A stretch of 63,677 nt of DNA, filler included, from Kipferlia bialata (Eukaryota), in the NCBI GenBank assembly GCA_003568945.1. It is 6 parts of 6 records of this genome, joined end to end, with 100 filler letters (N's around TTAATTAATTAA, not from the genome) between each part and the next. Parts side by side here need not be neighbours in the genome. Positions count along the whole stretch, not along the records: positions 36,847 to 49,023 come from BDIP01001124.1; 5 more parts are not named here. The stretch is one strand, 5' to 3'. The notes under the pieces were generated by a model. That model ran no database searches and was not told the origin of the DNA. It was given only the letters and a program-made list of their open reading frames with translations. Of the stretch, positions 1 to 63,677 are shown one piece after another (positions within the stretch are counted from its first letter, which is position 1; the number at the start of each line of letters is the position of its first letter). Position numbers and translations under genes: made by a program.

Positions 1-54
<54 letters not shown>

Positions 55-152
55 TCCATATTCCCACATGGCCTGGTCAGCCACTGGGGGGGTGAGGAAA
101 CAACCAGGAAGGGGGGGAGGGAGTATATACACACTCACACACACACACACAG

Positions 153-197
<45 letters not shown>

Positions 198-290
198 TCC
201 ATACACCCCGCACCCTTTGAGTCCTGGTGCTCCAGCAGTGTGGGGATAGATACACACATATATTGTTATATGTACATAGATATACCGCAC

Positions 291-1147
291 CCTTTGAGTC
301 CTGGTGCTGCAGCAGCGTGGGTATGTGGGACAGGATCCCGTGCTGCACCAGCCTCTGGGTGGGCCAGGCAGACGAGGTGCACGTCACGTTGGTCAGCACC
401 CACAGGGTGTCCCTGGCAGTGAGCATCAGAGGGAGTATATTACACACACAGAGATACTATACACTATCTAAGACAAAGATAGACTGTGTAGCCCTGACCT
501 AATGTCGTTGGAGTCTATCTGGGGGGTGCTCCCAGGGTGGAGGTGGCCGAGCACCATGGACACCATCACGTCATCAGCCGCAAAGGCCAGGGCAAATCCA
601 GCCTGGCGTGAGACAGAGCCAGGGCGACAATAGATACAGGTCAATTAGTGGCCTCAGTGTCCATACATGGAAATTGAGAGTACACTGAGAACTACGCTAC
701 TATTGACTACATACACTGTCCACAAACAACCCATATATCACCCCTGTACCGATACCTGGTTACTGTAGTACTTCAGGGACCTGACTGCAGAGGATACGGA
801 CTGCAGTGTGTTCTCCTTCAGCCACTTCATCACAGCATCGTAGTCTCCACCCTGGGGGTTAACAAGAGAGGTGTGCACATGATAATAATACCCCAAGACA
901 CTCAGATACGTACCAGTACGGAGTTGAGGTGTGGAATGTCATGAGGTCTCTCGACATGTTCAAAGTGGTTCTCCAAAATTGGAGCTGTAACTGGCTCCAC
1001 TGCCTCCACAAGACCATCACTGGTAATCCTCCTCTTCCTGTTCAACCGTGCCAGCCTATCACGCTTCCTGATGTCGACAGAGAACTGCACGGCCTTTCTA
1101 CGGCCAGAGGACACGTCCTCATGGCTCCTGACGGACCTATCGCTCAT
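291..1147 (-). CDS. Importin subunit alpha (karyopherin alpha), 5' part, multi-exon, truncated at contig start
   Basis: Exon 1 (1147-914) has an IBB-like segment RRKAVQFSVDIRKRDRLARLNRKRR. Spliced downstream exons give ARM-type text DTLWVLTNVTCTSSAWPTQRLVQHGILSHIPTLLQHQDSK, then a partial VADQAMW at ~60-83 (cf. VREQAVWALGN). GT-AG junctions keep the frame. Confidence 0.85.
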
Positions 1148-1182
1148 AATTAAGGTATATGCCGATCTTCTGGTAACTCTTC

Positions 1183-1222
1183 AGACTAGTGGGTCCTCCT
1201 AGACTAGTGGGTCCTCCTAGAC
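1183..1222. repeat. 18-bp direct tandem repeat AGACTAGTGGGTCCTCCT x2 in divergent intergenic region
   Basis: Identical copies at 1183-1200 and 1201-1218 plus a partial AGAC. Confidence 0.95.
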
Positions 1223-1471
1223 CTCGAGAAACAGGACGGAGAGTACGTTAGAGCTCGATACTCAGGTCTACCAAATTCCTAAAAATGTCTTGTGATTTGA
1301 ATAGGCTTAGTAGACTTGAAGCAAGAGTAAATTCGTTTTTCGAGGAAGGGGTCCAGGTGTAGTGACAGTAATTTGCGGAGCTGTGATCTTCACTCATTGA
1401 AACCATCACCCACCTATCCCACCAGAGCACCCTCTCTCAGTCACTAGTAGCCAGTATCCTCTGATTAAACC

Positions 1472-4400
1472 ATGGGTGCCGGATGTTCTGCCGCACAGGA
1501 TGTGGGCAGTCCCTCCCTTGCTGTCCAGGGTATACCCCATAACATACAGGTGGCCACCCCCATATCCCCAGCCTCCAATCCAATGTTCCCAGATGGGGCA
1601 GGGAAGATGACGTCGTCGCAGAGCAGTGTGTCCCAAGGAGGTAGGGGCGGGTCCCCCCTCGCCTCTGCCCAGCCCCCACCTGCTGGGGAGACAGACACCC
1701 CCACTCCTGCCGGTGTACTAGCCGCAGACACCCTATCAGTGGAGGAGAAGGCAGCTAGGCTCAAGGCAGCCAGGAAGGCCAAGGCCAAGAAGCCGAGCTC
1801 CCAGATACAGGCCGCCCTCCCCCCTCCGTCTGGTCCGACCCCCATGGCCAAGGGGGCAGTACCCAAGGCTAAGCATAAACCAGCCAACACAGGCCAGGGC
1901 GAGGGAATGTCAGCCGAGTGGAGGTTCAGGCGGCTGGACACGACTGTCAAGGAGCGCGTTGCCTCTCCCATCACTGTCCGCCCCACCAAGACCCCCACCT
2001 TCTCCCTGTCCTCCCCGTGCACTGTGTCCTCTACACTGACGGCAGAGGGAGGGGGGACAGACCCAGAGAAGCCGTCATTCTGGTCAAACCACATGTACAT
2101 GATAGAGGTAGGGGATGTGCTATTTATAGTTTACGAAGCCATTGTGCGAGTTACTCCTCTGATTGTACAGTTGTGTATGTATTATCACCTTCTATGTAAG
2201 CCCCCCACCCCAGGCCACCCCCTCTTCCACCGTGACTGTGCATGTGACCCAGCACCAGCAGTGGGGGGACAGGCAGGGCATCAGGCTGTTTGCATACGCC
2301 CACACCTCCACCACCCTGCCCTCCCCTGTATATGCAGAGTCACACGCCCTGCCACCCCCCTCTGCCCTGCTTGCCTCCACCCCATCCTCCATGAACCCCC
2401 TCTCCCTCCCCATCCCCATGCCCAAGAGAGATGAGGCATCCAGTGTGTTGTTGATAGTGGCCAGAAAGGAGGGGGGGGAGGCAGAGTACGAACTCTCTGT
2501 CACAGACCCTATGGTCACTATTACACACTACAAACTGCCCCCAATGGTGTCGAAGGTACGTACATGCAATGTTATATTCATGCATCTGTGCCATATTCAG
2601 TGTGGGAAAGATTCGGTTTGGCAGTGATATTGATACACTACCTTCTTTAGATTACCATCACGTCCCCCTCGATATCCCTCACCCTGTAGGCCAGTGCCCT
2701 CTCCCTCCCCATAGTGGGTGAGGCCGAGGGTGTGTGGGAGGGGATGTCAGCTGCTGGGCCTGGGTCCAACTGGAGAGACAACCCCACGCACCTGTTCTCT
2801 CTCAGTGCCCCACAGCTGGTGACCCTCACCTACACACGCTATGCCTCGCCCTTCGCCCCCTCCTCCCTCTACCTCTTCAGACTCCACCCCCACTCAGACC
2901 CCTTCCCAGAGGGGGCACTCGAGGACGAGGCGGGCCTGGTGCTCCACCTGGGCAGGTACCATTACATGTATATGTGTAACTACCCACATGTATATATGTA
3001 TCCATTATCATCCTCCCCTGACCCCCAGCAGCAGTGCTCCTGAGACCCACCGACTGTGGCTGCAGGGGGGTGACTACCGCATCGTGTGCATAGCCAAGGA
3101 GGCAGGTCTCTCAGCCAGGTTCGGTCTGTGCCTCAGGGCCCCTCTGCCCCTCTCTAGCCCTCTGGTGGAGAGGCCCAGGCCTGGCATGGGTGCTGTCCAC
3201 ACCTATCATGCCAATGGGACGTGGGAGGGGGGACTCTCTGGGGGAGACAGAGTGGAGGGAGACGCCTCCTGTGGGTTCTTCCGCAGTCCCACCTGGTCCT
3301 GGACGGCCAAGGGGTCAACCAAGGTCAATGCCACACTCTCTGTACCTGATGGTTCCCCCCGTGTCACCTGTCAGCTGTACATCTTGTCTGTCCCTGAGGG
3401 TGCAGAGCCATGTGTGTCCACTGCCGCTGTCTCTGGTGTGTCCAATGCCACGAGCATAGGCCTTGCCAGGCTCTCTGCCACACTGCATGCTGGGACACAC
3501 TACCTAGTGGCCAATACAGTGAGGCTGGGTGCCACCGGTAGGTACCAGCTCAAGGTGACGGCTGAGACAGAGGGAGAGTACACAGACCCCACCCCCGTCC
3601 CATCCACACACACCACGGCATTCCACCCCATACCCCCAATGCAGTACACAGGACCCGTGGCATGCTACAAGGGAGAGTGGACCGAGAGTGAGACAGAGTC
3701 TGCAGGGGAGAGGCTCACCCTCCGCAACTCCCTGCCCACCCCTGTGACTGTCAGGGCCTGTGTCCTGAGGGGCAAGGCCTTCAACACAGTCAGAGTGAGT
3801 GTGTATGCAGTGGTTAAGAGCGAGAGTGGGGTGGGTGAGGTCCTTGCTAGAGGCGCAGAGAGCTCCTTCCCCGGCCTCTCCTCCTGCGTCGTGTCCATCC
3901 CCCCCTCCTGTGCTGTGGTGGTTGATGCTGCCAACACAGGGGATGGGAAGGGCATGGCCAGAAGGGAAGGGGACTTCAGGTGCTGTGTACAGTTCAAGAC
4001 AAAGGCTGACAAGGACGGGGTGAGGGTCAGCAGGTCTGGATCCCTCGAGGGTCTGCCAGGTGAGACCCTGCCCTACCCCCAGCCCGTCTCTGCCCTTGTG
4101 ACCCACCCTGCTGTGGGTGATGTACTCAAGGGGGTCAAGGGGGAGATAGGGGTTGGCCTGGATATGGGTGTGGCCCCCCTCGCTGTGTATGGAGAGGATG
4201 CCTTTGCCATACTGACTGGAGGTGTGGGGGAGTATGTGCAGGACCAGTCGGAGGTCAGAGAGAGGTGAGTATGTTATGGTGTGTTCTCCCATGTTGAGAT
4301 ATATCAAGTGCATACTCAGTGTCTCACCCTATAGGTGGTGCCAGCGACTGAGGCAGCAGGCCAGGGAGGAGAGAGCACCTGCAGACACAGCCAGTGCAGT

Positions 4401-7055
4401 CGTGGCTGGGGTGGAGAGAGGGGCCCTCAGGCTCATGGTGCTAGGTACATAGTATATACTATACTATACTCACTGTACAACATAGTACCACAACCCCTAC
4501 CCTGACCCCAGGTGGAATTGGCGTGCTCTCCCCCTCCGAGGCCTCTCTCGGTGTGTACAGACCCCTCCTTCTCAACATGGTGCGGTGGGTGGGGGGTAAG
4601 GTGGAGGGGGACCACCAGTGTATGGTGGCAGGGGCGGTACCAAAGGTAGGGGGGTGTTCCTGCTGTATGTAATTGTATACTCATTGCTTGCTATATGGCA
4701 TGTCTCTGCCCCACCCTCACCCCCAGTCCCTCAAGGCATGTCTGTCTGCCAAGACATCCTTCTCCGCCAGTGTCAAGTCATCCCTAAAGAAGTGGGGGGT
4801 GCATGAGGGGGTGGTCCTGCTGGCCATGTCGCCCAAGGACGCACTCGACAGGTGGCACTATACATAAAGAATATATATTTATGATACGTACGACACTTCA
4901 ATTCTGACCCCCAGCAAGGTTCTCGCTGCCCTCTCCTCCCGTCTGTCTGCCTCCCTCCCTACTATACTGTGTGCCCCTTATATGGCCTGGAGTGCGGCAG
5001 AGACCACCAGACGCGGCACACCCCCCTTCCCCTTCACATTCCCTGTCAACAGGGTGCTGTCTGAGTACGGAGTAGCATACACAGCTGGCAGTGTGGCCCC
5101 TACCTCTGGTCCCCTAGACACAGACACCCTGGCCGCTGACCCCTCCTTCGACCCCACCTCCCACGAGGCATGGTACAAGGGGGCTAGGGCATCTACACCC
5201 ATGGGTCTGAGGGTAGAGAGGTCACTGCCTGCCCTAGCCCATGCGGCACACTGTCTCACCCAGCTGTCTACAGTGCTGGATGCACACACAGACACACGCA
5301 GCATGGAGAGCCTCGGTGCCACCCTCTCCCAGGCCATACTAGCTGTGGACCCTGCCTCAACCTATCTGCAGCGGGTTAAGGAGACACTAGGTGCAGGGGA
5401 GGTGCTGGTCAGTAAGGACACCCCTGTACCTAGATCCAACACCCTAGGCAGACTATCCCTATTGGTACAGGCAGCTGAGGCCAGGGGTGTGACACACCTG
5501 GCACAGACAGCTGTCACAGAGGGTGCAGAGGATGTACCCACACACTCTGAGGCACCGACAGCTGGGGTGTTCCCAGGGGGTGTAGGGGAGGCAGAGGGGG
5601 AGAGCAACATCATAGTCTCTCTGCCCATCCCGGCCTATCCCTGTAGGTACAACAGGGCAGAGGCAGGGACACCCGGTAAGGGTAAGGGTAGACCCACCAA
5701 GTCCAGGAGCCCAGTCAAGTGCTGGCTGTCGACCGGTCTCTATGTCCCTGCTGGTGTGTGTGTAACTGTCACTCTGCCCCAGTGGGTGGTGGATGCAGGT
5801 GGTACATCCAAGCACCCCCACAAGGACTGTGTCTCTGTGAGGGTGGGGTGCCATCCCGATGATATGTACCACACACAGACCAAGGACATGCACAGGTAAT
5901 GGTAATAACATCTGTGGATATAGCGGTGTTGTGTGATATACATGTCTCACCCCCAGGTTCCCTCTGGACCTGTGCACTGTCACATTCCCAGGCCCCTCTC
6001 GCAAGGTTACCGTCTCCTCTCCATTTGGCGGCCCTCTCTACCTCGCCCTCCCCCCCACCCCCTCCCCGGCCTTCCTCTCCAAGTGCACACAGACCATGGA
6101 CGTGTCAGTGTCTGGGGCCATCCAGATGCCCACCTTCACCCCGGCCCAACCCACCTCCTCCCCCTCCCCCAAGGCAGGGGTCTGGTCGGTCTCCCTCACG
6201 CACGGCCCACCCATAGCTGAGCTGGTGGGTAGTAGGTGCATCATCACTGCCCCTGTCCACAAGCTGGCAGAGGTGGACGTGTCCATGCTGTTATTGACCC
6301 TGGACTCTGCAATAGGGGGTCAGGAGGGGTTAATGGCTAGGCGTATGTGTGAGGGTGGGTGGAACAGACCCGAGAGAGTGGTCTTTGACCTGGACACTGT
6401 TGTGGGTGTTGCACATGCTGGGTACCCCATCGTGGCGCAGTACCCTGTCCTCTCTGCCCTCCAGTCACCAGACGCGATGGTAGCATCTGCCATCCCACAC
6501 GAGCTGGGCCACAACATACAGCACCCAGTCATATCCTGGCTGGGTATGGTGGAGGGAGGGGCAGAGCTCATGCGTACATACACCATGGACACTCTGGGAG
6601 CGGCAGTCACTGCTGCCAAGAGAGGCTTTGGCGGCCTAGGTGCAGAGACTGAGAGGCAGTGGCTGGCCTCTGACTACGCGATGAGGGCGGTTAAGCTAGC
6701 CTGCATGGCCCTGTCTGACTCTGCCTCCCCCACCCCCTACAGGGAGAGCACCTTTCTGGCTGACACACACCTGGGCCTGGGTCTGCTGCTGATGCTGCAG
6801 AGGGACTACGGCTGGGGGTACTTCACAAGGCTGGTCAGGGCCGTGGCTGCGGCAGAGGCTGAGCCTGGCACCCCCACTCTGCATGGTGCAGATGCCTTCT
6901 GTGTGCATGGGTCTACAGTGGCAGGGGTGTCCATCCTGCCTGTGCTGGAGGGTGTGGGTGTGCATGTCAGTCAGGGTGCCAAGGATGCAGTCAAGGGGAT
7001 GGGACTCGAGGAGTGGTCACCCTCCATGTATCAGGATGACGCATGGACAAAGTGA
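1472..7055 (+). CDS. Putative N-myristoylated/palmitoylated protein: 3-4 calpain domain-III-like repeats fused to a TCAF/FAM115-like M60 zinc metallopeptidase (9 exons, ~1642 aa)
   Basis: Exons 1472-2107, 2214-2555, 2690-2955, 3029-4264, 4335-4444, 4512-4645, 4727-4851, 4915-5895, 5957-7055 join in frame (4929 nt). N-terminus MGAGCS. Calpain-III-like motifs: GGGTDPEKPSFWSNHMY, GVWEGMSAAG..WRDNPTH, NGTWEGG..FFRSPTW, LHAGTHYLVANT..GATGRYQLKV. TCAF-like motifs: PLAVYGEDAFAIL, PLLLNMVRW, FTFPVNRV, WLSTGLYVPAG, VRVGCHPDD, SSPFGGPLYL, HAGYPI, HELGH..E. Confidence 0.85.
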
Positions 7056-7719
7056 TTGACAGTATGAGACAGTGTGTGTGTGTGTGTTGTATACTATGTT
7101 CTCTGTATCTATTCGTGTGTAGTGTGCTATGCGTGTGTTGTCAAGTGGTCTGCATGTCTTCCCATGTGGGGAAGGATGGTATTAGCTAACTAATAGAACC
7201 ACTAAGACATGTGAGTCTCTCTCTGTCGTCACCCACTGAAGCATTCCTCTATCGGAGGTATTACCCCCAATTCTCGTGTTGGAATGCGCATGACCAGTGT
7301 CCAAACAGACACAGGGTATCCTGATGCAGTCTGGTGTGGTATGTTCAACCACATGTTTAGACCGGACTTGTGTCACTGGAAGCACCTTGGAACGATCAAC
7401 ACCATCAATTGCCACTTCGCAAAGAGACCAACTAAGGAAACTGCAACTTGTGCCTCAGAACTAAAGCGGACAAAGCGTATCGTGGCGAGACTGATGTCTT
7501 CTCTGAGACTCCCAATCAGAATCGGATATCTGCGAGATAGACACTTGCATCTACCCAATAGGGTTTCCTGATACGACGCTACACTTGCATGGTTCTCTGT
7601 CAGAGTTAGGGGAGTCTTCACGCTCACCGGGTGGAACGGCGCTAGGTTACAAGATCTGGCAGCACATACTGTACTGACAACGTACTAACTGTACAATGAT
7701 CCAGCTACTCATGTCGGGC

Positions 7720-10700
7720 TCAGGAGACCTCTCCTATGGTAGCATAGCCCCCCTCCCCCCCCTCACTGTCTGACCCATCATAGAACACTGGCACCCCCTC
7801 TCCCAGTACATCATAGGTCGATGTGTACCTCTCCCAGTCTGTGTCAGTCTCTCCCATTGGTGAGTATCCTCTGACCCTATCCTCCAGGGTGGGTAAGGTA
7901 CCACACACATCCAGCACAGGTGGGGGCATGGGTAGTGGGGACACGGCACCCACCTTGGAGAGTGCTGCTATCTCAGCAGACACCTCCCCCCTGTCTCCCT
8001 CTCTCTTAGGTAGTGCCAGACCCAGGGTAACAGGCAGGTCACGGTAGGCATTGTTGGAGTTGGCCCTGGGGGTGTTAGGCATGGTAGAGGCCATGCACTA
8101 TCTACACAATACCCTTCCTTCATCTCCATACCTTAGGAACAGGTCGAACAGCTCCTGTCCCGGCATCTCCTCCTGTGTCATGTCCCCCCCACTCCCTCTG
8201 AACTGCACCCTCCTGGCATACCTATGGCTGATGGTGTGCAGGGTGCCGTGGGAGCCTGGGGGATAAGAAAATGGGTAATTCATCGCTATACATACACAAA
8301 CCAACAATACAACACACAACACATGGTGCCATAGGAGCCTAGGGTTATCAGTATACAACTATTATACACTGTAACGACACACTGCCAATATAGAAACTGG
8401 ATATCATGTGCACGGTTCCGGGGGTCACATATATATCATTACACCCAAGTATGCTCTATACCACATTGTACAGTGAGGTTATGTATATATCCATCAGATG
8501 GAACCCACCCCCGACTGCCATGGATGCCCTGAGCACAGACTCCAGGCTGTCACGGGTGGCAGGTCTGGGGGTGAGGTCTCACGATACATCGTCACTGTCT
8601 GTGCGTATTGCTATAACAATGACCTACTGGGCTAGTATCAAAACAGTATACATACAATTGTTCCCCCGCCTGTTTGTCCTGACCTACTATTATAACAATG
8701 TATACATACCACACATCGAACCTGTCTGTCCTGACTGGTATGGGCACCATGGCCGATATCCCCAGGGGGTCACACAGAGAGGGGGGCCTGGGGTGGGAGA
8801 GACACACAACAATAGAAGACATGGTATCTACGAGACTAGCAGTCTCTGTCTGTACCTACTCCCCGCTGTCTGTGCACTGTCCATGGGCACTGACCCATAC
8901 TGCACTAGGTCGGAGGGGCAGATGGTACACGTCCTGGGCATCAGAGCCATGACTGGTACGTGTACAGGGGTTGACGACAGGAGTACATAGTACTGATGTG
9001 ATGATACTGGTACCTAGCAGATGCCGGCCCCGCTGCCCCCTCAGGTGGACATGATGTGTGCAGGGCGTCCTCCTGTTGGGCAGTCATGTCCCAGAGGGGT
9101 GTGGAGACAGGGGCTGAGACAGGTAAGGGGGCACCCCATGCGTCTGTGGGGTAGGGCTGAGGGGAGACACTCTCTGACACTGTAGACTCAGTGGTATGGG
9201 TGTCATAGGAGGGTATGGGAGGGGACACCTCACTCTGGGTATCGTCCTTGCCTAGCCACTCTCTCCCTCTCTCCACCCCTCTCCCTATGTCCCTCCTCAG
9301 TGACTCTAGACTCCACCTCTCCTCGGGGGGTAGCTGGTCATCGCCAACTCCTGGGGTTGGTGCAGGTTGAGGCATATCGACACTACCAAGACTATATATT
9401 ACAGGCCCATATACATCCCCACCTGTGACTATGTCCAGTGCACACTGTCTGTGTGCATCGGTGAGTGTGTTTGAGATGTATCTATGCACAGACGTGATGG
9501 CACGCACAGGGGCAGACACACGCATGATACCAGCCTGCAATGTGAGGCATCATTCTACATAGATGTATACACGCATACACTCAAACACACCTTGTCCCCG
9601 TGTGCATTGAGACATCACTGTACACTGTACATAGATATGCACAGTGTAATTACCCCCTCTCACCTTGTCCCCGTGTGCATTGCTACCCCCATACTGCAGC
9701 CCCACACTGTTCCCTGCCTCTATCAGCATAGTGAGCACACTCAGCCTCAGCTCACTCTCCTCATGGGGACATGCCAGGCCCAGACACTCCATCTGGTGGC
9801 CAAAGGCTGCAGCCAACACCCTGCCCTGCATCGCATTGGTCCTGACATGAGGGGTATGCAAGTACAGTATACAATGTATACTATACATACAGTAGACTAC
9901 TACTACTCACCTATCGATGCAGTCTATACAGTTCACCCTGACTATGCCTGTCTGTCTAGAGGACACGTGGAGAACGGGGGTAGGGTGTGTACTACCCCCA
10001 TTACTACAATGCTGTGTGGTACCCAGGGTGGCTGAGAATACACCTGTGGGGACGAAGAAGGCGCTGGCCTGATGTTAAGGACAAGAGTCACAAGAGAGAT
10101 CCTAAGACAATACCCCACCTGACTAGTGAGTGTCTGAGCTGCCACTCCCCTCCCCCTCTCTCTCTTGGCCAGGGCTGAGTAGTCAATGTGCACATAGGAG
10201 ACAGGGAGACCTGGTCCCTTGGCAGGAGAGACACCTTCCTCCGTCCCTCTGTCTATATCTGTGAGGGGGTGGGTGTACCCAGCAGACAGCACAGCTATCT
10301 ATGGGGTTAGGGGGTTAAATAACCAGAGAATATAGGTCTACCAGAGTAGACGCTACGGTATGCCACCCACCTTGTATGCCGTGGACAGAGGCTGTTCCCT
10401 GCCATTGGCCTTGCATAGATCCAGACACAGAGTGGAGCCATAGCGGAGGGTCAGGGCTGGGGTCAGTCAGGAAACAGCAACTCAGAGTTAGAACGAGGCT
10501 CATAAACGCACCCTTCAAGTGTCTTCTGCACAGATCGAGACTGGGTTGCACTGGTCCTATCACTATGGCAGGCCTAACCGTGGTGAGGGAAGATGGCTCC
10601 TGGTGCCACCTCAGGGGGATACTGCCCCTTAAGGAGTCAGAGGCAGAGTGTGAAACTACACGATAGTTACACAGTGTAATACACTAGCCTACCTGCATAT

Positions 10701-12132
10701 GACGAAGGATGTGACCTTCCCCCCCGTCTGCAGTATCTGCTCCCCCTCCACATAGTTGGCGCACTGGGCAGAGAGAGACAGACCCCTCTTGTGGAACCTA
10801 GGACCCACGTAGTGTCTACTCCTTCTATACACCAGGGTGACTGTCAAGGGGTGCACGGCCTCTGTGGCATAGCACCGCTGGGAGAAGTGGCCGAAGGCAG
10901 CGAAGCAGAAGGGGCGGGGGTCCGTGAAGAAGGCTGGGGGTCAGATACACTTATTATATACATGAACAGATATCACAACAAACACCCCACCTGCTGCATT
11001 GAGCAGAGCTGCCTTGTTCCACAGGCATGTGTCATCATGGCCCAGAATGGCAGTCCTATGCATAAGATATATTGTAAGATGACTAGATACTATGTATAAG
11101 CTGATAGTATGACCCTGCTCCTGCTACCTGAGCGACACCCCATGGACCAGATACCCACAGCATGATAAGGCCACCCCAGCCTCGGGCAGGGCATGGTCTC
11201 TGTCAGTATCCAGGGCATGATCACCCAGCACCCCCCTCTGCACACCCCTGGTGACATCGAGGGTGGGGCTGTAGAAGGCACCGGAGGGGAGCGCAGACAG
11301 CATCGAGATGTACCTGGGGTCAGCTGAAAAGAGGGAGGATAGATATGCTGATTGACCGTACTTTCTGAGGAGTGTCCTCTCTCTGAGTGGGACAGCCCTC
11401 TCCACATAGAGGGGCACCACCTCTATGCCATCCACATGGAACACCCTGGAGCCTAGGAGGACACCCGCATGGGACCTGGGAGTGGGGAGAAGAGATAGAG
11501 AGAGATAGTGGTAGGATAGTTTCTATCATATTGAAACTATTATGCAGTAGTTGGTGATTGGTACCTGTCTGTGACCACTAGCAGTGCATGGTACCCCCTG
11601 GGTAGGGATATGACACCCATCAGAGCATGGCCCTGGGTGAGGAGACGGAGGCCTGGGATGAGGGGGAGGTGGGTGAAGAATGGAGTTGTTACTCTGTGGC
11701 GAGAGAACAAAACGAAAAACACTCTAAATTAGTGTACGTAAACGATCCACGTGGTATACCAGAGTGGAGAGAGAAGAGAGGTGTTGCACTATCCGTGAAC
11801 ACAGAATACACCATACCTTGTACGACCCCGACCATGTCAGCCCAGTACTCCTGGTATGTGGAGAGGGGCATGTCCTCAGATACAGTGACAGCCACACCCA
11901 CCCCAGCACCCTTGAGAGAGAGACCCCCCTTGGCAGAGAGGGCGCCTGCCCTGGAGGTATCCCTCAGGGACACTGTGGTGTGGCTATGGGTGGCAGGGGG
12001 GGAGGCAGCCGACACGCCACCTGGGGCATCAGAAGCACCACCCTCAGCACCCACCCCGTGCACCCTTCCCCCTCCATGCACACATGCTATGTGGAGGTGG
12101 GTGGGGGTGCAGTACACTCTGACGCTCTGCAT
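7720..12132 (-). CDS. FIG4: SAC-domain phosphoinositide phosphatase, FIG4/Sac3-like, multi-exon
   Basis: Spliced exons give LMGVISLPRGYHALLVVT, FYSPTLDVT, LVYRRSRHYVGPRFHKRG..ANYVEGEQIL..SFVICRGSIPLRW and catalytic QTGIVRVNCIDCIDR|TN (CX5RT, ~9955-9835). LQYGGS and RYISNTLTDAHRQ are FIG4-type. The start ATG at 12132 and the small C-terminal exons are less certain. Confidence 0.8.
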
Positions 12133-12185
12133 GAGGGACAGAGACTAAGGGGGGGGGGGGGGGGGGGGAAACACACACCGGGCTT

Positions 12186-12285
12186 NNNNNNNNNNNNNNN
12201 NNNNNNNNNNNNNNNNNNNNNNNNNNNNNTTAATTAATTAANNNNNNNNNNNNNNNNNNNNNNNNNNNNNNNNNNNNNNNNNNNN
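12186..12285. other. Artificial contig linker N44-TTAATTAATTAA-N44
   Basis: Identical 100-bp spacer with stops in all six frames, recurring at five positions; contig lengths descend (12185, 12181, 12180, 12177, 12168). Confidence 0.99.
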
Positions 12286-13634
12286 ACCTACCCCCTGCCC
12301 CCCACGCACTGCTGCAGAGGGGGGTGGCAACGCAGGTATGGTTGTATGTATATTTATATGTAGTATGTCTGTCAGGTGTAGTATGTGTAACGTTTATGAG
12401 ATTATGAATTTTTGTGTACCTATCCTCACACTAGGTTGAGTGCCTTGCCGCCGACTCCCGGGGTGGACTGGTCAGACACCAGATTGGGAAGAGCGTGAAC
12501 TCAAGGGCAATCCTCGCAGACACTAAGGTAGATATCAAATTATTCCATCATTTCTTGATAATTCTTTATTGCTCAGATTAACGACTTGACATCATTCCTC
12601 GTATCTCATGTATTTAATCTAATTGTTAAATTCATTGAATGATAAGGTATGATTGTAAAATATTGTTTATAACTCTAGGACAAGGCCCTCTCCCCCGTGT
12701 TGTCTCTGGCCACCATGATTGTGGCCAAGACCCCCACCCTCCTACCATGGGGTGGGTTGACAATGGGGCAGGAGACAGTAGGTGTGTAAGTCTATGTTTA
12801 CATTAGTTAATATACATATACATACATATACATATATACATATATTTACACCTAACCCTTCAGCCATGGGCATGCTCCTGGCTGTCTCTAAGCTCCACGA
12901 GGTGCTGGTCCTGTCCATGCAGCAGGTAAATATATATATATATATATACTATGTACAATGATATATAGTATATAATTATATATAAAGTGTGTATTAATAG
13001 TGTATGTCCATGAGGTGCTGGTTCTGTCCATGCAGCAGGTATTATTTACACATTTATGAAATTTTATAATATATAATATATACTCTATAGTATATACTCT
13101 ACATAGGAATTTTGTGTGAAGTGTGGACAGTCTCATATGGTTATGTATGTTCTTGATGTACTGGTCCTGTCCATGCAGCAGGCATCCATATATATAGAGA
13201 GTATAATGATGTATGTGTATTGATACTCTATACCTTCTACATTATCTATATGTACCTGTATACCCCTCTATCTTACCCCCAGGGCCGTGGCGAGAAGATG
13301 CTAGCCAACATCCCCAGACCTATCAAGAAGGCAGAGGGAGAGGGAGAGGGAGAGGGAGAGAGAGCAGAGCCAGCCAGCACAAGCTGTAGTGTCGCATGGA
13401 GACCCAACACTAAGCCATTGCACGAGCAGCACTCAGGTATATATTTATATATATATACACATACCCTTATCTCGCGTTCTGTAGGAACATACCTTATCTC
13501 GCAGGCTCCCAGACCCTCGCTGTCTCCTGGGGCGACTCCATCCGTGTGTATGCCCTGCTGCAGAACAGTGGCATGGCATCGCCAGATGCTGAGAGACCGG
13601 CACAGATGCAGGTGTGTATATAGGATATACATAT

Positions 13635-13665
<31 letters not shown>

Positions 13666-13860
13666 CATATATATATAGAGAGAGATATATGTTACACTGA
13701 CTGCTTATGCTGAGAGACCGGCCCAGATGCAGGTGGGTATATAGGATATACATACATATATATATACATATACATATATATAGAGAGAGAGATAGATGTT
13801 ACACTGACTGCTTATGCAGAGAGACCGGCCCAGATGCAGGTGGGTATATAGGATATACAC

Positions 13861-13891
<31 letters not shown>

Positions 13892-16800
13892 AAGATAGAG
13901 ATAGATGTTTCACTGACTGCTTATGCAGAGAGACCGGCCCAGATGCAGGTGGGTATTTAGGATATACATATTTATATATATATATACATATACATATTTA
14001 TATATATATATACATATACATATACATATATATAGAGAGAGAGACCGGCCCAGATGCAGGTTGGATAATTCTATTCCTGTCTCTATGTGTACATATATTT
14101 GTATATAGTCATTATACACCCCAACCCCAGGTTGTCGAGATAGACTCATTCTCCCAACACTGTTGTTTGAATATTTCGCTCTCTCAATATATATATATAG
14201 TTCATATTTACCTTTACGTCCTTTACACACCTCACCCCAGGTTGTCGAGATGGACTCCTTCTCCCTCCCTCTTCACTAACCATATATATGCAATTTTGAG
14301 TATATGCATTATCTATGTAGTATATATATAACTCCTCCATTCCTTGCCTAACTTCAGGTTGTCGAGATGGACTCCTTCTCCCTCCCTCTTCACTAATGAT
14401 ATACTATTTGAGTAGTTTATATATAACTATTCACATCAATTGCATGCCTAACCCCAGGTTGTGGAGATGGACTCCTTCTCCCTGCCTCGCACACCCGGCC
14501 TCGACAAGGATAGGTGTGTACATGTATGTATTGTGCCTATCAGTCTGGATAACGAATCCTTTGTGGCCTCTGCAACTTACCTGGCAATGTGTGCCTGGGG
14601 CTGTTTCTCTCCCCCCCTCCCCCCTCTCTCTCTCACACCCTAGGGAGTGCCTGGTAGGCGTTGCCTGGGCTGGCCCCCAGTACATAGTGGGAGTGGTCAG
14701 AGACTCAAGGAGTGAGCACGGAGACAGGTATACATGCTTTAATTTGAGTATATATACATTTGTTGACATATGTATATGTGTGTATCCTAACATCAGGCTC
14801 ATCGTTGTCCCCTTCGACCCTACTGGTAGAAGGGCCCGGGAGAGCAGGAGGGAGAGAGAGAGAGAGGCGAGGAGGCTGCAGGGCGAGGTCTCTCTCACTG
14901 TAGATGGGCCCAATGTGGTGTCATTCTCTCTCTCTAGACACGGATCGGAGAAGGAGACAGTCCTGGACACGGACGGAAGGTACGATATTCACACACATAC
15001 ACACATATATGCACATATATTAATTATACACACACACACATATATATATATACGGGTCCGAGAAGGAGACAGTCCTGGACACGGACGGAAGGTACTATTA
15101 TCACTAATATATTTATGTATAATATACATACATATATAGGTGGGAGACAGTCGGACGGGAGGTACTATTGTGTGATATGTTATACTCTTAGAATGAACAA
15201 TGGTTCATGTGAGTGATTGTCAGTTGTTATACCTTGTTAATAGCCATGGCTATATGTAGCTTATGTTCATATGTCTACATCACAACCTCACGGTAGACTG
15301 TATGTGCAGTATATGATATACTTCAGTATCTAACCCCAGACTGTATGTCAGACCACCCTCAATGGCAGTGTAGTTTAGTAGTTCTAATAACATAAACAAG
15401 GAGTATATGTCATTATACGTCACTACCTACCCCAGACTCTATGTGCAGACCACCCTGAAGGGCAGTGTTGTGGGGAGGGATGTCAGGGTGTCAAACGGGG
15501 AAGTGAGACAAGTTGTTGTGTCCCATGCCCAGATTGAGACTGACCCCCTGTCCGGGGATGTGTTTGTACTCACAGGTGGGGAACATTTGCTTTCTCATAA
15601 CCTAATATATATGTAATATTTGTATGCCTCTAACATCAGAGAACATCCACAACACATATATGGATACCAGATGATCAGTGATATATAGCTTAATCATTTT
15701 ATACATAGGAATATGTATTATTTAGGTACCTCTAACATCAGAGAACACCCAGTCCATGTATACTACCCGTGATACATCTTTATGATGTATCAAATACTTC
15801 TATACATCATTTTGTACCCCTGATGTCAGAGAACAGCCACACCACCTCCATGGACCCTTCTAGGGAGGGTGGTGCTAATGGAGTGTACAGGGTCAAGATA
15901 CTGCCCGCTAGACAGGTACACATTAACTACTGTATATATGTATACGTTGTTATTTCGTATCTGCATCTCACCCTATTAGGTTGGCTAAGACCTCATCCGC
16001 AATGCCTTTATCGTTCTTCATACATACTCATACCATTATATGCATTATATCTATTCATTATTAGTATCTGACCCTTCCAGGTTGGCGAGGACCTCATTCG
16101 CAATGCATCCAACCAGTCGAGTAAGCTGGCACCTGCCCTGCAGCTATTGGCAGACTCACTCCCTACATCTAGGTACTGTATGTATATACTACTGTACTAC
16201 CAGTTGTATTAACAGTTAGTTATCAAATACCTGCCTCACCCTCAGCTCCGATCTCCGTCAGCATGCTGTGCGTATGGCATCATACCACCTGCATACCATC
16301 ATGGCCAACCCTGACCTGGAGGACATGGAGATAGGGGGGCCTAGGCCTACTTACAGGTTTGTTGTATATGTATATACATTCATATATATTTTTATATACA
16401 TGGACTGAGGGATCTAAGCCTACTTTTAGGTATGGGTATACCTGTATACATACAGCAGTATGTTTTTCTCCCATATGCCTAACCCCAAGGGCCGTTGCCA
16501 GTGTCGTTACTGCAGCCTACTGTCTGGCCGGGAACTACCAGACAATATCAGGTAATTGAACGAACTATACGAATTTTCTATATTTTGTTCATCTGTGCTG
16601 GGCCAGGACACATTTATTGAGTACAGAGATACATTCACACTATTATTAATGAATGTACCATCAATATATCTATAATATTCATATTCATAATATTCTAACC
16701 ATCAGGCTGGGCCCAGGACATGTTACCCACGCTCGAGGCACTGTCTCCCACCCTGAGGCACAGGTAGGGGGTAGTAGTGTACACAATACTGAATATGTAG

Positions 16801-19800
16801 TATTGTATGTATTATATATAGTAAGTGTAATGTAATATGTAGGATTTTCCGTTCCTAACCCCAGGATCTATGTGGCCATGTCCCAGCTGGTCCTGCACCT
16901 CAACTCCTCTCTCTATATATATGTATTCTCAATTGATTAGTGTGTACATATATATATTTTTTTGCATTCTAAACCCCCAGGATATACGTGGCCATGTCCC
17001 AACTGGTCCTGCACCTCACACGCACTCATGGCGAGGTATATACACACACACACACACCCATGAATATATATATGTATATGGTTCATCACTTTGGCGGCAC
17101 TCTCTGTCTATATAGGGCATGGAGAGTGACCCACACGCACTCATGGCGAGGTATATACACCTGTATATATGTGTGTATAATGTATTTATATATGCACATA
17201 TACACTAACCCCAAGGGGTCTCTATGCCGAGGACATCTGTGGCAGTGTGGCAGACTGTGCCCTGGGGATGGGACACGTCAAGCTGGCACTCTCACTGGCT
17301 GTACACCCAGGTACATAGTATATGTATAATGCATACATTATATACGCACACTATATATATACACGTCAAGCTGGCACTCTCACTGGCTGTGCATCCAGGT
17401 ACATAGTAGTATGTGCATAATGTCTGTATTATGTATATATACACAATATTATATTTATAAATGAATAGTGTGGCATATGTATTACATTTCTCTTTCTGTG
17501 TATCTACATGCATCTCACTCCTCTAACCACCCAGGCTGTGACCCCATGACCGATCTCTTGAGAAATATATATATATATATATACCGACTATTCTCTATAT
17601 ATATTGACTTGTGTTGTGTTTACTGTCAGGCTGTGACCCCATGACCGATCTGCTTAGGGTGTCCAGACTGGCCATGGGCATGTCGCCTATACCATCTCAG
17701 GTATATTAGTATATATATATATATATGTATGTATCTATATTTATATATACTGCTTAGGGTGTCCAGACTGGCCATGGGCATGTCGCCCATACCGTCACAG
17801 GTATATATATATGTAGAGAGAGAAAGAGAGAAAGAGAGAGGGGGGGGGGGGTATTTGTATATTTCTTTATGTTTATACACTATTTTATATAGACTGGCCA
17901 TGGGCATGTCTCCCATTCCATCTCAGGTACTGATTCTTGTATACTCATTTATATACACTCAGACGTACACATGTGTACATATATACATAACGTGTACTTT
18001 CTTTACCTACTTGCTCACCCCAGGCCATCACGATGTTCTATGATCAAGATCTATGTTCACTTCTTCTAATACACACGCACGTATATATCTATGATGATAT
18101 ACTAACCCCCAGGCCATCACGATGTTCTATGGTCATGCCCTGTCCAACAGAGTAATCACACCCTTGAGAGTGGAGGAGGTACGGTATTTGTGGTATACTT
18201 CCAAACTGGATTATGTATCCCTACCTCTCCATCTCTCTCTCTCTCCCACCCCTCTTCTATCTCTCCCCATCTCACCCCAGAGTGCCTCCTCGACCGTTGT
18301 CTCTCAAGGCGGTGGTGGGGCAGAGTTCTCCCAGTCCCTGTCTGCACCTGCCAGGATACTGGTCCCACATGTGCTCTATAGAGTGCTGTTCTCACCCCCA
18401 CCTGGGGCGCCAAACATGCCATTGTCACCGACATCTACGAGGTATGGATATATATGTTTTTAGATACAAGTTCGGATCTTCAGTATATGTTTTCAAGTAC
18501 CCTTCCACACCCTCTACACCTCACTCACCCTTCAGTTACAACAAGGCGTTGTTCCGGTGGATAGATACGGACCCATCAGTGCTCAGGTATGCATGAGTAG
18601 TCGTATATGTCTACATATATATACTTTTATGTCATGTCTCAATGATTGCTCTTCTCCTTACACTTAGGACCCTCGTTGCCCCCTTCCTGAGGGGTGATGC
18701 GCTGCCCAGTGCCAGCATAGCACCCAGGGTGGGACCGGCACCGGAGACACAGGTATGTGTGGATATACTATGGAGACATGTCATATGTGAATATTTCTAT
18801 GTGTATTAGTGTAATACAATATTGTTGTATGAATGTATTAGACATACTTTTAACCCTTAGGCCATGCAACAGATCTGCGGTGTCCTTGAGCCATCCCTGG
18901 TGGGGAAGGGACTCGGGGTGTCAGAGGCAACACTCAAGGTTAGTGTATACACTCATGTATATTATAATGAATAATATTTAATAATATTTAATGGCTATAC
19001 ATTCAATTATATGTGTTGGTATAAGGTACTTGGGGTGTCAGGGGCAACTCTCAAGGTAAAGATGGGATTGTCAGATGTATATATGGTAGTTTGCCTTATT
19101 GGTTTGTATCTAACCCTCAGGCCGTTGTGTGCTTTGTGGTTGAGAGACTCTGCCAGTCAGTCCACTCAGATGTGTACAGGTGGGGATATGATATGACCAT
19201 TACTTTCTACACACATATATATATACATTTATATGTAGATTCATGTATTGTTCATACTTATGTGTGTACTTATGTGTATATTCAAATACTGGTTATATAC
19301 CTTAACCATCAGCCAGAAGTGGAATGTTCTCATGTCCCCTGCTGCCTGGGCCGTGTTATTGTTGGTGCTGCTGAGGGCACCATTGCACACAGTGCACCAG
19401 CAGGTATTCTATTTCTATGCACCATATATATGGACAATACATATGGATGTCCAAGTATCCTGTGCCTAACCTCAGGGCCTTGACCTTGTCCTGTCTGACA
19501 AGGCCCTGTCTGAGAGGGGCCAGGGGGTGCTGGTATCACCTGAACTCATACTGAGGATACCACTGGTGCAGGTAGGGATATGTGTACACTACGCAGTGAA
19601 GTAAATACTACTATGAAGTGTCCAGTGAACTCACACAAGCTCCTCCTGACCAAGAGCAAGAGACCAATTACACACACACATATTTTTATGTATTTATCTA
19701 GTGCACACCGTCTAACCCCATAACATGCTGACCAAAAGCAAGTGATTTTATATACCCACACACACACATATATATATGTGTGTGTGTCATATGGTATATA

Positions 19801-22800
19801 ATATTCTAACTTCTCAGGACATCCTGACCAAGAGTGGTGCAGAAGGGGAGAGTGAGAGTGCATATCTATCCATATATATCAATATCTATCTATATATGTA
19901 TACATCCATATATACATCCATATATAATAGTATATATGTGTGATTATACTATACAGTGCACTAACCATTAGGACATCCTGACCAAGAGTGGTGCAGAGGG
20001 GGAGAGTACATATCTATCCATATATATGTATAATAGTATATATGTATATGTGTGTATGTATGTATATAGTATACAGTACACTAACCATTAGGACATCCTG
20101 ACCAAGAGTGGTGCAGATGCAGAGGGGGAGAGTGAGAGGCAGACATTCGAGGAGCACCTGGTCAGACTCCTAGGGACAAGGTATAGCATATGAATGTTTC
20201 TATATACGTATGTACATATAGTCACCTCTCACCCTACAGGTCCATGGTGTCATGCCGCCCTATCGTGGATCTGGACCTGAGACAGCTGGCAAGGGTCGCT
20301 TCAGCAGGTATTCGTTTGAATACATATTGTATCGGATTATTATCTGGGCCAAAGTGTTATTGTATTATATATATATGTTGATACTCACACCCAGGTGGCA
20401 TGCAGATTGCGTCTTCCATGCTGGACATGAAGCGTATACTTATATGTATATATGAATATACCAATACTCACCCCCAGGTGGCATGCAGATTGTCTCCTCC
20501 CTGCTGGAGGTCATGGATATGAAGTAGTATATATAGTTCTATATAGATAGATACATGTATCATATTTTACCCTCAGGTGGCATGCAGATTGTGTCCTCCA
20601 TGCTTGAGGTCATGGACAGTGGCAACAGTGTGGGTGCTGGCCCCAGTGCCATCTCTCCACCCCTGGGCTCACCCGTTGCACCACCATCCGCTGTACTGTC
20701 TAGGTATCAGTATCAGTACCAGTATCAGTATATATATCATATATACTGATACTAGTAGTATATGTCATATATACTGATGTCTAGGTCTGTCCTGGCCAAG
20801 CTGCTGAGGGTGGGCGAGAAGGAGAGAGACAGGAAGGGTGGGAAGAGAGACCGGGGCAGGAGCGCAAAGGAGAGGGAGAGAGAGAGAGAGAGAGAGCTCG
20901 AGGGAGAGGTTGTGGTCAGGCCGGCTGACATGGCTGTGCAGTATGTCAAGGTGGGTTCATACATGCATATATATACATTCTTGTTGTGTCTTCAGTATTG
21001 TGTCCTTACCACACTAGGTCCTGCTAGAGGCTGACTATGACGATGGCACCGGGTCCAAGCCTAGGTCGGGGCTAGGTGTGAGATTTTGTGTCTCCTCAAA
21101 ACCTCTCTTTACCTGCTCATGATTAGTGTCCTCAGTCAAAACCATGGCTTGAGTTTTATTTTATTATCTCTATGGACTATACATATTTACAAGTCTTACC
21201 CTCAGTCCGCCACATTGAGGCCTCGTCTAGGCTGGAGGAGCTACTCGAGACACACCTCGACCACTTGCTGCTTGATAGTACACCAGGTACATATGTATGT
21301 ATATATATATGTACGCTTGCATATAACCATGTGAGATGAACCCCCTAATATTCAGGCATTGCCGCCGAGCTACACCTCAACAAATCAGCATTTGTATATA
21401 GTGTATGTATGTTTAGGCATCTAACCCAGGCATTGCCGCCGAGCTGCTCCTCAAGATGTACCGGTACAACCCTGCATTTGCAGTGTCAGTATTGAGTGAG
21501 AGACAGGTGGGGGTTGAATAGTTTACAATATGTAGTGCTGAGTATTGTGTGTTGTATATTATAATTATTCATAAATATCATCACCCTAGGACCTCTGGCC
21601 CGTCCTTGTTCTGTTCGTTGTTGCTGTTGTGGAGCCGTCTCTACTGGTATCTGGCACAGACGCCAGATGCGCAGAGGACCTGGCCAAGGTTGGTAACAAT
21701 CACATGCACTGATGTATGGATATGGTGTGCGTGTAAAAATAGGGTGTTAAAGTACACTACATTGATCTACTGTCTGCAGGGATAGTTGGTGCTATGATTG
21801 AAGGGTGTTGCAATTATCCCCTCACTGTCAGGCCGGCCGTTCCCTCCGGTCTGGGGTCAAGGAGGCCCTGGCATCATACTCGGCACACACGGACAGGTAT
21901 TCATATATATAGATATATATATACAATACGTATATGTATACATCCACACACATAAGTATTGAGTGGAGGAGGCACTGGCACCATACTCGGCTCACATGGA
22001 TAGGTGTGTTTGTATATATGTATTTATATAAATATACTACAATATGTATATACATCTATCGACATATATATGTGTATAGTTGAGGAGGCACTGGCATCAT
22101 ACTCGGCATACNNNNNNNNNNNNNNNNNNNNNNNNNNNNNNNNNNNNNNNNNNNNNNNNNNNNNNNNNNNNNNNNNNNNNNNNNNNNNNNNNNNATTTAT
22201 CTACATATGTATACACTACAATACGCATATATATACATATATCGACATACATATGTATTGAGTTGAGGAGGCCCTGGCGTCATACTCGGCATTTAAATAA
22301 GTGTATGTGTATTTGTACTTATAGTTGGAATATCAAATCCATTGGAGTGTGATTTTGGCTCGGCCTCACTCTCTCCCCCCCCCCCATCCCCCCCGGTGAA
22401 GTAGCGTTTGCTGATCATCCATCCTGACTGCTAGTCATGATACTTTCCTCCATATATACCATGTCTCTAACACTCTAGGGACCTGCAGCTTCGCAGGCGG
22501 AAGGAGATTGAGACGAGGGTGGCAAACTACCTGGATGCCCATCCCTTTGCCTATCTCGCGTATAGGCTGCACTCTGCTGATACGGTGGACGGGGCAGTGG
22601 TGGTCACACCAGGGGCCAAGGTATATATGATGCGGTCCCCTCTCGATTAATATACCCAGGCAAGACAATGTCTGTATGTACTTGTATAGAGAGTACATGT
22701 ACAATAATACCTTTCTCTCAATCTCAAATACGCATATATGTGTCTTATCTCTAGGTCAGGCGGTGTCTGCAGGCTGTGCGCATTGTATATACACATTCCA

Positions 22801-24197
22801 TTTTTAGTATATGTATATATGTTGATTTATACTTACTATGTCTTATCTCTAGGTCAGACAGTGTCTGCAGGCTGTGCGCACCGGGGAGGTCAACATGGAG
22901 GGCAATGTCACACAGTGGATAGGAGTAGAGACACTAGGCAGCATGTACTGTGCCATGGTCAGGTATATGTATATATATCCAGAGGCAGATTCACAGATAT
23001 AGTATTTCGTTGCATTCTCTTCCTGTATTAATTGTAGTCCAACCCCAGGCACCGCCCCACCTATGCCGCCTCTCTCTGCCAGTCCCTCCTGGGGTTCATA
23101 CCCTCAGACACAGCCGTGGTGCAGATGGTGGACAGGTAAGGGTGCAGTTCATTGTGTAATTATGATACTTCTGATAGTATATTCAAGATGTTGACCTAAC
23201 CCTCCCAGGGGCATGGGCGAGCTGAGACGTCTCGACACAGCCTCAGAGGCCAAGAGAGAGGATACACAGGAGGCAAAGGTATCCTTCCGTAAAAGTACAT
23301 GATATTATTAGTGTTCTGTCACATCTATATGTGTGTGGGTATCGTATACGCAGTATACACAATGTATGTATCAGTGAATTCTTTGGTGCCTCAGAGACCA
23401 AATAGTATTCATATTATCCATACATATTTGTAGATACTGACCCTCCAGGTCTCTGCCGCCCTGAGAAGGACTCTTGTCTTTGAGGCAGTGCTGCACCTGG
23501 CACTCAGTGACAGCAGGTACTCTCTATCTCTCTGTCTCTCTCTCTCTCTTTTCCTTCATATTCACCATTTCTTCAAAATTCTGGCGCTGTGTCCTCACCC
23601 CAGAGCCCTCGGCACTGGAGACACCGAGAGAGACAGTGTTCTGCCACCAGAGAAGACATTTGCACTTCTCAGAGACTCCTCGGAGGTATGGTTATAACTA
23701 TTATACATGCTATAATATATACGTCATCTACCTCACTAACCCCAGGCTGATCTGGTCTATCTGGACCTAGCCCTTGAGGGCATGCCCCCCGCTGCAGTGG
23801 AGAGTGGGGTCGCAGTGGTGGACACATACGCAGTCAAGACTGTGACTACACGCATCGGGATGTACACACACTACCTCAACACAAGGGTGGGTTGTCTGAC
23901 ATGCTCAAGTGCACTCTCTGTCTGAATAGTCTATTGTTTCTCTCTCTCTCCCTTACCCTTAGGTCCAGAGGCACCTGAGGAGGACAGAGGGTGGCAAGGA
24001 CATATACAAGGTATGGATGCATTTGACCCTTACTTCTATTGCGTATCCCAGTCCATAGTTCTCAATTGAAGCAATATATCCATGTTTCCAGTGCTCTATA
24101 TATAGAGAGTATATTTTTCTAACCCCCAGGTCACTGTGGACCCTGGCCAGCGTGCCCTGGAGGCAGCGTACGAGGCCCTATTAGTGGTGTTCAGTAG
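12286..24197 (+). CDS. VPS8: VPS8-like CORVET subunit (beta-propeller then alpha-solenoid), internal fragment of roughly 40 exons, both ends missing
   Basis: Spliced N-terminal exons read CLAADSRGG..NSRAILADTK..MLLAVSKLHEVLVLSM..SVAWRP..TLAVSWGDSIRVY..LVGVAWAGPQYIV. This matches the order of VPS8 propeller motifs as recalled (ICNDSGG, SRCLFSGSK, LLAMASLTKILVI, LAW, LAFCRGD, INFTWINS). Helical exons follow. Confidence 0.6.
13612..14457 (+). repeat. Exon-echo array inside one VPS8-like intron (4 donor-end copies then 3 acceptor-end copies)
   Basis: GAGAGACCGGCCCAGATGCAG|GT copies end at 13732, 13839, 13948 and 14059. CAG|GTTGTCGAGAT copies start at 14131, 14241 and 14358. Confidence 0.95.
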
Positions 24198-24416
24198 GTA
24201 TAACATTCATATAGATATGTACTCTCCATCTCTCTCTCTATATATATGTGTGTGCGCGTGTGTATGTTCTTGAGGGAGCATACGATGCATGATTAGTGGT
24301 GTTCAGCAGTATAGTATTCTGTTCCATATACTACATGTTCTGATAAGGTGGAGGTCATTGGTGTGTATAGCAGGTATATTTCACTTCGGATTACTTTTAT
24401 TTATTCTCTGTTATTC

Positions 24417-24466
<50 letters not shown>

Positions 24467-24566
24467 NNNNNNNNNNNNNNNNNNNNNNNNNNNNNNNNNN
24501 NNNNNNNNNNTTAATTAATTAANNNNNNNNNNNNNNNNNNNNNNNNNNNNNNNNNNNNNNNNNNNN
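24467..24566. other. Artificial contig linker
   Basis: N44-TTAATTAATTAA-N44. Confidence 0.99.
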
Positions 24567-24615
<49 letters not shown>

Positions 24616-24653
24616 CGATACGTACACAATGGGAGAGAGTGGCAAATACTCAC

Positions 24654-27600
24654 TTGTATCTGTTTGCGCTCTTCTTGCTCACACTCTTGAGGGCACCAGT
24701 TGAGAGAGAGGTGGCACCGGTCTGGTCACCTGCACAGTCAGACGAGAGATTGTGCATGAACACTAGGTGGAGACAGACACATAGTTCCGTTGAGGGAGAG
24801 ACATATAAAACTCACCTGCAAAGAGGGCACCCAGCCCACCCTCTGCCTCGCCCTCCTGAGTGGCGTTGTCCTCACCCTCAATGGCCTGGAATGAGAGAAT
24901 ACGAATATAGTAGAGGAACAGAATAGAATGTGACTCTTTCGATGCGTATATCTCTGGGCTTCCCTGTATATACGCCTGAGAGCTAATACAGGTTTACTGA
25001 CATATACAGTGTGAATACATATATATACCTCTGCAAACTGGAGAGATGCCAGCTGTGTCTTGAATGACCCGTGGGATGCCAGGCGCCTCAGGGCATCTGC
25101 GTGTCTGAGGTAGACCCCCCCACTCACTATGAGGACTGCCACCCCTGCCATGTGCAGAGAGGGCATGCCTATGGTTAAGGGGGGGGGGGGGTTAGATAGT
25201 ATGAGGGATAGCCCAATACCTGCTGTGGGTGTTGATCCCAGGGGGTGGCCCAGGACAGCAATGCCTAGCTCACGGGCCTTGTCTCTCAGCTCAACCTATA
25301 AGGTGAGGGGGGATGGAGTTACACAATACAAATGAGTATGCATGTCTCCCATACCTGGCTAGCGATGGACAGACCGGGCATTCCTCCCAGGAGTCTAAGG
25401 GCAGAGAGGACAACGCCATGGCGGCACCCCCTCTCCTCACTGGAGCCAGTCTTGCTCCTAGTATCCTCCTCCTCCTCCTCCTCCTCTGAGTCAGCCTCGG
25501 GGGTCTCTCCCTCCTCGTCCCCTTCCTCCTTGTCTGTGTCTGTGTCTGTCACATCTCCCAGGGTGTCATAGGAGAGAGCAGTGTGGGCAACATCCACGGC
25601 CTAGAATCAATGGAGGGATAATATTAGGATAGGAGAGTGCCAGGTATACACCCTACCTGGTTGACGAGTGCCATTCTGGCTGCCTGGTCTGTCTCTATGA
25701 GGTGTCTGAGGGGGATGGTGTCACTGATGAAGGTGGCTGCCTCAGTAAGTGTCACCATGGTCGGACAGGAGTGGGACAGAGACAGGGGGGAGGCAGCGGC
25801 AGAGTCAGGGCCCAGGGCAAGGCGGGACATGTACCTGGAAGGTTAGTAGTTGCCTAAGTAGCAAGATACTGGGCTGAGCATATCACCGAAATATTCATAT
25901 ATATAGGAATATAGGCATGTGAAAGACCCACCTCTGCACCACATCTCTCTGCACGTGTGACGTCCAGCCTCTGACCACACCAGCACAGGAGGAAGGGAGG
26001 CTGGCAGCAATGGTGGAGCACACCTCTGACCCCTCGTCCTCCTCTGTCTGTGCTGTGGAGTGGTTGGTGGCCATCTCTAGGGCCACGTGGGTCAGGGCGT
26101 CATACACAATGTGGCCAGAGGACACTCCAAACACAGCAATCTGGCGCTGGACCCTGGCCCGTGCCTTGGGGTGAGGCATGGTGGATATGTAGGGGGGGGG
26201 GGTATGAAATAGGGTGGGCGAAGTGAGTATGGTACCTCTGTGGTGTTGGCATTGCTCTGGTTCCTCCTGAGGTCCAGGCCCTGTCGGGATGCATCGAAGT
26301 GCACGCCCTGCTCCAATAGAGACAGACCCAGCACTGAGGCATCCTCTGCCTCTCCCTCACCCTCTGCCATATCGATGTCCCCTGAGGCCACTCTCTCCTT
26401 GATGGTATCCATAGTCAGGTCCCTGGGGTAAACAGGAGACACAGGATGAGAATAGACAGGGATCATCCAGATTATGTGCACTATCCACATACTATACCCC
26501 CCTACCTGGTCAGGGCTGTTGTGGGGTCATCCGTGTGTGCTATGCTGAAGGCAGATGCCATCCCTGTGAACTTGGCCTGCTCGCGGTAGGTGTCGCGGCC
26601 AATCCTGAGGGGTTAGTCAGTGAACAGTATAGAGAATATTCAGTGAATATAGAGAGCATATCGTACTTTGATGCCGCGAACACGTCAGTGAGGAAGCCCA
26701 CCACCAGGGGACGCAGCACTGCTGCCTGGCCGATATCAACTAGGTGGGACACAAGGAGCCAGGCACCACGGCGCACATCAGCGTGACTGGACCTAGAGGT
26801 GAGAAAGGACACCATAACAGATGAGTGGGGATGTGCATAGTGTGGTGTATGTACCTGGTCAGACCCAGGGCAGCACAGACCACCACTGCCATGTCAGCCT
26901 CGGGTATGTCACCCTCACCCACAGCCAGAAGGTCATTCCTAGGAGTCAGCAAACAACAGTAATACTACACATTAGAAGAAGTTGTACAAGCAGTTGCACA
27001 GCATAACAGAACAACAGAGAAACGGAGATACCTGAGTGTGCGACCGTCTGTGAGTGGTCCAGTGTATGCCCTTAGTACAGGCATGAGGCAGGGCAGGCGG
27101 TGGCAGGTGTACCTGACAGCAGCCAGCCGCAGCCTGCTGTCACAGTCACTGAGGGCAGAGCACAGGGCAGCGGCATCCACAGCCTGTCCATCATCGTCAG
27201 AGTGGGGGAGCATGGCCAGATACTGGGCAAGGGCCGGGAGACGCCTGGTCAGACACCGCTCAAACAGACCGGCATGGGTACCAGCAGGAAGGGTAACAGA
27301 CGGCATACTGGATAGTATCCTAGTGATGGCGACACTGGCTGCCTCCACCCCTGAGTCATCATCGCCCTGCACCTCTGCCACCAGCTGGGTCACTAGCTCT
27401 GCAGCAGAGGCCTCATCCCCAGCAGCAACAGCCCGCTCGACCCTGGCCTGGGTGTCATACTCACTCTCTCCCTCTCCCTCTCCCTCTCCCTGCTCAGCCA
27501 GAAGGGCTGGTCCCAGCAGGTGCACCCCTCTGTGTAGGTCCCTCCCCCTGCCTCCCCTACCTCCTCTGGCGGCCTCTCTAGTCATGGACAGCCCAAAGAG

Positions 27601-29337
27601 ACGCGTGAAGGCACAGGCTGGCAGTGCCTCGACTGCGTCTCTGATTTCATTCTGGACCACTCCGTATGGGGCAGCCAGAGAGGCCAGGGCCAGGGTGGCC
27701 AGCTGTGCCACGGGGGCAGTGCTAGTGTGGCTGGACTGGAGGGAGGTCAGGAGGGGGGACAGACACGCCCCGTACCTAGGCATGAGGGTACCCTGGGGGC
27801 CCTGTGGTAAGAAAGACAGGGTAGTGTAGTATATGGCATTGATACACTGTATTCAGGTATACATATATGCCCGTGCCTTCATTGTGTAGAACAGGGTGAA
27901 TGCCACTGTGTCTGCCCTGATTCCCAGGGTGTCAGCCGAGGGGTCAGTGCTGGATGACCCCTCTGCCTTCAGCATGGTGTCCAGGAAGAGAGACTCCTTC
28001 TTACGGGCACGCCTACAGTGAGATACAACGATATCCAAAGCATCACTTGATCAGAACACACCCCTACCTGAGCACGTATGCAAATGCCTCGCACTGCAGG
28101 GCATGCACCGAGTGTCTCTGCATGTTGGTGAGGGTGCCCCTCTCCTCCCCCTCCTCTCTCTCTCCCTTGAGGTTCCTGACAAACCGTGGGTATGCATCAA
28201 TCACCACAGTCATGAAGGAATTGACAAATGACACCAGCGTGGCATCGTCTCTAGTGATCTCAGGGGACAGGGCCTGGGGGGTGAGAACAGAGGTGGCAGA
28301 ATGTACACTAACACACACCTCTATCCACTGAAGACCCTATACCACTCAAACTATGAACTCTCACACACCCACTCACCTTGAACAGAAATGCCTCTGCTGT
28401 GATGATGTACTCTATGATGTCTGCTCCTATGGAGGTGCCTCCCTCACGCTCAATGCACTGGGGTGAGAGATAGAGGGGCTGAGACAGAGAGAGACAGTAC
28501 TTAATGATACTAAAGCATGACAGACGTCTACATTATGATCTGTATACACTGAGGAAAGGATAGATTAAGTACATACCCTAATGAATGAGCCCAGGATAAG
28601 GTCCAGCTGGGGCATCAAGAGCACTCCCAGGTCCTCTACCAAAGGGGGGAAGAGAGAAGCAGCAGCAGCTCTGCAGGTGAGTTGGGTAACTACATATGTG
28701 AAAATCTGGGAGTGTAACACCTGCCTAGAATGACACCGTACATACTATCAACACAAGATACACCCCACTACCTGGTCTCTGGATCCTCATCATTATTGAC
28801 ACAGTCCAGCAGGGCATTCAAGATGTGCTCCTGGTGCACCATGACCTGTGGGTCAGAGATATGAATAGGGCATATACCAGCACAATACACCAGTAAATAG
28901 AGCATTCCCCTCCCACATACACATCCCTCATATACCCCAGCATACATATACTCTGCATCTACGACAATAGAGTCAATAACGTGCAATTGAATGCCCCTAA
29001 GGCATAAGACATATCAGTACCATATCTCACTGATAAGTACTGTGGGCAACAATCAGTCATATAGTGACACTTATCATCCAATACATAACATATATATACA
29101 ATTATGCACTCACAAACCCCTCACCTGCGCCAGAAGCAGTGACCGACCAGCTGTCAGGCGTCTAAGCTTGCGGAATCCGGCCGTGAGGGTCTTGTTGCCC
29201 TGCTCTACCAATGCAGTGTTATAGAGGGAACCACGCTCGTCAGGAGGAAGCTCACTCTCTGCACGCCTCGCAAGGCCCATATCTATGCTAGCTACCCTCT
29301 CTAGGAACGAGATAAACTGGGTTAGAACTTGAGGCAT
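24654..29337 (-). CDS. UTP20: U3 snoRNA-associated protein 20 (SSU processome HEAT-repeat protein), 5' part, truncated at contig end
   Basis: Spliced N-terminus QFISFLERVASID..SLYNTALVEQGNKTLTAGF..LLLAQVMVHQEHILNAL..LVEDLGVLLMPQL..IIEYIITAEAFLFK..CEAFAYVLRR aligns motif by motif with the UTP20 N-terminus (FLTFAERL..YFFEGL..NLTEHF..QLVYHQNEI..LARDL..LLEWAFTSLSYLYK..AESFTFLMRK). Confidence 0.8.
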
Positions 29338-29595
29338 CTTTACTCTGCAGTGTATTCGCCTCTACATGCGCTAAAAACCCACCTTGAAGCCAGAGGATGC
29401 GTCATCCTTCCACCCGTCGAAGGAACGGGCTCCATGTTTGGCCTTACGACCTCTGCCCATCAAAGCACGGAAGAGCAGATGCGACTTGCGGCACCCTTCG
29501 GTCAGAGTCGAAGTTTTTAACCTTGCAAGTCACTGCTTTGTGCAGTTCTCTCTACCCATTTCACCAAGGCCAGTAACACCACATTATCCTGTGCG

Positions 29596-31644
29596 ATGTT
29601 CGGTGCTGTTGGTCGGTCAGAGAAGACCAACACTCCCGTGATTCACCTGTGTCTCGGGCTTAACAGTTTCAGAAACATTGCCATTTCCCAGGTAGAGTGC
29701 AAGCCACTTTCATTTTGCCACAGCACCACCTATGACACTATAGGTGCTCATGTTCGTCTTGATATAGCATTACATGCAATGTAGGGGCTGCAGTGTATTG
29801 TTGCAGTGAGTGGTGCCACCCTACTATATTTGGGTGGCGTCTCATACGGTATACTCTTGTGCATCGGTTCTCTGTGTTTGCGACAGATACGTATTTTCCA
29901 GATATCATGGCACTATATAGAGTGCATGTATTCCTTCCATTGAATGTGTGTACCTCCCACTCCCTCACCGCAGGCCGGGTACTACTATGTGTCTGCCCGA
30001 CTTGTGGCAGAGCATGGTGTCAGCACCATCACCCCCCTGGGTGTGGGTGCATCTCAACAGGGAGAGTACGCACAGGGCAGAGACCCAACCAGGTTCCATG
30101 TCAAGGGTGGGTATCTACTTCCATACAGAATGGTCATATTCTGTCAAGAATGCACCTTAGCCAATACAGATTGTAGGCACATACAAGTATCCACACTCAC
30201 CCCAGGGTTGCCTAGCCGAGTATCCCCCATTGCCAGTGCATATGAGTCCACTCCGTTTGTAGTGCGGTGGGTGGCGTTGTATACTTTCTATCTCATCATG
30301 CACTGTTACATACACTGTCACACTCATAGATGTACCTCCTGATGAACAGGTATGCCGCCCAGCTGGTACCTATCTGCGACATGTTCAATGTCAGGGTCAC
30401 AACAGACCCTCAGGACGCAAACCCATCCTGTCTGCTAGGTGGGATATGCTACACTGAATATGGCCTATCCATATTCCACTCTTCCTGCCCTTCTTATGTA
30501 TCTGACAGTCAGTGCTGGAGCTCCACTCGTACATCCCGCCCAGGGGTGACTTTTCGGAGGTACCTACCTATTGCAGAAAGTATATGAACCCCAGCATATT
30601 TCTTCCACACTGTCGATGATCTCAACACCGATTCTACAAGGTCTAGTGTTAATCTGTCATCCCTCTCTCTTTCTCTCTCTCTCTCTCTGTTCTTTGCAAC
30701 CCTCATCCCCCAGCCTCCCCCCGACCGCTCTGTCTTCAGCAGTGTGTGCTCCTCTGTGCATCGGCTGGAGCAGATGCTTGTACCCAATGCATCCAGCTTT
30801 GTCGAGACCTTCGATGACCTGCACATGACAGACCTCAGAATGACACTGCTCACTGCACCCATGCAGTTCAAGAAGGTACCAGTGTATATATACATACATA
30901 TATATATACATACATATATATATACATACATATATATATNATATATACATACATATATATATACATACATATATATATACATACATATATATATATATAC
31001 CCATGCAGTTCAAGAAGGTACTATAGTGCATGGATACATACATATATATATATATGCATACATATATATATACATTCATATACATATATACCCATGCAGT
31101 TCAAGAAGGTATGATAATGGCAGTGTGTGTATGTATGAGTATTGGGATACACCCTCCTCTACCCCCCAGGTTGGTGGGCGTGTGGCCAGGTCTGGTCCCT
31201 CAGGGGAGGACATCTCCAGACTGCTGACTCGGGTCAGGTCGTCTAGGGGACTGTTTGAGGACTTCCAGGCAGCGCAGGTATGTGATATGTCAATCACAGT
31301 ATAGTTGGTCCATATGTGTAAATGACGTGTCCTCTAACGACTGTCGCCTGACCGCAGAGCGGTTTAACGAAGCCCTCGCCCCTGGGTGCTGCCTCTCCAG
31401 GCGCCAGGGGCCCTGCCTCCCCCCCTCCCCCGGTGGCTGGGTCTGTGTTTGGACTGATGGCCCAGCCCATGGCACTGCAGGGCAGGACACACGACGATAA
31501 GGTGGGGGGGATGTATGCTTATATATATATACCATCACTGTCAGGGATACTGATACACAGGTCAAGAACCACGCCATGGAGAGGTCCCCAGAGCTGTTCT
31601 CCAGCCGGGTACTGACCCAGTGCAGTGCATCCCCAGTCCTCAGG

Positions 31645-31679
<35 letters not shown>

Positions 31680-34600
31680 ATATACCCCCCCCCCCTCACT
31701 CCAGGGTGACCTACATCTACCTGGCCACTGTGAATAGGTGGGCCAACAGGGCACTCAAGGCACATGGCAAGGCAGGCGCATACCAGATAGAGACACACAG
31801 GTACATAGTGGAGTGATAGGCAGTAATGGTCATACCCTGATACTCTCTCTCCCCCCCTACTGACACAGGCCCAGCATTGCCGAGGCCTCTGCCCTCCCCA
31901 CCCCCTCCCTGCCAGGTGTGATATCCCAGCAGTGGCAGGCACTGGTAAATGCAGCACAGACACACCCCAGGTAGGGGTGGATAGAACACTACACACACCT
32001 TAGTTCTCAGTGTAGATCCACAATATCGTACTCCTCCCCTCACCCTCCAGGGCCCTCTGTTCCATCCTGCTCCAGTCCAGACAGCACTCCATGGACGGAT
32101 ACACAGAGAGGTACACAGTGTGTGGAGATAGAGGTATATGTCCAGACTTCTGATGCCTCACCCCCCAGACTGCTGCACATCATGCCTGTGGCAGTGCCCA
32201 CCAAGGACTCTCCCACGCCGATGGTATGGGGGGAGATGACTGTATACTAGTGTAATTACTCTATTCTCTCTCTCACACACACACCCACACTCACGCCAGT
32301 CCCTGGATGTATTGTGTGACTGGTTCCAGAGTGTAGATGGAGGGGTCCAGTGGAGCGTGGACACTCGGTACGCATGGAGTGTGGTGGATACTGATATATA
32401 TATATATATGACTGTACTCTGTACTAGCACTATCTTGTGTACCCCCACCCCCACCTCAGTGAGGCCCTGAGCCAGACTGTCAGGGACACCAGGATGGACC
32501 TGGCCAGAGCATTCTCACACCCGCCAGGTATAGGATATATACATCGTCCTTGTGTTCATGTATACTTCCGTACCCACTCACCCCAGGTGCCGCTAGGGAT
32601 GTCAACCAGGATGTGTGGACCCAGCGTCAATTGGCCTCTGCGTGGCACAGTGTGTCTGCCATTAGGGCAGATGCACTGTACCCTGAGCCATTGACGTTCA
32701 GGTGGGTTTGAAGTGCCTCTTCATTCACCTCCCATGCCCTGGTATCTCACCCCAGGACTGCCGACCCCAACAAGAGTACCCTGGCCAGGGTGCTGCAGAT
32801 GACACCCACCGATGTGTACAACACAGTCAGACCATCGGCACTGGGGTGCACAATGCAGGACGGGGAGGTGGGGAGTGATATGTGTCATATTGTATTGAGA
32901 ATTAAGTATATGTGGCCCATGTGTCATAGTCTTCCCTCCACACCCACTCCCCCCCCCCCCTCACCCCCCAGGACATAGTCCCTGCCCCTCCCTCCCCTGG
33001 CAGGGCAGATGCCATGTGTGTGACTAGCATGTGCAGGCCCAGCTCCGTACCCCAGGCACCCACTCATACTGAGGGTGTCACGCCCATACCCACAGACGGG
33101 GGAGGAGCAGAGGCAGGGGTAGAGGCAGAGGCAGAGGCAGAGGCAGAGGCTGGTGAGCTGACTCTGGCCGAGCTTGGCTCTCTGGCTGTCACTGACCTGT
33201 CCTCTCTCTCTGGCCATGGCCTTCCCCCCAACCCCCCCAAGGCACCCTCCCAGGGCACAAGGATATCCAGTCCCCTGGCTAGGGTGGCCGCACAGCATAA
33301 CCAGGCACCCCCTCCATCCAATGCCCACAAGGCACCTAGTCAGGGAGGGGTGGGGAGGGTGGCAGCGGCCATGTCGGCTGCGAGGACTCTCACGGCATCC
33401 AGGTATGTGTCATCTCCTCGTATTCGTCCCTGAATGTGTAACAACCCCCCCCCCCCCCTTGACCCCAGGTCTGTTCTGTTCAGTGCTGCCCCCGAACCAC
33501 CAGTGCAGGGCACCAAGGTCAGTGGGATATGCACCCCACTCCAAAGCATCCATCCCCCATCTCCTCTCATCAACAGGTGTGGGTGTTTGTGCACGGCTTT
33601 CAGGGCCAGAGCGGTGACATGCTGTTGGTGCAGGTGAGACAGGGAGATAAGTGTCTGGGAGTTGTATGGGAGTTGTATGTCGTTGGGGTCTAGGGATCGC
33701 CTCTCACCCCAGGGTCTTCTGCATGCCAAGCACTGTGTCTCCCCCACTGTCCAGCAGCACCTGTACATAGTGTCCACAGCCAACGAGGGCAAGACAGGGG
33801 ACTCCGTCATCAAGCAGGTGCGGTGCATATAGTGTACATATGCCTACCTCTACCTCCGAAGAAGAAACATCTTTTATACACACTCTGTGATAAGTGAGTA
33901 CTATTGTAGTACTATCATACCCTCACCCCAGGGCGAGCGCCTCATCCACGAGATCAAGGCACGGGTGGCCAAGATCAAGGGGCCAGTGGCAGAGATCAAC
34001 TTCATAGGTTTCAGTCTCGGGAACCTAGGTGGGTGTGTGTGCCACTCCCTTGTCTTATTAGCGTATATATGAACCAGTGTCGTATATGTACTAGTATATC
34101 CCCCCCCCCCTCTCACCCAGTTGTGCGTTCCTGTTTGATGCATGCTGAGATGCGGCCGTACCTCCCCCTCTGCGGCACGTACCTGTCCTTCAACGGACCC
34201 CACCTGGGAGTATTGACATCTGGGTTCAAGGGGGGAGTCGTGTCACTCTTCACCAGATTCACACAGCAGAAGGTATCAGAGTGTGTGGTTGCATGATAAC
34301 TCTGCATGTGACTAACCCCCTAATGTCTGCTGCTTACCCCCCAGGCCCTCAAGGAGATCACGCTGAAGGGCAATGGGGACGTGTCCACCACCCTCCGCCT
34401 CCTGGCAGCCCAGAGCCACACCCTCAGTAACTTCAGACACATTGTGCTTGTCGGGAGTCAGGTGAGGGTTGACATGTATACACTCATGAATACATCATTG
34501 TACTGTGTGTGTCTCACCTCACAGGGCGATGGCATTGTGCCCATCCGCAGTGCCCTGTGCATACCCGAGACAGATGCCCAGAGGGGGGTGGCAGCCCAGT

Positions 34601-34922
34601 TCCTCAGCGGCATCAAGGACGTCAGGTTGGATGATGTATAGTGTATGTGGTTATCGTTTTCGTCAATAGTCCCTCACCCCAGGGTCACTGGTGTCCATCT
34701 GTACTACGAGAGAGAGGAACTGACCACCAATGAGAACAAGGTGCGGGAGGTGTCTTTGTAGTCAGTATATGTTCTCACTGAGACATACAATATATACACA
34801 CACACACACACACACACCCTCTGACCGCCCAGGTAGATGTTGCCATTGGCAAGGCCGAGCACGTGTTTGTGCTCAATGACATGTCCACTGTGGAGCTGTG
34901 TCTAGGGGTCATGCAGAGCTAG
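29596..34922 (+). CDS. FAM135: FAM135-like protein with C-terminal DUF676 alpha/beta-hydrolase (putative lipase), multi-exon
   Basis: N-terminus [24 protein letters not shown] and STPFVVRY..VPICDMF. C-terminus [83 protein letters not shown] at 34920-34922. Central exon boundaries not all verified. Confidence 0.85.
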
Positions 34923-35229
34923 ACACTGGCTGGATACATGTCCGCTGTTGAGTGTATGTTTCTACGTGTGTGTGGTGGTGTGTGTTTCTATGCAGTGGAT
35001 GTGTGGAGAGAGAATATATTCCATATGTATTTGTATGATCGTTTACGTGTGTTCCTCATCCACTCATAATGATATCTACAGAGACTATTCATCGCTGACA
35101 GAACATCTATTCTCGGCATATTGACCTCGTTACAGAGTCTGGGCGACTCACAGTCAATGTCACTAGAGTGACCGTGTAATAGTCAGTGGTCACAACCATG
35201 ACTATCTTCCTACCCGAGACAGATAGTCT

Positions 35230-36682
35230 CTACAGTGTAGTGAATGATGCACTCTTCCCCTTCTGTCTGGCAGCAGGCACCACCGCCACCCCCATGTCCC
35301 TGGAGGGGTGTCTGGGGTTGAACTCGGGGCAGTCTCTGCCGATGTGCCCCACCCTGTGGCAGTTGTGGCATATCCTATCCTCAGGTAACCCGTCCCCCCT
35401 CAGCTGCCTCTCCCTCCTAGGCTCAGGGCACCCCTTGGCAGTGTGACCGGGCATCCCACAGTTGTAGCAGGTCGGCTCCCCCTCGTAGCGAGGCTTCCTC
35501 TTCCTAACCCTCACCTCAGATGTGTCCCTGTTGGGGTGTACAGGGTTGTACTCGGGGCAGTCCCTCCCAATGTGGCCGGGCTCCCCACAGTTGTAGCACA
35601 CCCTAGACCCGGTGTTGGAGTGCTTGCCCACGTTGGGGAGGGGGCAGTCCCTACCAATGTGGCCAACCTCCTGGGGTCAGAGAGACAGAGAGAGAGGAGG
35701 AGAAAGATACTGATATCATGTGACACTAACTAAATAACATACCCCACAGTTGTAGCATATGCGGTCGTCAGTGTCAGAGCCACTGTCGGAGAGGGCCAGG
35801 CGCTCCTTCTTCTTAGCCTTACTCTTCCTGTCCTTTCTGGGCTCGGTGCACTCGCGGGCGTTGTGACCGGTCTTGCCACACCTGCACAGTGAGGGAGGGG
35901 GGGATATGGGGTAAACATAACATACACAGTAGGTGACAAGGGGCACAAGATATAGGACACAAACAAAAGAGAGTGTCAGTCACACCCACCTGAAACAGGC
36001 AGGCTCAGAGCTCACGCTCTGCTCTGCCCTCTGTACCTGGCCAATCACACGGTCTAGGGCAGAGAGGGAGGGGCCTGATCCCTGCACAGTGAGGCATAGA
36101 TGAGAGGCATAGATGAGACTGTGGTAGAGGGTGTGTGTCTCTAGGTCGTCGGTACCTTTCCCAAGGGGGTCCTGACCTCTGCACTATCGGTCTCGGTCTG
36201 CACCCTGTTCCTAGTAGAGGTGGGCCTGGGGTGGCTAGAGACAGCCTTGGCCTTGGTCTGTGTGCCAGGTCCATGGGACACAAGGACAGGGCTGAGGGAG
36301 GACCACTGGAGGTCAGAGAGGGACAGGGATGGAGACTATATGCACATCAGGGTATCTATAGTAGGGTCGAAATACCAAGAGAGAGACACACTAATATGTA
36401 TATACACTCACCTTGTCTACAACGGGTGGCTGGACACTCTTGGGCTTCTGCGCGGGCTGAACACTCTTAGGCTCAGCCTTCTTGGTAGGCTTCGGCCTAG
36501 GCTTGGCCTTAGTCGTGGGGGCCTCAGCTACCTTGGCTACCTTGGTAGGCACTGTCGGCACCACAGGCTGTGTCTGAACAGGGGTAGGGACATACTGGGT
36601 ATGTACTGCACCCTGGGGGCCATATGCATGATGACTCTGCACTGGTACAGGAACCATAGGGGGTGCAGCAGTGGCCACAAGC
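35230..36682 (-). CDS. CCHC zinc-knuckle nucleic-acid-binding protein (5 knuckles, CNBP/Gis2-like), 5' end missing
   Basis: CFR|CGKTGHNAREC, CYNCG|EVGHIGRDC, CYNCGEPGHIGRDC, CYNCGMPGHTAKGC, CHNCHRVGHIGRDC, after a Pro/Lys-rich region. Introns split two of the knuckles. Confidence 0.9.
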
Positions 36683-36746
36683 CTATCGAGTCAGATGCAT
36701 GTGGTATGTGGGGGGGGGGGGGGGGGGAAACACTTGGAAAAGGTCC

Positions 36747-36846
36747 NNNNNNNNNNNNNNNNNNNNNNNNNNNNNNNNNNNNNNNNNNNNTTAATTAATT
36801 AANNNNNNNNNNNNNNNNNNNNNNNNNNNNNNNNNNNNNNNNNNNN
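36747..36846. other. Artificial contig linker
   Basis: N44-TTAATTAATTAA-N44. Confidence 0.99.
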
Positions 36847-36918
36847 TCCCTCTGCAACTATCGACTTTTTTTCACCCCCCCCCCCCCCCCCCCCCCCACC
36901 ACCACACTTACATATATT

Positions 36919-36959
<41 letters not shown>

Positions 36960-36981
36960 ATGTATATATGTGTGTACTCAC

Positions 36982-38487
36982 TCTGCAGCCAGGTCGTGCT
37001 GAATGCGCACCAGGAACTTGTTGTCAAGACCTGGGAATTAAGGGTGTAGAGATGAAAAACGCTATGTTACAGGGAATAGAGGTACTATTTAGTAAATAGT
37101 ATTTACAGGGTGAAGATACACAACTAAAGGGTGCAGAGATGAACACTAGGAGCTCTTCATATATACATATATATATATATACTTCTGCCTATATATGTAA
37201 TAGTGACTATATATGACAATACCTGGGTGCTCCACATCGTGACTGGCAGCTGCAAAGTATATATATATAAATATATACATCTTGATAGACTTATATATAT
37301 AACTACTAACTATATACATATATATATGTGTGTATATATACCTGGGTGCTCCACGTCGTGACTGGCAGCTGCCAGGATGAGGGCCAGGAGCTCAAGGTCA
37401 CCAAACACATGCCTATGGTTGGCAATATTATATACATGCATAGAGTATATATATACACTATGGATATATACTATGGATGAGGGCCAAGAGCTCAAGGTCG
37501 CCAAAGGCATGCCTATGGCTAAGTGATTGTATAAAGAGATAACAGTGTTGAAATAGAGGACATGCGTTTCGCTGGTAGACCCTAAAGTATACATACTTGT
37601 TGCTATATAATACATATACATCTCACTGATACCTGTTCTTGGCTAGCATTGTCCTGGCCATGCAGACACACCTGGAGAATAAGGGTGCAGAGGGGGAGAG
37701 AATGAGAATGAGATAGAGATAGAGAGAGAGAGAGAGAGCACTCACATGTGGCAGACGTCTGTGGCGTGGGTCGAGTTGTGGTATATACATATACGATATA
37801 TGCACCTGTAAGTATATGTATAAATATGTACATATACATCTTACTCACATGTGGCAGACGTCTGTGGCGTGGGTCGAGTTGTGGTATGTGTTGCAGCTGC
37901 TGTAGGCGGCCTGGGGTGAGAGATACATAGCATATATATANNNNNNNNNNNNNNNNNNNNNNNNNNNNNNNNNNNNNNNNNNNNNNNNNNNNNNNNNNNN
38001 NNNNNNNNNNNNNNNNNNNNNNNNNNNNNNNNNNNNNNNNNNNNNNNNNNNNNNNNNNNNNNNNNNNNNNNNNNNNNNNNNNNNNNNNNNNNNNNNNNNN
38101 NNNNNNNNNNNNNNNNNNNNNTATATATACAGTATCATGTGTTGCAGCTGCTGTAGGCGGCCTGGGGTGGGAAAGAATAGAATATAGTAATACACTATAA
38201 ATATCCATACAATACAATGATTGATATAGATAGACATACCAGCATAGCGGTACACTAGGAACCACATCTGGGACTATTATGAAACACACACCTACATATA
38301 TGGAGGATACATATATATATATAGATATACAGTACCCTACCTGCATTGTGGACACCACATAGATATATAGATATATATATATATATATATACTTTATTAT
38401 ACTATAATTAATACACACACTATATATATGGAGGATACATATACAAATATATATACAGTGCCCTACCTGCATTGTGGACATTTACAG

Positions 38488-38519
<32 letters not shown>

Positions 38520-41500
38520 TATACATACCTGCATTGTGGACACCAGGTACCACATCTGGGACCTGCTGATGTGGAGCCTGTGGATTAAGGGTGCAGATAC
38601 ATGTATATCTATATATATATGTATATATATAGAGAGAGAGAGAACGAAGAGACCTGCTGATGTGGAGCCTGGGGGGTAAGGATAGAGAGGGAGAGATATT
38701 ATTAGTCAGTAACATAGTTATAGCTTTAATACATCGGTGATAACACTTACCGCTCATACAGCTTCATCTCGTGCATGGCACTGTCCACCAGGGTGGGCAG
38801 GGCAAGGAAGGAGGCAGCTCTGATATAAGATGGTATATGCAGTATATATACATATATATATTTGAAGAGAGAGAGAGAGAGAGAGAGGTAGACACCAGGG
38901 TGGGCAGGGCAAGGAAGGAGGCAGCCCTGGGGTGAGGTACACATACTATTTACTACTCAGGGTGTGAGAGAGAGAAAGATATATATATGTATAACGGTCA
39001 AGACGAGGAGGTGTCTCTACACAGACTAGGAATACTAGTGATATACAATAGTTCATATACTAACCTAGGATACCCCGCTATCTCCCCCGTGTTCTCCTTG
39101 GCATCAGAGTCTCTCTCTCTCTCTGCCAGTACTATATAGTATATAACAATTTATATATATAGTTTATATATACAATCAAGTACCTAGGATACCCCGCTAT
39201 CTCCCCCGTGTTCTCCTTGGCATCTGGTGGGAAGGTCTTGAATACATCAAAGTCGGCATTCCATACAAGCTGATATTAAGGGTGTAGAGGGAGAGAGAGA
39301 GAGTAGTTCTTGAAGACAACAAGTCAGCATTCCACACAAGCTGGGTATTAGGGGTGTAGAGGGAGAGAGAGCGAGAGAGAGAGAGTGAGAGAGAATAGTT
39401 CTTGAAGACATCAAACTCAGCATTCCAGACAAGGTGGTATTATGGTACTATAATATCGTACTATAACACTATAAGAATAAATATACAATGTATAGAGTAC
39501 ATATCCGTCGCTCAAAGGGTCTTTTTGGCATTCGGTACACAGTGACATATACTACATATATCCATACGTAGTATACACTATGACACTACATGCTATATAA
39601 TGATAACAATATATACAACATATACATCCATACCTCTACCCCTATGGGTCTCTTTGGCATTGGGTACACAGTGGTATATATATTATACATTGTATAGTAT
39701 GTTTGTATATATATTTACTATACACAAAATAGATAATGTGTACTATACCTCGATGGGTCTCTTTGGCATTGGGTACACAGTAGTATATAATGTATCTTCT
39801 TCTCATATATATATACATACATCAATAGAGGTATACATATATATATATATATATACCCATACCTCAATAGGTCTCTTTGGCATTTGGTACACAGTGACGG
39901 TGACATGTACTATATACATGTACAATATATATTGTACGGTATACATATAAACCTATTTATATATTGAATAGTCTCCATACCTCAATAGGTCTCTTTGGCA
40001 TTGGGTACACAGTGATGGGAGGGGAAGGGGGGAACACCTCATTGCTAGGGGTCAGAGAACATCTACTATCTACAAACTGACACTGCGGTATAATAGACTG
40101 TCATCTCTCACTCACTCACCCTATTGCCGCCGCCCTCTCCCTGGCCTCATCCTCTGTCTCCACGCATAACACATAACTCATACTAAATACTGCATATAAT
40201 ATAAGTATATATACTATTGATTAAGACTAATGCTACATACCCAATGGCAGCCGCCCTCTCTCTAGCCTCGTCCTCTGTCTCCACTCATAACACAAACCAC
40301 ATACTAAATACTGCATATAATATATGTATATATACTATTGATTAAGACTAATACTCCATACCCTATTGCAGCTGCTCTCTCCCGTGCCTCGTCTTCTGTC
40401 TCCACTCGGCTCAGGGTGCAGTGGGCCTCCTTACGGGGGCCCTAATAGTAAGTAATTGTCGTTATTACACTACCCTATGTATATAGATATACTGTGTGTG
40501 CTACTAGATTGAGGGTGCAGTGGGCCTCCTTGCGGGGGCCCTAAGAGTCAACTATAGGTGTTGTGCTTATACAATCAATTATATAATAGAATTATAATAT
40601 GTATGATATTATAGAATTACAATATGTATATTATTGAGCTCAGGGTGCAGTGGGCATCCTTACGGGGTCCCTAACGGTCAAACAGAGTAAGAAGATCCCA
40701 AAATGTAGGGTTATAGTGTAGCACAACTATATATATATGTACCTGCCATCCGGATAATGGGTTAGCATATTCACATACATGTACATATAATTCAAATGTA
40801 TGATATAATTAATGTCTAATGAATATTTATATATATGAATATATATATATAATAAATATATATGTATATGTGTACCTGTCATCCCGAGAATATGTCGTAC
40901 TAAGTATAGTTGTGGTTATCATATATATATATATGTACAAAAATGTAATTAGTATAATAATTAATATAATAGTAAATTCATATTTACATATATATACATA
41001 TAATTACCTGCCATCCCGAGAATATGTCGAGCATCAGGTCCTTGTCAATGCCTGAAATAAGGTCCAGCAGTCAACTAAAGGGTCTAGTGAATATAGTATG
41101 GTAGCCTGAAATAAGGGTGTAGTCGCCAACAAAAGGGTCTAGTAAATGCAAGAAGAGTGAAGAGTGAAGAGTGAAAGCATATACCTGAGCGTGCTATGGC
41201 CTTGTCTCTCTCCCTCTGCCTCTCTCTCTCCCTCTCGTGGCTGGGGGTAAGCAAACACCAATTTATCCATTTCATGGCATGTATACTAGGTCACTTATGA
41301 GGAATAGATATGCCAATCATATATAGATACCCCAATCAAGGCATATAGAGGTGTATACTCACCGCATTCTGGGCACGATGTCAGGTGCTGTGTTTGTGTC
41401 ATTGGCATCTCTCGAGTCACGCACACCCAGGAGAAGGTCACGGCCTGATGTAAGAACTATATGTATATATAGAATACAACATAAACCATAGTATAGGGGT

Positions 41501-42741
41501 GTGAATTGGCATCCCAGCAGGAGGGCACTGCCTGATGTGAATATATAATCAATGTATTTACCATAGTGATACAAGGTCTATACAAATATTGAAGTGGTTG
41601 GATACCCAGTTGTGCATACGAGTTGACCATGAAGTGCGCCACCTCATATATAATACATACACATATGTATAACATATACATACTTATATATACTTATATT
41701 TATTAGACACAGTACCTGTTGGCTCTATACTGACTACTGGTTGGATATCCAGCTGTGCATATGAGTTGACCATGAAGTGTGCCACCTCAAGTGCCTCTCG
41801 GTCAGGCTTAGAGAGACCAATGATCCTGCTTATTAGAGAATAGAGTTGGTACGTCATCATCATCATTCATAGTGGAGTATATAAGTAGAGCCTCTCGGTC
41901 AGGCTTAGAGAGGCAAATGATCCTGATAGTAACATACTATTAGTAAGGGTGTAGCAGAGATGAATAAAGGGTGTAGCAGGTATGTGTCATGGCTTGGAGA
42001 GGCCAATGTTCCTGAGGGTATAGCGTGGGTATATATATCAAAGGTTTGGACATGGTGGTAAATATACATGTACAATATGGAGTACCTGTATCTCTCACTG
42101 TTGACCATGTTATCCAGGGTATCCATCTATACGTATACTATATACTATAGCATATATATATATATATATTACATACCATGTATATATATAGTACCTGTAT
42201 CTCTCACTGTTGACCATGTTGTCTAGGGTGTCCATATACACATACTATATACTATAGCATATATATATAAATGTATACCATGTATATATACTATATATGT
42301 ACCTGTATCTCTCACTGTTGACCATGTTGTCCAGGGTATCTAGGATAGATACAACGGGGAGGCCAGTCTTCCTACGCAGAACCTGGGGTTAGAGATATAG
42401 TTAGGAATATATGAACATATATACTCGGTATCTAGGATGGACACAACGGGGAGGCCAGTCTTGCGACGGAGTACCTTAGTATAAGAGGACTTATATATAT
42501 ATACACACACACACATATATATATACACACAGAGAGAGAGAGGGAGATGCGCCAACGGGCAGACCGGTCTAGGTCTTGCGACGCAGGACCTGGAGTAAGG
42601 TATATATACAGGTATATATAAATCCATATATGCTAGTAACATGTTCATCTTCATATAAAATTCACTCACTCACCTGATTCACCCCGTCCATGACCACATC
42701 CTGCAGGGGGGTATATATATATACATACATACACTATACTG

Positions 42742-42772
<31 letters not shown>

Positions 42773-44240
42773 CTATACCTGATTCACCCCGTCCATGACC
42801 ACATCCTGCAGGGGGTTATATACAGTAAATACATATACTAATATATATATATATATATTATGCATATTATGTATATAATACATGAGTATACCTGGTTCAC
42901 CCCGTCCATCACTACATCCTGCAGGGGGTGGACAAACCTCCTCATCTGGGAACCCCTGGTATAAGGGCAATACTCAGAATGAATGGGGGTACATCGATAC
43001 AAGTGTAGTATTAAACTGTATAGAATATCATAGTTCTTTTCAAATAATTATGGGATTAGACTCATGCAAAGAGTGACGACAGCAAAAATGAGAGTCAGGG
43101 TTGTACCTCCAGTGCCACAGCTTGCTGAACATGTCAAAGGACCTGGACATGCATAAATATATTATATAACTATATACAATAATAATGTATATATATATGT
43201 ATGATGTAGTCTAATAGTTAAGGGTATAGACTCCTACCTCCAGTGCCACAGTTTGCTGAACATGTCAAAGGACCTGGACATGTGGTCTATGCCATACAGG
43301 AGGTCAACGATGACATAGAACCTGAGGGATAAGAGGGTGTAGAGAGAGAGAGCATGTGGTCAATGCCATAGAGGAGGTCGACGATGACATAGAACCTGAG
43401 AGATAAAAGGGTGTAGAGAGAGAGAGAGAGAGATGTGGTCTATGTCATACAGGAGGTCAACGATGACATAGAACCTAGAGATTAGCATACAAGAACATTC
43501 ATATTATTATATATTATTAGAGAGAGAGAGAGAGAGAGAGAGAAACCTGCTCTATACCTGCTTGAGTAGAACTGCCTCAGGGTATGCTTCTCGAGCTGGG
43601 CAAGGACCTCCTATAGATAAGAGACACAATACAATTATGCTTGCACAGTGTTAACTATCTGACAACATTACTAAACATGTACTTATGACTATATACGTAA
43701 GATGCAATTATTGTAGGTATCATACATAAATATGCATGTTGTGGAAGTGTACACACCTCTTCGACTGCCTCAAACACAGCCATACTATCTCTAACACTAG
43801 TGTAAAAGAACAAACATACAGCCACCCACACATATACTAGTTTGTATACACTGATATACACATATCCTACCTCCTCGACTGCCTCAAACACAGTCACGGC
43901 CTCAGAGGTCATCCTGGCCTGGTATGAGATAGTGTATAGAGTGATACATATCTAATACACTATACTATCCAAATACATCTACACAACAGCCTCAATAATT
44001 ATTATGTAAATATATATATATACTATATAGTCACGGCCTCAGAGGTCATCCTGACCTGGGGGTTAGATTAAAGAGTATAATTGAATAGATGTATATGCTA
44101 CATTTACATACTACAGACATATACACCCACCTTTAAGTCGGGTATCATCCTAGGCACCTTGGTCACACAATCATATCCAAGTCTATCTATACTATATGGA
44201 TACATACATATTTACTATGCTAGTATTCTTCTTTATCAAT

Positions 44241-44278
<38 letters not shown>

Positions 44279-45340
44279 GTCATAATACCTTCAAGTCCGG
44301 TATCATCCTGGGCACTTTGGCCACACAATCATATCCAAGTATATCTATCTACAACTATATATATATATAGATATATACATATTTTATATGGATACATACA
44401 CATACTGTGCAAAAATACCTTCAGGTCTGGTATCATCCTGGGCACCTTGGTCACACCCCCAATGTGGATACGGTTCTGGAGTGTTAGCTAGAAGAACACG
44501 AGGTCATGGATCCACTTGTATACTCTCAACCATGTACACATAACAATGTGTTTGGAAAGACAGAAGTAGCTCTATATGTATGTACGTCAAACGTGTATAC
44601 CTTCAACCCCGCATTACAGTATGCTACCCCAGATATATACATACACAGATTCTTGATGCATACAATTATCAAGATTCAATACTACATACTTAATACATAC
44701 TATATTATAACTAAATACCTTCAACCCTGCATTTTACACATATATATATATATATATATATACATATATATACATATATACCTTCAACCCCGCATTGCAG
44801 TATGCTGCCCCCAGGTAGGTGAGACCACACCGGCACTTGGCAAGGGCAGCCTGAATATAAGGGTGTAGAGGGAGAGAGAGACAGGGAGAGAGAGAGAATC
44901 ACTAGACACCTGGCAAGGGCAGCCTGGCAATAAGGGTGTAGAGGGAGAGAGAGAGAATTACTAGACACTTGGCAAGGGCAGCCTGGGATAAAGGGTGTAG
45001 AGGGAGAGAGAGAGAGAGATGACTCTCACCTTTGGGAAATACAACTGCCCCAAAGACATGTAATAGAGAGATAGTATACTATAGTATACACACCCTCGAG
45101 ACCTCTATGACTGGGGCATCATCGTGGGAGTGTAGGTACCTGGAATAAGGGTGTAGTATCTATTAAGGGTGTAGGTACCTGGAATGAGGGTGTGGACGAA
45201 GGGAACAAGGATGTAGTCTGTGTACAAGTACAATAATACGTGCAAATACAATATGAATATGTGAGGGTACTCTCTATGCAATACAACACGTACTGTGCAA
45301 ATATGGTGCATGCCAGTCAGTCTCTCTCTATATATATGAC

Positions 45341-45380
<40 letters not shown>

Positions 45381-48300
45381 AATATATAGGAATACGTACT
45401 GTGCAAATATGGTGCATGCCAGTCTGTTGGGGTCCACCTCAGTGTCCTTGGTGTCCACTTGCTGGGATGAGGAATAAAGGCACAATGGGTAGCACCTATA
45501 TATGTATTGGTACATTGTACAATTCTAGTATAACTTATGCATAACAACCTCAGTATCCTTGGTGTCCACTTGCTGGGATAAGGCTATATTAGGCAGGGAA
45601 CTACTCCAATGTCATTACAAGTGACTATTATAGTATGACTTATGTACTACTTACATATATACATAGTCGTACCCGTCTGTACTCCAGTGTTGCATTCAGG
45701 AACTCCATGCTCAGCCTGGCCTTGGGGTTGCCCTACAGTCAATGAAGTAAGCAGTGATACTAGACCTAGTATTGTAATAATGGACATATTCAAGAGAATT
45801 TTTACTACATAACATTGTCGTGATTGTTCACAGGCCCTTTTACCTGTCTTCTGACGACTAGATTGACTGTTAAACTACATGTCTTCTGACGAACAGAGCA
45901 AAGAGGTCATAATGAATACTATACAAGGATATATACCTATTATAGACGCATATATATATAAATATATATCCAATATACCTGTCTTCTGACGAACAAAGCA
46001 AAGAGGTCATAATGAATAGTACATAACGATTCTACATATATACATATATTTAGTATAATTATATATAATACACTATTGTATATATATAAATATTTTGTAA
46101 AATTATATATAATACACTAATGTAGTACCTGTCTTCTGACGAACAGGGCAAAGAGGTCGTAATGAATTTCTACATTACGATTCTACATAATACACTCGTA
46201 TATATATATTTAGTAAAAATATATATAATACACTAATGTATATATATATATATTTAGTAAAATTATATATAATACACTAATGGGTTACCTGTCTTCTGAC
46301 AAACAGGGCAAAGAGGTCGTGTCCATGGACAATCTCAAAGAGACCATTGAGGGTGCCTGTGGGAAAACAACAGTAAACAAATGAAATACATATGAATATA
46401 TGAATGTCTATCAGTGTACTACGCAATGAAAGATATCTCAAACAGGCCATTGAGGGTGCCTAGTGATTAAGGGTGTAGAGTGTGTGAGAGAGAGAACAAT
46501 ACAACCTCAAACAGACCATTGAGGGTGCCTGTGAGATAAGGGTGTAGAGGGAGAGAGAGAGGGGGACAGAAACTACACCACCATATAGATGAAAGTGAAT
46601 ATATCGAATATATAATGCTAACCAATACACCACGCAACAAAAGAGTACCTGGCACATTGGTTGTCAGTACCAGCGGGTGCACAAACGCGAGTACAATGAT
46701 GATGCCACTGTTGCCAAGTACAGCAGACCAGATGACACCGCAATATGCCTTAGAGTCAGTATGTATAGAAACACACATATGTATATACATATATATACAT
46801 ATGTTAATGAGTGTATATATATGTACAAGTGATTATGCCACTGTTGCCAAGTACAGCAGACCATATCACTCCACAATAGGCCTAGACGTAAGTAGATATC
46901 TTATATATAAACTAGATATATATCCAAATAGAGTATTCTAATCCAACACTCACCTGAGGCGTGACATGCATTGACACATGTAATTATATGGATACTAATA
47001 TATACATATACTTACATATGTATATATGTACTGACCTTACATGAATACTTATATACACATATACTTATATATGTATATATATACTGACCTGGGGTGTGAC
47101 ATGCTGCAGAAAGGCGTGGTACACATAGTACACAATGGCAGTGCGGGCAAGGGCAACAAGGGCAAAGACAAGCCAGTATAGGCTGAACCTGGAATAAGGG
47201 TGTAGAAGGAGAGAGAGAGAGAGAGAGTAAGGGCAACAAGGGCAAAGACAAGCCAATACAGACTGAACCTGGAATGAGGGTGTAGAAGGAGAGAGAGAGA
47301 GAGAGAGAGCAGGGGCAACAAGGGCAAAGACAAGCCAGTAAAGGCTGAACCTGGAATAAGGGGGTAGAAAGAGGAAGAGAGAGACTGTCTCACGCACTGG
47401 AGAGTTAGGGGTGTAGGGGAGGAGAAAAGGGTGTAGGGAGGGAGAGAAATGGGGGTCAATGTATATATATACCTGCTTCGAGAGACTCCTCATCATCACA
47501 GTCTCTCTCTCTCCCTCTCATCTATCTCCTCTGTGTATAGATATGTGTAAACATACACACACATATATATATACCTTCTTCTAAAGACTCCTCCTCCTCT
47601 GTGTCACTGGAGAACTCCATATCACCATAGCAGTGCTTAGTATAAGGGGTCTCCTGAGGTTAAGCATATGTGTGACAGTGTATAGAGAGAGAGAGAGAGA
47701 AGGATGGGAACTCCATGCCTGCATAGCAGTGCTTAGTATAGGGGATCTCCTGAGGTTGGATTGTACACTATACTCCCTAGTATACGTCTATCTAATTAAT
47801 AAATACTAGTAATACAATCATTAATACTATTTACTCCATACCTGTATAGTGATGGGGTCGTTGATGATACTATATATGTGTGGGAATCTATATACATGTA
47901 TGATATACATGCTATTATGCTCCTTACCTGAATAGTGATGGGGTCGTTGATGGCTGTGTTGGTCATAGAGCCATACTGGGATGAGTTAGGGATAAGAACA
48001 CTAATCTTTGTAATAATAGTACTCTAATTTCTATACAATGAGAAAGAGACACATATCATTGTATAAACATAGGAACACCAATCATAGTATGAACGTATAC
48101 AGAGAGAGAGAGACATAAAGAGAAGATGATACTACTTCCAGATGTCCTTCACTCACCTCATCCTCCTGAGTATATGTTGTTTGCATATAGGTATATATAT
48201 ACACATATGCACATATACCTCATCCTCCGAGTATATGTTGTCACAATATATGTAAATACATATATATACACATATATATATATACCTCATCCTCCGAGTA

Positions 48301-48989
48301 TATGTTGTCACTCCATGGCTCAGAGGTGTCTGTGCCCTCAAACCCATGGATACCAGACTGGACCTGGAATAAGGGTGTAGAAGGGGAATATAAGGGTGTA
48401 GAAAGGGAGGTACGGGTGAAGGTGGGGAACATGAAGCAAGAAGAAACTCACAATTTGTGTGAGTACTTAGTATACATATGATGTATTCACATTAAGTACA
48501 TACCAGAAGTCCACAGAGGTATGCATTACACTACATTGTATTCATATACATTACATAATAAATTAACTATAGAGAGGTATACCTCTGCCCCCCTTGCGAA
48601 GCAGAGGAAAAAGGGTGTAGATAGATGTATATATATATATATACTAATATATATATACATAAACATGGGTATACATACTCATATATATACACTCATATAT
48701 ACATATTCATGTATACATACCTCTGCCCCCCTTGCGAAGACATCGATATACTCCACAAGTAGTCAATATGTATACATATATAGATATATACACCTATATG
48801 TATATATACTCATATATATATACCTCTGCCCCCCTTGCGAAGTACATTTATACATATAAATGCAATAGAGAGTAAAGCAACTACGTATGACACTATTGAT
48901 ATACTCCAGTGGCGCATAAAAGTATATAGTATTACCTCTGCCCCCCTTGCGAAGCGTCCTGTCAACAGGAAGTCAGGGGAGTACACGAC
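36982..48989 (-). CDS. Class I cyclic-nucleotide phosphodiesterase with upstream transmembrane segments and an RGS-like domain; about 30 exons, both ends missing
   Basis: PDE motifs WNADFDVF, YHNSTHATDVCH and LELLALILAAASHDVEHPG|LDNKFLV. RGS-like exons at ~46356-43557. Hydrophobic exons FSLYWLVFALVALARTAIVYYVY and AYCGVIWSAVLGNSGIIIVLAFVHP. Phases fit across the RGS exons and the intervening exons read open; one phase conflict near 47400. Confidence 0.85.
40120..40405 (-). repeat. 121-bp-period exon-end echo array (VETEDEARERAAAIG|GT x3)
   Basis: Copies at 40362-40405 (true exon end), 40241-40284 and 40120-40163. Confidence 0.95.
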
Positions 48990-49023
48990 CTGGGGTGAAT
49001 ATAAATATATATATATGTAAATT

Positions 49024-49123
49024 NNNNNNNNNNNNNNNNNNNNNNNNNNNNNNNNNNNNNNNNNNNNTTAATTAATTAANNNNNNNNNNNNNNNNNNNNN
49101 NNNNNNNNNNNNNNNNNNNNNNN
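49024..49123. other. Artificial contig linker
   Basis: N44-TTAATTAATTAA-N44. Confidence 0.99.
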
Positions 49124-49175
<52 letters not shown>

Positions 49176-49725
49176 GTAGATATAGTAGATATATACTACA
49201 CCGCGGTATATCTGGCCATGAATGGTGTGTATATAGAGATGGTATGTATATAGAGATGGTATGTATATTGAGATGGTATGTATATAGGGTTGGTATGTAC
49301 ATATTGTGACAGATACATATGTATTCTACGGAGTCTGCCCAGCTACTGCTGTGTCAAATTCGTATATATATTGGAATTACATATATAGCCTAGAGGGGAC
49401 TATTTTCACATAACTATGGTTAGCAAGTATTTCTCGTATAGACACGACATCCCCCGAACTCCACTCTGCCCAGCTAATATATATTAGGAATAATTATGTA
49501 TAAGTGTTTATATATTCTATGTATTACTATATATAGCATATATATGTATATATGTATATATGTATTCACTTTCTCACTACAGACACCACAGCCCCAGGGT
49601 TCCACTCTGCCCAGCTAATAAGTATTATTATATATATTAATACATTAATAGTGTTTAAAAAAAATACACTATCTATATATATATATGGAATAATTATGTA
49701 TCAATATACTCTATTCTCACTATAG

Positions 49726-51527
49726 ACACCACAGCCCCAGGGTTCCACTCTGCACAGATGCACAGCGTCCTCTACAGAGCTCTGAGTCGGAAGGACCCCA
49801 ACCCTGTTACCATAGAGGTATTATACATTATTAGTGCTTATTCATTGTATATATGTATTATATTTCTTATAGTATATAGTATATAGTATATATAGTATAT
49901 ATATATATATAACCCTGTTACCATAGAGGTATTATACAATATAGTGTGATATACACTATACATGTATATGTACACACCATCGTGTACAGTGGTCTAAGTC
50001 GGAGTGACACCGAGTCAGATATATATATCCCTTTCTTCTTATTTGTAATTATGTAATATGTAATAGATTTCTTTCTTCTTATTTGTAATTATTCTATCCA
50101 TTTTCTAATTGTTTCATTTTTAATAAGAGTCCAATGTATATGATACCCATTGATGTCTGAGTTTACTCTCACTACCCCTTTTCATGCGGGGTGACACCTA
50201 GATGACCTTAGTCTACTGCTGTTCTCTTCATGAATACCTCGGAGTAGAATTACTTACTTACCATAAGTTACAGTTTACATTACATTCAATTACCCAAAGT
50301 TATCGGGATTTTTACCGTTTTTACCATAATTTACCTCAGTCTGTAGCCGTTCTCTTCGTCATTGCAGAGAACGACATAGAGGGAGGTACGGTGTACTACT
50401 ATTACTATTATATAGTACATGTATATAGTATTATACCTCACCCCCAGATCTCTCTAATCGACTTGCCATGTTGCCTCTCTTTGTGACTGCCCTACAGACA
50501 AAGCTGAGGGAGGAGGACCCAATCAGAAAGTGTGGGATGACATATTCCATATATATATATATATATATAGTTATTGGTACAAAGTATATATGTGTTCTAC
50601 AGACAAAGCTGAGGGAGGAGGACCCAATCAGAATATATATATATATATATATATATACATAAGCATTATTGTTCATGGATAGTGTTTTCAAACTCAACGT
50701 ACTTGGATACATCACATACATCACCTATCGTTTGACTATCTAAGTATGTATATATATGTATATTTATAGATATACAATTTCATATATAGTGCATATATCT
50801 AAGTGCATATATAAATACTCACCCCCAGACTCATCCATCTCATTCTGTTGGCACTGGTCAACGCCATTTGTGGAGGTATGAATTTCTCTATCTCTCTCTC
50901 TCTCGTTATCCAATATTATCCTCATACTCTATCATGTTTAGCCCAATGCAAAACAGAATTATTAATTAATATCAATCTGTAAGTTAAGAATACTTTAAGC
51001 TAAGAAGTCTTGCCCGTCCACCAGTTGTATGGTTATATGCATGCAAGTATTGAACGGCTTCTGTGGAACGCTACAGTACTAAGAGACGTACAGTATGAAT
51101 CTATATATCATATCCACACTCTGATTCCAGCACACGCAGCTACATATATATATATAAATGTATACTAATTTACCTGAGAAATATACATACATGCACGTAT
51201 ATACCTGATATATATATAATAAATATATGTGAATATACTGACATACATATACACCTGTTCTTATACCAGCACATGCAGCGACTGCCCTTAGGCTTGGTGC
51301 TCACACACTAGGTATGTGTACTTGGTATATATATATATATAGATAGATAGATAGATATATGTGTCAATAAATAAGGATATATATATTTATATATCAACAA
51401 TCATGTGTACTATATCGGCCCTCACCTCCTCGTTTGACATATACATATGTATTACTCTATACATATATAGCATGAGTGGTAGTCTGTTCTCATACCCTAG
51501 CGATGGACGCCGTGGCCAGGTTCTCCT

Positions 51528-51561
<34 letters not shown>

Positions 51562-52283
51562 TATATATATTGATATATATATATCACCCCCAAGCCATGG
51601 ACGCCTTGGCCAGGTTCTCCTTTCTCTCTCTCTCTCTCTCACACATATATATATACATATACATATATCAATTGGTATATACTACTAATTCACCCCCAAG
51701 CCATGGACGCCGTGGCCAGGTTCTCCTCTACTATATATACAGTATATTCTTATATGTATATATTCCTCTTTAAGTGACATTACCGGTTCTCATATATTCA
51801 TATATGTTCATTCACATTGACACCAGCCATGGACGCCGTGGCCAGGTTCTCCTCTTCCTATGACATATGCAACGAGGCAGTAGCGGTGCTGTCGTCTATG
51901 GCCAACGGTACGGGTCTATTATAATCTCTATATCTACACTCGGAGTGTAAATCTCTACAGTTATACGGGTATGAAGAAATAGAGGTCCTATCCTCTATGG
52001 CAAACGGTACGTATTGGGAATATCATATCAATATATATACCACCTGCAGAGGTACATGTTCTGCATACATATAACTACCCATATATATATGTGTGTGTGT
52101 ATGTGTGTGTATACATTCATGGCATTAACTTACTAGTCATGATACACCCAGACCATGGTGCATCATCTATATATATATATATGTATATGTATATTATACA
52201 TGGTATTAACTTACTAGTCATGATACACCCAGACCTGCAGAGGGCCATGATACCGTATATATTTTTTCATGTACTATATATCA

Positions 52284-52315
<32 letters not shown>

Positions 52316-52946
52316 CATAGTACTAACTGTCTAGACATGGAGCCCGACCACCTGCAGAGGGCCATTATAATAGTAGTATATACACATATATATACAATAT
52401 ACATAAGACTAAGACATAAGACTAAGACATAAGACTAATGCACAGACATGGAGCCCGACCACCTCCAAAGAGCCATGGTGCAGGCTGGTGTTGTACAGAC
52501 ATGCCGCACAGCCATGCTGGCACACCCAACGTCAGCGGTGAGTGATACTCATATATATGTATGTGTATATATATATATCCCTCTATCTATATACGCTGAG
52601 TACTGAGTGCCGCAACGCAATGCTGGCACACCCAACGTCAGCGGTGAGAAGCACATTATCCTATTCACTCTGTATGACGTGTACTATTTATGACTATTAA
52701 CATGCATGTATTTGTATGTTTCTAATGTACGTCAGCGGTGAGAGGTTCTCGTGTCTAATATATACTATATGATATTCTGTATTTATACTCCATTTGTAAT
52801 TCTCTGACTCTCGCTCTCTCTCTCCATTCTTATCTATGAATACAGACTGACTTCAGGCCTAGTTGGGTAGTTTTTATATCATCCCTCTCTCTCTCTCCCC
52901 TTTCTTATCTCTCTAGGGTATATCTGGGCAGTCCCTTGACGTCATT

Positions 52947-52979
<33 letters not shown>

Positions 52980-53938
52980 TCAATCCCACTCTCTCCATTC
53001 TTACCTATCTATCCGTACCAGTAGATACTAACTTCAGGGGATAGCTGGGCAGTCCCTTGACGTCATCTCGCTGATGTGTCTGCACAAGGACAGAGACGGT
53101 ACGGAGTAAATCAATATATATGTATATATGTATTACTATATGGTATGATATACATATATACTGATGTGTCTGCACAAGGACAGAGACGGTACGGTATATA
53201 TCTATATAGTAACATAAATATACACATAAATATGTATACATATATACTAATGTGTCTACACAAGGACAGAGACGGTACGGTTTTTATGTGGTAGTGTATA
53301 TACACATATATTGCTATATGGTACAAGGACAGAGATGGTACGGAGCAGCATAAACTAATAATAGTATCTATTCATCCATACATTATATACCAGCTTATAT
53401 ATTAGTATATTAGTATAGATACGCTTGTTTTGCATGTTCTTACCACAAGAGCAGACCCTCGGCCCACTAATGTCCCAGCGTGTGTATGAGTGGGCCCTGG
53501 AGGCATTGTCAGCATTCTTACAGGTGCATAAGCTTACATATACATATATTACTACAATGCAATACTTATGTTACTAAATATATGTATATACATTGCAATG
53601 CGTATGTTTTGCATACTGTACGAGTGGGCCCTGGAGGCAATGTCAGCATTCTTGCAGGTGTGTTGTAGTGTATATATACATTAGCATATATACAAAAATA
53701 CATTCACTGTGTTACTATATAATATATATATGTGTGTGTGATATACATATATATGTGTGTATATGTTTGGGCACTGAACTCTACGATATCATAGATATAT
53801 GTGTATGTGTTGCTGTGTATATATATGTGTATATATATGCGTATCTGCCCACAATCAGGACCCCTTTGTTGTCGACAGAGCCATCAAGGTGCTGCAAGTA
53901 TGCATCAATGGTATGTGCAGTATGAATATCACATGGTC

Positions 53939-54012
<74 letters not shown>

Positions 54013-54697
54013 TATACATATCTCACCCCATACCCCCCCGGCATGTCCTATGCCACTAGGCCCCAGTCCCTGCAGACACTCTTTGCATCACTGCACATGC
54101 ACATAGACGATGAGGTATAGTATTATAATATCATTATTATCATACTTTTGTATGTCATATGGTATACATCACTCCACATGCACATAGACGATGAGGTGGG
54201 TGTATGTATAATTATAGTATCAATATTTATATATGTATTTCATATGAATTGCATCACTGCACATGCACATCGATGAGGTTGGTATAGTAATATAGTAAGT
54301 ACATGAGAAGTATATCAATATATATATTATATTTAGTGTATACATTTGCATCGCTGCACATAGATGATGAGGTGGGTGGGTGCGGATGATTACTCTGACA
54401 GTACTCATATCATGAACTGACCGAGTGTCACCTGATGCTGCTGATCATTCATATATACATTATATATACTGGTATATACTTATATACTTATGTATGTATA
54501 TACTTATGTGTTATATACTTATATACCAGGAACTGACCGAGTACCTCCTGATGCTGCTGATCAGTCTCTTTTATTCATGTTATAAATATATACATTGTAT
54601 ATGGTGTTATATATATATGTATATACACCAGTCATTAATACCAGGAACTGACCGAGTGCCACCTCATGCTGCTGAACACCATGTACCACTATGCAGG

Positions 54698-54730
<33 letters not shown>

Positions 54731-55298
54731 GTATATATATATTTGGTATCATGCATATATACTATGTATATGTAATAGGGTGAGATGTATACATTTATAA
54801 CATGTACAGCTATGCAGGTATCCATGCATATATATGTATTTGGTGTCTCTGAAGTCAATTGTTTGGCTATAAGACAACTTCTCGGTTTTCACTACACTCT
54901 CATATAGTTCTCGCCAACCCCCTTCATATGATATATATTGTAGTGTATAAATATATATATGTCTTACGCTCAGATGATTAGTAATTATGTATCTTACTCT
55001 AAGTATATATGTGTATATATATGGTTATATATATACATATATATATCTGTATATAAGCTAAGTCTAACCCCCAGATGATGACCAGTACATTGCGCTTATG
55101 GACATGGACCTGGTGGGCTGTATGGCTAGGGCTAGGTATATTACAGTATATGCTTATGTATGTTAATACACATATATATTTAATATATTATAGTGTATTT
55201 ATTATACATATATACATGTAGTGTTAAGTATATGGACCTTGTGGGCTGTATGGCTAGGGCTATGTGTCTATGAGTGAAATATTCATTATGTTTGTATA

Positions 55299-55335
<37 letters not shown>

Positions 55336-55757
55336 TTGATATAGCATACGCAGTATACAGTGTATACAGTGCGTAACTCATTCCCAGGGATAGACACCCA
55401 ACCAATGTCGAGATCATCAGACATTATTTTGATCTCAAGGTACGTTTGTATTCACTATACCTTCATTTACATTTAGAAGATGTATAATTCATTCATATAT
55501 ATATACATCTAACACCCAGAGGATGGAGGCCCAACCCGTGTCCATCAGGTGCCAGATAGCCAGGTATACCATGTAATAGTATACTATATTGCTATGTANN
55601 NNNNNNNNNNNNNNNNNNNNNNNNNNNNNNNNNNNNNNNNNNNNNNNNNNNNNNNNNNNNNNNNNNNNNNNNNNNNNNNNNNNNNTACAATATATCAGGT
55701 GCCAGATAGCCAGGTATACCATGTAATAGTATACTATATTAGATCATAGATCTATAG

Positions 55758-55795
<38 letters not shown>

Positions 55796-57376
55796 GTCTC
55801 CATCAGGTGCCGGATAGCCAGGTATACTATGTAATACTATAATATATACCATATATATATATATAATATGTATATATATAATATGTATAGTATGTCCATC
55901 AGGTGCCAGATAGCCAGGTATACCATAATGCGTATATATTATATACTATATATACTATTATGTATTATATATAGGTAGATATAGATACAGGTGCCAGATA
56001 GCCAGGTATACCATAATGCCAGTGCAGGATATATATATATATATATATGAATATCTAATGTATTTGTATAGGTATACCATAATGCGTATATATATTGCTA
56101 TGTAATAGTATACTCTGACACCAGGGACAAGAAGAAGAGAGAACAGGAGGGACACAACTGTGAGTACCCGGAGGGAAGACAGGTACAATATATATATATA
56201 TGTGTGTGTATGTATATACTAATACATGTATACGGACATTATTACATTAGCTGCTGAGTAAATTCATATCGTGAAGGGGAGACAGGTATTATTATTATAG
56301 TACTATATACATACCTGTATATATATAGGTATGTATATAATATAATAATACAATATATATACTTACACCCAGGACCCTGACTGGGAGAAGCAGACCACGT
56401 ACGGGGAGTCTAAGTTCGACGAAGAGACAGGTAGAGGACCCATATATATATACACTCATTAATGTATGGTAAGTGTATGCATATATATATATATATAACA
56501 CTAGGAATGCTTCTCATGAATAGACACCCCTTAGATGATATGGTAAAGAGACAGTATAAATAATAGATTTACAATGTTATAGGCAGATGGTACTCAGATT
56601 CAAATGTATCTTCAGTAACATAGTACAGTTGAATGATTCTAGGCATCCTTGTCCTCAATGATGAGACCCTCTCAGACATTGTCAAGAGACAGTAGTATAT
56701 ATCATACATGTATTGGATATTCTACAATTACTATATTTATCGCAGGCATGCTTCTCCTTAATGATGAGACCCTTGATGACATTGTCAAGAGACAGTTGTA
56801 TATATCATACATGTATTGGATATTCTACAATTACTATATTTATCACAGGAATGCTTCTCCTTAATGATGAGACCCTTGATGACATTGTCAAGAGACAGAT
56901 GGCACTCAAGTTCAACCAGGACTTGGGTTGTGCCATGATACACTACGGGAAGGTACGTATTGTATGTATATATATAGTGTTTATAATATATAGTATTATA
57001 CACTCAAGTTCAACCAAAGTCTGGGGTGTGCTATGATACAGTGCGGGAAAGTGTACGTTTTTGTATATGTATATTTAGAATATGATATGATAAGTATTGA
57101 TATGTGCAGTATAATATGCAGAATGATATGCAGCATGGAGCATTAATCCTGTTAGTGAGTGCGAACAAAGAGAAGCACTTGCATTTACATCATATTACCC
57201 CTTCCCAACCTCTCTGCTTGGGTACATACCTATATACAAATATACGTATATACCTATATTATTACTATGATACCTCTTTAAGAAGCATTATACTATAATT
57301 CACTTCAGATTACTATTCCCGAGCTCTCTGCCAGGGTTGTCTACTTTCCAGACTCAGTCGGCCAGAAGGTATACTT

Positions 57377-57425
<49 letters not shown>

Positions 57426-58494
57426 GTCTGTATATCTCTCCCTCTGTCTATTTGCCATTATTCTAACAATGAGGGCCTAGATGACTTCTGTGCCTCTCTG
57501 TGCTGTGGCTTACTCTCTCCCTCTCTCTGTCTGTATGTCTTGCTATACATATACTAACCACTAGGGTCTAGACGACTTCTGTGCCTCTCTGTGCTGTGTC
57601 TTACTCTCTCTCTCTCTATGTATGTTTTGCCATTGCACTTACCACTAGGGTCTAGATGACTTTTGTGCCTCTCTGTGCTGTTTCTACCTCACTGCCACTC
57701 CCTTATGCACTGTAAAGAACCCAAGTGCCCTGAAGCGTCTTCTTGCGGCATCTGATAGGCACGTAGTTGTGTGCACACACGATGTTGTGGGTGCTAGCCC
57801 TACTACCAAGACCCACAAGCTCCACATGTGTATGTGGAGAGAGTTTGCCAAGAGAGGGGTCAATGCTAGAGCTTACATGGCTTTGGATGAGGTGAGGATG
57901 GGTATATGCATATTTTCATGCAACTCTGTGTGTGGAGGATTTGAGCAAGATGTGGAAAGCCCTGTATTTACATATTCTTTCTTTTCTGGTCCAGGTTTGA
58001 TGTACAATGTGAATCAGGCAATGCTGTATCAGTTCAGATATTGTATGTGTACATGTATATATTCTTATCGTCTCACTCCTCAGGCCAGGACTTATACATG
58101 CGTGTGTATCTGTGTGATATATATGTGGATCTCCTCTCACTCCCCAGGCCCAGGTCTGTGAAGATGAGGGTCCCTCCCGTGGTGTATACACCCACCTATC
58201 CTCAGTGGTCAGGACCCACTACTTGGACAAGATGCCACAAGAGATGCGGGACGACAGGGAGAGAGAGGGAGGTACGTACCTTCATACACTCACTGTCACC
58301 CATATACTTCTGTACCTTACCCCAGACCCTCCCGTGAGATGTCAGCTCCAACATACATACACACCTACATATAAATATACCTGTATATCTTATCCCACAC
58401 ATGTGTATACATCTAACTCTCAGACAATCCCGTGACCTGTCTGCCCCTGGGTCAGTACTACCAGGAGTCATGGGGAGACTACGCCCACTGTTAG
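49726..58494 (+). CDS. Armadillo-repeat-like protein with unrecognised C-terminal domain, multi-exon, 5' end missing
   Basis: Exons such as AMDAVARFSSSYDICNEAVAVLSSMAN, LQRAMVQAGVVQTCRTAMLAHP, DPFVVDRAIKVL and MDLVGCMARARDRHPTNVEII have the ARM-type pattern. The last exon NPVTCLPLGQYYQESWGDYAHC ends at TAG 58492-58494. Confidence 0.65.
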
Positions 58495-60123
58495 TCGTTC
58501 TCCATTGTAGGCTACACTACCCTGGATATACTTGAATCACATATCGGCTTTCTACGCACAATAGAATTGTTTTCTTGCGAAGTCAATCTATGATACCACA
58601 GCACAGAGTAATCACTATTGGCTGCCTTGGGGACGTATAATCAGAAACGCAACACTTTCCACACTCAAAACAGAGCCTAATAGAAGAAATTACGAGTTGG
58701 ATGCTGAATATATGACGTACTAGCAGCCAGTGGTCACAGGTCAGAATCAATGGGGGATTGGCACACACTGCTTTGTCCTTGTCACATGGAGCCTGCTTGA
58801 GTAACACCCAGTGGGTGAGTATATATGGTAAAGGTGCACTTCAAAGAGAGGTATTGCTTGTGGAAATTTGCGGCCAACAACCTTCTTACAGGAGACGTGA
58901 TTGAAACCTTCAATTTGAAGACATGAATATACAGTACATTGGTATCCTACTGTAGTATATATCCAGAGACATAACTGTACTTCTTACCCAACCATCCCAG
59001 AAATCACACAGGTTAGTTACACACAGTTACACCGCTTCAGAGAGTCTGAGACTTAGACTCCAAGTGACTCAGATTTGGAGAGAATACCATTACCATCTTG
59101 TGAATACAGTCAAGTGATATTGTAATTAACATTACAATAATAACATTATGTTATTATACAGTCATATGTCTCTTTCACACAGTATACTCTGAAGCATTCC
59201 TCTAAAAATGGCATTACCCTGGTACAGCAGCTGTCGGGTACTCGAGATTCCTCCTGAGTGGGCAAGATATGGCATGAACAATTGCCAGACGGTGCTAGGC
59301 ATTGGAGACAACACATTTCTGGCTGGTACACGCAGTGGTGGAGTGGACAGGTGTGCTACATACACACTATATGGACCCTATATGTTCTCTACGTGGCCGT
59401 GTAGGTTTCAATACGGCATAATGAGCACGCCATGGTGGAGTAGACAGGTGGACCATCTATTGAATAGAGTCCATACTACAGTATAGAAGATGATCTATAG
59501 TACAGATTCTATACAAAATACCCTATATATTATTCGTGGCAGTGAGGCCCACACTGTTTTTTTCTGTCTTTTTATCAATACAATGATATTTGCACTGGCA
59601 CGAGTTTCTCATATTATTCTGCAGTGTGTATGTATATAATACATACACACTATACATTGTATAAGACCATTTGCGCATTCTGTTAGTATCAAGTGTCCTG
59701 ATAATCCAACATAATGACTCCAGGTAACATACATAGATTGAAGTTATAGATTATCCCCCCTCTCTCTCTATTAGGGACAGTTCAGAGGCTGTGAGTAGTA
59801 GAATACAGCATCAGTACTCTCCCACTTACCCAGATACACAATGGATCCTGACTCCCTCAAAGTGGCATCCAAGGAAGAGGCAATAAAGAGAAAGAGGAAA
59901 GGTATTAATGCAACTGCTAGTAAAGACTCAAACAGTATTTGAGTACCACCGGATCAGATTCTGATTCAGAATACAGTCTTTAGTAAAGACTCTTTACCAT
60001 AAACACTCAAAACTTTTGATGACTCAAAAGAGAATTCTCATACCCCCAGATTGTTGGATGTCGACTAATGAGATGGAGTGAGATGACTGTATTTACACGT
60101 GTATGCATGACAACGGGACCCGT

Positions 60124-61282
60124 TTAATGACACAACATATGCAGAGTATATAAAATACACCCATAGATAAAGCATATATGGACTCTCATGTCGAACAGAG
60201 ACTGACCATTGATGTCGTCGGAGCCGTCCAGCCCGAGGGAGTACGTCCAGGACTGACGCATCAGCCGAGAGAGGTTCTGCAGAGACTGGTAGCAGGTGTA
60301 CCGGGCATAGTCCGACACCTAGAATGAGATAAGGGACAATACTTACATCTGGCAAGAGAATATATATATAGAGAGAGAGTACAGTATTTATACATATACC
60401 ATTGTACATACAAGATTTGAGATAGAGAGAGATAGAGAGAGAGACTATATATACCTTGTGACGGTGGGCCTGGCCCAGCAGGTGCCCTGCGTTGTGCCTC
60501 CTGTTCAGCTGGGCGAGGCCCTCTACCATCCTGAAAGGCATCCCCAGACTCAAACACCCCTGAGCCATGAGACAATATATATAAATGTCATACACAACTA
60601 CTGAACATACATACATACCTTGATGTACTTGAACACCCCCCTGTCACTCAATGTCACAGTGTAGGTGTCACCATCATCAGACTCCTCAAGCACCATGGCA
60701 CCCAGGTGGCGGTTCATGGCGGCCACGTCGTCCTTGTGCAGGCGGTGGGTGCTGGGGTGGAGGCACAGCTCCTCCACACACTTCACTAGTGGGGCGTCAT
60801 AGGTCAGTGTGTTGCTCTAACGGTAAGAGGGGGATCTGGTACAGACAAAGAGAGGAGTATGGAGACAGAAACGGATTAAGGGGCACATATCACCATATGG
60901 GGTGGGGGGGGGGAGTATACCTTCCCACGGTTAATGAAGACACTTTCCCTGCGGAACAGCTTGTTCCACTTGTCCTCACAGGGGGTGGGGGCATCCTCGT
61001 CACTATACATGGCCGAAAGTCTCTCCAGCTCGACGCCCGTTCTCAAATCCTAGAGTGAGAGAGACAGAGACACCGTTGGACTTATGTATGTTATGTAAAT
61101 GGAATGGGTGAACGTCGGGGGAGGGTGAGGGGGGGGGGGGTAAGCAAGATGAGAATACCAACAACACAATACCTTGAAGTTCTCCCACTCATCCCTGTGA
61201 CAGACCTCGAAGTGCTTGTCAAGGTGGTCAGTCCGGAATGATTTGAACATGTGGGGGTCCACGGTCCAATCCTTGGGGTTCT
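60124..61282 (-). mobile_element. hAT-like DNA transposase N-terminal half, split by 4 introns, apparently truncated or degenerate
   Basis: Spliced: FKSFRTDHLDKHFEVCHRDEWENF..YIKGCLSLGMPFRMV..KVSDYARYTCYQSLQNLSRLMRQSWTYSLGLDGSDDINGQSLFDMRV. The last motif is the first catalytic-Asp strand of hAT transposases (FSLALDESTD / WAFSLALDGSTH..YLDVR type). A stop follows about 20 codons later; no TIRs seen. Confidence 0.65.
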
Positions 61283-61291
61283 CTGGGGTAG

Positions 61292-61391
61292 NNNNNNNNN
61301 NNNNNNNNNNNNNNNNNNNNNNNNNNNNNNNNNNNTTAATTAATTAANNNNNNNNNNNNNNNNNNNNNNNNNNNNNNNNNNNNNNNNNNNN
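61292..61391. other. Artificial contig linker
   Basis: N44-TTAATTAATTAA-N44. Confidence 0.99.
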
Positions 61392-61410
61392 GGGGGGGGG
61401 GGGGGGGAGT

Positions 61411-61441
<31 letters not shown>

Positions 61442-62197
61442 CTGAGGTGGAGCTATACAGTGGGTCACGAAGAATCGAGAGACACACAGAAGACAAATGA
61501 GGGAGAGTGTAGGGAGTATCACTTGTATCAGTGTGACTGGATGTTGCCATATACGGTGGTTGTTCCATACTCACACGCAAAGACAGACCCCAGGTCACAC
61601 GAATATCATTACTCCTGTGTATACGAGTATATATCGAGCATACTCCATGGAGAGATAGCATGGATGGAGGGCAGACTGACAGGTATGCAAGACACAATGA
61701 CATATGGCCCACAGACCCCACTCCTACGAATCCACACCCAAGGCCAACACGACCCCATCTCCGACCCATTACAACGCATACCATCCGTATCAACACACCG
61801 TTGTCCCTATATAGATGCACACTCCCCACCTCGGCACTGTGTCCGATGTCCGTGTCAGTCTGACTGTGGCCTCACCCACGGCATGCTTGGACCGCTTGGC
61901 CTTGTTGAAGAAGGACAGAGACACGCGCCACATCCCCAGGCTGTGTCTGATATGTATATGGGATGAGGGTGGATGGGTGGAGAGAGTGGGAGTGAGAGGG
62001 AGTCGAGTCTTGAGCAGTCGGATATCCGAGTTTCAGACGTCCATTCATTACACTTAGACATAGAGCATTTATATGCCCTAACCCACTCTGCGACCGAGAA
62101 GAACCACTCTATTCGAAGTTGGAATAAATAGAACACAACTGGACACAAAACATATAAATGGAAAAGCAACACTGGACACCCAAGGAAGACATACTCC

Positions 62198-63599
62198 CTA
62201 CATATCGAAGAGGTCATCGTCTGCGAGGTCCCCCACCACCTGTCTCACACTATCTCTCACAGCCTGGGTGGTCAGGGGAGGGGCCTCTGCACCAGCTGTC
62301 TGCTTAGATGCAGTGTCAGGTGTCTCTGTCTCAGCCACGACAGGGGCCTCCATGGGTGTGTCCTTAGGTGTATCTACAGTCTTGGGTGCCTCTACCACAA
62401 CCTGTGCCCTGACCCCCCCGTATAGAGATGCCCCCTTAGATGTTGTGACTGATGGCTGGGGCATGGCGTCCCTCTCAGCCTCCATCTCCCTCTGCCTCCT
62501 CTCTCTCTCCTCCCTCTGTCTCTCCTGAGCCTCCCTGTCAGCATCATCGTCCATCTGGCGGTCAGGGTATGATGTCTCATATATGCATACATAGACATAC
62601 TCACACACCTCTATCACAACATGCCCTCACCATCATGTCATTCATTGCGTCCATGTCCATGTCCATACAGTGTATACAGTGTATACAGTATATACAGTAA
62701 ATATTATATATATACATATACATATATATATATATATATATCCACATACCATCATGTCGTTCATTGCATCCATGTCCATGTCCATGTCATCCATGTCTGG
62801 CACCCCCCCTCTCCCACCCATCTCCTCCTCCCACATGTCCTCATCATCAGGCACATCCATACCCCCTACAGCAGGGGGAGGTGCAGGTGCCTTGGCAATG
62901 GGGGAGATAGGGTTCCCGGCCTGTCTAGATCCCGCGGTGTATGCACTAGCAGCTGCCCCCCCGTATAGAGATGCCCCTCCGTAGAGTGACCTCCCACCCC
63001 CTGTGACAGCCATACCCCCTAGACCCTTAGTAGCCTTAGTGGCCTTGGCAGCCTTGTCTGGGGAGGGTGACCCCACCTCTCTGACACGCCTGGTGGCATT
63101 GGGGTCCCCGCCTGCATGTTAGAGATGCCTGTGTACCAGGGGTTACTAATGACAGTTATATATATATGTATATAAGAATATATATATCCAATGCCCACCT
63201 GGAATGATGAAGTCTGCGATGTCCTCCCCCTCTTCTATGTCAATATCAATGATACATACACACACATATATATATATATCCGTATACAATATACCTGGAA
63301 TGATGAAGTCTGCGATGTCCTCCCCCCCCTGTGCCATATCCTCATCATCGAAGAAGGAGTTGGGGGCATCATCGGAGGGCTCGTCACCTGGGTAAGACGA
63401 ATACTATTGCATGTATATACATGTATAATAATGAATAATGAAGTGAGTTGGGGGCATCATTGAAGAGCTCGTCACCTGGCGGTGAGAAAGAATATTACTA
63501 TGTCGGTATACTGAAGACAGCATACAATAAACATACCCTCCCTATCCATCCTTGTGTGCATCCCGTCCAGCTCTCCCTCTGCCACCCTATCAACCATGT
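62198..63599 (-). CDS. 3' part of an acidic low-complexity protein of unknown function
   Basis: Exons DMVDRVAEG..MDRE|GDEPSDDAPNSFFDDED..FIIP|GGDPNATRR..DAMNDMM|MDDDADREAQ..DDDLFDM* with canonical splice sites. Confidence 0.7.
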
Positions 63600-63677
63600 C
63601 TAACAGATTGGTATATATATACTATATATATACATACTATATATATACATACACACCCTCTCTATCCATCCTGTGCA

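Follow-up and report, generated by a model that had tools for sequence, protein, structure and literature searches.

The intron considered here raises two questions: how does a single intron come to hold serial copies of the edges of its own flanking exons, each with an intact splice site, and how is such an intron removed? We refer to these copies as echoes, donor echoes being copies of the end of the upstream exon with its GT and acceptor echoes being copies of the start of the downstream exon with its AG. The window, by which we mean the whole 63,677-nucleotide stretch that was analysed, consists of six contigs joined by spacers from Kipferlia bialata, a free-living protist of the metamonads. 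The gene models used are the NCBI proteins KIPB_004989, KIPB_004993, and KIPB_004996 (K. bialata hypothetical proteins), which match the window exactly and have 46, 30, and 21 annotated introns respectively, all of them GT-AG. The first of these may be a Vps8-like protein; a Pfam search of it gave no family above the cutoff, and its look-alikes in the Atlas (scores of 0.90 or less) are beta-propeller/alpha-solenoid proteins, which we treat as a lead only. The K. bialata genome is a SPAdes short-read assembly with AUGUSTUS models built with transcript hints and contains 124,912 introns (PMC5874029); the sections of that paper covered here, methods included, do not mention such repeats, and we found no account of echo arrays in Kipferlia in the open literature.

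Layout of the echo arrays

The order of sites that the preliminary description had read from this intron, exon-D-D-D-D...A-A-A-exon, is borne out: four donor echoes are followed by three acceptor echoes, all seven with an intact GT or AG, at spacings of 100–121 nt (121, 107, 109, and 111 nt between donors, and 110, 117, and 100 nt between acceptors). The donor echoes hold 21–26 nt of exon end and the acceptor echoes 25–31 nt of exon start (Table 1). The innermost pair, 14060–14130, does delimit a 71-nt span as had been proposed, and this central stretch is likely to be the oldest intact intron at the locus, to judge from the way the arrays appear to grow. The junctions listed earlier for the intron omit the donor at 13733.

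Table 1. Positions of the features discussed, counted along the whole window.
Feature	Positions	Strand	Details
Host gene KIPB_004989	12288..24340	+	Partial, 1367 aa, 46 annotated introns; NCBI protein mapped
Upstream exon	13505..13611	+	107 nt; donor echoes derive from its last 21–26 nt
Annotated intron	13612..14457	+	GT-AG, 846 nt, outermost sites; real donor GT at 13612; NCBI protein KIPB_004989
Head-to-tail array	13632..13996	+	Recent; 107-nt unit x3.4, 91% matches; covers donors 1–4 and spacers
Donor echo 1	13707..13734	+	26 nt of exon end and GT at 13733; 1 synonymous difference
Donor echo 2	13814..13841	+	GT at 13840; 2 synonymous differences
Donor echo 3	13923..13950	+	GT at 13949; 2 synonymous differences
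Donor echo 4	14039..14061	+	Innermost (fifth donor); GT at 14060; weak donor
Central intron-like stretch	14060..14130	+	71 nt, innermost donor to innermost acceptor
Innermost acceptor echo	14129..14155	+	AG and 25 nt of next exon start (14131); 2 synonymous differences, 1 non-synonymous
Middle acceptor echo	14239..14271	+	AG and 31 nt (exon start 14241); 2 synonymous differences
Outer acceptor echo	14356..14388	+	AG and 31 nt (exon start 14358); 2 synonymous differences
Downstream exon	14458..14513	+	56 nt, real exon start 14458; source of the acceptor echoes
Contig with KIPB_004993	36847..49023	-	Phosphodiesterase, PF00233; echoes in 24 of 26 scored introns
Contig with KIPB_004996	49124..61291	+	Echoes in 13 of 21 introns

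Such arrays are common in the three genes, which were chosen as echo-rich. We aligned each exon to its adjacent introns, with non-adjacent exons as the control, and scored 88 of the 97 annotated introns, leaving out nine that border a terminal annotated exon or one of low complexity or echo-like character. Echoes are present in 49 of the 88 introns and number 107 (63 donor and 44 acceptor), against 3 chance matches in 1098 non-adjacent exon-intron pairs; 39 introns have none, 20 have donor echoes only, 14 have acceptor echoes only, and 15 have both. Copies of an upstream exon always include the exon end and copies of a downstream exon always include the exon start; most are 20–50 nt long, they rarely exceed about 52 nt, and a median of 46% of the exon is covered. 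The number of echoes correlates with intron length (Spearman 0.86). Two GC-richer full contigs have 3–4 repeat bins per 10 kb as against 25–48; such repeats are about 6–14 times rarer in two of the five full contigs, and any genome-wide number is an extrapolation.

Two regularities seen at the target intron hold for all three genes of the window. Donor echoes precede acceptor echoes in 15 of 15 two-sided arrays, with no violation (about 10^-8.8 under random order), and the echoes have a single splice site each: none of the 63 donor echoes has an acceptor at its blind end, and acceptor echoes have donors only at background, a donor-like GT lying near 19 of the 44, as expected from the 46% background of plain intron interiors. 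This polarity needs no special splicing, since a copy with one border survives only inside an intron, after the exon if it has a donor and before the exon if it has an acceptor, and geometry and survival suffice. Copies with both sites would add an exon.

Splice-site strength and the choice of sites

The spliceosome does have strong decoys to skip, as had been suggested, for the scores of echo sites are not distinguishable from those of real sites (p=0.20 for donors and p=0.66 for acceptors), and on 39 of 64 array sides an echo scores at least as high as the real site. Because the echo sites are as strong as the real ones, the choice between them must be by position. The annotated KIPB_004989 protein uses the outer junction, although this annotation is an AUGUSTUS prediction with transcript hints.

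The preliminary description had offered two further readings of the geometry, obligatory removal from the inside out and repeated insertion of an exon-end/intron/exon-start patch, and neither is supported by the census. Patch insertion predicts equal numbers of donor and acceptor echoes, which are found in only 7 of 49 arrays, and on that reasoning we rejected whole-patch insertion as the main route. Obligatory nested splicing, in which the intron would be removed stepwise in the manner of a twintron, fits the perfect order of the sites, the intact GT or AG of about 95% of echoes, and the central stretches, which match plain introns in length (median 120 vs 102 nt, KS p=0.58). However, 34 of the 49 arrays are one-sided and 8 of the 15 two-sided arrays are unbalanced, such that one-to-one pairing of donors and acceptors is confined to the seven balanced arrays; at the target, five donors and four acceptors (counting the real sites) cannot all pair. 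Moreover, the innermost sites are the weakest or are broken: the innermost target donor scores 2.2 bits as against 7.8–8.0 for the others, below the 10th percentile of plain introns (3.7), and in multi-echo arrays four of four broken sites are innermost. If an inner site of a one-sided array is used, the mRNA retains the spacer unless ligation creates a new site at the junction, and recursive splicing of this kind is not what the arrays show, as exons that start with GT are found in 3 of 15 arrays with an acceptor excess (background 18/97) and the exon end scores as an acceptor in 2 of 27 arrays with a donor excess. The target exon end scores 3.4 bits as a regenerated acceptor (5th percentile 5.2), and each inner target site, used alone, introduces a stop. 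Nested splicing would also leave the codon-position bias described below unexplained, and we regard it as a very improbable account. With 42 of 49 arrays one-sided or unbalanced, position-based choice is required in at least those 42, and a stepwise route is then needless anywhere; optional removal of the inner intron first may nevertheless occur.

The outer sites always give the shortest exon (107 and 56 nt at the target; the median exon is 69 nt), and choice of the outer sites is likely to follow an exon-definition rule in which sites are paired across a short exon. We note that U1-associated proteins are nearly absent in metamonads and that the reduced spliceosome of K. bialata has 87 of 174 proteins, with no snRNA candidates found (PMC6679479); the near-absence of U1-associated proteins means that ordinary exon definition cannot be assumed.

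Divergence and origin of the echoes

The echoes differ from the working exons in the way that coding sequences differ from one another, a feature that the preliminary description had missed. The 107 echoes show 168 differences, of which 120 are synonymous, 46 non-synonymous, and 2 stops, with 124 at third, 19 at first, and 25 at second codon positions; pS is 0.248, pN is 0.029, and pN/pS is 0.118. The synonymous excess is seen in all three genes and in both echo types. For a neutral echo the expected synonymous fraction is 0.257, and if the real exon changes only silently at the neutral rate the ceiling is 0.41 (p=1e-15), or 0.50 with transitions only (p=7e-9); simulation through the same detector gives 0.40–0.43, and a match needs a silent rate 5–8 times neutral. 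Shifted-frame controls give 13/168 and 20/168. Taking one echo per array side leaves 88 of 119 differences synonymous, and in a fixed window anchored at the GT or AG the silent counts are 52/67 for close matches, 60/99 for intermediate ones, and 37/108 for the weakest. Differences at which all echoes agree against the real exon are silent in 17 of 17 cases, which marks the real exon as the constrained copy; the signal extends to the echo lineages, in that 41 of 61 differences private to one echo are silent. At the target, the echoes all differ from the outer exons at positions 13602 and 14463.

Ordinary neutral duplicates, beside which the silent sites of working exons have for some unmodelled reason changed much faster than the intronic copies, would do away with the need for diverged alleles, and 31 of the 120 silent differences do lie in a CpG context. 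Yet the elevated silent rate just noted would be required, non-CpG differences are still silent in 89 of 129 cases, the silent changes are symmetric between GC and AT (46 vs 50), and the spacers evolve fast rather than slowly, so that we give this explanation very little weight. Silent-only divergence needs both copies to be coding, which is impossible on one chromosome for fragments with one splice site. Two other routes were set aside by argument: gene conversion running both ways between an exon and its echo could not lower pN/pS below 0.5, and selection through occasional repeat collapse is too weak unless diversity is already high.

At present the echoes are not coding but decaying. Twelve of 17 echo indels shift the frame, amino-acid changes have neutral BLOSUM scores (p=0.43), and five echoes have lost their GT or AG (one further flag is an N gap). 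We consider it highly probable from these comparisons that the echoes have a two-phase history, having diverged while coding and now being in decay. If repeat-guided excision of DNA or RNA instead allowed inner copies to supply coding sequence, live echoes would be under protein selection, which would agree with the low pN/pS (0.12) and with the complete lack of non-synonymous changes in 193 sites of the seven young pairs of real and first-echo copies whose spacers can be aligned. The frameshifts, stops, neutral-type amino-acid changes, and lost splice dinucleotides speak against such live copies, as does the purely silent character of the changes specific to real exons, and we find this reading quite implausible.

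The intron-side spacers mostly do not align. Identity is about 0.93 up to the exon border and falls nearly to background beyond it; among the 107 comparisons of neighbouring spacers 16 are above the 99th percentile of unrelated ones and 12 align, and X-drop extension exceeds the null 95th percentile at 14 of 55 donors and 10 of 41 acceptors. In 20 of 27 arrays the outer spacers resemble each other more closely than the inner ones do (p=3e-4), which indicates that arrays grow beside the working exon and that the centre is oldest. At the target, the innermost donor keeps its exon part, but the intron sequence beyond it shows no relation to that beyond donors 1–4, while on the acceptor side the exon parts are near-identical and the intron sides loosely related.

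We judge the chances to be slightly better than even that the echoes derive from diverged working alleles, copied through imprecise homologous recombination, and that the spliceosome skips them by pairing sites across the short exon. A break in an AT-rich intron would be repaired on a homologue with like exons and unlike introns, and copying would enter the exon of the homologue for 20–50 nt before the copy was ligated to what remained, untrimmed, of the old intron. The product would be either an exon end with a donor placed after the real donor, or an acceptor with an exon start placed before the real acceptor. Units beside the real exon may then be duplicated again, such that the array grows at its outer edge, in some cases through simple tandem duplication or unequal exchange; this is demonstrated for a minority of arrays, including target donors 1–4. 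On geometric grounds the survivors would be only those copies that are intron-internal and have one site, giving the D-D-D...A-A order, and the outermost sites would be spliced directly. Metamonads are without NHEJ, and their repair is thought to rest on a modified form of homologous recombination (PMC8516963); inter-allelic transfer resembling SDSA is the accepted engine of change in human minisatellites (PMC2599865).

Another allele is the simplest source of the echoes. Capture from alleles would nevertheless require very high allelic divergence (pS about 0.2, with unalignable introns). Three exon searches found one protein apiece at 97–100% identity, with one member in each protein cluster, and hence no second allele; metagenome scans with two proteins brought up no relative, as none of the 161 pattern matches for one and none of the 14 for the other could be confirmed. 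A paralogous source was rejected, as a HMMER search returned 19 proteins and the 10 that were examined besides the query's own are all K. bialata paralogues at 39–63% identity, too distant to serve. A harsh recount in which the echo with most silent private differences is dropped from each array leaves 10 silent and 11 non-silent differences (p=0.025), which counts against allele capture. In the seven alignable young pairs silent divergence (pS 0.23, one pair contributing 6 of the 12 changes) is greater than that of the spacers (0.07); this argues against capture of whole units and better fits exon-limited conversion of the working exon.

Those same pairs favour echoes that arose on the same chromosome, by tandem duplication or by end-joining with AT-rich filler, with gene conversion confined to the exon later replacing the sequence of the real exon by that of diverged alleles. 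This shares its raw material, diverged alleles, with allele capture and reverses the direction of transfer. Target donors 1–4 are a true 107-nt tandem array; one acceptor cassette is common to introns of one gene and is confined almost wholly to one contig, which indicates that intron ends can be copied locally; and alignable pairs of echoes look neutral (2 silent vs 3 non-silent). However, young duplicates should match well into the intron, whereas the X-drop extensions show no relationship between most spacers beyond the first few bases, and new filler would have to supply a branch point and an AG every time. We regard a same-chromosome origin as rather unlikely. Across the three genes, similarity of intron ends is limited to dinucleotide runs (97 introns compared).

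Stitching of two or more haplotypes in tandem by a short-read assembler would likewise place coding-type divergence of exons beside unalignable introns, and the use of SPAdes, the short length of the echoes, and the N gaps in some arrays are all compatible with an artefact. Nonetheless, the blind ends are not k-mer flanks, as only 7 of 79 echoes have an exact run of at least 21 nt there; none of 107 junctions abuts an N; and the echoes carry loss-of-function changes, with one novel junction being repeated in three variants at target donors 2–4. We therefore think an assembly artefact very improbable.

Relation to known systems and implications

The nearest parallel is intron 7 of human F7, in which a 37-bp VNTR lies over the exon-intron border and only the most upstream of several identical donors is used (PMC1557585); it offers, by analogy, a precedent for ignoring identical downstream donors. 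The K. bialata unit also spans an exon-intron border and repeats an intact splice site. F7 is one locus with identical units on the donor side only, whereas the K. bialata arrays lie on both sides, occupy more than half of the scored introns in three genes, show coding-type divergence, and mostly share only the exon part of the unit, near-identity being seen at target donors 1–4. By this analogy the echo arrays appear to work like the F7 array of pseudo-sites, but are two-sided, frequent, and diverged as coding sequences are.

Fungal stwintrons and nested introns similarly have several splice sites within one intervening sequence and an inner pair of ordinary size, but in stwintrons the inner intron breaks up a splice motif of the outer one, so that its removal has to come first (PMC5639578, PMC7138796). 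At the target the outer donor and acceptor are intact and the inner sites are 100 nt or more away, and in K. bialata the donors do not match the acceptors in number and the copied material is exon sequence. Where introns are gained through tandem duplication of a coding segment that contains AGGT, local duplication also yields intronic sequence that resembles flanking exons; there, what was exon becomes a new intron with the copies at its ends (PMC3265369), whereas in K. bialata existing introns lengthen and interior copies of exon ends precede those of exon starts. Human GC-rich minisatellites gain units by non-reciprocal inter-allelic transfer, with units that are non-coding and near-identical (PMC2599865); those of K. 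bialata are anchored at splice sites and derived from coding sequence, and their inter-allelic step is our inference. The echoes are also distinct from tandem or mutually exclusive exon duplicates, being one-sited, partial, and at times frameshifted, and from introners or other mobile intron families, as the intron ends of the three genes resemble one another no further than in dinucleotide runs in the comparison of 97 introns.

For annotation, the consequence is that gene finders mistake echoes for mini-exons. If the favoured account is correct, K. bialata would provide a natural experiment of the F7 kind, repeated thousands of times, on how a spliceosome passes over perfect decoys, in a host with short exons, short introns, and a reduced spliceosome. 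It would likewise represent a route of intron growth and turnover besides transposons or slippage, and the silent-site signal would be evidence, from one genome, that very diverged alleles have exchanged sequence in a metamonad that is free-living. More tentatively, and with the balance of probability against it, we suggest that K. bialata may continually rewrite its introns, with recombination between diverged alleles dropping exon ends and splice sites into introns, arrays growing outward and collapsing between repeats, and intron sequence being replaced wholesale. The introns would then preserve, layer upon layer, a fossil record of cryptic sex in this metamonad, and a spliceosome poor in U1 proteins would pick the true sites among equal decoys by position alone.

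Distribution and extent of echoes

The density of echoes, the intronic copies of either an adjoining exon end with its donor GT or an acceptor AG with the start of the next exon, differs approximately tenfold from contig to contig within the window, from 3–4 bins per 10 kb in the sparse contigs (1–12185 and 24567–36746) to 25–48 bins per 10 kb in the dense ones (12286–24466 and 36847–61291), and across these contigs it tracks low GC and TATATA counts. Four long introns (254–394 nt) contain no echo above the alignment threshold of the census, and some of these may contain older, decayed echoes that fall below it. Because assembly gaps lie within echo arrays, the gap-bearing arrays may be longer in reality than as assembled, and echo arrays may in part be responsible for the fragmentation of the assembly.

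Features of the echo arrays, introns and exons discussed
Feature	Position in window	Strand	Remark
Tandem array	40118-40407		121-nt unit
Acceptor cassette	37049-48620	minus	KIPB_004993 contig
Assembly gap inside echo array	22112-22194
Assembly gap inside echo array	37941-38121
Assembly gap inside echo array	55599-55685
Long intron, no scored echo	50876-51269
Long intron, no scored echo	54697-55074
Long intron, no scored echo	15576-15829
Long intron, no scored echo	57892-58147
Echo-like or (CT)n-bearing annotated exon	17116-17150
Echo-like or (CT)n-bearing annotated exon	20395-20433
Echo-like or (CT)n-bearing annotated exon	47351-47396
Echo-like or (CT)n-bearing annotated exon	44908-44982
C-terminal domain	57649-57891		KIPB_004996

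Splice sites and annotated exons

Introns of KIPB_004989 have a branch-point-like A 7–9 nt upstream of the intron end, near the AG (e.g. 14444–14457). These ends resemble those of diplomonads, for which PMC6679479 describes a branch point fused to the acceptor. An AG precedes the donor GT in 82 of 97 introns.

Four annotated exons duplicate the end or start of the adjacent exon, or include (CT)n; they are probably either gene-finder miscalls of echoes, or rare two-sited echoes that have become real mini-exons. The domain at the C terminus of KIPB_004996 is part of a family of K. bialata paralogues with at least 10 members (39–63% identity), some of which are labelled armadillo-like helical.

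Possible exchange at exons and intron 3' ends

The tandem array has differences at six of 75 bases in its spacers, the intron-side sequences next to the echoes, and six silent and no non-silent differences in its 40-nt exon parts. It is the clearest single instance of exon-limited exchange, in which the working exon would be overwritten by gene conversion from diverged alleles. In the contig of the phosphodiesterase gene KIPB_004993, an acceptor cassette in which (CT)n is followed by CTACACCCTTA, a few bases and the AG is present in 25 copies (with no more than one mismatch), and just twice in the rest of the window. The cassette is found at both real and echo acceptors across different introns, and introns of this single gene seem to pass copies of their 3' ends from one to another.

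Follow-up and report, generated by a model that had tools for sequence, protein, structure and literature searches.

The closest described counterpart of the locus reported here is GlPDE, the single class I phosphodiesterase (PDE) of Giardia lamblia (GL50803_14058), which, together with its Spironucleus counterpart, belongs to the same fornicate lineage as Kipferlia; the part of its description drawn on here gives N-terminal membrane helices (to residue 573, eight to nine predicted), followed after some 400 residues by a class I catalytic domain at the C-terminus (from residue 997), and reports no RGS domain (PMC5617230). The same part describes the middle region as having "no discernible domains", and adds that the catalytic domain alone failed to complement yeast, the unannotated preceding region being needed, and that the enzyme is a proposed drug target (PMC5617230).

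Two other families have membrane helices at their N-termini. In the 7TM-RGS proteins, recorded in the relevant portions of two sources from Arabidopsis (AtRGS1), Naegleria and Trichomonas (PMC3971589, PMC9283941), the RGS domain directly follows the membrane helices on the cytosolic side (PMC3971589), and in the oomycete GPCR-PDE "bigrams" a membrane-helix N-terminus is combined with a C-terminal PDE, giving a direct link from membrane to cAMP; the bigrams carry a 7TM receptor part, no RGS is described in the portion of the source used, and they belong to the stramenopiles, an unrelated lineage (PMC5784254). RGS-homology (RH) domains lie beside a catalytic or targeting domain on one polypeptide in GRK2, p115/PDZ-RhoGEF, axin and SNX13/SNX25, none of which has a PDE as that neighbour, and in the vertebrate RGS9 - PDE6 gamma - transducin system (PDB 1fqj, which is among our structure-search rows) an RGS and a PDE act on one G-alpha, but as separate proteins and with an inhibitory PDE subunit. 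Literature searches found no RGS and PDE pair on one polypeptide.

Kipferlia bialata is a free-living relative of Giardia, a fornicate with 17,389 genes (PMC5874029). The gene KIPB_004993, labelled by GenBank as a partial "hypothetical protein" of 693 aa (P0001) on the minus strand, spans one entire scaffold of 12,177 bp, at positions 36847-49023 of the window (the whole stretch of DNA that was analysed, 63,677 nucleotides). Because the window strings together separate scaffolds with artificial linkers in between, the gene breaks off at a scaffold end on either side. The features of the region are:

36747..36846, no strand: artificial linker N44-TTAATTAATTAA-N44 between two scaffolds (second copy at 49024-49123)
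36982..39269, minus strand: class I PDE catalytic domain, N-terminal part, seven exons P1-P7 (PF00233)
37941..38121, no strand: assembly gap, a run of 181 N in the P3-P4 intron
39981..42955, minus strand: linker of about 200 residues, eight exons L1-L8, conserved among paralogues
43238..46356, minus strand: predicted RGS-homology domain, nine exons R1-R9 (P0001 residues ~151-345)
44908..44982, minus strand: 75-nt in-frame "exon" found only in GenBank's model, probably non-coding, 25 residues (LVILSL...PLPG), made up of duplicated acceptor copies
46649..47188, minus strand: two 100-nt exons (47188-47089 and 46748-46649) encoding the hydrophobic helix pair (residues 85-107 and 118-151 of P0001)
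47575..48989, minus strand: exons A-D (48989-48936, 48363-48286, 47975-47928 and 47653-47575), acidic N-terminal stretch

The gene is divided into about 30 exons, 39-110 nt in length, with GT-AG introns of 122-711 nt (median 294) between them, and each of the 30 exons listed has AG before it and GT after it. The limits given for the locus in the initial annotation coincide exactly with exon ends: exon A begins at 48989 and exon P7 ends at 36982. An acceptor precedes exon A, which is thus not the first exon, and the gene extends upstream past the scaffold end. Our model from the first helix exon (TM1) to P7 has 26 exons and 587 residues with no stop, and across its 25 consecutive GT-AG introns a single frame is preserved from the helices as far as the PDE. 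The junction of exon D to TM1 is out of phase in this model, and GenBank adds a bridging exon there (47397-47314). GenBank's model of this scaffold, made independently, maps onto the same exons. Within one frame the order of parts is: acidic stretch, membrane-helix pair, RGS-like domain, linker, beginning of the PDE. With the helices ending at residues ~147-151 and the PDE region starting at residue 552 of P0001, the spacer is about 400 residues long, and the gene has the GlPDE-type layout of helices, spacer and C-terminal class I PDE; the likeness is one of architecture only.

At least six paralogues are present in Kipferlia. One of them, P0005, is a complete protein of 1076 aa that starts with M and contains two hydrophobic helices, an RGS match (E 0.015, over profile positions 9-83) and an entire PDE domain (E 9.1e-48). 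P0008 covers the last RGS helices and the PDE (E 1.9e-27), and P0003 extends from the final RGS helices as far as the YHN motif. P0006 resembles a chimeric gene model. Among 1.84 billion representatives no non-Kipferlia protein matched P0001 residues 85-551 at E≤0.001, and word-based searches with the Kipferlia N-terminal and middle parts returned no diplomonad or other outside relative, which is weak evidence of absence.

Only two hydrophobic helices are visible in KIPB_004993 by a simple hydropathy scan of a gene that is cut at its 5' end. The same pair immediately precedes the RGS-like part in P0005 and P0006; by the same scan the complete P0005 has two helices, and the partial P0006 has at least one further hydrophobic segment upstream. 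The initial annotation had compared the gene with proteins of the AtRGS1 type, and the two helices of the complete paralogue do not support a seven-helix protein of that type; the "membrane sensor" that it also proposed is not evident as a domain. Unlike the 7TM-RGS proteins, moreover, the Kipferlia protein continues into a PDE enzyme domain and does not evidently retain the residues that contact G-alpha. A hairpin topology would place the RGS-like and PDE domains both in the cytosol.

The C-terminal part is identified by its sequence as a class I PDE, as had been proposed: PF00233 matches P0001 residues 628-692 with 63.3 bits (E 3.7e-17), exceeding the gathering score of 24.8 bits, and a match to PDE4B (E 1.9e-12) aligns both metal motifs. 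These metal-binding His motifs (H-N-x-x-H and H-D-x-x-H) read YHNSTHATDV and SHDVEHPG. Only profile positions 1-63 of 238, about the first quarter of the domain, are encoded here, and none of the window's other scaffolds contains the remainder; this is a limit of the assembly and not a defect of the gene, as P0005 covers positions 1-228 of 238. The ~200-residue linker that precedes the PDE matches no known family, and it is conserved and collinear in P0005, P0003, P0002 and P0008, four records that lie on different contigs.

Every peptide quoted in the initial annotation occurs on the minus strand. The spliced model contains TLNGLFEIVHGHDLFALFVRRQ/GNPKARLSMEFLNATLEYRR, RLACTIFAQYLHSHDDAPVIEVSR/AALAKC and VFEAVEE/EVLAQLEKHTLRQFYSSRFY. 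Neither the GenBank record of KIPB_004993 nor those of its paralogues carry an RGS annotation, and NCBIfam gives no match. The domain alone (a 207-residue part) matches PF00615 with 25.8 bits (E 1.5e-5), above the Pfam gathering score of 23.9 bits, while the whole protein reaches 21.2 bits (E 4e-4), below that cut-off; paralogue P0007 scores 32.5 bits. Among nine family parts, six match PF00615 at E≤1 (best 4.8e-8) and any other family matches at most one, although in a scan of whole records only two of eight paralogue records give an RGS match at E≤1. With a family profile searched against 177,635 PDB sequences there is no match at E 0.001, and four of the five matches at E≤10 are axin (E 0.015 and 0.023, two collinear stretches) or RGS4 (E 0.62 and 0.92). 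A phmmer search of PDB sequences with the RGS part alone places RGS4 at E ~1, behind the non-RGS AvrM-A at 0.77. As leads only, the ESM Atlas feature neighbours are three RGS clusters (0.78-0.79), and the top structural neighbour there is RGS11 (TM 0.52).

Structure prediction points the same way. An AlphaFold model built with a nine-row alignment that includes the Kipferlia paralogues, all nine sequences coming from one species, has middling overall confidence (pLDDT 65.1, pTM 0.59) with a better core (73-85 for residues 1-66 and 150-200); from the single sequence the pLDDT is 38.4 and the model is unusable. The predicted fold is an all-helical RGS bundle of about nine helices, with a variable loop separating the sixth and seventh. 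In an unbiased VIA-align comparison with 48,161 representative chains, ranks 1-15 comprise 14 RGS/RH domains and one unnamed axoneme chain, with 114-140 residues aligned, entire target domains covered (114 of 116 residues for RGS4) and Z scores of 10.3-7.0, values at which helical bundles can reflect a common helix arrangement (Z under ~13); the first other fold follows at Z 6.9. When the Foldseek list was re-examined, RGS/RH domains filled 39 of the first 40 rows, and all 12 Foldseek rows with probability ≥0.63 are RGS/RH, the remaining rows being at ≤0.21 and none reaching E≤0.001. The top structural matches include SNX13, SNX25, GRK2 and axin, level with RGS4. Profile, feature and structure searches thus agree in predicting a divergent RGS-family domain, and the RGS reading of the initial annotation, for which both profile and structure matches were found, holds up.

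It could be argued that the fusion is an artefact, either of neighbouring membrane-RGS and PDE genes that were misjoined or of an RGS-like stretch that is a generic helical bundle. The GenBank model does contain at least one doubtful exon, P0006 looks chimeric, and middling Z scores come easily to helical bundles, but the 25 introns that hold one open frame from the helices to the PDE, the collinear linker on different contigs, the same order of parts from a Met in P0005 and the convergence of three kinds of search on RGS make this very improbable. The proposal of the initial annotation that RGS and PDE lie in one gene is thus borne out by the continuous frame, the agreeing GenBank model and the layout of P0005. 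We are confident of the architecture by itself, that is, a two-helix anchor, an RGS-fold domain, a linker and a class I PDE in one frame.

Less appears to be retained of the surface with which GAP-active RGS domains engage G-alpha, for which the contacts in RGS4 are Glu87, Asn88, Asn128, Asp163 and Arg167. In the profile alignment the RGS4 turn "EENIDFW" corresponds to "k-l-a-l-e-F-l" in the Kipferlia family, where the acidic/Asn pair is missing, and "MEKDSYRRF" corresponds to "LErhTlaeF"; the N-terminal stretch aligns to RGS4 weakly and at a negative score (-1.4 bits). Ser is invariant at the position equivalent to Asn128 among the six family members whose sequence includes it, an equivalence for which we take "APVIEVS" to align with "APKEVN", and the Asp163 position is presumably occupied by His, Gln or Met. 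From these alignments the RGS4 contact residues appear mostly replaced, and GAP activity of the RGS-like domain is doubtful because the residues that contact G-alpha look poorly conserved.

A fully active GAP, in which G-alpha would be switched off and cAMP destroyed together as a double terminator of one pathway, is accordingly improbable in our estimation. The predicted RGS fold and the Pfam match are compatible with it, and so is the invariant Ser, which is also found at the Asn128 position in active RGS proteins of the RZ subfamily; the Glu-Asn pair in the turn between helices 3 and 4 is apparently not kept, nor are Asp163 and Arg167, and the score of the N-terminal stretch against RGS4 also speaks against it.

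The best-conserved motifs of the family are RG after helix 3, YLHS..PV..S and LE.xT..F..SRY, and these presumably sit in the three loops with which RGS4 faces G-alpha. Given this placement, a partner may be bound where G-alpha binds in RGS4, and as the RGS4 contacts seem replaced, the domain would act as an effector or scaffold, in the manner of GRK2, RhoGEFs, SNX13 and axin, and not as a fast GTPase activator. We propose that the RGS-like domain is likely a docking or regulatory input, that its partner is probably of the activated G-alpha type, and that docking would control where and when the PDE removes cAMP at the membrane. The whole statement, architecture together with G-protein-linked regulation of the PDE, is put forward tentatively, as a proposition that falls slightly short of even.

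The chief competitor is that the RGS-homology domain works independently of G proteins, as a PDE module with a structural, dimerising or autoregulatory role, as in axin, SNX25 or the RGS-like domains of D-AKAP2, possibly as a relic left after G-protein signalling shrank in fornicates. The apparent replacement of the RGS4 contact residues accommodates this reading as well, as does the best family-profile match being axin, a non-GAP RGS-homology domain, and the presence of SNX13, SNX25, GRK2 and axin in the top structural rows, tied with RGS4; the conservation of motifs in loops of the presumed G-alpha face argues the other way. According to the portion of the source used, Giardia lacks the whole G-protein system, which would favour a G-protein-independent role, but G-alpha and 7TM-RGS proteins persist in another metamonad, Trichomonas (PMC3971589), and a free-living fornicate with 17,389 genes (PMC5874029) may retain them too. 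Literature searches found no paper on G-alpha in Kipferlia. The need of the Giardia PDE for its pre-catalytic region in yeast complementation is likewise consistent with such a role (PMC5617230, in part). We consider this competing explanation a real possibility that is nonetheless somewhat doubtful.

More speculatively, the RGS-homology module could be an ancestral regulatory domain of fornicate membrane PDEs, with the ~420-residue region of the Giardia PDE as its degenerate, repurposed descendant that was kept after G-alpha was lost; we think this unlikely, and it offers a testable idea for that unexplained middle region.

RGS domains turn G proteins off and phosphodiesterases turn cAMP off. 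Their presence on one protein is a "Rosetta stone" fusion that predicts a direct functional link between two off-switches, here in an early-branching eukaryote lineage, and would tie G-protein-type signals directly to cAMP breakdown. It would also show signalling parts of the free-living ancestor of diplomonad parasites before reduction.

Three details of the gene model can be added. Extra coding exons hidden in the N gap are ruled out, as P3-P4 aligns to PDE4B gaplessly. A U12-type AT-AC intron considered in exon L3 (GG/ATATCC at 41748) was rejected, as P0002 and P0003 stay coding there (SYAQLDLEPV...). The GenBank-only 75-nt exon has no counterpart in any Kipferlia paralogue, and the model without it scores better than the model with it against both P0005 (298.3 versus 281.0 bits) and P0002 (190.2 versus 169.3 bits).

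The gene KIPB_004993 (GenBank protein P0001) is read from the minus strand and occupies exactly one scaffold (36847-49023) among the six that, with five N44-TTAATTAATTAA-N44 linkers between them, make up the 63,677 bases of the window, which is not a single locus. The first five scaffolds are about 12.2 kbp each with descending lengths, and any feature apparently crossing a linker is not real. Long homopolymer runs of G or C lie at several scaffold ends and are probably sequencing artefacts. The gene itself is cut by the scaffold at both ends, with an acceptor preceding exon A, one of the exons A-D that encode the acidic N-terminal stretch, and a donor closing the phosphodiesterase (PDE) exon P7. 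On the neighbouring scaffold there is a long minus-strand ORF (35230-35676) in which the CCHC zinc knuckle (CYNCG..GH..RDCP) is repeated.

The exon model was built by hand from the minus strand and then checked by script, with AG and GT flanking all 30 exons; exon sizes are 39-110 nt and intron sizes 122-711 nt (median 294), in a draft genome reported to have 124,912 GU-AG introns (PMC5874029). Starting at the first hydrophobic exon, the 26 exons up to the end of the scaffold translate into 587 residues with no stop, and a single frame is maintained across the 25 introns. All peptides quoted in the initial annotation are found in this model, and the limits given there are exon edges, 48989 being the first base of exon A and 36982 the last base of exon P7; what it had observed is confirmed by this model and by the GenBank model on the same exons. 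The GenBank record is a partial 'hypothetical protein' of 693 aa [Kipferlia bialata] with no domain annotation, and it differs from the hand-built model in three places:

44982-44908, minus strand: extra in-frame GenBank exon of 75 nt, missing from the hand-built model
Exon R6 (RGS-like), minus strand: GenBank acceptor placed 12 nt further inside the exon
47397-47314, minus strand: GenBank bridging exon that links exon D to the first helix exon

In the family alignment, the 25 residues of the extra exon have a counterpart in no paralogue, and the hand-built model without them outscores the GenBank model against the complete paralogue P0005 (298.3 versus 281.0 bits); against the paralogue record P0002 it matches in one stretch at 190.2 bits, versus two stretches at 169.3 bits. 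The GenBank exons at 44908-44982 and 47314-47397 are in-frame pieces of duplicated acceptor copies taken as coding.

The RGS-like and PDE parts very probably belong to one protein, since they share one frame, the GenBank model agrees, and the paralogues have the same order of parts. An exhaustive HMMER search with residues 85-551 of P0001 against 1.84 billion representatives retrieved eight relatives, every one a Kipferlia record. P0005 (GIQ82461.1, 1076 aa) starts with Met, and its two helices are followed by the RGS-like part, the linker and a full PDE domain; P0008 includes the last RGS helices, linker and PDE, and P0003 starts at the last RGS helices and reaches the YHN motif. These three come from other contigs and are collinear with KIPB_004993. 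The last RGS helices are represented by six different sequences, which puts the number of loci at six or more. In P0006 (GIQ83381.1, on another Kipferlia contig), additional hydrophobic segments and an acidic loop lie upstream of the helix pair, and after half an RGS domain the sequence switches to LRR repeats and a helicase of the Upf1/MOV10 type (AAA_11/AAA_12, E 2.4e-26 and 3.2e-39); this record seems to be a chimeric gene model, if it is not a different fusion.

The RGS profile PF00615 scores 21.2 bits (E 4e-4) against the whole of P0001, under its 23.9-bit cut-off, and 25.8 bits (E 1.5e-5) against the 207-residue part alone, so that the RGS domain proposed initially passes the cut-off when isolated. 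Among the paralogue records scanned whole, P0007 matches at 32.5 bits (E 1.2e-7) and P0005 at E 0.015 (profile positions 9-83), and the remaining six have no RGS match at E<=1. When the nine aligned RGS parts are scanned against Pfam, PF00615 is found in six (best E 4.8e-8), and each of the other families in one part at most. A family profile searched against 177,635 PDB sequences gave five matches at E<=10: the axin RGS domain twice (E 0.015 and 0.023, each as two collinear stretches), RGS4 twice (E 0.62 and 0.92), and PsbX (E 1.9).

An AlphaFold model from the single sequence is unusable (pLDDT 38.4); with the nine-row alignment the model reaches pLDDT 65.1 and pTM 0.59, with residues 1-66 and 150-200 at pLDDT 73-85 and a disordered variable loop. 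A Foldseek search of this model returned no row at E<=0.001, and all 12 rows with probability >=0.63 are RGS or RGS-homology (RH) domains (TM by target 0.59-0.67 for the stand-alone ones), with every other row at <=0.21. When the Foldseek list was rerun with VIA-align, named RGS/RH proteins made up 39 of the first 40 rows (Z 10.3-6.9). An independent VIA-align search of 48,161 representative chains ranked SNX13, SNX25, RGS4, RGS3, an unnamed axoneme chain, GRK2, axin, and p115RhoGEF first to eighth, followed by RGS4 (NMR), RGS7, Entamoeba RGS-RhoGEF, RGS9, GRK1, PDZ-RhoGEF, and p115RhoGEF; these fifteen are at Z 10.3-7.0 and the first non-RGS fold at Z 6.9, values of a size that helical bundles easily reach. 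The structure search carries weight because one family fills the top ranks and because whole target domains are covered (e.g. 114 of 116 residues of RGS4). The ESM Atlas neighbours agree with RGS but lie under the tool's trust bar. Taking the sequence, family-profile, structure and language-model results together, we consider it very likely that the middle part adopts an RGS-homology fold.

The class I PDE reading is borne out by a PDEase_I match to P0001 (63.3 bits, E 3.7e-17), which breaks off with the scaffold and so takes in only positions 1-63 of the 238 in the profile; the remainder of the domain is not found elsewhere in the window. The closest solved relative is PDE4B (E 1.9e-12), and YHNSTHATDV and SHDVEHPG align with both of its metal-binding motifs. 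Hydrophobic helices do precede the RGS-like region, and a hydropathy scan places two of them immediately N-terminal to it (P0001 residues 85-107 and 118-151); the third hydrophobic stretch of P0001 is the doubtful extra GenBank exon. The initial interpretation is supported in part, in its RGS and PDE readings; with two helices in the hydropathy scan, an identity with 7TM-RGS proteins of the AtRGS1 type is not borne out.

A two-helix hairpin would hold the RGS-like domain, linker and PDE at the membrane, all on the cytosolic side. The most conserved motifs of the family sit at what we take to be the G-alpha contact loops of RGS4, after helices 3, 5 and 7. In the family-profile alignment with RGS4, the first loop is without the Glu-Asn pair and the Asp163 position is occupied by His, Gln or Met, both of which argue against a classical fast GTPase-accelerating protein; a Ser is invariant at the position that we align to Asn128, where Ser also occurs in some active RGS proteins, and this is a point in favor of such an activity, which we regard as improbable and as less likely than either of two other roles. 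Because the conserved motifs lie at the G-alpha face but the contact residues differ, we tentatively favor a domain of the effector or scaffold type that serves for docking or regulation, probably with a G-alpha-type partner, and that would set where or when cAMP is hydrolysed. Nearly as likely is a role independent of G proteins, with which the reported absence of the whole G-protein system from Giardia is consistent, although Trichomonas is reported to retain G-alpha and 7TM-RGS proteins (PMC3971589). Literature searches found nothing in print on the G-protein system of Kipferlia, and a term search of the main text of the draft genome paper (PMC5874029) returned none of 'RGS', 'G protein' and 'cyclic'.

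By lineage and layout, KIPB_004993 is nearest to GlPDE, the single class I PDE of Giardia, described as having 8-9 helices separated from the catalytic domain by about 420 residues in which there are 'no discernible domains'; in yeast complementation the catalytic domain alone failed and a construct with the middle region succeeded (PMC5617230). The helix-to-PDE spacing of about 400 residues is the same in the Kipferlia gene, a likeness of layout only. The oomycete GPCR-PDE bigrams have the membrane-to-PDE idea in common, but are described without an RGS domain (PMC5784254). No RGS-PDE fusion was found in searches of the freely accessible literature. KIPB_004993 joins two known kinds of protein, membrane-anchored PDEs and membrane RGS proteins, in a combination so far seen in one species only, the free-living fornicate Kipferlia bialata, and known in GenBank as a hypothetical protein.

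Throughout KIPB_004993 (36847-49023, minus strand), the introns abound in degenerate tandem repeats of the exon edge next to them, splice site included. For 19 of the 29 donor ends, the intron that follows carries 1-4 copies (30 in total); for 14 of the 29 acceptor ends, copies lie in the intron that precedes (20 in total). The same probes have no matches in non-adjacent introns. TRF reports 11 arrays on the scaffold (period 53-160, 1.9-3 copies, 80-93% match). These repeats mislead gene models, as in the extra GenBank exon, and we know of no earlier description of such a density. They are of the 'mirage' type named in amphioxus (PMC3087553). Tandem arrays of period 81-115 are also present on other AT-rich, intron-dense scaffolds (six at 49124-61291, two at 12286-24466), whereas the three GC-rich scaffolds of the window have none, and Kipferlia genes dense in introns may thus have exon-edge repeats in general.

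Some of the introns have a common 3' end, (CT)n-CCTCTACACCCTTAT..CAG (37039-48621, minus strand). The 12-mer TCTACACCCTTA, allowing one mismatch, occurs 22 times in the gene scaffold, all on the gene's strand (0.57 expected by chance), and is absent from the other 51 kb of the window. Of the 29 true acceptors, nine directly follow a copy of it (those of exons B, TM1, R4, R5, R9, P1, P3, P5 and P7), and six of these nine exons start with GT. The intron ends with this 12-mer look like a related, gene-specific family, which may have arisen by introner-like spread or homogenisation.

Follow-up and report, generated by a model that had tools for sequence, protein, structure and literature searches.

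Intronic duplicates of exon edges in Kipferlia bialata carry a marked excess of synonymous differences

Genes of the window and the phosphodiesterase array

The window, meaning the whole stretch of DNA analysed (63,677 nt), is made up of several ~12.2 kb scaffolds of Kipferlia bialata with N-linkers at positions 12186, 24467, 36747, 49024 and 61292. K. bialata, a free-living fornicate, has an annotation of 124,912 introns, according to excerpts of PMC5874029. Exon queries matched the K. bialata proteins KIPB_004987 (100%), KIPB_004989 (100%) and KIPB_004993 (97% identity). The last of these is encoded by a partial gene on the minus strand (36981-48989) for a cyclic-nucleotide phosphodiesterase (PDE, PF00233), the first exon of which (48989-48936) was assigned by frame continuity. 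KIPB_004989 lies at 12288-24340 (plus strand), a hand-modelled gene of 20 exons at 49726-57891 (plus), the gene for an M60-like peptidase of 1642 aa at 1472-7052 (plus) and a multi-zinc-knuckle gene at 35233-35676 (minus).

Partial copies of exons within introns, here termed echoes, were sought by a codon-blind, ungapped comparison of exons with their flanking introns. This gave 116 segments, of which five had no splice-site anchor and were discarded; free ends were trimmed by 3 nt each. The census, from one window and one sample, was 111 echoes in 69 arrays, and 51 of the 100 introns of four genes were affected. The PDE gene contained 51 echoes in 25 of its 29 introns, KIPB_004989 contained 28 in 14 of 44 (including the VHP and SPIPSQ arrays) and the 20-exon gene 27 in 12 of 19 (including GLDDFC), while the same search found none across the eight introns of the M60 peptidase gene. 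Outside these genes, a donor echo with a single Q>E change (209-247, minus) accompanies an exon at 412-286 labelled importin-like in the earlier note, two identical donor echoes of exon 30714-30875 lie within 30999-31108 (plus), and exon 63387-63295 is flanked by an acceptor echo with three replacements and an identical donor echo (63198-63476, minus). Reading frames were taken from deposited proteins in two genes (79/111 echoes) and from open-frame continuity for the remainder (32/111); a de novo gene finder took echoes for exons, and deposited proteins were therefore preferred. Four deposited exons that overlap echoes were counted as intron. Introns of the echo-rich scaffolds (12286-24466 and 36847-58500) are longer and AT-rich, and the echo-poor scaffolds (1-12185 and 24567-36746) are GC-rich and have short introns.

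The focal array is located in the PDE gene, on the minus strand. The deposited model places the working exon at 40362-40441, and a contig of RNA type matches 40362-40443 with no other letters. The last 44 nt of this exon (40405-40362) recur twice in the 317-nt GT..AG intron that follows (40045-40361), ahead of the next PDE exon (39981-40044). The intron begins with a 77-nt spacer (40285-40361) that opens with the used GT donor, followed by donor echo 1 (40241-40284), which retains its GT, a second 77-nt spacer (40164-40240) and donor echo 2 (40120-40163), which runs into an unrelated GT flank. The description in the earlier note was borne out in full here: the three copies (40405-40362, 40284-40241 and 40163-40120, minus) all encode VETEDEARERAAAIG and are followed by GT, echoes 1 and 2 differ from the exon at 8 and 7 positions and from each other at 6, all 11 distinct variants are synonymous, and the two spacers differ at 7 of 77 sites. 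The chance of this all-synonymous outcome under neutrality is ~2e-7, before correcting for the choice of an extreme case, which the focal array is. Between the exon and echo 1, 8 of ~10 synonymous sites differ, compared with 7/77 spacer sites (p=4e-6), and the exon part has therefore changed independently of its flank. Of the three focal units, two are alike over their whole length, as in a minisatellite. Upstream of the focal exon are two acceptor echoes of its start (40540-40512 and 40670-40638, within 40512-40670), and the intron after the next exon holds four donor echoes (39900-39511) and then two acceptor echoes (39433-39321).

The reality of the focal array was assessed in read-derived contigs over 486 bases (39975-40460). 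One DNA-run contig covered the region with 0 differences at a depth of 376, the neighbouring contig having a depth of 369, and no diverged contig was present at a threshold of 85% likeness; the assembly may itself derive from this DNA run, and the contig counts as a re-assembly rather than a second sample. No exact repeat in the array is longer than 27 nt, which is below the 31-letter index words, so the junctions should stand in the reads. It is extremely unlikely, given the spanning contig and echo junctions that fall in mid-exon, that haplotypes were stitched in tandem during assembly, even though the assembly is from short reads, N gaps occur inside three arrays and 16/111 echoes share at least 31 nt exactly with the exon unit, for which reason copy number in these 16 may be off. 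The internal N gaps (22112-22194, 37941-38121 and 55599-55685) are all three situated inside echo arrays, and the true arrays may exceed the assembly.

Anatomy, flanks and splicing of the echoes

There were 64 donor-side and 47 acceptor-side echoes, indicating boundary-spanning tandem duplicates at both exon ends. The acceptor-side echoes, which include two of the examples in the earlier note, are of a mirror type: they consist of an acceptor and exon start, lie upstream of the exon and have no donor. Every copy thus has a single splice site, with donor copies downstream and acceptor copies upstream. None of the 116 segments lay on the wrong side, and the side on which an echo lies is by itself explicable by tandem geometry. 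GT was kept in 56/64 donor echoes and AG in 45/47 acceptor echoes. The median echo was 31 nt (maximum 51 nt), the median spacer 75 nt and the median period 108 nt; arrays reached five copies, with differing flanks. Donor echoes stood ahead of acceptor echoes in all 13 introns that hold both types, and median intron length was 319 nt with echoes against 99 nt. All echoes ended at the exon edge and ran on into GT or AG intron sequence, and none spanned an exon-exon junction. Copies derived from mRNA were rejected as candidates, the intron flank being present; the mRNA-templated conversion suggested in the earlier note likewise conflicts with echoes that end in genomic splice sites.

The flanks of the echoes were mostly unalignable. 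Only 11/105 N-free flanks exceeded the 99th percentile of random intron pairs, and the near-identical spacers of the focal array, to which the earlier note had appealed as a contrast, are atypical. Where the exon part was identical, the flank was at the level of random introns in 19/21 cases, and flank identity did not track divergence of the exon part (rho -0.07). This pattern fits exchange that ends where exon homology ends. The PDE scaffold (37049-48620, minus) holds 20 copies of a 3' intronic motif, CTACACCC(C/T)T, that is absent from the rest of the window; a shorter form is found at 8/29 true PDE acceptors compared with 1/71 in three other genes. Acceptor ends are more alike within than between genes (p=0.0005), which suggests copying of intron ends from one intron to another inside a gene.

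Splicing was followed in the RNA-type contig, from a run assigned as RNA by guess, which does skip a GT..AG intron. The contig joins 40362 to 40044 across the 317-nt focal intron as one joint with no other letters, and both of its echoes are removed. The loose ends of the contig match the exon that ends at 41008 (41051-41008) and the one that starts at 39269. In each of three successive introns the first donor is thus joined to the last acceptor, and the acceptor echoes upstream and all six echoes downstream are skipped as well. The innermost sites are accordingly used, directly at one joint and by way of loose ends at two, and normal splicing is undisturbed, as in the animal repeats termed mirages.

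Translation of the echoes today in minor isoforms, which the earlier note had entertained, is highly improbable. The innermost sites are those used, the distance to an echo is a multiple of three in 30/111 cases, use of the distal site would be in frame and stop-free in only 4/111, and some echoes contain stop codons. These observations outweigh the retention of most splice dinucleotides, the loss of rare variants from contigs, which renders minor isoforms invisible, and the two deposited exons that overlap echoes and are required for frame.

The deposited models contain four exons that overlap echoes. At 47396-47189 (minus) the model depends on an exon of 46 nt that stops at the AG|GT of an acceptor echo and uses it as a donor, which is possibly a new intron made by duplication or else a prediction error. 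At 17116-17150 (plus) a frame-required exon of 35 nt contains a 19-nt donor echo in another frame and may represent exonisation of an echo. The frame-neutral exons on acceptor echoes at 44982-44908 (minus) and 20395-20433 (plus) are probably prediction errors. Echoes thus appear to mislead gene prediction.

Synonymous excess and its possible origins

The dN/dS comparison of echo with exon proposed in the earlier note was performed within the window. For the 111 echoes pS was 0.243 (160.7/661 sites) and pN 0.030 (68.3/2255), a ratio of 0.125, and third codon positions held 165 of the 229 exon-echo differences. Counted as unique variants, 137 were synonymous and 68 were replacements (p=4e-18 against a model of a constrained exon and a neutral echo). 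The ratio was 0.058 in the PDE gene and 0.141 and 0.218 in two others; two small sets of two echoes each had no synonymous differences. After removal of all seven exons cited in the earlier note the ratio was 0.146 (96 echoes). The other arrays named in the earlier note (SPIPSQ, VHP, VPRMIPDLK, FYVIVDLLYGIDH, GLDDFC and the importin Q/E echo) were all recovered, but some carry replacements, namely T>A in one VPRMIPDLK copy and, in the outer copy of FYVIV, G>D plus M>I. Simulated echoes passed through the same filter gave ratios of 0.79-0.81 when neutral and 0.42-0.44 with constraint on the exon alone, and in a test of detection bias the ratio never fell below 0.33 in 200 replicates. Neutral decay of a tandem duplicate is therefore insufficient, as had been argued.

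The excess was also present between the copies themselves. Thirty multi-copy arrays were compared by their innermost and outermost echoes, and the echo-echo ratio was 0.17. Private synonymous and replacement variants numbered 16 and 1 in the exon, 18 and 11 in the inner echo, and 24 and 18 in the outer echo; an excess of synonymous variants is therefore present separately in every copy (p<=2e-4 for each). Replacements were more numerous in the outer than in the inner echoes (18 versus 11), but not significantly so (p=0.26). Because pure decay predicts ~3 replacements per silent change, each echo appears to combine a coding past of its own with some decay. The BLOSUM scores of the replacements were not clearly milder than random (p=0.08). 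Synonymous changes showed no drift towards AT (GC>AT 52, AT>GC 49), and GC at fourfold sites was 0.64 in echoes and 0.62 in exons, compared with 0.32-0.36 in the surrounding introns. In the 30 arrays pS was 0.30 between echoes and 0.26-0.29 between exon and echo, so that concerted evolution of the extra units was not seen, and variants were shared among echoes in a few arrays.

These data bear on whether the echoes are eroded duplicates of whole exons, once translated as mutually exclusive exons. Such an origin would account for the long synonymous divergence and for flanks that do not align, with no need of high polymorphism; however, no complete duplicate and no wrong-side remnant was present in 116 segments, echoes do not exceed 51 nt, 28 of the 111 are identical to the exon and AT drift is lacking, and this origin is decidedly improbable.

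A toy Wright-Fisher model was run with N=300, four runs per setting, whole-tract conversion and lethal replacements, and is crude. Five of 11 settings gave ratios of 0.09-0.21 with pS of 0.17-0.34, and all of these combined allelic diversity of 0.23-0.31 with exchange between haplotypes; the observed pattern was reproduced only at an allelic synonymous diversity of about 0.23-0.25 with such exchange. In the other six, where diversity was low or haplotypes did not exchange, the ratio was 0.40-0.73. Direct capture from a homolog worked, as did local copying with a later swap of the exon for that of another allele, and the two were indistinguishable. The model agrees with the argument that a clonal lineage should stay near or above 0.5, since neutral replacements keep entering on the echo side. 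The echoes might still be ordinary mirage minisatellites of one lineage, in which replacements are purged by frequent back-conversion into the working position. The anatomy is that of mirages in the accessible text of PMC3087553, and the exon-identical echoes and alignable flanks indicate that local duplication and homogenisation occur. This account is nonetheless quite unlikely, as the low-diversity and no-exchange settings do not reach the observed ratio and echo-echo pS is not below exon-echo pS.

The echoes are genuine partial duplicates of the edges of exons and are removed by splicing. They probably represent former working exon ends, displaced or overwritten, each from a different, strongly diverged allele; the reading agrees with that of the earlier note, in which echoes were archived pieces of functional alleles. 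Under this allelic reading, the acceptor and donor would be paired across the exon, in keeping with the lack of complete or wrong-side copies and the donor-first order in 13/13 introns, so that a half-exon is ignored and persists, and echoes would be tolerated because each lacks one splice site. The population would be very polymorphic, with synonymous diversity of ~0.2 or more, and allelic introns would be too unlike to pair, restricting recombination between haplotypes to exons. Events would mostly swap an exon end; an occasional overshoot into the intron of the donor allele, with end-joining, would leave the old end as an echo. The exon and existing echoes would later be overwritten from other alleles or from each other, with tracts that stop where homology stops, and replacements would accumulate only between overwrites. 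One-sided invasion is invoked for the birth of an echo.

Several published observations are relevant to these steps. Fornicates are without NHEJ and Rad51A but keep two Dmc1 paralogs and conserved meiotic genes (PMC8516963, in excerpt), and Dmc1 stabilises mismatched joints (PMC6719624, likewise). In a 14%-divergent cross of a hypervariable fungus, crossovers were concentrated in exons (abstract of PMC4209137). A synonymous diversity of 0.20 is given in the abstract of PMC4576712, the highest value found in the literature, and on the toy model the diversity needed for the allelic reading would equal or exceed it. Further points against this reading are the weaker ratio of 0.218 in one gene and that no second allele was seen: the DNA run gave no diverged contig on the focal exon, no second strain was found, and the metagenomes yielded no relative.

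A stronger proposal can be entertained only tentatively: a genome-wide, recombination-driven conveyor, in which Dmc1 would direct one-sided invasion of a hyper-diverged homolog, a new exon end would be put in place and the old one displaced into the intron. If so, successive earlier alleles would be kept at thousands of exon edges in one genome, introns would grow in the process, and a single isolate would reveal both outcrossing and the population diversity of a metamonad.

Instead of alleles in an outbreeding population, the templates may have been homeologs or close paralogs dating from a hybrid or polyploid phase that has since resolved. This would likewise yield a signature confined to synonymous sites and flanks that do not align, and the divergence of the focal exon from echo 1, at 8 of ~10 synonymous sites, is far over the mean. 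Against this, arrays of up to five copies with differing flanks would require repeated events and several lineages, no second copy covered the focal exon in the DNA run, and the exon query matched only the gene itself. Such an origin is unlikely.

Significance and relation to known systems

The pattern is real, dense and strongly non-neutral, with a known anatomy and an inferred allelic origin. Sex has never been directly observed in metamonads (PMC8516963, in the portion available), and the echoes, if they come from recombined alleles, would be a trace of it where none has been seen. They offer a test of outcrossing and extreme diversity from one genome, because the coding signature is hard to obtain unless diverged haplotypes exchange sequence. 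Exon-wise pairing of splice sites in a short-intron protist is also suggested, and the echoes provide a route to intron lengthening. The spliceosome of K. bialata is reduced, with 87 proteins (PMC6679479, in excerpt), and such repeats are unmentioned in the available parts of that paper and of the genome paper (PMC5874029). Relatives were sought in metagenomes: the PDE protein produced 161 pattern matches, none of them a relative, and a scan for the intron pattern yielded 88 loci, none with a BLAST match to the window. One metagenome contig (L084, 1-540) bears a look-alike array of five diverged, GC-richer copies of ~36 nt with TA-rich spacers.

The earlier note knew of no description of the arrangement as a genome-wide system; its anatomy is already known from the mirages of amphioxus, reported in Adh3, the globins BflGb6 and BflGb9, troponin C and PGBD5 (PMC3087553 and PMC3902484, in their accessible text). 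These too are tandem duplicates of exon-intron boundaries at either exon end, with AG and GT mostly kept and splicing normal, and the period in Kipferlia is akin to the 150-160 bp units of the globin mirages. Unlike amphioxus, the host is a metamonad protist with half of its modelled introns affected; intronic parts are mostly unalignable, whereas mirage units are described there as 81-100% identical, and the echoes show no concerted clustering. The strong synonymous excess, present also between dead copies, goes unmentioned for mirages in the accessible text of these two papers, and the open literature, supplements aside, contained no report of it there or of these repeats in Kipferlia. The same statistic is applicable to animal mirages, the origin of which is described as unclear in that part of PMC3087553.

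Other systems resemble the echoes in part. Mutually exclusive tandem exons were rejected as a match, a complete duplicate with both splice sites being found in 0/116 segments. Hypervariable Schizophyllum commune shares the regime of the model, with synonymous diversity of ~0.2 and recombination limited to exons, but the diversity of Kipferlia is only inferred and the abstracts concerned (PMC4209137, PMC4576712) describe no partial exon duplicates. Human minisatellites, as outlined in excerpts of PMC2599865, likewise have repeat arrays altered by transfer from allele to allele; their units are non-coding and homologous along the whole length, whereas in Kipferlia only the exon parts are homologous and protein selection acts on one of the units. 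The Rogers model of intron gain (cited in the accessible text of PMC3087553; PMC3265369, in excerpt) also involves short intragenic duplication that includes splice signals, but introns in Kipferlia lengthen rather than being newly made, with one possible exception at 47351/47350. The echoes are thus mirage-like, and what sets them apart is the protist host, their density, flanks that mostly do not align and a coding signature borne by dead copies.
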